DNA of 38,149 nt from Coleofasciculus chthonoplastes F2-STO-03 (lineage in GTDB: Bacteria; Cyanobacteriota; Cyanobacteriia; Cyanobacteriales; Coleofasciculaceae). The stretch lies in NCBI GenBank assembly GCA_040222015.1, contig JAVJWO010000065.1, forward strand, positions 1 to 38,149. The letters are read 5' to 3'. Within the stretch, counting starts at the first letter, position 1. Each line of letters starts with the position of its first letter. The position numbers were made by a program, and so were the translations under genes. The notes below the pieces were generated by a model that worked only from the letters and a program-made list of their open reading frames with translations, was not told the origin of the DNA and made no database searches. Shown piece by piece: positions 1 through 38,149 of this stretch.

Positions 1-147
1 GGTCTGAAAAGGAAGAGTTCCCTGAGCTTTTAAATTTCCTTGACCATCAACCAATGAAGTTAAAAACATCTCCAATTCGGTAAAACCGATGGGATTAAGT
101 TCATCGGCGGGAGTTGGCAAGCCTTTGCAATAAGTTATCGTCGTCAT
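1..147 (-). pseudogene. tnpB: IS607-associated TnpB-like accessory protein remnant, probably internally deleted; runs off the left edge
   Basis: Manual translation from ATG 147, open to base 1: MTTITYCKGLPTPADELNPIGFTELEMFLTSLVDGQGNLKAQGTLPFQT. The N-terminus resembles cyanobacterial TnpB-related proteins as I recall them. VDGQGNLKAQG resembles the segment after RuvC-I, which implies a large deletion. It lies directly downstream of a tnpA fragment. Confidence 0.6.
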
Positions 148-149
148 AG

Positions 150-321
150 CTATTCGTTACCCGATTTCTTACCAATTAAGTCAACAATATCGATAAGACG
201 ATGACCACCAGCGATACTAATACTATAAGATTGTATTTTACCATTGAGTTCCCATCGGTGCAAAGTGCAAGACCGTGGCACCTAGTCGAGTGGCTGCTTC
301 TTGGGGGGTTAAACTAGACAT
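150..321 (-). pseudogene. tnpA: IS607-family transposase (serine recombinase) N-terminal MerR-type HTH fragment, frameshifted and truncated
   Basis: ATG 321 reads MSSLTPQEAATRLGATVL. After a 1-nt frameshift it continues TLHRWELNGKIQSYSISIAGGHRLIDIVDLIGKKSGNE-stop(150). This matches the IS607 TnpA pattern (EAA.LGV...TL.RWE..GKI...RT.GGHRR); the catalytic YARVS region is missing. Confidence 0.75.
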
Positions 322-374
322 TGCCTGACTATATCATAGAAAATGTCTAGTTATGTCACTAATTGTCTAGATAT

Positions 375-1460
375 TTACCGACTGTTAGTTAACCCTATCG
401 CATTATCATCCACCCGATCTCTGACTTTTGGAAGAAGTTGGGACTCTAATATTTTATTTCCCTTCATTTCCTTTCCCTTCATTGCGCCAGATGCGGTGAA
501 AACGAAGAAACTTCCGATGGCGAGTAAGCCGAGTAGAGGAGACGGTTCCGGAACAGTAGCCGCCACCGCTGACTTAAATTCCGCTTGCGCTGCTGCAACT
601 GATTTTCCATAACCTTGGATGTATTCAAACGAAGCGGTGTCACCCGCCGCCAGAAGTACATTTTTTCCACCAATGTGTATACCAACATCGGCAAAGGTGC
701 CATTCGGATCAGAGGGATGATTCAGGAAACTGTTTAACTCCAACCCATTATGAATAGATAAACCCAGATCAGCACCAACGGTGGCTGTGGCGTCTAATGA
801 CCCTACAATAATCGTTAGACCTCCCAATTCGGTTGCTTGACCCACCGTGGCAAGTCCGGCGGCAGTTTCCAGTATAAATATATCATTAAATGTCTCGAAA
901 CCATGACGTTGATCAATGCCTTGGTCGGGATCAAACGTATCAAAATATCGAAGCTCAACGGCTGAACCCTGATTAACCAAATTAGTCTTAACCAGCAAAG
1001 CATTGAATTCATCCACCAGGGAATAGATGCGCCTAAAATCAACAGTCGCATCACCTCCTGTATAGGTACCTGTAACCACTACCGATTCACCATCTTGGGA
1101 AACGGTAACAGGCTGTTGCGTAATTCCTGCGGTTGTGTTGATGGTAAATGTAGCCGGATTCGCGCCATTCTGAAAGCCAAAATCAGAGACTGGCTCTCCG
1201 GGATTAAAGAAGTCGCTATGGAAGAAACTTTGTTTATCAAAGATAAGAGTATCAATCGCCCCGTTGTCATCCCTAATCGTTACCTCTAATGAAGAATTGC
1301 TGAGAGTAACCGCTGCAGATGATGAGGCGCAGCTAAGTCCTGCTAGGATTGTTCCCATTAAGGGTAGACATTTGGTGAAGAAGGGAGTCGAGAATTGGGT
1401 CATCCATTTTTTACAGGTATTCATGGGGTAAAACTTTCCTAGCCGAGTTCTTTTACTCAT
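375..1460 (-). CDS. PEP-CTERM sorting domain-containing secreted protein; true start probably downstream of 1460
   Basis: Signal-like segment (LMGTILAGLSCASSSAA), beta-rich acidic mature domain, and C-terminal VPEPSPLLGLLAIGSFFVF followed by basic residues. Confidence 0.75.
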   Translation of the reverse strand: MSKRTRLGKFYPMNTCKKWMTQFSTPFFTKCLPLMGTILAGLSCASSSAAVTLSNSSLEVTIRDDNGAIDTLIFDKQSFFHSDFFNPGEPVSDFGFQNGANPATFTINTTAGITQQPVTVSQDGESVVVTGTYTGGDATVDFRRIYSLVDEFNALLVKTNLVNQGSAVELRYFDTFDPDQGIDQRHGFETFNDIFILETAAGLATVGQATELGGLTIIVGSLDATATVGADLGLSIHNGLELNSFLNHPSDPNGTFADVGIHIGGKNVLLAAGDTASFEYIQGYGKSVAAAQAEFKSAVAATVPEPSPLLGLLAIGSFFVFTASGAMKGKEMKGNKILESQLLPKVRDRVDDNAIGLTNSR

Positions 1461-1570
1461 TACTCAGCTTCAATCCCCCTCTTTTATGTGGATTTTTGTA
1501 AAAAATATGTTACAAACAATTAATTTTTATGATTTATCGATAAAATCAGCCCGTGTTTGACTTATGAATA

Positions 1571-1666
1571 AGGGCGGGTTTTGTTGTTCAGTTATCGGCT
1601 TCTTATTGAGTTTTAGTCCCTAAACCCGCCCCTACAATTGACAGACGTGCCATGGCGCGTCTCTAC
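1571..1666. repeat. GTAG-type REP-like palindromes
   Basis: AGGGCGGGTTT...AAACCCGCCCCTAC inverted pair plus CAGACGTGCCATGGCGCGTCTCTAC. Related copies at about 4340-4400, 29828, 31254-31315 and 34391-34450. Confidence 0.7.
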
Positions 1667-1810
1667 TTCCTCTACTCCTGTGTATATACAAAAAGCCATG
1701 ATCTATCCCAAGTAGGAGAATTCCCCGGACAACTTTGGGTAAACTGCACAGCAGACGAGTACCGCTACCAACGCCAGTCAAAATTCCCTGTAATTTGAAT
1801 TTTATAAATT

Positions 1811-4252
1811 ATGACAATAACCACTTCAACACCCAAAGCGTCCTTCTCTCAACCGGACATTCCCGTTACCCAAGTCCGGCAAAATCAGGGTGCAGAACTC
1901 GACGCGATCGCGAAATATCGCCGTGCGGCTAACTACCTAGCAGCGACTCAAATTTATCTCAAAGATAATGTTCTCTTACGCGAACCCTTAAAACCCGAAC
2001 ATATAAAAGATCGTTTACTGGGTCACTGGGGGACTTGTCCCGGCATTAACCTAGTCTATGCCCATCTCAACCGACTGATCCGGCGTTACGATGCCAATAT
2101 GTTTCTGGTGACTGGACCCGGACATGGTGCGCCCGCGAACCTTGCCAATCTTTACCTAGAAGGATCGTTACGGGATTATTATCCTGACCTTAGCTTCGAT
2201 GAAGCTGGAGTGCATCGGTTAGTCAAGCAATTTTCTTGGCCCGGTGGCTTTCCCTCGCACCTGTATCCAGGGATTCCCGGCACGATTCACGAAGGTGGGG
2301 AATTAGGCTATGCCTTGGCGACAGCGTTTGGGGCGGTAATGGATAACCCGGATCTAGTGGTAGCGTGTATCGTTGGCGATGGCGAGTCAGAAACGGGACC
2401 CACCGCGACAGCATGGCATGGAACAAAATTCATTGATCCGGCTGAATCCGGGGCAGTTTTGCCGATTTTGCATCTGAATGGGTACAAAATTGCCAGCCCG
2501 TCTATTTTTGGCACGATGAGTGATCAGGAATTACTGCATCTGTTTACCGGGTACGGCTACCAAGTGCGAATTGTCGAAGATGAGGACTTGGATGCTGATA
2601 TGTATGCTTCAATGGATTGGGCATATCAAGAAATCTGTCGGATTCAACAAGCCGCCCGTTCCGGGAACCGTATCAGCAAACCCCGTTGGCCCCTAATCAT
2701 CTTGCGATCGCCAAAAGGATGGACAGGGATTAAAGAAGCCGACGGTGTACCGATTGAAGGGAATTTCCGGTCTCACCAAGTTCCCCTCAAAGGGGTTAAA
2801 AGTAATCCCGAACATCTAGAACTGCTGGAAAATTGGTTCCGTTCCTACCATCCAGAGGAACTTTTTGACAAACAAGGGCAACCCTTCCCCGATATTTTAG
2901 ACCAATGTCCCCAAGGGGAAAGGCGTATGGGTAGCAATCCCCACACCTTAGGCGGACGTATACGTCAAGCCTTGGATTTACCGGATATTTTTAACTACGC
3001 GGTTCCCGTAGAACACTCAACAGCCACAGACGGGTGTAAACGGGGTGAGAGTAGCGTTAGTAATACCTATGAAGTCGGAAAATACCTGCGGGATGTAATT
3101 CAGCAAAATCCCAGCAACTTCCGTATTTTCTGCCCCGATGAACTCGAATCCAACCGTCTGTACAAAGTCCTCGACGTTACCCATCGTAACTATCAGTGGC
3201 CCACCGGACCCTTTGATGGCGAGATTGGACCCGATGGGGGACGAATTATCGAACTACTGAGTGAACATACCTGTCAGGCATTCTTACAAGGGTATCTCCT
3301 CACCGGACGACATGGTTTATTCCCTTCTTACGAAGCATTTTTGGGCATTGTCACTACGATGATGGATCAGTATGCCAAGTTCTTAAAATACTCCAAAGAA
3401 TTCCCTTGGCGTCCGCCTGTATCGTCCCTGAATTACTTAGAGACTTCAACCCTGTGGCGACAGGAACATAATGGGTTTTCTCACCAGAATCCGGGCTTTA
3501 TTAATAGTGTCTTGGATCAGCAAGCCGACTATGCGCGGGTGTATTTACCCCCCGATGCCAACTGTCTTTTGAGTACAATTGACCATTGTTTGCAGAGTAC
3601 AGGCTATGTCAATTTAGTCATCGCCAACAAAAATCCTCTACCGCAATGGTTATCCATGGAAGACGCAATCGCCCATTGTCGGGCAGGTGGTTCAGTGTGG
3701 CAATGGGCGAGTACCGATGATGGGGTTGATCCGGATGTAGTAATGGTGGGAATTGGCGATTGTCCTACGTTAGAAGTCATGGCAGCCGCGCAAATCCTCA
3801 GAAACGACTTACCGGAATTACGGGTGCGAGTGGTTAATGTGACGGATTTATTAATTCTCGAACAAAATTCCACTCATCCCCATGGGTTAGATGATGATAT
3901 GTTTACTGCCCTATTTACCCCCGATAAACCCGTGATTATCAACTTCCATGGTTATCCCTCGCTGATTAAACAAATGCTGTTTGGACGTCAAACGATTGAG
4001 CGATTCCAGATTAATGGCTATCGGGAAGAAGGGACAACCACTACACCCTTTGATATGCAAGTCCGCAATGGTACGAGTCGGTATCATTTAATTATGCAAG
4101 CGATTCGTTTAGCGGCACAGAACAATCCGCGTGTGTCTGCACGGGCAAATGATCGGGTGCGTCATTATGAATATGTGTTAGCGGCTCATGGGCAGTATAT
4201 CTGTGAAAATGGCGAAGATCCTGAAGAGATTACCAATTGGCAATGGTGTTAA
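1811..4252 (+). CDS. xfp: Phosphoketolase (xylulose-5-P/fructose-6-P)
   Basis: LLGHWGTCPG, GPGHG, HEGGELGY, ThDP-binding GDGESETGP, SEHTCQ and QEHNGFSHQNPG motifs; 813 aa. Confidence 0.97.
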   Translation: MTITTSTPKASFSQPDIPVTQVRQNQGAELDAIAKYRRAANYLAATQIYLKDNVLLREPLKPEHIKDRLLGHWGTCPGINLVYAHLNRLIRRYDANMFLVTGPGHGAPANLANLYLEGSLRDYYPDLSFDEAGVHRLVKQFSWPGGFPSHLYPGIPGTIHEGGELGYALATAFGAVMDNPDLVVACIVGDGESETGPTATAWHGTKFIDPAESGAVLPILHLNGYKIASPSIFGTMSDQELLHLFTGYGYQVRIVEDEDLDADMYASMDWAYQEICRIQQAARSGNRISKPRWPLIILRSPKGWTGIKEADGVPIEGNFRSHQVPLKGVKSNPEHLELLENWFRSYHPEELFDKQGQPFPDILDQCPQGERRMGSNPHTLGGRIRQALDLPDIFNYAVPVEHSTATDGCKRGESSVSNTYEVGKYLRDVIQQNPSNFRIFCPDELESNRLYKVLDVTHRNYQWPTGPFDGEIGPDGGRIIELLSEHTCQAFLQGYLLTGRHGLFPSYEAFLGIVTTMMDQYAKFLKYSKEFPWRPPVSSLNYLETSTLWRQEHNGFSHQNPGFINSVLDQQADYARVYLPPDANCLLSTIDHCLQSTGYVNLVIANKNPLPQWLSMEDAIAHCRAGGSVWQWASTDDGVDPDVVMVGIGDCPTLEVMAAAQILRNDLPELRVRVVNVTDLLILEQNSTHPHGLDDDMFTALFTPDKPVIINFHGYPSLIKQMLFGRQTIERFQINGYREEGTTTTPFDMQVRNGTSRYHLIMQAIRLAAQNNPRVSARANDRVRHYEYVLAAHGQYICENGEDPEEITNWQWC

Positions 4253-4253
4253 T

Positions 4254-4325
4254 TTTGTCATTTGTCATTTGTCATTTGTCATTTGTCATTTGTTAGGGAA
4301 TGGGCAATAGGCAATAGGCAATAGA
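4254..4325. repeat. STRR heptamer arrays (TTTGTCA)n and (GGCAATA)n
   Basis: Tandem heptamers visible directly after the xfp stop codon. Confidence 0.9.
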
Positions 4326-4437
4326 GTTAAGATTCGTCTGTAGGGGCGGGTTTTACCATTATCCTTTTTGGCGCACCTAGATTGGATTAAACCCGCCCCC
4401 GCCCCACTCTCCATTTACTTTGTTATCAGAATCACCG

Positions 4438-5658
4438 ATGAAAGTTTTAGTATTAAATGCGGGTTCCAGTACGCAAAAAAGTTGTTTGTATGAGATTGGC
4501 GAATCTTTACCCAATTCTCCACCCGAACCAATATGGGAAGCCAAACTTGATTGGACTGGACAGTCAAATACAGAACTTTTAAAGGTTAAAACGTCTCAAG
4601 GAAGATCTATAGAGGAACGCCTACCCACTGATGATCGAATTAAGGCGATCGCTCAAATGCTGAATACACTTTGGCGCGGTCAAACTCAAGTCATTTCCCA
4701 ACTGAGTGATATTGATGTGGTGGGACATCGGGTGGTTCATGGCGGCGATAAATATCGTCAACCAACGTTTATTAATGCTGAGGTGAAAGATGCGATCGCG
4801 TCTCTGTCTCCCCTGGCACCATCCCACAATCCAGCCAATCTGGAAGGAATTGAGGCGATTGAGAATATTTTGCCAGATATGCCCCAAGTGGCGGTATTTG
4901 ATACCTCATTTCATGCTCAAATTCCCTTACCTGCTGCGATTTATCCGGGTTGCAAAGATTGGCTGGATCAAGGAATACGTCGTTATGGTTTTCATGGTAT
5001 AAGTCATCAATATTGCCTGGAACGAGTTGCCCAGTTATTGGAAAAAGACGCTAAATCGTTACGAGTGATTACCTGTCATCTAGGAAATGGGTGTTCCTTA
5101 GCCGCAATCCGGGATGGTATCAGTATTAATACAACTATGGGTTATACGCCTTTAGAAGGATTAATGATGGGTTCGCGTTCGGGTTCAATTGACCCTTCGA
5201 TTCTGATTCAACTGATGCGACAGGGGTATAATGCGGATCAATTAGAGCATCTACTGAACAAAGAATCAGGATTAAAAGGGTTATCGGGTGTGAGTAGTGA
5301 TATGCGGCAAATCAATGACGCGATCGCGGCGGGTAATGAACAAGCTAAACTCGCCTTGGATGTTTATATTCACCGCTTACGTTTCTATTTAGGGGCAATG
5401 CTAACATCTTTAGGCGGATTAGATGTATTGGTATTTGCAGGCGGGGTTGGCGAACATCAAGCCTCTGTGAGAGCCGCCGCCTGTGACGCCTTAGCGTTTT
5501 TGGGACTTAAAATTGACTCAAATAAGAATGAAACAAATCCTGTAGATGCGGATATTTCTACAGAAGATTCAAGTGTGCAGGTTTTTGTGATTCATACCCA
5601 AGAAGATTGGGCGATCGCGCAATCCTGTTGGAGCATGGTTAGGGAGTCGGTTAAGTAA
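4438..5658 (+). CDS. ackA: Acetate kinase
   Basis: MKVLVLNAGSS, GHRVVHGG, AVFDTSFH, RRYGFHGISH, CHLGNGCS and TPLEGLMMGSRSG motifs. ATG 4438 preferred over TTG 4420. Confidence 0.97.
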   Translation: MKVLVLNAGSSTQKSCLYEIGESLPNSPPEPIWEAKLDWTGQSNTELLKVKTSQGRSIEERLPTDDRIKAIAQMLNTLWRGQTQVISQLSDIDVVGHRVVHGGDKYRQPTFINAEVKDAIASLSPLAPSHNPANLEGIEAIENILPDMPQVAVFDTSFHAQIPLPAAIYPGCKDWLDQGIRRYGFHGISHQYCLERVAQLLEKDAKSLRVITCHLGNGCSLAAIRDGISINTTMGYTPLEGLMMGSRSGSIDPSILIQLMRQGYNADQLEHLLNKESGLKGLSGVSSDMRQINDAIAAGNEQAKLALDVYIHRLRFYLGAMLTSLGGLDVLVFAGGVGEHQASVRAAACDALAFLGLKIDSNKNETNPVDADISTEDSSVQVFVIHTQEDWAIAQSCWSMVRESVK

Positions 5659-5666
5659 TCAAAATC

Positions 5667-5800
5667 TGTAGGGGCGCAAGGCTTGCGCCCTGCTATGAGT
5701 ATGTGACATACTCCTACACCGAATCAAAGATTTTAGAAATTAAGTACAGGTATGACGTGGGGCTTCCGGCTTTCGCTTGCTAACTGTGCCACGCCACTAG
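5667..5800. repeat. REP/MITE fragment with an IS200/IS605-like right-end remnant
   Basis: GTAGGGGCGCAAGGCTTGCGCCC hairpin. The end CTGTGCCACGCCACTA mirrors the element at 9901. TGACATACTCC...AATCAAAGATT...GTGGGGCTTCC resembles an IS605 terminal palindrome. Confidence 0.5.
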
Positions 5801-6768
5801 GATTGAGTTTTCATGATCCTGACAATCTCGCTGAGGGTTTGGGATACCGATCGCGGATTCCAGCCTAAGTCTTGACGCGCTTTGGTTGCATCGACGCGCA
5901 CGCAACGATCATAGACGTAATGAACCCGTTCCCGACTCAGGGGCGGTTGCCAATTCAACAGGCGTCCGATGGGGTCAAGGAGATTCCCCGCCAGTCTCAC
6001 CAAGGGTTTGGGGGCTTCAGCCGGAACCGGAATTCCGGTGTCTTGACTGAGAAGGGTGAACATCTCACGGGTGGAAAGATCACCCGCCGAAATGATATAT
6101 TTTTCTCCAGGTTGACCCTTTTGGGCTGCCAGAATCATGGCGTTAGCTAAGTCATCAACCTGGACAATTCCGGTAATGCGATCGCCTCCCGCCCATACCT
6201 TTAATCCACCTTTGAGAAATTGCTTGAGTACGGGACCAAAATGGGGGTCATCTGCACCAAAGATACCAGACGGGAGGATGCTAACAACGGGTAACCCTTG
6301 GGCGGCAAATTGGTCTACAATGTGTTGGGCTTGGTATTTAGTGCTGTCATAAGCCCCGGAAAAGTCGGTTTGCTGGCGTTGGAAGGTTTCATTCACCACT
6401 TGACCTTTGGTGTCGCCAAATACGCCAATAGTGCTACAGTAGACGAGTTTGGATACACCAACCGCTTCAGCCACCTCTAAAACAGCACGAGTTCCCTCAA
6501 CATTCACCCGTTCCATTTCTTTGGCATCGACGAGTCCTAATTCTACATAGGCGGCGGTGTGAAATACCCAGTCTACACCAGTCATTGCCGTTTTCAGGGC
6601 GTCGCGATCGCTAATATCGCCGTAAACCAGTTCGACTTGGCAATCCGAGAGACGCTGAAGGTTGCTAGACTTGCGGACGAAACCGACAACGGTATCCCCC
6701 CGTTGTTCTAAGGCTTTAACTAAATGAGAACCGGTAAATCCGTTGGCTCCGGTGACTAGGGCTTTCAT
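5797..6768 (-). CDS. NAD(P)-dependent epimerase/dehydratase (extended SDR, HpnA/DFR-like); candidate oxo-lipid (ceramide) reductase
   Basis: TGANGFTG Rossmann motif, HTAA, catalytic S (YCSTI) and YDSTK (YxxxK); GGAGG RBS upstream of ATG 6768. Confidence 0.88.
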   Translation of the reverse strand: MKALVTGANGFTGSHLVKALEQRGDTVVGFVRKSSNLQRLSDCQVELVYGDISDRDALKTAMTGVDWVFHTAAYVELGLVDAKEMERVNVEGTRAVLEVAEAVGVSKLVYCSTIGVFGDTKGQVVNETFQRQQTDFSGAYDSTKYQAQHIVDQFAAQGLPVVSILPSGIFGADDPHFGPVLKQFLKGGLKVWAGGDRITGIVQVDDLANAMILAAQKGQPGEKYIISAGDLSTREMFTLLSQDTGIPVPAEAPKPLVRLAGNLLDPIGRLLNWQPPLSRERVHYVYDRCVRVDATKARQDLGWNPRSVSQTLSEIVRIMKTQS

Positions 6769-6840
6769 CACACCTCCTGGCTTTTAACTAAAACTTAGGT
6801 TCAATGGTACTCACTTAAAAGGAATATCGCTGACTCGCAT

Positions 6841-6948
6841 AGCCAGGAAATAAATTTCTGGCTGAAAGCTAAAGTAAGCTGAAGCTTACTGGGGAAGCCT
6901 TTGAACCCGTTTAAACGGGTTCAATCCCGGACTTTGAACTCCGGGCGG
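6841..6948. repeat. Multi-hairpin palindromic repeat element
   Basis: Four adjacent palindromes: AGCCAG..CTGGCT, AGTAAGCT..AGCTTACT, AACCCGTTTAAACGGGTT and CCCGGA..TCCGGG. Confidence 0.7.
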
Positions 6949-6953
6949 ATTTT

Positions 6954-7610
6954 CTATTGATTTTGTAAAAGTTCTCGAATTCGTTGGCGAAACAACCGCA
7001 CGGCTGTTCGTTGTCCCTGGATATTACTTTGTTCAATAAAACCGGGAATCTCGGTTACAGGTAAAAATGGGAACGTCATGCTTTGTTGTCTCGGTTCATA
7101 TTCTCCTTCAACTAATTGATAAACCTGGAGAGTTTGACGAGTATATCTCCACAATTCCGGAACACCCAGAGCCGCATAAATGGATTGTTTATCAACAGAG
7201 GAACTGGTATAATCCGACTCAATCGCTAAATCAGGCGGTGGATCAATTTCCAGGTTGATTCGTCTGCCTCTGACTCGTGATTCATTTTGGATATAGAAAC
7301 AGCTATCCGGCTCAATAAAACGAGTTAAGTCTTCGCGCTTCAAGCTCAATGAACCAACTTTCTTAACTTCTATTTCTAGCTCATCGGCGACGGCTTCTAT
7401 AAAGCTTTCGAGCATCCCTTTCGGGACTTCATGGTCTTCCAGTGGCATTCTAATTTCTAATACTCCCTGAGAATAAGCCATTCTACAGGCTCGGTCTTCG
7501 CCAATTTCCGCCAGTAATGTCTTAAAGGTTTGCCAGCTAACGCCTTTTAAGGTAACGACTGGTTCAGCGCCCCTTTTCTGGGATTGAGGCGTTGGTGTTG
7601 CTGTTGTCAT
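6954..7610 (-). CDS. Uma2 family (DUF820) endonuclease, copy A
   Basis: VSWQTF, LEIRMP, EPDSCFY, PPDLAIESD and YAALGVPELWRY motifs. Confidence 0.93.
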   Translation of the reverse strand: MTTATPTPQSQKRGAEPVVTLKGVSWQTFKTLLAEIGEDRACRMAYSQGVLEIRMPLEDHEVPKGMLESFIEAVADELEIEVKKVGSLSLKREDLTRFIEPDSCFYIQNESRVRGRRINLEIDPPPDLAIESDYTSSSVDKQSIYAALGVPELWRYTRQTLQVYQLVEGEYEPRQQSMTFPFLPVTEIPGFIEQSNIQGQRTAVRLFRQRIRELLQNQ

Positions 7611-7695
7611 AGTGAACTGCCCTTGATACCTTGATTCAATTGTAGTCTTTGCTTACTTAGCATCGCTTCAAATTTTAAGCTGTGGAGGGATTATT

Positions 7696-8352
7696 CTATT
7701 GATTTTGTAAAAGTTCTCGAATTCGTTGGCGAAACAACCGCACGGCTGTTCGCTGTCCCTGGGTATTACTTTGTTCAATAAAGCCGGGAATCTCGGTTAC
7801 AGGTAAAAATGGAAATATCATGCTTTGTTCTCTCGGTTCATATTCTCCTTCAACTAATTGATAAACCTGGAGAGTTTGACGAGTATATCTCCACAATTCC
7901 GGAACACCCAGCGCCGCATAAATGGACTGTTTATCGACAGAGGAACTGGTATAATCTGACTCAATCGCTAAATCAGGCGGTGGGTCAATTTCTAGATTGA
8001 TTCGTCTGCCTCTGACTCGTGATTCATTTTGGATATAGAAACAGCTATCCGGCTCGATAAAACGAGTTAAATCGTCTCGCTTCAAGCTCAATGAACCTAG
8101 ACTTCTAAGTTCGATACCCAATTCATCAACTATAGCTGTCACAAAGTCTTCAAGCAGTCGTTTAGGTTCTTCATGGTCTTCCAGTGGCATCCTAATTTCT
8201 AATACTCCCTGATCATAAGCCATTCTACAGGCTCGGTCTTCACCAATTTCCGCCAGTAATGTCTTAAAGGTTTGCCAGCTAACGCCTTTTAAGGTAATGA
8301 CTGGTTCAGCGCTCCTTTTCTGGGATTGAGGCGTTGGTGTTGCTGTTGTCAT
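7696..8352 (-). CDS. Uma2 family endonuclease, copy B (tandem duplicate of A)
   Basis: Same motifs; near-identical DNA to copy A at a 742-bp period, including about 38 bp of upstream sequence. Confidence 0.93.
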   Translation of the reverse strand: MTTATPTPQSQKRSAEPVITLKGVSWQTFKTLLAEIGEDRACRMAYDQGVLEIRMPLEDHEEPKRLLEDFVTAIVDELGIELRSLGSLSLKRDDLTRFIEPDSCFYIQNESRVRGRRINLEIDPPPDLAIESDYTSSSVDKQSIYAALGVPELWRYTRQTLQVYQLVEGEYEPREQSMIFPFLPVTEIPGFIEQSNTQGQRTAVRLFRQRIRELLQNQ

Positions 8353-8465
8353 AGTGAACTGCCCTTGATACCTTGATTCAATTGTAGTCCCTGCCTAAGC
8401 TGGGCGTGACAATCATGTTGACCGAAGCATAAGTTAGAGGCTTGAGCAATAAAATAGAATACCAG

Positions 8466-8535
8466 GTAGGGTGGGTTAGGCGGTAATTCAATTCAAAAAA
8501 TCACCATTTAATTCGGTGTCCGCCGTAACCCACCA
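8466..8535. repeat. GTAG REP-like inverted pair
   Basis: GTAGGGTGGGTTAGGCGG ... CCGCCGTAACCCACC. Confidence 0.6.
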
Positions 8536-8615
8536 ATCACAAGAGTTGTAGTATATTAATGAACAATACTGTGGGGATTAGCGACAATTGATTTTCGCGA
8601 TCGCACACCTGTGAT

Positions 8616-9185
8616 TTACAAACGCTGTCCCAGTTTCAGCCAGGAGAATACCTGTTCAACGGTTAGCTGTAGACTGAGGAAATCGGGTACAGGTAGTCTA
8701 TCCTCTGGTTGTCGCATAATTTCTGGTAATTGATTGGGATAAAAACAGATTACGGCTTTCTCATCAGGATCAATCAACCACCCTAATCTGGTTTGATGTC
8801 TGAGACAGAATAAAATATTATCTGTCACCTTTGTTTGTGACTGGTCTGGTGAGAGGATTTCAATTGTCCAATCTGGAGAACATGCAAATACGTTTGCCAC
8901 TTCTCCATCAGCATCGAAGGGAATTCTTTCCCATTGAAATACGGCAACATCTGGCACAATAGAGCGTCCGCCAAACGTGCAGCGCAATTCTGGGAAAGCG
9001 TAAGCGATTTTTTCAGTAAATCCCACCTCGTTTACTGTATTTGCGAGGCATATTTGTAGAGTGCTGTGTTTCCCTTTTGGTATGGATTTTTGATAAATTT
9101 TACCGTCGATAAATTCGCTAGATGGTTTGGTTTCGGGAAGTTTTAGAAAGTCAGCTATGGTGAGTGGTTTAGTTTTTGTGGTCAT
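8616..9185 (-). CDS. Uma2 family endonuclease (different subfamily)
   Basis: LPETKP, PELRCTFGGRSIVPDVAVF, PDWTIEILSPDQ and LGWLIDP motifs. Confidence 0.93.
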   Translation of the reverse strand: MTTKTKPLTIADFLKLPETKPSSEFIDGKIYQKSIPKGKHSTLQICLANTVNEVGFTEKIAYAFPELRCTFGGRSIVPDVAVFQWERIPFDADGEVANVFACSPDWTIEILSPDQSQTKVTDNILFCLRHQTRLGWLIDPDEKAVICFYPNQLPEIMRQPEDRLPVPDFLSLQLTVEQVFSWLKLGQRL

Positions 9186-9246
9186 GGTTGCTTAACTGCC
9201 AAAAGAGCAATTTTTAGAATTTTTTTTTAAGTATCTTTTACTGAAA

Positions 9247-9867
9247 TTATCCACATGAGTACAGAGGATTTAACGCTTCCCCTTCTGGTAATAAGTATCT
9301 AAAATCTAAGCCACGGACTAATAAGCGATTAATCAGCTCTTTTGCTGTTTGACGAGTCTGTTCATCTTTACTTTTAAGGACTGCGGACAAAATAGCGCGG
9401 TACTCTTCGTGATGATAAGAAGCTAACCAATACTGACCTGAATTGGTTTGAGCCATAGTCATCAAGCTTAAACATTTTATTATCGCCAGTGGCATCGACT
9501 CAGCAAGGTCAAGAAAATGCTTGAGCAAATCTAAATCGTCCTCTATAATTACTGATTTGTCAAGAACCTTGACTAATTGATTAATCGCCCAGCTATCATC
9601 GAACTTTCTCGAAACAAACCACCAGCTAAAGTATTTTAGCTCGTCTACTACAACTTCAATAAAACTCTCTAGCAGTCGTTTAGGTTCTTCGTGTTTGGGT
9701 AGTGGCATTCGGATTTCTAATATTCCCTGGTCATAGGCTATCCTCCAAGCCCGATTATCTCCTACATCGTGCATTAAAGCTTGATACGTTTGCCAACTAA
9801 CCCCTCTGAGTGTAACGATTGGTTCAGCGCGAACTTGCAGTTGTTCTGTCGTTGATGTTGTTGTCAC
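9247..9867 (-). pseudogene. Chimeric ORF: first 77 aa of a Uma2 protein fused in frame to an unrelated helical C-terminal fragment
   Basis: Uma2 similarity ends at VVDEL (about 9637), before the catalytic PD/E motifs. The remainder (FSWWFVSRKFDDSW...LINRLLVRG) is AT-richer and not Uma2-like. Confidence 0.7.
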
Positions 9868-9900
9868 CGTCTAACCCACCATTATTAACTGTTTTAATTG

Positions 9901-10023
9901 TAGTGGCGTGGCACATCTAATTTGATGAATTAATCTGACGCCCGGAAACTGTAGGGGCGCAAAGACTTGCGCCCCATTCAATGGTCAAATCTAATCCATG
10001 ATTTTAGCTGTGTCAGTCCAGTA
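9901..10023. mobile_element. MITE-like element with an internal REP hairpin
   Basis: Imperfect terminal inverted repeats TAGTGGCGTGGCACATCTAA / TTAGCTGTGTCAGTCCAGTA enclosing GTAGGGGCGCAAAGACTTGCGCCCC. Confidence 0.6.
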
Positions 10024-10157
10024 GTAGCGTGATATACTTCATTTGATAGATTAACCTTGTATTTAATAGCGGTCATGGTGCGTTACGCTACGCTAACACA
10101 CCCTACAAATAAAGGCTGTGCGTAAGTCCTAAGTCAGACAAATTAGGCTGATACTGA

Positions 10158-11291
10158 CTACAGCGTTTTTTCATAAATTCGATATGTCTTATAAATTGTT
10201 CCTCCCGATGCTTCAATCAACTTACGAGACGGAAAATTATCTTCCCATACCCAACCTAACTCTGCCCGTTTGTAGGGCTTACCCTTCTTAATTCCCCCTT
10301 GCATTCCCAAATAAATTAACGCCAACGGCACCATTTTACGGCGATATTCCGGCAATGAAGCAATTGCAATTACCCGTCCTTGGTAAATCTGGCGACGATA
10401 CCAAAGAAACTTGAGAATTCCCAGCCAGTTGAGTTTCCCGTTAACGTGTTTTAGGGGAATATTATAGTCCGGTAATCCCATAAAAAAGCCGATCATTTCA
10501 CCCTTGTCTTCGGCAATGGGAAAAACATCGGGATCGACTAACGTCTGTAGTGATTTGGCTTCTTCTAGAAATTCTGCTTCCGTTCTCGGCGCAGAACTCC
10601 AATTATTGGCAAAGGCACGGTTAAAAAGGTGATAAAGACTGATACAATCTTGTTCAAATCCTTGCCCTTTGGTTCTAATCGGGCGAAACGTTATACCCGA
10701 TTTACAGGCAATCTGATAGGCTTTCTTGAACTTATCCGATAAGGGCTTATCGAGGGGAAAATCATAAGCATAAGTATCCTTGGCTTTCTGCCAACCCTCT
10801 TTTTCCAGAAATTCGGGATAGTAGGGGGGATTATAGGGCATCATCACCATGGGCGGTGTATCAAAGCCATCGACCAAAAATAAACAATTATTGTGGGTTG
10901 ATAAATCAATGGGTCCCCGCGCCACCGTCATTCCTTGTTCCCGCAACCACTGACAAGCCGCATTTAGGAGAGATTGCGCGATCGCGCAATCTTGGACACA
11001 TTCAAAAAACCCAATTAAACCAACCGTTTTCCCCTCTCGTTCAATTAACCGTTGGTTCACCGCCGCCACAATTCGCCCCACCGCTTGGGAAGGGTGAGAC
11101 GAGTCGAGGGCAATAAATTGCTGTAATTTGCCGTAGCCAAAAAAGGGATTATCGGGGGCAAACTGCTTCGCTACATCGCTACGCAGCGGCGATATCCAAT
11201 TGGGGTCATTGCCATAGACTCGTGCAGGTACATCCAGAAACAAGTCCTGGTCGGCTGGAGTGGCTACAGTGCGAATTTTGTCATTTGTCAT
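10158..11291 (-). CDS. GNAT-fold acyl-CoA/ACP N-acyltransferase, bacterial ceramide synthase (bCerS)/YghO-like
   Basis: Family signature VGRIVA..GFFECV..WLREQG...RGP....LVDGFDTPPMVMMPYNPPYY..KAKD, MGLPDYN, and C-terminal ELGWVWEDN..YKTYRIYEK. Confidence 0.8.
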   Translation of the reverse strand: MTNDKIRTVATPADQDLFLDVPARVYGNDPNWISPLRSDVAKQFAPDNPFFGYGKLQQFIALDSSHPSQAVGRIVAAVNQRLIEREGKTVGLIGFFECVQDCAIAQSLLNAACQWLREQGMTVARGPIDLSTHNNCLFLVDGFDTPPMVMMPYNPPYYPEFLEKEGWQKAKDTYAYDFPLDKPLSDKFKKAYQIACKSGITFRPIRTKGQGFEQDCISLYHLFNRAFANNWSSAPRTEAEFLEEAKSLQTLVDPDVFPIAEDKGEMIGFFMGLPDYNIPLKHVNGKLNWLGILKFLWYRRQIYQGRVIAIASLPEYRRKMVPLALIYLGMQGGIKKGKPYKRAELGWVWEDNFPSRKLIEASGGTIYKTYRIYEKTL

Positions 11292-11310
11292 TTGTCATTT
11301 GTCATTTGTC
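11277..11310. repeat. STRR (TTTGTCA)n overlapping the acyltransferase start
   Basis: The heptamer array supplies the ATG and the MTNDK N-terminus on the minus strand. Confidence 0.85.
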
Positions 11311-11341
11311 GTTGATCAAATAACCAATAACCCAGGACAAG

Positions 11342-12622
11342 TTAGGCGCTGATCATGGGTTTATATAAAAAATCCCGTGTTGTTACCATGGCGGCGACTA
11401 ATTTATCCATTTCCTCCTTCGTATGCAGAGCATTTGCCGTCATCCGGATACGGGGTTTGGCAATAAACCAAATGGGTGATACCCAAATCCCATGATTCTC
11501 TAACATATACTGACCAAACAATTTCGGATTAATTTCTGAGGGTAAAATAACCGGGATAACGTTAGTTTCACCAATGGCATCAAATCCGGCTTCGACTAAG
11601 CGCGATCGCAAGTAGCGAGTATTTGCCTGAAGCTTCTTCACCATGTCGGGATGACGGCGCACCTGACGAATGCTCTCCAAGGCGGCGGCTGCTAGAGGTG
11701 GTGACAAGGAAACCGTACCAATCGACGTGGGCGAAACATTTAATAAGGGAATCAATTCTGGCAGAGGACTGCTAATTGCCGCCCCTGCTGATGCGGCAAA
11801 CTTGGAGAATGTGGTCATAATCAGCGGCACAACACCTTGCTCCATGGTGTATTGGGGTAGGATACCAAAATGCTCGTAGATGCCGCCACCTGTCGCCCCA
11901 ATCGCCCCACTAGCATGAGCTTCATCCATCACCAAGACACTACCTTCGTAATGTCGCAGCACCTCGATCATATCGGGGAGGGGAGCAATATCCCCATCCA
12001 TGGAGAACACTGCATCAGAAATCACCATAATTCGATCTTGGGGACGAGCATAGCGACGCAGTTTCCGCGATAAGTCCTCTACATCACAGTGGCGATAGGC
12101 TCTCACCCGCACACGCGGACTATGACCAAATAACTTTCCAGAACGAGTTCCCGCGTTGACGACGGCTGAGAGAATACAGCCATGGTTGAGGACATCAGTC
12201 AAAATTAATGTCTCACGGGTATGCTGAAAGCCAGGAACGGGAATAGCCAAATGGCAGAACGCATCCATTAGGGCTTGCATCGCCATCCACGCATTCAAAA
12301 AGAGTTGGGTATGGGGTAGGTGCTTAAACTCCGAAATCTCTTGCTCGAGCTGCCGATGCAAATCGATGCGACCACTCAGGACTGAGGTTGAACTGTTAGA
12401 CGTACCGTATTGAAAAATAGCATCAACCGCTGCTTGGCGAACCGCCTCGTTCTGAACCAGACCCAAGACATCATTCGTACAGAACGTGAGAACCGTCTGA
12501 CGCTTTCCTGAGGCGACTGATTCTATCTCGACTAAATTCCCCTGCTTTTGATGGCAAACATATTCGTCGGGCGCTAATCCACTTTCGTACCACCGCTGGA
12601 CGTACTCTTTGACAACTTCCAC
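11342..12622 (-). CDS. PLP-dependent alpha-oxoamine synthase, serine palmitoyltransferase-like (aminotransferase class I/II)
   Basis: ND.LGL, LNHGCI, YRHCD, SDAVFSMDGD, DEAHASG, PLP lysine in TTFSK, and C-terminal RIR; GTG start with AGGAG upstream. Confidence 0.88.
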   Translation of the reverse strand: MEVVKEYVQRWYESGLAPDEYVCHQKQGNLVEIESVASGKRQTVLTFCTNDVLGLVQNEAVRQAAVDAIFQYGTSNSSTSVLSGRIDLHRQLEQEISEFKHLPHTQLFLNAWMAMQALMDAFCHLAIPVPGFQHTRETLILTDVLNHGCILSAVVNAGTRSGKLFGHSPRVRVRAYRHCDVEDLSRKLRRYARPQDRIMVISDAVFSMDGDIAPLPDMIEVLRHYEGSVLVMDEAHASGAIGATGGGIYEHFGILPQYTMEQGVVPLIMTTFSKFAASAGAAISSPLPELIPLLNVSPTSIGTVSLSPPLAAAALESIRQVRRHPDMVKKLQANTRYLRSRLVEAGFDAIGETNVIPVILPSEINPKLFGQYMLENHGIWVSPIWFIAKPRIRMTANALHTKEEMDKLVAAMVTTRDFLYKPMISA

Positions 12623-12793
12623 AACCTTACTCCTCTCACCTTTTCCTAGATAGACTACCGCTTCTAGCTAAAAATGTGTGTTTTTCTCTCAACTTTAAGT
12701 GATTATCCCGACTGAATATCAAGCTCCATGTTGGCGATTTTATAGAGTACACGGTAATCCTATATAATACGGGGTGATTGGACAGGGCGGCTT

Positions 12794-12868
12794 ATGACAG
12801 ACAATAACGCTGGCACATTGGCTATCGCTCTGGTTGGTGCTTTTTTGATTTCTGCTCTAGCAGGGTAG
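12794..12868 (+). CDS. Possible 24-aa hydrophobic microprotein MTDNNAGTLAIALVGAFLISALAG
   Basis: Manual translation; perfect TATAAT at 12763-12768; single TM-like stretch. Confidence 0.3.
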   Translation: MTDNNAGTLAIALVGAFLISALAG

Positions 12869-12904
12869 CATAAAACGCAGCCCCCTGCGGGATTTGTTTT
12901 AATC

Positions 12905-13021
12905 CAAGCCTCCGGAATACTCCACGGCTGCTAGACTGAGCGAAGTCAAGTCTAGCCGTCTGGTCAACAGGCTTTATTCAAGCCCACACCATACCCTAAG
13001 GGTTGGTGTGCGGTAGTTGAC
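12905..13021 (-). mobile_element. Non-autonomous IS200/IS605 (IscB/HEARO omegaRNA-type) miniature element
   Basis: Minus strand begins GTCAACTACC-hairpin-GGGCTTG..AAGCC.GTTGACCAG, the typical 5' scaffold of IscB omegaRNA. It is joined directly to a right-end-like hairpin ACGGCT..AGCCGTGGAGTATTCC. Confidence 0.6.
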
Positions 13022-13146
13022 AGACTATTCATTCCCGAGTAGAGGCACGACATGTCGTACCCCTACAGGTAGCTTAATCTTACTCCTACACTCTCACACC
13101 TCTACACTCCGGCAATTTCAACCGAAAATCTTTCGAGCAATCGTCC

Positions 13147-14163
13147 TTAACCTGCCGGTTGAGACGATGCAGGTTGAGACGATGCCGAATTCAATTTAGG
13201 AGCAGTTATTGGCGGCGAGGAAGGTGATTTTTCTTCCCATCCTGGAGGCGCAAACTGGGGCAAAATTTCCCGACTGAAGGCTTCGGCGGCTTTGGAACGG
13301 TAGCGATGGGGATTGACGATTAAAGACAGCGTTCGCTTCACCACTACGCCTTCTATCGTTGCTCGGTATAAGACACCCATTTGCAATTCTTTTTCGATGG
13401 CTGAAATAGACACAAATGCTGCACCCAATCCCGATTGCACGGCGTTTTTAATTGCCTCAATTGAGTTGAGTTCCATCTCAATCTTCAGGCGTCGGGTATC
13501 AATATCACAGCGCGTGAGAACCTGGTCGATTACCTTACGAATCGTGGATTGGGAGTCGAGCGCAATGAATTGTAACTTATACAAATCCTCCTTATGCACG
13601 GTTCCCACCTTTGCCAGGGGGTGGAAGGCAGGTAAAATTAACGCCAACTCATCTTCCGAGTAAGGCATAATATTTAACGTTTCTTGAAGTTCCGTGGGGA
13701 CTTCACCGCCAATGATGGCTAAATCAACCTGTCCATTGGAAACAGACCAAGAAGTACGGCGCGTCGAGTGAACTTGTAATTGTACCGACACATCGGGATA
13801 CTTCTGTCGAAACAAGCCAATCATTCGAGGTAAGAGATAGGTGCCCGTGGTTTGAGAGGCGCCCACAATCAGCGTCCCACCCTGGAGATTCTGTAAATCC
13901 TCAATCGCCCGACAGGTTTCCTGACAAAGGGTGAGAATTTTCTCCCCGTAGCTTAGGAGTAAGTGTCCGGCTTCTGTCAATTGAGCGCGACGCCCGCCTC
14001 GGTCAAATAAGGGGACATCAAGCTGTCGTTCCAAGTTTTGCACTTGTAAACTCACAGCTGGTTGGGAAACGTACAAACTATCAGCAGCACGTTTAAAACT
14101 CCCCTCAGAAGCGATTGCTTTGAGAATCCGGAGTTGATCGAGAGTGAAAGGAAGGTCAGACAT
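13147..14163 (-). CDS. rbcR: LysR-family regulator, RbcR/Ycf30 (PacR-like)
   Basis: [37 protein letters not shown] is the Ycf30 N-terminus; true ATG at 14163; conserved divergence from nnrU. Confidence 0.9.
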
Positions 14164-14362
14164 AGGAGCTAAACCATCAAAAAAGGAGCAATAACAGGCA
14201 ATCCCAGGGGGGTTGAAGATGGGATTTAACGTCAACGATAGTAGGAATTGCCAAAAACGAACATGTAAACCTCTGCCTGAAATCGACAGTAACACAACAC
14301 GGGATCAACTCTTTGAGTATTCTTGCTAGGATGAATTGTGCAATGAATCAACATCAGGATTT

Positions 14363-15079
14363 ATGGGGGTCTTGACTAACGTGACATCCAGTCATTGGGT
14401 AATGGCTGGACTACTTTTGAGCTTTGCGATCGCGCATAGTGGTCTAGCTGCACTGCGACCTTGGGCTGAACAACGGATTGGCGCGAGGTTCTATCGAATT
14501 TTATTTGCTCTGGTTAGCCTATCTCTTGCCGTTGTATTAATTATTTACTTTTTCAACCACCGCTATGATGGGATTCAATTGTGGCGGGTGCAGGGAATCC
14601 CGGGGATCAAGTCCCTAGTCTGGTGGCTTTCAGCGGTTTCTTTTCTGTTTCTCTACCCGGCCACATTCAACCTGTTAGAAATCGCCGCCATCCAGAAACC
14701 CCAAGTTCATCTCTACGAAACCGGAATCATTCGGATTACCCGACATCCGCAAATGGTGGGACAGGTGATTTGGTGTATTGCTCACACCCTCTGGATTGGC
14801 ACCAGCTTCACCCTACTCACCTCGGTGGGATTAATTTTGCACCATTGTTTTGGCGTTTGGCATGGGGATCAACGGCTTTCCCAGCGCTATGGTGACGCCT
14901 TTGAGTCTGTCAAAGAGCGCACCTCGGTTTTTCCCTTCCTAGCCGTGATTCAAGGACGCCAAACCCTGAAATGGGATGAATTTATCCGTCCCGCCTATCT
15001 AGGCGTAATCGGGTTTGTCGGCTTGTTGTGGTGGGCGCATCCTCTACTCATGCGAGCAACTGCCCAAATAAATTGGTAA
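14363..15079 (+). CDS. NnrU-family membrane protein, 15-cis-zeta-carotene isomerase (Z-ISO)-like
   Basis: AHSGLA.LR, FFNHRYDG, YPATFNLLEIAA, ITRHPQ and HGD.RL motifs; alternative GTG start at 14336. Confidence 0.88.
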   Translation: MGVLTNVTSSHWVMAGLLLSFAIAHSGLAALRPWAEQRIGARFYRILFALVSLSLAVVLIIYFFNHRYDGIQLWRVQGIPGIKSLVWWLSAVSFLFLYPATFNLLEIAAIQKPQVHLYETGIIRITRHPQMVGQVIWCIAHTLWIGTSFTLLTSVGLILHHCFGVWHGDQRLSQRYGDAFESVKERTSVFPFLAVIQGRQTLKWDEFIRPAYLGVIGFVGLLWWAHPLLMRATAQINW

Positions 15080-15168
15080 GATTAGTGGATTTATTGTTCA
15101 AATAATCCCAATTCGATGTAGCATGATCCCAAGGAAGCGAGTAAAAATCCAATAGAATTCGAGGGATA

Positions 15169-15570
15169 ATGGTGTTGTCGGTGAACGAGCAGACGTTTAA
15201 GCAATACGTTTTAGAAAACTCCAAGATGGTTCTGGTTGATTTTTGGGCACCTTGGTGTGGGCTGTGTCGCCTAATTCAGCCAATGTTGGAGGACGTACAG
15301 CAGGAATGGAGCGATCGGATTGAAGTAGTGCGGGTGAATGCAGATAATAGTCTCAGGCTTGCCAGTACCTATCAACTCAAATCTTTACCCACCTTGCTCT
15401 TATTTGAAAACGGTCAGTTAGTGGAGCGATTAGAAGGCTTTCAAGGACGAGATGACTTGCGCTTGGCGATTCAAAATCTGATCGGGAACAATCAATCACA
15501 GTTTTCAGCATCTATTGGGCAAGGTTTAACTCATACCGCCTTAGAGAGTGCAACTCAATCAGTCGCCTAG
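15169..15570 (+). CDS. trxC: Thioredoxin C (cyanobacterial atypical thioredoxin)
   Basis: Thioredoxin fold with WCGLC active site; synteny with nnrU and ndhF1. Confidence 0.88.
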   Translation: MVLSVNEQTFKQYVLENSKMVLVDFWAPWCGLCRLIQPMLEDVQQEWSDRIEVVRVNADNSLRLASTYQLKSLPTLLLFENGQLVERLEGFQGRDDLRLAIQNLIGNNQSQFSASIGQGLTHTALESATQSVA

Positions 15571-15610
15571 TCCAAGAAGGCAGGAGGCAGGAGGGCAGAA
15601 AGCTTAGACA

Positions 15611-15806
15611 TTGACACTCCTCAGCCTTGCATGCATGAGTAGCGCTTCTTTCATCGAGCGCTCTTACTATGAAACAGGGGTCCTATTCCATACCAGAGGA
15701 GCATCTGGAGGAAGAAGCGCTTTGCTCCATTGCAGAAGCTAGTTCCGATAGTCCTATACATAAACATTCTTGCTGGAGGTTGGCTCACACCGAGTCAACT
15801 TTCTTG
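15611..15806 (-). mobile_element. ORF-less IS200/IS605 derivative: left end joined to a degenerate tnpB right end/omegaRNA scaffold
   Basis: Minus strand: CAAGAAAGTTGACTCGGTGTGAGCCAAC (left-end-like hairpin) ... ATCGGAACTAGCTTCTGCAATGGAGCAAAGCGC ... CTCGATGAA ... GAGGAGTGTCAA (right end terminating TCAA). Confidence 0.6.
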
Positions 15807-16029
15807 TTGAATAGGTATGGTACAACTTCACTCCACTTATGATATGTATCTCCAAACAAACTGGGCAAACATTTAATTTATCCTCTTCATCTCCCCCAGC
15901 TACCCCAGCTACCCGGCTTCCCCAGCTCCCTCATCTCCCGCTAAGTCAGGAAGTCGGGTAGGATATCAAATGTCACACTTGTTTACAGTTTGTCAAAATA
16001 GTAAAGAAATCTAAAGTAAGCTGTCTTCC

Positions 16030-18084
16030 ATGGAACCGCTTTATCAATATGCCTGGTTGATCCCGGTCTTGCCCTTGGCAGGGGCAATGCTAGTCGGCTT
16101 AGGGCTTATCTCATTCAACAAAACCACGAATCAGTTACGGAAGTTATCCTCCGTGTTCGTCGTATCCCTGCTGGGGGCGGCGATGGTGCTGTCATTTGCC
16201 ATATTCTGGAGTCAATTTCACGGACATGAACCGTTTACCCGTACCCTGGAATGGGCGGCAGCGGGGAATTTTCACCTGATGATGGGGTATACCATCGATA
16301 ACCTGACGGCGTTGATGCTAGTCGTCGTTACCACCGTCGCCTTTCTGGTCATGGTGTATACCGACGGCTACATGGCACACGACTCCGGTTATGTGCGCTT
16401 CTATGCCTATTTGAGCCTGTTTAGTTCCTCAATGTTGGGTCTGGTGATTAGTCCCAACCTGATACAGGTTTATATTTTCTGGGAACTGGTGGGCATGTGT
16501 TCGTACCTACTCATCGGATTCTGGTACGATCGCAAAGCTGCCGCCGATGCTTGTCAAAAAGCCTTTGTGGTGAACCGCGTGGGGGACTTTGGTCTACTCT
16601 TAGGCATCTTAGGGCTGTACTGGGCAACCGGTAGCTTTGAGTTTGATGTCATCGGTGCCCACCTAGAGGCTTTTGTCGAATCCGGTTATATTAGCAGCGG
16701 ACTCGCCGCCCTGTTAGCTGTATTAGTCTTTTTAGGACCCGTCGCCAAGTCTGCTCAATTTCCCTTGCACGTTTGGCTTCCTGACGCGATGGAAGGTCCT
16801 ACCCCAATTTCTGCACTGATTCACGCCGCGACAATGGTGGCGGCTGGGGTATTTCTGATTGCCCGGATGTACCCGGTGTTTGAAAATATTCCCGTGGCGA
16901 TGACGGTGATTGCCTGGACAGGGGGATTTACCGCCTTTTTAGGCGCAACCATCGCTTTGACCCAAAATGACATCAAAAAGGGTCTTGCCTATTCCACCAT
17001 CTCCCAGTTGGGCTACATGGTTATGGCAATGGGAATTGGCGCATACAGTGCCGGACTATTCCACCTAATGACCCACGCTTATTTTAAAGCCATGCTCTTC
17101 CTCTGTTCCGGTTCCGTGATTCATGGCATGGAAGCCGTGGTGGGTCATGATCCGGATTTAGCCCAGGATATGCGGCTGATGGGGGGATTACGGAAGTATA
17201 TGCCAATTACTTCCCTAACCTTTCTAATTGGCACCCTGGCAATTTGTGGGATTCCTCCCTTTGCTGGATTCTGGTCAAAGGATGAAATCTTAGGCAATGC
17301 CTTTACTGCGTCTCCAGGGCTGTGGGTTGTCGGTTGGCTAACGGCTGGACTGACTGCCTTTTATATGTTCCGGATGTATTTCATGACCTTTGAGGGCGAT
17401 TTCCGAGGCAATATCACCAGCATTAAGGAACAAATTAAAGGGGCTGTGGCTGAACCCGTACCCGCGTTTGGTCCTGGTGCGATGGATAGGCGGGAATTAG
17501 AGGCTGAGGATCATGATCATGGGCATAGTGAGTCGCCCCATGAATCTCCGTTAACCATGACCTTACCTTTACTGTTACTTGCTGTTCCCTCCACTCTAGT
17601 TGGTTTGGTAGGGATGCCCTTTAATAACTACTTTGAGGAATTTATCCACGCCCCCGGCGAAACCGTGGCGGAAGTGGTGAGTCATGAAGCGGCGTTTAAC
17701 TGGAGTGAGTTTCTGGTGATGGCGGGTTCCTCGGTGGGGATTGCCTTAATTGGCATTACCGTGGCATCCCTGATGTACCGGATGGGTCAAATTGACCCGG
17801 GTGCGATCGCGAAAAACTTTACATCGCTTTACAATTTTTCCCTCAACAAGTGGTATTTCGATGATATCTATAATCGACTGTTCGTCCAGGGAAGTCGTCG
17901 CCTAGCCCGCCAAGTGATGGAAGTAGACTACCGTGTGGTGGATGGTGCGGTTAATTTAACCGGTTTAGTTGCCCTGATTAGTGGTGAAGGACTGAAATAT
18001 CTCGAAAACGGTCGCGCCCAATTCTATGCGCTGATTGTTTTTGGGGCAGTTCTCGGTTTTGTGATTGTTTCTGGGTTGTCTTGA
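16030..18084 (+). CDS. ndhF1: NDH-1 subunit F1 (NAD(P)H-quinone oxidoreductase subunit 5)
   Basis: MEPLYQYAWLIPVLP, AKSAQFPLHVWLPDAMEGPTPISALIHAATMV motifs. Confidence 0.97.
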   Translation: MEPLYQYAWLIPVLPLAGAMLVGLGLISFNKTTNQLRKLSSVFVVSLLGAAMVLSFAIFWSQFHGHEPFTRTLEWAAAGNFHLMMGYTIDNLTALMLVVVTTVAFLVMVYTDGYMAHDSGYVRFYAYLSLFSSSMLGLVISPNLIQVYIFWELVGMCSYLLIGFWYDRKAAADACQKAFVVNRVGDFGLLLGILGLYWATGSFEFDVIGAHLEAFVESGYISSGLAALLAVLVFLGPVAKSAQFPLHVWLPDAMEGPTPISALIHAATMVAAGVFLIARMYPVFENIPVAMTVIAWTGGFTAFLGATIALTQNDIKKGLAYSTISQLGYMVMAMGIGAYSAGLFHLMTHAYFKAMLFLCSGSVIHGMEAVVGHDPDLAQDMRLMGGLRKYMPITSLTFLIGTLAICGIPPFAGFWSKDEILGNAFTASPGLWVVGWLTAGLTAFYMFRMYFMTFEGDFRGNITSIKEQIKGAVAEPVPAFGPGAMDRRELEAEDHDHGHSESPHESPLTMTLPLLLLAVPSTLVGLVGMPFNNYFEEFIHAPGETVAEVVSHEAAFNWSEFLVMAGSSVGIALIGITVASLMYRMGQIDPGAIAKNFTSLYNFSLNKWYFDDIYNRLFVQGSRRLARQVMEVDYRVVDGAVNLTGLVALISGEGLKYLENGRAQFYALIVFGAVLGFVIVSGLS

Positions 18085-18089
18085 TAATG

Positions 18090-18252
18090 TGTCATTTGTC
18101 ATTTGTCATTTGTCCTTTGTTCTATCCTGTGGCAAATTGTGTCTCTGTTGTCATTCGTTCAGAGTTAGTTCACTTGATAACGAATGACTAATGACTAATG
18201 ACGAATAACCAATGACCAATGACCAATGACCAATGACTAATGACTAATGACT
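18090..18252. repeat. Opposed STRR arrays (TCATTTG)n and (AATGACY)n between ndhF1 and ndhD1
   Basis: Directly visible; the second array contains the ndhD1 ATG. Confidence 0.9.
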
Positions 18253-19851
18253 GATTTTCCTTGGTTAACCGTAATTATTCTGTTTCCCATCGTCGCTTCT
18301 CTGGGCATTCCTTTATTGCCCGACAAGAATGGCGTCTGGGAACGCTGGTATGCCCTGATTGTTGGGCTAATTGATTTTACGTTGATCGTTTGTGCCTTTG
18401 TCATCAACTATGACTTTGACAATCCGGGCTTGCAATTGGTGGAAAAATATGCTTGGATACCCACGCTGGACTTGAATTGGTCGGTGGGGGTGGATGGCTT
18501 ATCCATGCCGTTGGTACTGCTGACGGGGTTTATGACCACATTAGCTATCCTGGCGGCTTGGCCCGTCACCCTGAAGCCGAAGCTGTTTTACTTCCTGATG
18601 CTGGCAATGTACGGCGGTCAAATTGCCGTGTTTGCAGTTCAGGATATGCTGTTGTTTTTCCTGGCGTGGGAACTGGAGTTAATTCCGGTATATTTGCTGC
18701 TATCGATTTGGGGTGGCAAAAAGCGGCTGTATGCGGCGACGAAGTTTATTCTGTATACGGCAGGGGGTTCGCTGTTTATTTTGATTGCAGCCTTGGCGAT
18801 GGCATTCTATGGGGATACTGTCACCTTTGATATGCGATCGCTCGCCTTGAAGGATTATGCGATTAATCTAGAATTGTTGCTATATGCGGCGTTTCTGATT
18901 TCCTACGGGGTGAAGTTACCGATTTTCCCCTTGCATACTTGGTTACCGGATGCCCACGGCGAAGCCACCGCACCCGTTCACATGTTGCTGGCGGGGATTC
19001 TGTTGAAGATGGGTGGATATGCCCTGATTCGGATGAATGCCGGGATGTTACCCGATGCCCATGCCTATTTTGCCCCAGTGTTGGTGATTTTAGGGGTGGT
19101 GAATATCGTGTATGCGGCATTAACCTCTTTTGCCCAACGCAACCTCAAGCGCAAGATTGCCTATTCCTCGATTTCCCACATGGGCTTTGTTTTAATTGGG
19201 ATTGGCTCATTTACCGACTTGGGGTTGAGTGGGGCGGTGTTGCAAATGGTGTCCCACGGCTTAATTGGTGCAAGTCTGTTCTTTTTAGTTGGGGCAACCT
19301 ATGACCGCACCCATACCCTGATGTTGGATGAAATGGGGGGTGTCGGTCAAAAGATGCGGAAGATTTTTGCCATGTGGACGACTTGTTCCATGGCGTCTCT
19401 GGCGTTACCGGGGATGAGTGGGTTTGTGGCAGAGTTAATGGTGTTTGTCGGATTTGCCACCTCGGATGCCTACAATTCCACGTTTAAGGTGATTGTGGTC
19501 TTTTTGGCAGCCGTTGGGGTGATTCTGACGCCGATTTATCTGCTGTCTAATCTGCGGGAAATCTTCTACGGTTCCGAGAATAAGGAACTGGTGGAACATG
19601 AGGTTTTGCAAGATGCGGAACCCCGTGAGGTGTTTATTATTGCTTGTTTGCTGGTGCCGATTATTGGTATTGGCTTGTATCCCAAGCTAGTCACGCAAAT
19701 GTATGACTCGACAACGCAACAGTTAACTGCCCGGTTGCGCGGTTCGGTACCGACGTTAGCGGAAGGGAAACCGCCCGTTGTATCAATGGTAGCCCCAGAA
19801 ATTGGGGGACGCGATCGCGCGGGGTTAGAAGTTTCGCCACCTGTCCGTTAG
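18247..19851 (+). CDS. ndhD1: NDH-1 subunit D1 (NAD(P)H-quinone oxidoreductase subunit 4)
   Basis: [26 protein letters not shown] and [13 protein letters not shown] motifs; follows ndhF1. Confidence 0.96.
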
Positions 19852-19879
19852 CGCTGCTGGTTTCAATTTTAGCTTATCC

Positions 19880-19931
19880 GGCGATTCATCCCACGCTCTA
19901 ATCTTCGATTGAGCGTGGGGAACCTATCGCC
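19880..19931 (+). terminator. Long hairpin after ndhD1, resembling an IS200/IS605 terminal palindrome; possible terminator
   Basis: GGCGAT..CCCACGCTC.AATC TTC GATT GAGCGTGGG..ATCGCC followed by AGTTTATT. Confidence 0.5.
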
Positions 19932-20019
19932 AGTTTATTAGCTTACAACTTGCTTGTTGTAAGCTAATATTAAGGGTAAATTGTTTTTGTATTTCATAAG
20001 AACTGATACCAGGTGGGCA

Positions 20020-23000
20020 ATGAGTAGCCGACGGCAGGTTCGCAAAAGAGCATCCTTGGAGCCTAAAACCACTCCAGTCAATCCGTTGCGAACCCGGGGG
20101 TTCGGCAAAGGCATCCAGGCAAGAAATGCCCAGCTACCTCATGGCAATCCGTTACAGACACGTCCCTTTGGCGCTCAGAAGCCAGGGTTATCCCAAAATC
20201 AGGAAACCCATTCTCTTCAAGAACAACAAGAACAAAAGGAAGGGGCAGAGCAATTTGGTTATAATGCGGCGAATATCCCAGCTTATGCACCGGAAAGATC
20301 CCAGTTACCGATTCAGACGAAAGTAGGGCAGTTTGGCGGGTGGAATCCATCACCGATTCAGAGAGTCGATCCGGTAAAGAATCGGTTGAATTTGTGGCGG
20401 GAGCAGCAACTCGGTCAAGGGAAGACAGAAGAACCTGAAGATGTTTCTGAGCGAGAAGAGCAGGAGACGCCACCAGAAGCGGCGGTAGTACAACGATTAC
20501 AGGAATCAGACACACAACCGATTTCAGATCGGGAGATTCAACCGCAGGAAATTGCTGAACCTGGAGACAAAGAGACGCCAACTCCACCACCAAAGGCAGA
20601 GACAATTCAACCGAAATCTGTCAGTATTGCCAAAACCATTTCTCCTCAGACGAAGGCGCAGCTAAGGCGAAAGCTATTTCCAGAATCCCAGGATGAAACT
20701 GAGAAAATTCCTGAGTTTTCCACTATTGTTGACCGTGAGCAGCAATCCTCATCGGTTGTTGAGAATCCTAAAACGCCTTTAGCCAAGGCAAAGCAATTCG
20801 CGAACTTACCCGCCAAGGTAGGCAGGGATAAAAAACCGCTCACATCGCTGAAAACGAATAGACCTGCTTCCTTACCGCAGACATTTAAACCCAGTGAAGC
20901 GGATCAATCAATAGAACCTGGTGATACTGCCGAAGCCAAGGGGGTTCCCTCGAGTTCCAACAAAAGCCTGCTACCAGATGCTGGGAGAGTTCCTCATCCT
21001 CAACCCTCTGCAGCGAAGGAAGCTGGTGCAGATTTAGCCGTTTCTGAGCAACCCTCAGACAAGTCACAACCAGAAGCGGTGGCTATGGAGACAGGAACCC
21101 TACCCTCAACAGAAGGTAATCCTGAGAGCGATCAGACGACACTAACCGAAGTCGCCACAGAAAGCCCAACCTCAGCACCCTCAACCAAAGCTGATACCCC
21201 AACTCCACAGCCTGGGGCAAATCCGCAAAAATCGGGACAAGAGGCTGCTCCGAAATCAGCCGTTCAACCTGATGCAGATTCAGTCCAATCTCCTGAGACG
21301 AAGACAAATATTGTTGCCGCTCCCGCAGCCGCTATCAGTAGTCCAGCCGCAGCCGGAGGCGTTGGTGGAGCAGGCGCCGCCGGGGGAGCCAGTGCAGGTG
21401 GGGGTGACGTTGAAGCCGCAACGGTTGATGAAGAGGCTGAAGCCAATGCCATGGAGGAACGATTGGCTGAAGTGGCTCCAGAAACAGAGACCGAAAGTAA
21501 CCAGCTCTCATCCGCTGAAAAAGACGTGGCTCTCGCCGCCCTAGCAGAAGAACCCGCTACAGGCAGTCTCCCGGCTGGAGGCGGTGGAGGCGGTGGTGCG
21601 ATCGCGGAATCTGCACCTCCCCCAGCACCCCCTGATGTTTCCCAAGCTGATCCTGCGGCTGCCCTCGGTGCGGTGAGTGGCTTGCCTCCTGCCCAATTGG
21701 TATCCGCGTTAGGGGGTGTTACCGCAGCCGTTTCTAATGATGTTGGCAAACAAAAATCTGAACTCGCCGCCAATCCGCCTAGCGCCGATACGTTACCAGG
21801 AACCGGAAAATCGGCGGTAGTGAAAGCCAACTCAGGCGGCGACAAACCTAAACCCGTTGCCAAAAAAGCTGAGGGTCAAGAAAAACCCGTCCCCGAACCC
21901 AAACCCCTACCCCCAGAAAAAGCCCCGCCCCAGGTATCTGCACCAGCACCAGCCGTGCAGGGGAATGAAGAAGGCAAACTGTCAGATGCTGATATCAGCA
22001 ACATGAAGGCATCAGTGACGCGATTGCCCGTGAGTGATCCAGGGGCGAATCAAGTGTCTGCTGGACCCCCACCGAAACTGGCGCTGGAGGGCAATGCTGA
22101 TCCGCAAAAAGCCCAGGAACAGCGGGCTGAATTGGAAACCAGCTTAACGGAAGCCCAAGCTAAAGGGCAGCAAGAACTGGCTAAACCCACGGGCGTAGAG
22201 GCTATTCAACCAACCCTACCCAAAAAATCCCTGAAAGCGCAGATTACGGGAGGCGCTGGTGGGCGAGCCGCAGCCGCTGCTGCTGGGGCTGGAACTGCCC
22301 TGGCAACTGGAGCCGGGGGAGATGGTATGGGAGATGCCGCGTCTATCTTCGCTCAACAAGAGAAAGGGGGCGAAATTCAAGCCGCTGCTGCTCAAGCGCA
22401 AAGTGATTTAGCCGCGAAGAAACAAGACCATGCCACTAAGGTGGCAGAAGAACAAGCCACTGCCAAGCAAGAGGTTGAACAACTCAAACAAGATAATATC
22501 GCCCAACAAGCCCAAGAGCGGACAAAGGCAAAGGGCGAAGTGGCTGAGTTACAAGGTCAATGGAGCAAAGAACAGGATGATTTAGTCAGCCAGTCGCGCC
22601 AAGAGGGCGACAAACTGGTGGGTGAAGGGCTGCAAGAGGTAGAGACGAAACAGGCAGAAGGGGATGCCGAAGCTGTCAAGGAAATAGAAAAAGGCGAAAC
22701 GGAGGCAGAAGCCGAGCGTCAGAAGGGTGAAGCAAAGGCGGCTGAGGAGAATCAGAAAGGGGAAGAAGAGTCAAGTGGGTTATTTGGTTGGTTAGCAAGC
22801 AAGGCAAAAGCCTTCTTTGACGGGATTAAGAAAGCGATTCAGAAAGCCTTTGAAGCGGCTCGTGCGGCGATGCGAAAAGCGATTGAATCCGCTAAAAAGC
22901 TGGCAACGGCTGCGATTGAAAAGGCACGCCAAGGGATTGTGGCTGTCATCCGCCGGGTGGGAGATGCATTGATTGCTTTAGGCGATACTCTTCTGGCAAA

Positions 23001-25068
23001 ATGGCCCGGATTACGAGATAAATGGCGTAGCGCGATCGCGAAAAAAGTTCAGCAGACAGAAGATGCGGTTAATCAGCTAGCCGAAAACCTGAATCAGGGA
23101 ATTCAGAAAGCTTTGGATGTTTTAGGTGGCGCCCTAGATGCCGCCCTAGGTTTGCTTGAGAAAGGGATGTTAGTTGTCGTCAGCGTCTACAAAGGCGTTG
23201 TCATGGGGGCGATTAAGTTGGGTGAAGGGATTGCCAAAGCCTTGGGCGCTTTTGCGGTGTTGGCGAAGGATATTGCCGCCAACCCTGGACAATGGATTAG
23301 TAATTTAGGGGCGGCAGTATCTGATGGTATCCGCAATCACCTCTGGAGTGCCTTCAAAGAACAGGTACAAATCTGGTTCAATCAAAAGTTAGAGGCAGTT
23401 CTCGGTTTAGGTGCAGCCGTTTGGAAGATCTTGACCCAAGGCGGTATCGCCATGGCAGAAGTGGGTAAGATGGCTTGGACTGCGGTTAAGCAGGCGTTAC
23501 CGACGATTATTATTGGTGTTTTGCTGGAGCGCCTCGTCTCAATGATTGTGCCTGCGGCTGGGGCAGTATTGGCGATTATCCAGGGATTACAGGCGGCTTG
23601 GGGCACGGTTAGCCAGATTATTCAAGCCTTTGGACGCTTCATCGAGTTCTTGAAGGCGATCAAGACAGGGGCAGCAGGTCCTCAGTTTGGGGCATTGTTG
23701 GCTTCAGCCGCGATCGTCTTGCTGGACTTTATTACTAATTTCATCATTGTCAAGATTGCTAAGGCTGCCCGGAAGGTGGCAGGTAAGCTGAAGGGCTTGG
23801 CGAAGAGCTTGATGAAGCGGTTTAAGGGGAAGAAAGGGAAGAAAGGCAAGAAGACAAAAGATAAAACGATAAAAGCCAAGAAGAAGGACGAACGCAAAGA
23901 CAGCAAGAAGCAAGCAAAGTTGGAAAAAGCAGTATCTGCAATTAAGCCCAAAGCAGCCAAATTACTTAAAAGTGGCACAAGTAACTTCTACTTAAAGGGA
24001 AAGCTTTTATTTTGGAAAGTCCGTTACGGTTTATCATCCTTAACAATGGATCAAAGTGGCAACATAAAAGCCACCGTCAATCCATCAACTATTTTAGACA
24101 ATCCTAAAGGTAAGAAAGTATCAGATTCGGAATTGGGCAAGCTCCTGATGCCAATATTTGCTAGGGCAGAGAAGGAGTACGAGCAAAGCTTGTTAATAAG
24201 GAATCTGAGAGATAGACAAGAAGTTGAGGAAGCTTCACAAAGGTGGGAGGAAGGCGAACCTGGATCTTTAGGAGGACTATCAAGATTTCAACAACAGATG
24301 ATAATTAGAGACGTTCAGGCTCCGACAGGAAAACGCGAAGTTGAACCTAGTGTACAAATATTTACACCAAATCTTTCGTCTAAAGGGAAAGTAGAAAGTC
24401 TTGGTAAATATAAAGAAATACTAAGAAGCTTCACAAAAAAAGCAAAAAAATACGGAGCTGATGAAAGAGATTTAGCAAGTATTTTAACGAGCAAAACTAG
24501 CACTATAGAGCCAAAGTTGAAGCAATTTGAAACAGGACTAGAAATAATCAATACCAATCCAAAAACAAAACGCCTAACAAAAACACTAAGGAAAGAGATC
24601 ACAGTTTTCTTAAATGAACTACGTCGAATAGCCTTTTTGACACAAGCATTCGAGCCTGCTCGAATACCTGGAATTGCGACAGCTACCGCTGTATCTTCTA
24701 CTTTGCTTTCGCAAGGTATGGTGAAACCAGAACAGTTAATTAGCCCTGAAGGAAACATGGCTCCCATGACGCCTGTTGGAGCAGCACCTGAAAGTGGAAA
24801 ACCTGAATCCTCTGAGCAGAAGAGAGCTGAAAAATTACGATATCGTCGTGTTGGTCGAATATTTGGAAACCTTCTTGATGCGGCTAAAACAACACCTATC
24901 ATCGTCGCTGAAGGCAATTATGATCTTCATGACCTAGCATTGGCAGTAAGAATGTGGCTAGAGGAAAGAAAAAGAAAAATGCCTAATCCTGAGGATCTTG
25001 CTGCCGCTGAGACATTACTGAAAGCAGAAATCAAGAAGATGTTGTTGTCTTATCATGGAAAGAGATAG
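20020..25068 (+). CDS. Large polymorphic-toxin-like protein (about 1,680 aa): disordered N-terminus, coiled-coil, amphipathic/hydrophobic helices, Lys-rich linker, divergent C-terminal domain
   Basis: Uninterrupted ORF, with ATG 20020 preferred. N-terminal NPL.TR.FG repeats and IQTK/IQR/VVQR motifs like those of eCIS-associated DUF4157 proteins; composition shifts to AT-rich after about 23900. Confidence 0.7.
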   Translation: MSSRRQVRKRASLEPKTTPVNPLRTRGFGKGIQARNAQLPHGNPLQTRPFGAQKPGLSQNQETHSLQEQQEQKEGAEQFGYNAANIPAYAPERSQLPIQTKVGQFGGWNPSPIQRVDPVKNRLNLWREQQLGQGKTEEPEDVSEREEQETPPEAAVVQRLQESDTQPISDREIQPQEIAEPGDKETPTPPPKAETIQPKSVSIAKTISPQTKAQLRRKLFPESQDETEKIPEFSTIVDREQQSSSVVENPKTPLAKAKQFANLPAKVGRDKKPLTSLKTNRPASLPQTFKPSEADQSIEPGDTAEAKGVPSSSNKSLLPDAGRVPHPQPSAAKEAGADLAVSEQPSDKSQPEAVAMETGTLPSTEGNPESDQTTLTEVATESPTSAPSTKADTPTPQPGANPQKSGQEAAPKSAVQPDADSVQSPETKTNIVAAPAAAISSPAAAGGVGGAGAAGGASAGGGDVEAATVDEEAEANAMEERLAEVAPETETESNQLSSAEKDVALAALAEEPATGSLPAGGGGGGGAIAESAPPPAPPDVSQADPAAALGAVSGLPPAQLVSALGGVTAAVSNDVGKQKSELAANPPSADTLPGTGKSAVVKANSGGDKPKPVAKKAEGQEKPVPEPKPLPPEKAPPQVSAPAPAVQGNEEGKLSDADISNMKASVTRLPVSDPGANQVSAGPPPKLALEGNADPQKAQEQRAELETSLTEAQAKGQQELAKPTGVEAIQPTLPKKSLKAQITGGAGGRAAAAAAGAGTALATGAGGDGMGDAASIFAQQEKGGEIQAAAAQAQSDLAAKKQDHATKVAEEQATAKQEVEQLKQDNIAQQAQERTKAKGEVAELQGQWSKEQDDLVSQSRQEGDKLVGEGLQEVETKQAEGDAEAVKEIEKGETEAEAERQKGEAKAAEENQKGEEESSGLFGWLASKAKAFFDGIKKAIQKAFEAARAAMRKAIESAKKLATAAIEKARQGIVAVIRRVGDALIALGDTLLAKWPGLRDKWRSAIAKKVQQTEDAVNQLAENLNQGIQKALDVLGGALDAALGLLEKGMLVVVSVYKGVVMGAIKLGEGIAKALGAFAVLAKDIAANPGQWISNLGAAVSDGIRNHLWSAFKEQVQIWFNQKLEAVLGLGAAVWKILTQGGIAMAEVGKMAWTAVKQALPTIIIGVLLERLVSMIVPAAGAVLAIIQGLQAAWGTVSQIIQAFGRFIEFLKAIKTGAAGPQFGALLASAAIVLLDFITNFIIVKIAKAARKVAGKLKGLAKSLMKRFKGKKGKKGKKTKDKTIKAKKKDERKDSKKQAKLEKAVSAIKPKAAKLLKSGTSNFYLKGKLLFWKVRYGLSSLTMDQSGNIKATVNPSTILDNPKGKKVSDSELGKLLMPIFARAEKEYEQSLLIRNLRDRQEVEEASQRWEEGEPGSLGGLSRFQQQMIIRDVQAPTGKREVEPSVQIFTPNLSSKGKVESLGKYKEILRSFTKKAKKYGADERDLASILTSKTSTIEPKLKQFETGLEIINTNPKTKRLTKTLRKEITVFLNELRRIAFLTQAFEPARIPGIATATAVSSTLLSQGMVKPEQLISPEGNMAPMTPVGAAPESGKPESSEQKRAEKLRYRRVGRIFGNLLDAAKTTPIIVAEGNYDLHDLALAVRMWLEERKRKMPNPEDLAAAETLLKAEIKKMLLSYHGKR

Positions 25069-25070
25069 AT

Positions 25071-25652
25071 ATGAGCCGACAGTATTATGTTTTAGAAACT
25101 GACCCAAGTGAATTATCTTTTCTTGATACTATGCAAGATGCACTTGACCTTATAGAAGAACAATATGGAACAAAGTTTAGTTATGCTTTTTATGAAAAGG
25201 GTGGTGAAGGACTGGGAAGACACGTTTACGTAGAAGAACACAAGCAAGCAATTATTAGCTTAGCTGTAAATTTTGCTATTCCTACATACTATCTAATTGT
25301 TGAGGCTGCTACACAAGAAAAGCTAGAACTTATCAGTAGTTTGCTAAATGATATTTTATTTTTTGTGCCACTTGAAACTCTTCAAAAAAATGCTCGGAAT
25401 CAAATGTATTACAATCCGCAGTCTCTAGTTAAAATGGCACTCGGCACTGGCAATAATTCTGATTCGGAGTCTTTGGAAATCTTGTTATCAGCATTAAGAA
25501 ATCAAGACCCTCTTGTGAGATTCAGAGCTGTGGAAGCCGCCAGCTTAACTGGATGGTCAGAATTCACGCCGTTGCTTGAATTTATGAGTCAAAGCGATGA
25601 GAGCAGTGAAGTACGAGAGATGGCGAGTCAAGCACTCAAAACTTGCCGATAG
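25071..25652 (+). CDS. HEAT-repeat protein, candidate immunity protein
   Basis: Starts 2 nt after the large ORF's stop; C-terminal HEAT motifs (ALRNQDPLVRFRAVEA, DESSEVREMASQAL); AT-rich. Confidence 0.75.
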   Translation: MSRQYYVLETDPSELSFLDTMQDALDLIEEQYGTKFSYAFYEKGGEGLGRHVYVEEHKQAIISLAVNFAIPTYYLIVEAATQEKLELISSLLNDILFFVPLETLQKNARNQMYYNPQSLVKMALGTGNNSDSESLEILLSALRNQDPLVRFRAVEAASLTGWSEFTPLLEFMSQSDESSEVREMASQALKTCR

Positions 25653-25678
25653 TTAACTAAATAGTTAAGATCTTTCAC

Positions 25679-26437
25679 ATGCAAAATCCTCCCTCCGAAG
25701 AAGAACTCCAACAAACCCTTCGCAACTACCTGGAAAACTGGGCGAAGGAAAACCTGCCTGACTTTAACGAACTCAGCGAAGATACCTCGACTGAAACCCT
25801 TGAGGAAATCACCAAATCCCTTGAGCAACTAGCAGATACTGAATTTGAAGCCATCACTCAAGACGCCACTGGCGAATTCATTGATGCTATCGAAGCTACT
25901 TTTCAAGACTGGGCAAAAACGGCTCGCGAGGAACTTGATCCCGACGGTGCGGGGAACCAACTCATTTACAAAGCCATGCTCAACTTCTTTGAAGCTGACG
26001 ATTGGCCCCTCGTTGAAGACGAAGATGAACCCATCCTATACATGAACTTCCAGGGTGAAAATGGTCAATGGCACTGCCTTGCTAAGGCGAGAGAAAAAGA
26101 AGACCAATGTGTATTTTACTCCCTTTATCCTGAAGCTGTTCCCGAAGATAAACGCTCAACCCTTACCGAATTCCTCACCCGTGCCAACTATGGCATGATT
26201 CTCGGCAATTTTGAGCTCGATTTCGACGATGGTGAAATTCGCTATAAAACTAGCATAGATGTTGAGGGAGATAGGCTCACCCCTACCCTAGTGCAAAATC
26301 TCGTCTACACCAATGTCATGACAATGGATCAATACCTCCCCGGTATTCTGGCTATCCTAGAACAAAATCTAACAGCTAAAGATGCGCTTGATCTGGTTGA
26401 GAAACAACTCGAAACCAATGAACAACCATCGTCATAA
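25679..26437 (+). CDS. YbjN-domain protein (T3SS chaperone-like fold) with acidic N-terminus
   Basis: FQGENGQW, VFYS, EFLTRANYGMILGNFELDFDDGEIRYKTSIDV motifs. Confidence 0.88.
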   Translation: MQNPPSEEELQQTLRNYLENWAKENLPDFNELSEDTSTETLEEITKSLEQLADTEFEAITQDATGEFIDAIEATFQDWAKTAREELDPDGAGNQLIYKAMLNFFEADDWPLVEDEDEPILYMNFQGENGQWHCLAKAREKEDQCVFYSLYPEAVPEDKRSTLTEFLTRANYGMILGNFELDFDDGEIRYKTSIDVEGDRLTPTLVQNLVYTNVMTMDQYLPGILAILEQNLTAKDALDLVEKQLETNEQPSS

Positions 26438-26461
26438 GAACGATAATCAAGTGGTATGTTT

Positions 26462-26578
26462 GTAGTGAGGACTTTAGTCCTCTTCTCTGAGGAGCTTCTC
26501 TCGCCTACGACAAACAGGATTGTATCAAGTTATGTCGAATGCCACTGACTTAAAGCTGGTGGGCAATGCCCACCCTAC
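26462..26578. repeat. GTAG REP-like palindromes between convergent genes
   Basis: GTAGTGAGGACTTTAGTCCTC and GGTGGGCAATGCCCACCCTAC. Confidence 0.65.
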
Positions 26579-26631
26579 GGTAGATCAAAGGTTTCGGCGA
26601 TACAAAAATGCTTATTTCAGTGCCATTCAAG

Positions 26632-29600
26632 TTATGTCTCTTTCTTAAACAAATTCACCTGTCGCAAATCTAATGTCAACGGATATTCCGGACTCAATGA
26701 TAAGGGTGGCATCGAAATTATTCCCGGTGTATGATCCTCGGAGATAAACCGTTCTAACATCCGTGACTCCGCTTCTCGGTAATTAACGGGAAATTTATCA
26801 TAAATGATGCCATTGGGATGATTCACATAATAACGACAGCCACCAATTGACCGTTGAATCCAGGTATCTACAATGTCAAAGACTAATGGTGAATGAGAAC
26901 TAATTGAAGGATGCAATAACGCCGCATATTCCTTGGCGCGGAAGCGTACCCCACCCACATAGTCTCCCGGTATTCCGGTAGACTTTAACTGCACCGGATA
27001 CCCATTACAAGTAACCTGATAACGGGATGAAACATTATCTCGATTTGGCGAATGTCCCATCGCGCCCCGCAATCTTACCTGTATCCGTTCCATAGAAGAA
27101 TCCACATAACGAGCGGTTCCACCCGTACCTGTTTCTTCTCCTAAAACGTGCCAGGGTTCGATCGCGTGCCGTAATTCTAACTCTACGCCCTCTCGGTTAA
27201 TCTCGCCATAGCGCGGGAACCGGAACTCAAAAAACGGCTCAAACCACTCCAATTTAAACGGATATCCCGCCTCCTGCAACTCACGGATCACCTGCCGCAA
27301 ATCCTCGCCGATGTAGTACGGTAACAGAAAGCGATCGTGCAACATCGTACCCCAGCGAATTAACTTCTGGGTATAGGGATGCTCCCAAAACCATGCCACC
27401 AGCGCCCGAATTAGCAGCATTTGCAGTAAACTCATTCTCCAATGAGGGGGCATAGCAAACGCCCGAAATTCTAATAATCCTAACTGATTGCGGTAATTTT
27501 CTACCGGATAAAGCTTATCAATACAGAAAGCGGTGCGGTGAGTATTCCCCGTTACATCAACTAAGAGATTGCGTAACAGTCGGTCTACTAATTCTGGCGC
27601 TACCTCCTCACCCGGTTGTAATGTTTGAAAGGCAATTTCTAACTCATACAAACTCTCATGTCGCGCCTCATCCACACGGGGCGATTGACTGGTGGGTCCG
27701 ACAAATAGCCCTGCAAACAAATAGGATAAACTGGGATGATTTTGCCAATAACTAATCAAACTCCTGAGTAAATCCGGACGCCGCAATAAGGGACTCTCTA
27801 AGGGCGTTTTGCCGCCAATCGTAATATGAGCGCCGCCCCCCGTACTGACTCGTCGTCCATCTAAGGTATATTTTTCAGTTCCCAGACGACAAAGCCGCGC
27901 CTCTTCATACAGGGTTGTGGTAATATCCACTAATTCTTGCCAATTTCCGGCTGGATGAATATTGACCTCAATTACACCTGGATCAGGGGTAATTTGAAAC
28001 CCTTCAATTCCCCCATTACCGGGAGGGGTATACCCTTCAATTAATACTGGAGTTTTAACCTTTGCCGCCGTTTCTTCAATCGCGGTGATTAAATCTAAGA
28101 AACTTCGCGCCGAAGTCAAAGGAGGCAAAAAGATATGTAAAATTCCTTGCCTAGCTTCTACACTTAAACCAATCCGAATCGTATTATCAGGTGAGTCAAT
28201 AAATTCCGGACTGGGTAGGGCTGGATTCGCCTCCAAGGGGACGATTCCTTCTTGTACCAATTCCTCGGACCAATCGATGGAATTCAGGGGTAAACGGAAC
28301 CCGGCGGGGGAGTCACCCACTAACAGATTTAGCCTTTCATCGGGGAATCGCCAATGACAGGTACTCCAATACAATTGCTCATCTTTTAATACAGGTAATA
28401 TTGGTAAAACATACCCACCAATGTCTCCTTCATGTTCATACGCCGGAATAATACAGTCAGGATTAACACCTAGATGCTTTGCTAACGCCTGAATAAATAT
28501 CTCCCCCTGTTTGGCTGTATGTCCATAATCCTTCCCTTCTGCTGCATACCACTCTCGATTCTGCCAAATCGGAGTACCATCACTGCGCCAGTAGCATCCC
28601 AATGCCCATCGGGGTAAAATTTCACCCGGATACCATTTTCCTAACCCATAGTGCAGTAATCCCCCTCCCTCAGAAAACCGGGCTTCTAGGCGTTTGAGTA
28701 ACTGTCCAGCAATTTTGCGTTTTTCGTCACCGAGGGCGGCAATTTGCCATTGGGGAGATTCAAAATCGTCAATGGAGACATAAGTGGGTTCACCTCCCAT
28801 GGTTAAGCCCACACCTGCACGGTGTAGCGTTTCGTCTACCGCTTTGCCTAAACTATCAATCTGTTGCCATTGGTCTTCCGTATAGGGTTTACTGGGGCTG
28901 GCGATGTTCTCATGACGCGACACCTTCACCGCAAACTCTAACTGAGACTGACAGGGTTCACTGGTTCCCCTCACCGGAGAAGCGGCTTCTGGGTTGGGAG
29001 TACAGACGAGAGGAATATGTCCTTCCGCCGCCAAGTACCCAGATGTGGGATCTAATCCAATCCAACCACCACCGGGAAGATAGACTTCTGCCCAAGCGTG
29101 AAAATCGGCACAATCGGCTTCGATGCCTGGGGGTCCATCGACAGGGGGATTGTCTTCTTTGAGTTGAATCAGATAGCCGGAAACAAATCGGGCGGCTAAA
29201 CCATAATGCCGTAAGATTTGCACCAGTAACCAGGCGGTATCGCGACAGGAACCAACTTTTTGGGTCAGGGTTTCTGCACAGGATTGAATCCCGGTTTCTA
29301 AGCGTATGGTATGAGTAATATCTTGGGCAAGCTGTTGATTAATTGCCCCTAAAAATCCGGTAATATAGATGTCATTTTTTCGATTTTCTTCTACCCAATC
29401 AGATAAGAGTTTTCCTGATTCGCTGATGTCTAGGAAGGGACTCAGTTCTTTTTGGAGTTGGGGATCATAGTTAAAGGGATAGCGTTCAGCATACTGTTCA
29501 ACTAAGAAATTGAAGGGATTAATCGGTTGCAGTTGGGCAATAATATCGACTTCAATCGCGAGAGTATCGGTAGGCTTGGGGAAATTCAACCGGGCGAGGC

Positions 29601-29784
29601 GGTTCCCGTAGGGGTCATTTTGCCAAGTCAAGCTATGCTCTTGAGGCTGGATGGTTAGAGAATAGCTTTGAATGGGTGTGCGACAGTGAGGGGATGGATG
29701 TAATCCTAGGGTGTGAGGACCAAGAATAATGGGGCGCTCAAAGTGATAAGCAAGTTGATGATTTAGGCTAACTTTAATGGGCAT
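26632..29784 (-). CDS. Transglutaminase-like protein fused to DUF2126 putative amidoligase
   Basis: Bact_transglu_N region and catalytic triad GSCRD / HAWAEVY / GLDPT, then LTMGGEPT, PDPGVIEVN, TGGGAH, SQSPRVDE, NTHR, LLEFRAF, RYVDSS and YPLTLDLR. Confidence 0.92.
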   Translation of the reverse strand: MPIKVSLNHQLAYHFERPIILGPHTLGLHPSPHCRTPIQSYSLTIQPQEHSLTWQNDPYGNRLARLNFPKPTDTLAIEVDIIAQLQPINPFNFLVEQYAERYPFNYDPQLQKELSPFLDISESGKLLSDWVEENRKNDIYITGFLGAINQQLAQDITHTIRLETGIQSCAETLTQKVGSCRDTAWLLVQILRHYGLAARFVSGYLIQLKEDNPPVDGPPGIEADCADFHAWAEVYLPGGGWIGLDPTSGYLAAEGHIPLVCTPNPEAASPVRGTSEPCQSQLEFAVKVSRHENIASPSKPYTEDQWQQIDSLGKAVDETLHRAGVGLTMGGEPTYVSIDDFESPQWQIAALGDEKRKIAGQLLKRLEARFSEGGGLLHYGLGKWYPGEILPRWALGCYWRSDGTPIWQNREWYAAEGKDYGHTAKQGEIFIQALAKHLGVNPDCIIPAYEHEGDIGGYVLPILPVLKDEQLYWSTCHWRFPDERLNLLVGDSPAGFRLPLNSIDWSEELVQEGIVPLEANPALPSPEFIDSPDNTIRIGLSVEARQGILHIFLPPLTSARSFLDLITAIEETAAKVKTPVLIEGYTPPGNGGIEGFQITPDPGVIEVNIHPAGNWQELVDITTTLYEEARLCRLGTEKYTLDGRRVSTGGGAHITIGGKTPLESPLLRRPDLLRSLISYWQNHPSLSYLFAGLFVGPTSQSPRVDEARHESLYELEIAFQTLQPGEEVAPELVDRLLRNLLVDVTGNTHRTAFCIDKLYPVENYRNQLGLLEFRAFAMPPHWRMSLLQMLLIRALVAWFWEHPYTQKLIRWGTMLHDRFLLPYYIGEDLRQVIRELQEAGYPFKLEWFEPFFEFRFPRYGEINREGVELELRHAIEPWHVLGEETGTGGTARYVDSSMERIQVRLRGAMGHSPNRDNVSSRYQVTCNGYPVQLKSTGIPGDYVGGVRFRAKEYAALLHPSISSHSPLVFDIVDTWIQRSIGGCRYYVNHPNGIIYDKFPVNYREAESRMLERFISEDHTPGIISMPPLSLSPEYPLTLDLRQVNLFKKET

Positions 29785-29827
29785 TGGTCATCCTTTTGTC
29801 ATTCGTCATTTTTCATTCTTAGGGTGT

Positions 29828-30056
29828 GTAGGGGCGGGTTTAGAAATTGAATTTGGCTACCTACCACCAACTTACTTAATTGATAATTTAAGATAATGCC
29901 TAGTCGGTAAGCTGATTAGCAAAATTAGCAAAATTAGATTGATACGTTAAGGCGTAGGTTGGATTAGGGTCTGGAAGTTTAAACCAGAGTGTGTTGGGTT
30001 TCACTGCGTTCAACCCAACCTACGAAATGGCAAAATATGACTTTAACCCAACCTAC
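29828..30056. repeat. Cluster of GTAG REP-like palindromes
   Basis: GTAGGGGCGGGTTT, CGTAGGTTGG..., GTTGGGTTTCACTGCGTTCAACCCAACCTAC and TTAACCCAACCTAC. Confidence 0.65.
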
Positions 30057-30103
30057 AAATTTAAAATCTGTGGTGTGACAGGTTCGGCTGTCCACGATCA
30101 GAT

Positions 30104-30670
30104 TTAATTGAGCTGATGTCCGCAACTTGAACAAAAGCGAGCGCTAGGCGTCAGGGATGAGCCGCATTGAGGGCAAAAGCTTTTGCTGCTTTGAGCCGGA
30201 GATGAAGATGACTTCGGTGATCCCATCCGCATCTCCATATTGCCCATCCGCATTTCCATGGGGTTCATGTTCATTTGCATGTCTCCCATATTCATCGGCT
30301 TCATCGGTTCCATGGGTTTCATTGGTTCCATGGGCTTCATCGGTTCCATTGAAGGCATGGATGAAGCGGGGGTGCTATCGACTTGCTGCACTTGCATTTG
30401 TTGGGAACTAGACGGAGTTCCACTGATTACGCTCATGCTGCTTCCTTGCACTTGGATAAAATGATCTCCTTGCGCTGTAGAAATCTTTAACACCACACCG
30501 TTAGGCGTGCGGAATATCTCCGGCGGTGATGTCCAGTTTCCTGTTTGAAACCCGTTACTGGCTTGTTGCTGCTGTCCTGGACTCCCACTGAGGGTGGTGA
30601 CAACTGTCTGTGTTCCTTGATTATCGAGGTAAACTCTGTGGCCCGTGCCTATCTCGCATACGTAAGCCAT
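30104..30670 (-). CDS. Zinc-ribbon domain protein with Met-rich MEPMKP repeats
   Basis: C-terminal CPQC..CSSC; three MEPMKP repeats; ATG 30670 with GAGGT RBS. Confidence 0.88.
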   Translation of the reverse strand: MAYVCEIGTGHRVYLDNQGTQTVVTTLSGSPGQQQQASNGFQTGNWTSPPEIFRTPNGVVLKISTAQGDHFIQVQGSSMSVISGTPSSSQQMQVQQVDSTPASSMPSMEPMKPMEPMKPMEPMKPMNMGDMQMNMNPMEMRMGNMEMRMGSPKSSSSPAQSSKSFCPQCGSSLTPSARFCSSCGHQLN

Positions 30671-30875
30671 AATAACCTCTCCCAAAAAATTCTCCTTATA
30701 TCATTATTCAGGGAAAGGGCACCATTGATGAAATATCTTAACAATTGTGTTAGATCACATCCCATCAGTCAGTCAGCAGGGGTAAGGCTCGTCTTATGTC
30801 TTATGTCATTCGTCCTTTGTTGACTCCCTCAACTCCCCCAGCGGCCCTCCTCAGTGCGAATCTCCAAGCGGAACC

Positions 30876-31097
30876 TCACTTGCGTTTCTGGGAAACTACC
30901 CCATGTAATGCCACAGTCGAGGTGGTGCGATCGGCGAAAATTGGCTTCTGGGTTCCCAGCATTTCCAGAATCATCTGGAAGTTCTTGGCATCTAAATCAG
31001 CGGTGCGTTCTTGTTCACCATCAGCATAAGTAAACCAAAAGTGACCTTTGTTTTCCAGAGATTTCCACAATGCCTGATAGCTGGTAATTCGTTTCAT
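30876..31097 (-). CDS. Small hypothetical protein, paralogue 1
   Basis: Clear protein similarity to the neighbouring ORF (RITSYQALW..L.NKGHFWFTY.DG..ERT.DLD..NF...L..L.T.KPIF.D). Confidence 0.75.
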   Translation of the reverse strand: MKRITSYQALWKSLENKGHFWFTYADGEQERTADLDAKNFQMILEMLGTQKPIFADRTTSTVALHGVVSQKRK

Positions 31098-31366
31098 CCC
31101 ACCTGCTTCATATCATGTCCGGTTGAATACTTACACGTTGGTACTGCCCAAGGCAGATGGCAGATGGCTCCAGGATTCCAAGATAAATGAGGGAATGAGG
31201 AAATGAGGGCGATAAGGGAGATAGGGAATCTCTCTTTAATGCTTGCACTTAATCGGGGCGGGTTTAGTGGCATCTGGGAGAGGTTAAAAATGATGGTTGT
31301 AAAACCCACCCCTACACAACACTCTCCTTTTTTTTACCTCCCCCATCTTGCCTATCTCTGTTCCAA

Positions 31367-31654
31367 TTATGCCCATGCTCCAGTCTGGATATCATTGTCG
31401 GGCCAATGTACGGCAACAGCAGATGTGGAGTGATCGCCGAAAATCGGCTTATCTGTATCTAAGATATCGAGCATGATTCGGAAATTGTCTACATCTAAAT
31501 CTTCCGTGCGTTCTCTATCGCCATCAAAATAGGTAAACCAAAAGTGACCTTTATTATCCAGGGGTCTCCACAGTGCCTGATAACTGGTAATCCGTCTCAT
31601 TTGCATTTCATGTTTTTTCATATCTGGCTGACTTTGAGTGCTTTTACTTTCCAT
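31367..31654 (-). CDS. Small hypothetical protein, paralogue 2 (start at 31654, 31621 or 31600)
   Basis: Paralogous to 30876..31097; the alignment starts at the Met at 31600. Confidence 0.75.
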   Translation of the reverse strand: MESKSTQSQPDMKKHEMQMRRITSYQALWRPLDNKGHFWFTYFDGDRERTEDLDVDNFRIMLDILDTDKPIFGDHSTSAVAVHWPDNDIQTGAWA

Positions 31655-32057
31655 CGTTGACAGATGCCCCTGTTGCGTTTTAGTTCTAATTATGTACTTA
31701 TGTTTCGATTTTACGCTAAAGCTGAGGAGGCGATTGAAATCGCGGCTAAACAAACAAAGTCCGCCTGCGCGGACTAAATTATAGCGGGGGTAGCTAACCC
31801 GGATTTGGTATCACTATGCCAAGGGCGCATCGCTATGCGCCCCTACCTGTCCGATTAATGTTGGTCAATCACGCCCCATACTTGCGTAATCGTCCCGCAT
31901 GTGCGAACGCTAACCCGATCAACTGCACCCCAGGACGCAATCCTAACATCCCCCGCCCACAAGCATATTCATCAAATGGGGAAGGCATCGGTTTCCTTAA
32001 ACGTTAGCAGTGGATGTTGTCGCGGATGTAGCGGATGTTCACCGGGAGTGTCCAACC

Positions 32058-32447
32058 TTAGTTTATTTTATCTGCGATCGCGTACCGTTTCCATCTCCTT
32101 TCTGATTCAATGTTTAAAGTCCCTGGATATGGAAATTTTCCAAGATGACTTGAAACCCTTCCCATTCCGGTGACGCACACATTACACCCACCAGAACGGT
32201 TTCTGCTGCTGTTAAATACGCCAATCTGATAGTCAAAAGCAATGCCTTCGTAATCAAAGACAAAATCAACGTATGATGTTGCTGATTCTAGTTCATCTAA
32301 GCTAACTACTTCTTTGCCAACACCTGTTAATATACTTGTGATTGAACTTAGCTCATCATCCGTTACCTCAAAAAATAAATATCCTCCCCCATAATTTTCC
32401 AATTCAAATCCAAACTCGGCATAATCATAAAAAAGGATGTAAGACAT
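32058..32447 (-). CDS. Hypothetical acidic, aromatic-rich protein (AT-rich)
   Basis: Open frame from ATG 32447, 8 nt downstream of the serine hydrolase stop. The first ~80 aa look protein-like and the tail looks like read-through. Confidence 0.4.
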   Translation of the reverse strand: MSYILFYDYAEFGFELENYGGGYLFFEVTDDELSSITSILTGVGKEVVSLDELESATSYVDFVFDYEGIAFDYQIGVFNSSRNRSGGCNVCVTGMGRVSSHLGKFPYPGTLNIESERRWKRYAIADKIN

Positions 32448-32454
32448 AAGAAAA

Positions 32455-34041
32455 TTACAACATTGTCCCTTGCAAACCAATCAGTAATCCACTCACCATC
32501 ATGGCAGGTGTGCTAATCGGCATGGAGTTGAGACTTGGTGTGACTGTTGGTTTATGGAAATAGTCATAAACGGTGCGGGAAAGATTGCGAATTAACTCCG
32601 AGGCGCTAGCATCATTGTGGGGACGTTTCACCAAGGTGACGATGAGATACCGTTTGCCTGTAGGCATATCCACAATACCCACATCTCCCAACACTGAACC
32701 AATATCCCCCGTTTTATGGGCAACCGTCGCCCCTGAACCCAATCCTTGAGGAATTAGGGAATTATTTACGGTACGCTGCATGATATCCAATAAACGATCG
32801 CGCGATCGCAGGCTCAATAATCCCCCTTGATTCACCTTATACAATAAGTTTGCCATGTCTCTGGCATTTGTGGTATTCGTTCCGTCTAAATCCGGTAAGG
32901 GGTTATTGATTGCCGTTGCAGTTAATCCCCAGGAGATGAACCGTTGATTCAGGGCTTGGATACCGCCGAGGCGATGAATAATCATATTGGTGGCGGTATT
33001 ATCGCTAATCGTAATCATCTTGGTTGCCACTTCTAAGGCGCTATACTGCGTCCCAGGTTTTTGATATTGCATGTCCCCTGAACCTTTGGCGATCATTTCC
33101 GGTTCCATGGTTAGGGGTTCATCTAAGCGAATTTTGCCCGCATCAACCTCTTGAAAAAATGCTACCAGAATCGGGACTTTAATCGTGCTAGCGGCGGGAA
33201 AGATAGAGTGACTTTCCCAGTCTAAATAGGCACCGGTATCCAAATCCACCACAAAAACACCCGGTTGCAATTTCGGATTTTTGGCGACTAAGGTTTGGAC
33301 TTGGGCTTTCAGGGGGGAGATTTCTTGGCGCAATGGGAGTACTGGGGTAATGCTTTGATTCGTCGGGCTTTCTTGAGGGTTTTCTTCCGCCGCCTCACTC
33401 GATCGCATCGACATTTTGCTAGTGGGATCTAATACTGATAATAGAGTACCTGCGATCGCGCCAATGCCAACGCCGAGAATCAATAGGCGGATAACGTGAA
33501 TCCATATACCCGTAGAGCGTTTGGGGGAACGCCGACTACGCCGGGATTTCCTCGTCTGGGCGGGTTGAGAACGAGAGGATTGACGCTTGGGTTTAACCTC
33601 TGGTGGAGTCGAGACAGTTGAACGCCGCTTTTGCCGACGTGAATTCTTTTCCTGACGTGGGTTCAAGGGTTGGGATAAGGGGGTTGCAGCCGGAGGGCGA
33701 TGAATCCGACGATTTCCCAGAGGCGTTTCTCTGATGGGTATCCCGTTAATCGTCCGCAGTTTAGGTAGCTTCAGATTGGGGTAAATCGAGGATTCACTAG
33801 GATTCTGGGTAGAGCGGTTGAGGGGTAAGGGTTGGGGGCGGCTGGAATGGGCAGAATTCGGTGGAACCGCCCGCAGACGGCGTGTTGAGGGGGCATGATT
33901 CTGTTCTAAGGGCAAGGTTTGTCGAAGGCGACGTTGACGAGACACCCGACGAGAACGATAGATTCGTCGTGATTCGGACTCGTTGCGATTGGGTTTATAC
34001 GGATTGCCCCTAGACACTGCCACTGAAAATACCTCCAACAC
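32455..34041 (-). CDS. Serine hydrolase, class A beta-lactamase-like (cyanobacterial PBP-A type), with Arg-rich disordered N-terminus and TM anchor; start uncertain
   Basis: SxxK (ASTIK), SDN (ISDNTA) and KTG (HKTGD) motifs; TM helix IRLLILGVGIGAIAGTLL. Confidence 0.9.
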   Translation of the reverse strand: MLEVFSVAVSRGNPYKPNRNESESRRIYRSRRVSRQRRLRQTLPLEQNHAPSTRRLRAVPPNSAHSSRPQPLPLNRSTQNPSESSIYPNLKLPKLRTINGIPIRETPLGNRRIHRPPAATPLSQPLNPRQEKNSRRQKRRSTVSTPPEVKPKRQSSRSQPAQTRKSRRSRRSPKRSTGIWIHVIRLLILGVGIGAIAGTLLSVLDPTSKMSMRSSEAAEENPQESPTNQSITPVLPLRQEISPLKAQVQTLVAKNPKLQPGVFVVDLDTGAYLDWESHSIFPAASTIKVPILVAFFQEVDAGKIRLDEPLTMEPEMIAKGSGDMQYQKPGTQYSALEVATKMITISDNTATNMIIHRLGGIQALNQRFISWGLTATAINNPLPDLDGTNTTNARDMANLLYKVNQGGLLSLRSRDRLLDIMQRTVNNSLIPQGLGSGATVAHKTGDIGSVLGDVGIVDMPTGKRYLIVTLVKRPHNDASASELIRNLSRTVYDYFHKPTVTPSLNSMPISTPAMMVSGLLIGLQGTML

Positions 34042-34152
34042 AACTCACGTCTAAATCCTTACTCATGAAGCCGTCATCAAGATAGTCCTGACGATGTGAA
34101 CCTGGCTATTGTCACAATTTATCGACTGAAAGTCTATATTCTAAGACAGCCT

Positions 34153-34941
34153 CTAGGATTCTGAATTATTTTGTTCTGATCTCGGCATAAATTGTACCGC
34201 CCATTCTGTCTGACGGAGAATACCTCTAAGCATGGAGACTTCCTCTGGAGTCAGCATAGCGCGGTAATACAGGCGTCTGAACTTTTCCATGCGGGATGTC
34301 GCGGTGTGAGGATGTAAATAGCCAATCTTTAATAATACAGCTTCTAAGTGTTGGAAGTAAGCCTCTATTGCATCTAAGGAGGCGGTGGTATGTAGAGACG
34401 TGCCATGGCGCGTCTGGAGAGCTTGTAGAGACGTGCCATGGCACGTCTGGGGAGGTGGGGAAGCGAGTTGAAACAGTTCATAACAGCAAACTGCCACCGC
34501 CTGAGCTAAATTTAACGAGGGATACTCTGGATTGGCGGGAATACAGACAAATCGCTGGGCATAGTTGAGTTCCTCATTGCTCAACCCCCGATCTTCAGGT
34601 CCAAAAATCAGGGCAGAGGTGATATCATCCGCCAATAACCAGTTTAATGCCGAGCGTGGTGGTTCCAGAGTCGTCGGTAAATGACGAGTACGAGCAGTGG
34701 TTGCGATCGCACGTTGACATCCCTGTAACGCCTCAGGTAACATTGCCACCTGTTGGGCTGATTCTAAAACATCGACACCATGAACTGCCATCTGCCGCGC
34801 TTCTGATGCCCTTGGATTACAATGGGGATTGACCAGCCATAACTGGTTCAAGCCCATATTTTTCATCACCCGGGCAACTGATCCGATGTTCAAAGCACCT
34901 GCGGGTTCAACTAAGATAATTCGTATATTCGCTAATGTCAT
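34153..34941 (-). CDS. trmJ: tRNA/rRNA SPOUT methyltransferase, TrmJ/LasT family
   Basis: ILVEP..NIGSVARVMKNMG, FGPEDRGLSNEEL, SLNLAQAV and C-terminal E..MLRGIL motifs. Confidence 0.9.
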   Translation of the reverse strand: MTLANIRIILVEPAGALNIGSVARVMKNMGLNQLWLVNPHCNPRASEARQMAVHGVDVLESAQQVAMLPEALQGCQRAIATTARTRHLPTTLEPPRSALNWLLADDITSALIFGPEDRGLSNEELNYAQRFVCIPANPEYPSLNLAQAVAVCCYELFQLASPPPQTCHGTSLQALQTRHGTSLHTTASLDAIEAYFQHLEAVLLKIGYLHPHTATSRMEKFRRLYYRAMLTPEEVSMLRGILRQTEWAVQFMPRSEQNNSES

Positions 34942-35112
34942 GTCTTGTCTAGGTGTCTATTTTTGGCTAATTTACTGCCTTTTGTCTCATTTTCGGATAT
35001 TGTCCTCCACAAAACCATCTCAACCCGCTTTTCCCATCGTTCTATTCCCTCTCTTTAGTCCACCTTTCTTAATTATTTATACTGACTGCATATTGGTCAA
35101 TTATTCTGACTA

Positions 35113-35253
35113 AGTAGGTTGGTGGAAATAAACTTAACTGGATTAAGTTATGTAAACAAGTCTCAAACCCTTACTGTTCCCTGTTCCCTGTTCCCTGTTC
35201 CCTGTTCCCTGTTCCCTAATCTCTACCGCTAACTTTAATTGTGTCCACCTACT
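35113..35253. mobile_element. MITE-like element carrying a (CTGTTCC)n STRR array
   Basis: Imperfect terminal inverted repeats AGTAGGTTGGTGGAAATAAA / TTTAATTGTGTCCACCTACT; about six heptamers at 35174-35217. Confidence 0.65.
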
Positions 35254-35596
35254 GATAGGTCTAATCACTTGATAGAGCTTAGATTCAGCAGCGCTGATAC
35301 GCTTTATTCTACTTTGGCTTTATAAAGTCTTCATAATAGAACCAAAAATTCTTTATGAAGATTTAGTAAACTACCCTCGCTGCCACCTGTCATTTTTAAA
35401 TTCTTGTTCTATTAATAGATATAGAGGGTGTAATTGTTTTTTGCCAATCTAGAAACAGGAGCAAAAATTGTTTATCTTATTTGCTTGGAGAAGAATAAAA
35501 AATCAACAATCACTACACAACTCTCTTCTTTCCTAACCCTGCTGAAAACCACCAGAAAACGATTGTAATTCACCCACTATTCTCGGAGATTGAATA

Positions 35597-38149
35597 ATGT
35601 CACAACAGCTAATTGTTACCAACACACAAGACAATGGCGCGGGTTCTTTACGAGAAGCACTGACTTTAGCGCAATCAGGAGACACGATTAAATTCAGTTC
35701 CAGTATCGCCGGAGACACCATTACCCTAACCACTGGTCAACTGGAAATTAGCCCAGGGAAAGATATCACCATTGATGGGGCGGACGCTCCCGGTTTAACC
35801 ATTAGCGGGAACAATCAATCCCGCATTTTTTATGTCAACTCGAATCAAGATTTCAACGCCAGCCTGACCTTAAGAAACCTTAATCTCATCGACGGGTATA
35901 CCGCTGAACAAGGTGGCGCGATTGAAATCACTCATCAAGGCGCATTAACGGTCGACAATGTTCAGTTTCAGAACAATGTCGCCGATAACGGTGGCGGCGC
36001 AATCTACAGCGCCTGGGAAACCGATTTAATCGTTAACGCCAGCACCTTTGATAATAATAAAGCCGTTGCCGGAAATGATGAACGCGGTGCGGGTGCGATT
36101 GCCTTTGTCAGTCCCGGAGAAATCACTATCACTAATAGTGAATTTACCAATAACCAAGGAATTAACGGCGGGGCAATTAATAGTCTTCAAGGCAAGTTAA
36201 CCATTGAAAACTCTACGTTCCTCAACAACGACACCACCGCCGCATTTTACGATACGGGAAACAATAATCCATTCTTGAGAGGTTACGGTGGCGCCATTTA
36301 CACAGACCGCGCCAGTAGTGGAAGTGATGAAACCTCTGGCACTATTCAGATTATTGATAGTGTCTTTGAAGGAAATAAAGGTCGCGGGGAAGGCGGTGCG
36401 GCTTACCTGTATACAGGGACACAGGACAATGTAATTATTGAAGGCAGCCTCTTTGAAAATAACGAAGTTTTAGCACTCCCCAATGGCGGAAATAAGGGGA
36501 ATGGAGGTGCCGTTGTTCAACTCAGCAATGGACTCAACAAAGGTTTAGTTATTCGCGACACAACTTTTGCCAATAATACAGCTGCCCATCAGGGCGGTGG
36601 TTTATGGACGTATGACGCCCCGGCTCAAATTATTAACAGCACGTTTTCCGGGAATCAAACCACAGGCGATACATCGGGAAGTGTCGGTGGTGGAATGACG
36701 TTATACAGTCCCACGGAAATTATTGATTCGACAATTGCCTACAATAACGCAAGCTGGGTTGGTGGCGGTGTATCAATAAGTCAGAATGCCGATGTCAGCG
36801 TTCAGAATACCATTTTTTACGAAAATACAGCTGATAATGGCACAAATGATTGGGGTATTCAGCAACACACGAGTAGAGAATTAATTGACAATGGTGGGAA
36901 TTACCAATATCCACCCAAGTTGACCAATAATTGGAACGATTATAACGCAACTGCCACGATTACAATACTTGATGCCCAACTTGAACCTTTGCAGGATAAT
37001 GGCGGTCTAGTTCCGACACATCTTGTGGGGAATCCAGATATAACAGCAGGGGCTTTCTTTGAAGATTCTGGCTCAACGGGGAATGGGAACAATGACCCCA
37101 CCTTAGTCTCTCCCATCGCTGACCAAAATGTTGAAGCCGAAGACTCCTTTAGCTTAGATATCACCAATAACTTTAGTGATGTGGATGGGGATAATTTAAC
37201 CTACTCTGCCACATTATCAGATGGAACAGCGCTACCTGATTGGTTAACTTTTAACTCCCAGACAGGTACATTCAGCGGTACACCCGATACAGGTGATGAA
37301 ACTCAACTGAATATTTTGGTCACAGCATCGGATGGACAAGGGGGTACACAAACTGATGGGTTTGAGTTAGATATCACTCCTGCACCTGTGGTAAACAATG
37401 ACCCCACATTAGTTTCTGCCATCGCTGACCAAACTGTTGAAGCGGAAGACGCCTTCAGTTTAAATATCACCAATAACTTTACTGATGTGGATGGCGATAG
37501 TTTAACCTACAGCGCCACATTAGCAGATGGAAATGACCTTCCTTCCTGGTTAACTTTTAACTCCCAGACAGGTACATTCAGCGGTACACCCGATACAGGT
37601 GATGAAACTCAACTGAATATTTTGGTCACAGCATCAGATGGACAAGGGGGTACACAAACCGATGGGTTTGAGTTAGATATCACTCCTGCACCTGTAGTGA
37701 ATAATGACCCCACCTTAGTCTCTGCCATTGCTGACCAAACGGTTGAAGCAGAAGACTCCTTTAGTTTGGATATCACCAATAACTTTACTGATGTAGATGG
37801 CGATAATCTAACCTACAGCGCCACATTAGAAGATGGAACAGCGCTACCTGATTGGTTAACTTTTGACTCCGAAACAGGTACATTCAGCGGTACACCTGAT
37901 GCAAGGGATGAAACTCAACTGAATATTTTGGTCACAGCATCGGATGGACAAGGGGGTACACAAACCGATGGGTTTGAGTTAGATATCACTCCTGCACCTG
38001 TAGTCAACAATGACCCCACCTTAGTCTCTGCCATTGCTGACCAAAATGTTGAAGCCGAAGACTCCTTCAGTTTAGATATCACCAATAACTTTACTGATGT
38101 AGATGGCGATAATCTAACCTACAGCGCCACATTAGCAGATGGAAACGCC
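35597..38149 (+). CDS. Large surface/adhesin protein (partial): Pmp-like GGAI beta-helix followed by tandem putative Ig (He_PIG/CADG cadherin-like) domains
   Basis: Not in the ORF track. ATG 35597 with GGAG RBS reads MSQQLIVTNTQDNGAGSLREAL..., then repeated GGAI/FxxN motifs and NNDPT..IADQ..FSDVDGD.LTYSATL.DG..LP.WLTF...TGTFSGTP repeats. Open to the window end. Confidence 0.92.
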   Translation, partial: MSQQLIVTNTQDNGAGSLREALTLAQSGDTIKFSSSIAGDTITLTTGQLEISPGKDITIDGADAPGLTISGNNQSRIFYVNSNQDFNASLTLRNLNLIDGYTAEQGGAIEITHQGALTVDNVQFQNNVADNGGGAIYSAWETDLIVNASTFDNNKAVAGNDERGAGAIAFVSPGEITITNSEFTNNQGINGGAINSLQGKLTIENSTFLNNDTTAAFYDTGNNNPFLRGYGGAIYTDRASSGSDETSGTIQIIDSVFEGNKGRGEGGAAYLYTGTQDNVIIEGSLFENNEVLALPNGGNKGNGGAVVQLSNGLNKGLVIRDTTFANNTAAHQGGGLWTYDAPAQIINSTFSGNQTTGDTSGSVGGGMTLYSPTEIIDSTIAYNNASWVGGGVSISQNADVSVQNTIFYENTADNGTNDWGIQQHTSRELIDNGGNYQYPPKLTNNWNDYNATATITILDAQLEPLQDNGGLVPTHLVGNPDITAGAFFEDSGSTGNGNNDPTLVSPIADQNVEAEDSFSLDITNNFSDVDGDNLTYSATLSDGTALPDWLTFNSQTGTFSGTPDTGDETQLNILVTASDGQGGTQTDGFELDITPAPVVNNDPTLVSAIADQTVEAEDAFSLNITNNFTDVDGDSLTYSATLADGNDLPSWLTFNSQTGTFSGTPDTGDETQLNILVTASDGQGGTQTDGFELDITPAPVVNNDPTLVSAIADQTVEAEDSFSLDITNNFTDVDGDNLTYSATLEDGTALPDWLTFDSETGTFSGTPDARDETQLNILVTASDGQGGTQTDGFELDITPAPVVNNDPTLVSAIADQNVEAEDSFSLDITNNFTDVDGDNLTYSATLADGNA
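37088..38149 (+). repeat. 306-bp (102-aa) intragenic tandem repeats, three complete plus a partial fourth
   Basis: Unit starts at 37088, 37394, 37700 and 38006, with high nucleotide identity. Confidence 0.95.

Follow-up and report, generated by a model that had tools for sequence, protein, structure and literature searches.

A co-inherited synthase, N-acyltransferase and SDR trio as the candidate core of a ceramide-type lipid pathway in Coleofasciculus and other cyanobacteria

The window analyzed here, i.e., the whole stretch of 38,149 nucleotides from Coleofasciculus chthonoplastes F2-STO-03 (contig JAVJWO010000065.1), carries three co-oriented enzyme genes on the minus strand, encoding an alpha-oxoamine synthase, a tandem-GNAT N-acyltransferase and an extended SDR, all of them present where an earlier note on this DNA had placed them (Table 1). 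The GNAT gene starts 50 bp downstream of the synthase end, while an in-frame GTG at 6771 would add one residue at the 5' end of the SDR gene.

Table 1. Features of the locus, with positions in the window
Feature	Position	Strand	Remarks
Alpha-oxoamine synthase, divergent	11342-12622	minus	426 aa, GTG start, PF00155
Tandem heptamer repeat, short, 4.9 copies	11277-11310	.	partly fills the 50-bp synthase-GNAT gap; overlaps the GNAT start
YghO/bCerS-family tandem-GNAT N-acyltransferase	10158-11291	minus	377 aa
Chimeric remnant ORF	9247-9867	minus	206 aa; Uma2-like N-terminus and tail of a Dsr1-like gene; in variable insert
Uma2-family putative endonuclease	8616-9185	minus	PF05685; insert, outside the pathway
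Uma2-family gene, copy 1 of 742-bp tandem duplication	7696-8352	minus	within insert
Uma2-family gene, copy 2 of 742-bp tandem duplication	6954-7610	minus	within insert
Extended SDR, HpnA-like	5797-6768	minus	323 aa, ATG start; PF01370 and PF01073

The GNAT and SDR genes are separated by 3386 bp, said in the earlier note to hold only Uma2 genes and small repeats. Three Uma2 genes were indeed found there, but the fourth ORF is not a plain Uma2 gene: its residues 1-77 are Uma2-like, and residues 74-206 share 85% identity with the end of a 1105-aa, weakly Dsr1-like ORF that occupies the same position in the close relative L001. The tandem Uma2 copies are identical at 655 of 742 nucleotides and 198 of 218 amino acids. 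This duplicated gene is found as one copy only in L001-L003, and contigs from four mat sequencing runs omit copy 2 (joint 6921 to 7694). The type of the unduplicated Uma2 gene was seen in five of the best 80 of 226 matching loci.

Across a sample of 301 Cyanobacteriota genomes, the orthologs of synthase, GNAT and SDR displayed an identical profile, being found in the same 25 genomes, which represent 13 families; the synthase was present in 43 of the 48 genomes of the family to which this organism belongs (including one unpublished genome, G305). Gene order was compared in the best 80 of 226 matches, the nearest loci, which are not independent because they are related to each other. Among these best 80 of 226, 44 have synthase and GNAT side by side, the SDR adjoins the GNAT in 23 of the 29 loci that hold all three genes, and an uninterrupted synthase-GNAT-SDR triple occurs in 18, so that the direct adjacency sought in other cyanobacteria exists. 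The association of the trio exceeds chance. Since its members are found together in the same genomes and uninterrupted in those 18 loci, the Uma2 block represents a variable insertion, unrelated to the pathway discussed below, and the idea of one unit split by this block was borne out.

The synthase displays the features of its family, namely a fold-type I PLP enzyme with the stacking His, Asp-x-x-His, the Schiff-base Lys and a C-terminal Arg. Its PLP-binding and catalytic residues have been retained (N50, H147, S207, D233, H236, T271, S273, K274 and R393), these nine positions being invariant in all 77 full-length orthologs, and the catalytic residues of S. multivorum SPT (PMC10196870, PMC6148460) align with invariant residues of the synthase. 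The AlphaFold model (pLDDT 95) had SPT 3a2b as its top VIA match (Z 48.1, rmsd 1.8, 378 aligned), with Kbl and ThAOS structures within 1 Z unit of it; the fold is also common to CqsA- and Alb29-type synthases. The label "SPT-like" given in the earlier note was not supported in that form. The synthase scored 169, 162 and 119 bits against the three NCBIfam SPT models (cut-offs 640, 500 and 670, which are strict, the Caulobacter and Bacteroides controls also falling under the alpha-proteobacterial one) and stayed below the cut-off of every NCBIfam model, the best score being that of bioF, TIGR00858 (228 bits, cut-off 426). In two quick trees, in which E. coli Spt was the sole experimentally tied Spt and from which CapB/SulA were left out, it formed its own long-branched clade outside the 7-row Spt clade (SH-aLRT 98-99). 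In this phylogeny, which had been proposed as a check, AU tests rejected neither sisterhood with Spt (p 0.499) nor with BioF (p 0.41). Its identity with E. coli Spt is 28%, and the best match of E. coli Spt in this genome is a BioF-like gene rather than the window synthase. The synthase orthologs carry the JGI label glycine C-acetyltransferase.

All four canonical Spt pocket motifs (GSR loop, T-G-F/Y-x-A/S-N, His-Ala-Ser and proline-rich loop) are altered in the window synthase, and these changes are almost invariant among the 77 orthologs. Relative to S. multivorum SPT, Gly80, Arg82 and Phe83 are replaced by Ser78, Ser80 and Val81, Gly113-Phe114 by Ala111-Trp112 and His-Ala-Ser by His-Gly-Cys, and a four-residue loop is deleted; the N-terminal aromatic wall of the acyl pocket is apparently replaced by Asp19-Glu20, in a region of uncertain alignment. 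The substrate-pocket loops of the window synthase are thus remodelled. The enzyme is unlikely to be BioF, since a second alpha-oxoamine synthase is present in all 25 carrier genomes and this genome has its own BioF-like gene (contig C165, 61406-62635), which groups with BioF in both trees. Additionally, no bio genes were found among the recurrent neighbours of the synthase, and the arginine with which BioF binds the pimeloyl carboxylate aligns with an invariant Pro18.

The assignment of the GNAT to the bCerS/YghO family was upheld, with E. coli BL21 YghO, a named homolog of Caulobacter bCerS CC_1154, standing in for the latter as the reference (PMC9386255). The two proteins share 30% identity over the full length (388 columns, E 3e-54), and the window GNAT is the sole match of YghO in this genome. 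The family motifs named in the earlier note lie at residues 94, 125, 142 and 151, and motifs common to the GNAT and family members were seen in a 13-row alignment; identity with the GNATs in Spt-type clusters of Rubrobacter, Streptomyces, Diaphorobacter and Aureispira is 28-34%. The model (pLDDT 89) has the tandem GNAT fold and the length of about 380 aa expected of the family. The best-matching structures are tandem GNATs (Z 21-23), 7q3a among them (Z 23.3, rmsd 3.7, 305 aligned), and a bCerS structure is absent among the structure matches listed. Some YghO homologs have no adjacent synthase.

The SDR has the traits expected of a CerR-type enzyme, being an extended SDR with the catalytic Ser and YxxxK, linked to synthase and GNAT genes; its glycine-rich dinucleotide motif, Ser and YxxxK lie at residues 6, 111 and 140. 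Its naming as CerR, however, could not be sustained: it shares 22% identity with the E. coli CerR homolog ECD_02852 (E 2e-11) and fails the reciprocal-best test against CC_1164/ECD_02852, the best match of ECD_02852 in this genome being another SDR, encoded on C193. CerR is located in the periplasm (PMC11087976); the window SDR starts directly with the Rossmann strand. The protein is instead HpnA-like, scoring 212 bits against TIGR03466 (cut-off 368), followed by SdmB (152 bits, also below cut-off). An identity as HpnA itself is not supported, given this score and the absence of a squalene-hopene cyclase match in this genome and in 12 of the 25 carriers.

The trio forms part of a larger lipid cluster in related genomes, a cluster that had been missed in the earlier note and comprises a Rieske oxygenase, a fatty-acid hydroxylase, a GH3 ligase, an Mpo1-like protein and an amidohydrolase; in this genome the same accessory genes are scattered. 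When 25 carrier genomes were compared with 55 non-carriers, none of the non-carriers had an ortholog of the Rieske oxygenase (19/25 carriers), GH3 ligase (21/25), amidohydrolase (20/25) or Mpo1-like protein (20/25), nor the hydroxylase at >=67% identity (i.e., at least 67%; 24/25), although a hydroxylase homolog at 56-59% was found in 4/55. Neighbour families include FA_hydroxylase, Mpo1-like, GH3 (best NCBIfam OlsH), an OlsC-like 2-hydroxylase, a desaturase and a DevC-like permease. Within the best 80 of 226 loci, the Rieske oxygenase was found in 61, an MFS transporter in 39, the GH3 ligase in 23, DevA/DevC genes in 13-14 and a B12 radical SAM gene with DUF4070 in 7. The best NCBIfam match of the Rieske protein is a 4beta-methylsterol monooxygenase model (232 bits, below cut-off), and the closest solved relatives of the amidohydrolase are hydrolases and decarboxylases. 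Of the 40 families most often encountered as neighbours, none is a dedicated ACP or acyl-ACP synthetase family.

On the basis of gene content, homology, linkage and co-inheritance, the trio is probably the core of a cyanobacterial pathway to a ceramide-type lipid, an N-acylated long-chain amino alcohol. In a first step, deduced from the synthase family, the PLP enzyme would condense an amino acid with a fatty acyl thioester, probably acyl-ACP, releasing CO2 and yielding a 2-amino-3-ketone. The tandem GNAT, by homology to YghO/bCerS, would then place a second acyl chain on the amine of this ketone, and the SDR, judging from its family and linkage, would reduce the 3-ketone; the accessory genes probably serve to hydroxylate the lipid, to export it and to recycle it. 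Because the synthase pocket differs from that of the serine-using Spt, the long-chain base may come from serine, to which roughly half of the weight of this reading is given, or may come from another amino acid such as alanine or glycine (1-deoxy-type). A more elaborate version is tentative: a sizeable group of mat-, crust- and rock-dwelling cyanobacteria might make an undescribed ceramide analogue through a new synthase subfamily acting on a non-serine amino acid, bCerS-family N-acylation, an independently recruited SDR, Rieske and di-iron oxidation and DevAC-type export. If so, sphingolipid-like lipids would have one more biosynthetic route in addition to those of Spt and the cysteate enzymes, a route overlooked by Spt-based surveys, and its product would be a possible biomarker for such cyanobacteria.

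The same chemistry could instead use an acyl donor that is short or polar and lead to a small N-acyl amino alcohol or amino ketone that is exported to serve as a signal, surfactant or sheath component, rather than to a membrane sphingolipid. The remodelled acyl-pocket wall and deleted loop of the synthase, together with the fold common to CqsA- and Alb29-type synthases, would suit such a product, and the MFS, DevA/DevC, Rieske and GH3 neighbours make the locus resemble a natural-product cluster. This alternative is nevertheless unlikely, considering that the characterised member of the GNAT's family acylates long-chain bases, that the hydroxylase, desaturase, OlsC-like and Mpo1-like neighbours are long-chain lipid enzymes by family, and that a single-copy trio highly conserved across 13 families better fits a housekeeping lipid. 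It is improbable that the cluster mainly degrades or remodels sphingolipids from neighbouring organisms, with the trio re-acylating or interconverting salvaged bases: the Mpo1-like protein and the amidohydrolase, with its hydrolase and decarboxylase relatives, do track the trio, but each is missing in 5/25 carriers, whereas the three genes of the trio always occur together, and the decarboxylative condensation of the alpha-oxoamine synthase family is a biosynthetic step. Tailoring of hopanoids or sterols by the SDR and the Rieske oxygenase (HpnA- and SdmA/SdmB-like), with synthase and GNAT attaching an N-acyl group to such a lipid, draws on the sub-cut-off HpnA, SdmB and methylsterol scores and the B12 radical SAM gene, but is largely refuted by the distribution of squalene-hopene cyclase, for which no match was found here (genome 99.99% complete) or in 12/25 carriers, against matches in 31/55 non-carriers; six carriers that retain the SDR also had no Rieske ortholog found. 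Just as implausible is a second BioF or Kbl beside an unrelated SDR, for which the top bioF score, the AU result and the JGI label speak, against the additional synthase in every carrier, the Pro18 replacement and an SDR syntenic and co-inherited with synthase and GNAT.

The closest known system to the proposed ceramide-type pathway is the Spt-bCerS-CerR route, encoded by CC_1162/CC_1154/CC_1164 in Caulobacter and spt/yghO/ECD_02852 in E. coli BL21 (PMC9386255, PMC11087976). The same three enzyme types are present (PLP oxoamine synthase, YghO-family N-acyltransferase and extended SDR), whereas the synthase falls outside the Spt clade, the SDR is distant from CerR, the window-type cluster has no acpR or aasR, and the accessory genes are Rieske, GH3, Mpo1-like and DevAC rather than LptF/G. 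The order and strand of the cyanobacterial trio recur in operons known from annotated plasmid records of Rubrobacter radiotolerans (NZ_CP007515.1) and Streptomyces sp. NBC_01001 (NZ_CP108712.1), whose GNATs share 32-34% identity with the window GNAT; the window SDR is this genome's best match for the Streptomyces SDR (29%). Unlike the window synthase, their synthases have canonical pocket motifs and lie within the Spt clade with E. coli Spt. A separate SPT-related branch that forms a long-chain base from a non-serine amino acid has a precedent in the CapB/SulA cysteate fatty acyltransferases, in which the pocket positions altered here shape the side-chain site (PMC13692747). Their sequence match to the window synthase is weak (E 1.9e-26 and 1.4e-28; Z 44.4), and no cysteate synthase was found among the recurrent neighbours of the trio. 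Cyanobacterial BioF (Npun_R3567 and the C165 gene) shares the fold and catalytic lysine at 32-34% identity, but is near-universal, about 390-409 aa long and canonical in its motifs, the window enzyme being an additional, 426-aa paralog.

The single genetic and lipidomic study found, on Nostoc, was negative, as indicated in the earlier note, Npun_R3567 giving no 3-ketosphinganine in E. coli, and it urged testing other cyanobacterial oxoamine synthases (PMC8895605). This outcome is explained by the strain's sole synthase being the BioF-type Npun_R3567. The trio matters because no genes for ceramide-like lipids in cyanobacteria were identified in the literature searched; it points to the genes, and to the type of strain, with which the question of cyanobacterial sphingolipids can be addressed. 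A published survey used thresholds of E 1e-70 for Spt and 1e-30 for CerR (PMC11334938), and the weaker pairwise values of the window proteins against the E. coli genes, about 1e-38 and 2e-11, respectively, suggest that such surveys would miss the module. Coleofasciculus and many lineages of soil crusts are among the carriers, so that a specific lipid might be relevant to the tolerance of desiccation or salt and to biomarkers of mats. The new synthase subfamily is also a candidate biocatalyst. Ceramides have been isolated from Scytonema and Moorea, as cited in PMC8895605. The Moorea material was field-collected (PMC6272925), and associated organisms could be the source in such reports; two Scytonema-labelled records (L038 and L049) carry a window-type synthase.

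The synthase, GNAT and SDR genes constitute one unit. Among 301 evenly drawn Cyanobacteriota genomes, orthologs of all three were found in exactly the same 25 genomes from 13 families; the synthase orthologs shared at least 72% identity, with next matches at no more than 37%, the GNAT orthologs at least 57%, with matches of 25-35% in 23 further genomes, and the SDR orthologs at least 62%, with no other match at E 1e-50. As the 301 include many small genomes from distant families, this share of 8% understates that among filamentous forms. Named records with the module include Allocoleopsis franciscana, Mastigocladopsis repens and Chroococcidiopsis sp. The window's own family carried the synthase in 43 of 48 genomes (one of them, G305, unpublished) and in 21 of 21 genera, with one genus being patchy (2/7), and in the largest family of the same order the module occurred in only one of 37 genomes. 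Additionally, direct synthase-GNAT-SDR adjacency in other cyanobacteria, which the earlier note had proposed looking for, was verified: among the best 80 of 226 matching loci, which include kin, are hence non-independent and are counted without a p-value, and 64 of which have at least 2.6 kb downstream, 52 contain the GNAT, which lies directly next to the synthase in 44; 29 hold the full trio, and in 18 the triple is uninterrupted. The GNAT and SDR were adjacent in 23 of these loci (abutting in 12), which contradicts the possibility that the SDR is never syntenic with the other two genes, and in rearranged Nostoc clusters (L027, L030 and L032) both were still found together. The feature is real and widespread; an ESM Atlas search added only a 127-member cyanobacterial cluster.

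Coordinates of the trio and of further features in the window and in two related loci
Feature	Sequence	Position	Strand	Remark
Synthase	window	11342-12622	-	
GNAT	window	10158-11291	-	
SDR	window	5797-6768	-	
361-aa ORF	window	375-1460	-	no Pfam, NCBIfam or PADLOC match
Heptamer tandem repeats	window	4254-4293, 11277-11310, 18090-18252, 35174-35217		one overlaps the GNAT start
1695-aa ORF	window	19981-25068	+	no Pfam or PADLOC match
HEAT-repeat gene	window	25071-25652		
YbjN-family gene	window	25679-26437		
306-bp in-frame repeat	window	37088-38145		3.5 copies, 91% matches, runs off contig end
1105-aa ORF	L001	10863-14180	+	between GNAT and Uma2; PADLOC Dsr1 match, residues 169-1087, E 2e-40
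Sphingolipid cluster, apparently complete	L115 (NZ_CP065408.1)	44626-65744		Diaphorobacter conjugative IncP plasmid

As contig C65, the window belongs to a 7.7 Mb, 99.99% complete genome, and its synthase is 95-99% identical to Coleofasciculus MAG proteins. The trio is flanked by xfp-ackA on one side and by a LysR-NnrU-thioredoxin-ndh block on the other. The earlier description of the three ORFs, with their strand, the 50-bp gap and the GNAT motifs, was confirmed. The accompanying claim that only Uma2 genes and small repeats separate the GNAT from the SDR stood in part: the 3386-bp gap does contain three Uma2 genes, two of which form a 742-bp tandem duplication, but it also holds a chimeric remnant, in which a Uma2-like start is joined to the tail of the 1105-aa Dsr1-like ORF present in the related locus L001. 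Only the last 133 codons of that ORF are retained in the window. Since its content varies among L001-L005, the gap is a site of variable insertions. Elsewhere in this genome, Uma2 genes are also frequent (15-25 tblastn matches per query), and heptamer tandem repeats, which are typical of filamentous cyanobacteria, occur at four sites of the window. Four contig sets labelled as metatranscriptome cover all three genes; their flat depth and the contigs running across the divergent synthase-LysR gap indicate that they probably contain DNA, and neither transcription nor an operon can be deduced from them. Scanning for promoters and terminators yielded numbers about as expected by chance (12 vs 12.0; 9 vs 7.4).

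The names bCerS and CerR were reportedly defined by Stankeviciute et al. in 2022. The reference sequences used in place of those from Caulobacter and Bacteroides came from E. coli BL21 and plasmid-borne clusters. The GNAT, for which no NCBIfam or PDB sequence match was found, can be aligned over its whole length with YghO of E. coli BL21 (30% identity) and is the only match of YghO in the window's genome, which bears out its proposed assignment, by sequence, to the bCerS/YghO family. In the accessible parts of the sources, yghO/ECD_02850 is listed as homologous to CC_1154 of Caulobacter, whose dihydroceramide synthesis depends on five genes including this one (PMC9386255), and the acyltransferase is called bCerS (PMC11087976). 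Plasmid-borne homologs of the GNAT (28-34%) were found beside or near oxoamine synthases in Rubrobacter, Streptomyces, Diaphorobacter and Aureispira, and two others were not so placed. The predicted structure is a tandem GNAT, and the protein would be expected to act as an N-acyltransferase. A different YghO/bCerS-like GNAT (29-35%) was observed in five genomes from other classes of the phylum (L110-L114, in G046, G043, G079, G025 and G061), in some cases within long, possibly fused open frames. The plasmid cluster L115 comprises a synthase, an ACP, an acyl-AMP ligase, a bCerS-like GNAT, LptF/G, a desaturase and phosphotransferases.

The trio probably leads to a ceramide-type lipid, with about half of this probability falling on a serine-derived one. 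Within the best 80 of the 226 loci, the recurrent neighbours were a Rieske oxygenase (61), MFS (39), FA_hydroxylase (28), a GH3 ligase (23), an amidohydrolase and an Mpo1-like protein (20 each), DevA and DevC (14 and 13), a B12 radical SAM protein (7), an OlsC-like hydroxylase (6), a cupin (5) and a desaturase (4); orthologs of the first eight are located on contigs C10, C171, C106, C138, C67 and C130 of the window's genome. When the 25 genomes carrying the trio were compared with 55 of the 111 non-carriers of the same order or class, orthologs of the Rieske (19/25), GH3 (21/25), hydroxylase (24/25), amidohydrolase (20/25) and Mpo1-like (20/25) genes were found in carriers and in 0/55 non-carriers, four non-carriers having a hydroxylase homolog of 56-59%. 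The carriers G014, G141, G017, G080 and G285 have the cluster-type GH3 ligase in two or three copies. The nearest named GH3 is OlsH, which is described, in the part of the source available, as amidating fatty acids with ornithine (PMC12493201). That the product is a small exported amide is rather unlikely. Mpo1 breaks down 2-hydroxy fatty acids derived from phytosphingosine, and the Pfam name of the Mpo1-like neighbour agrees with such a role. A salvage function of the cluster is improbable.

For a ceramide-type product, the SDR would perform the obvious missing step, the reduction of the ketone. It has the dinucleotide motif, the Ser and the YxxxK, and is tied to the pathway by its strict co-inheritance with the synthase and GNAT. 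Its earlier identification as CerR fails at the level of orthology, since it is only 22% identical to ECD_02852, the E. coli BL21 homolog of CerR, whose best match in this genome is another gene. The SDR of a Streptomyces operon has the window SDR as its best match here (29%). The closest relatives of the window SDR are HpnA-like proteins; a hopanoid pathway is nevertheless rejected as highly improbable, because no squalene-hopene cyclase was found in the window's genome or in 12 of the 25 carriers.

The view of the synthase as SPT-like was not supported in the form stated. The protein lies below every NCBIfam cut-off and outside the Spt rows in both quick trees, which carry SH-aLRT support only and one of which was reduced to 38 of 82 rows for run time. 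The synthase and its distant relatives share a long-branched clade (SH-aLRT 100), distinct from the rows of Spt, BioF, Kbl and HemA, and AU tests rejected sisterhood neither for Spt (p 0.50) nor for BioF (p 0.41). The best structural match of its model is SPT 3a2b, with Kbl and ThAOS tied within Z 1, so that structure does not separate these enzymes. That the synthase is itself BioF is very unlikely, and this reading was rejected, since all 25 carriers hold a second synthase and that of the window's genome, on contig C165, falls among BioF rows. The catalytic set listed for S. multivorum SPT in the accessible text of PMC10196870 (Asn52, His138, Ser185, Thr241, Ser243, Lys244) is kept as N50, H147, S207, T271, S273 and K274, which, together with D233, H236 and R393, are invariant in 77/77 full-length orthologs (three partial loci excluded). 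In the pocket, Gly80 of that SPT is replaced by Ser78 in 76/77 orthologs, and the changes of Arg82 to Ser80, Phe83 to Val81 and Gly113-Phe114 to Ala111-Trp112 are conserved, as are a four-residue deletion before R393 and the replacement by His-Gly-Cys of His-Ala-Ser, a motif called strictly conserved in the portion available of PMC6148460. Such conserved pocket-loop changes suggest specialisation rather than decay, and a separate synthase branch using cysteate, not serine, provides a precedent (PMC13692747, available in part). Only about ten full or near-full sequences among 1.84 billion representatives exceed 37% identity to the synthase; rare distant members of its subfamily (P0241-P0250, 37-62%) include one from a Pseudomonadota MAG. 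A metagenome scan for non-cyanobacterial members yielded at least two subfamily loci, both in cyanobacterial-type clusters, and 0/32 matches in viral contigs (25-30% identity) belong to the subfamily.

Compared with the Spt-bCerS-CerR pathway, whose logic is already known, the module would work alike in logic, although its synthase falls outside the Spt clade in the trees and its SDR, as far as sequence indicates, is not a CerR ortholog; membership of that pathway's families has been borne out by testing only for the middle enzyme, the GNAT. The negative Nostoc lipidomics mentioned in the earlier note is real: as far as the accessible text of PMC8895605 goes, no sphingolipids were found in N. 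punctiforme, its only synthase is the BioF-like Npun_R3567 (394 aa), Scytonema julianum and Moorea producens are cited as sources of ceramides, and testing of other synthases is called for. Npun_R3567 is probably orthologous to the C165 gene. In our homolog searches, none of the named matches was from Moorea, and the source of the Moorea cerebroside is given as hand-collected material in the available part of PMC6272925. Lipidomics of N. flagelliforme lists ceramides, but gangliosides and PC too, and was not counted as support (PMC9222375). No description of this cluster was found in the literature searched, with subscription papers and some supplements largely outside it. The module makes the question whether cyanobacteria produce sphingolipids directly testable.

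Elsewhere in the window, the N-terminus of the 1695-aa ORF is long, of low complexity and rich in Pro/Ala/Glu, its middle is helical and hydrophobic and its C-terminal part is basic; the ORF is followed by the HEAT-repeat and then the YbjN-family gene, giving the impression of a polymorphic-toxin-like gene with immunity neighbours. The 306-bp repeat region probably encodes a large surface protein built from repeats of 102 aa.
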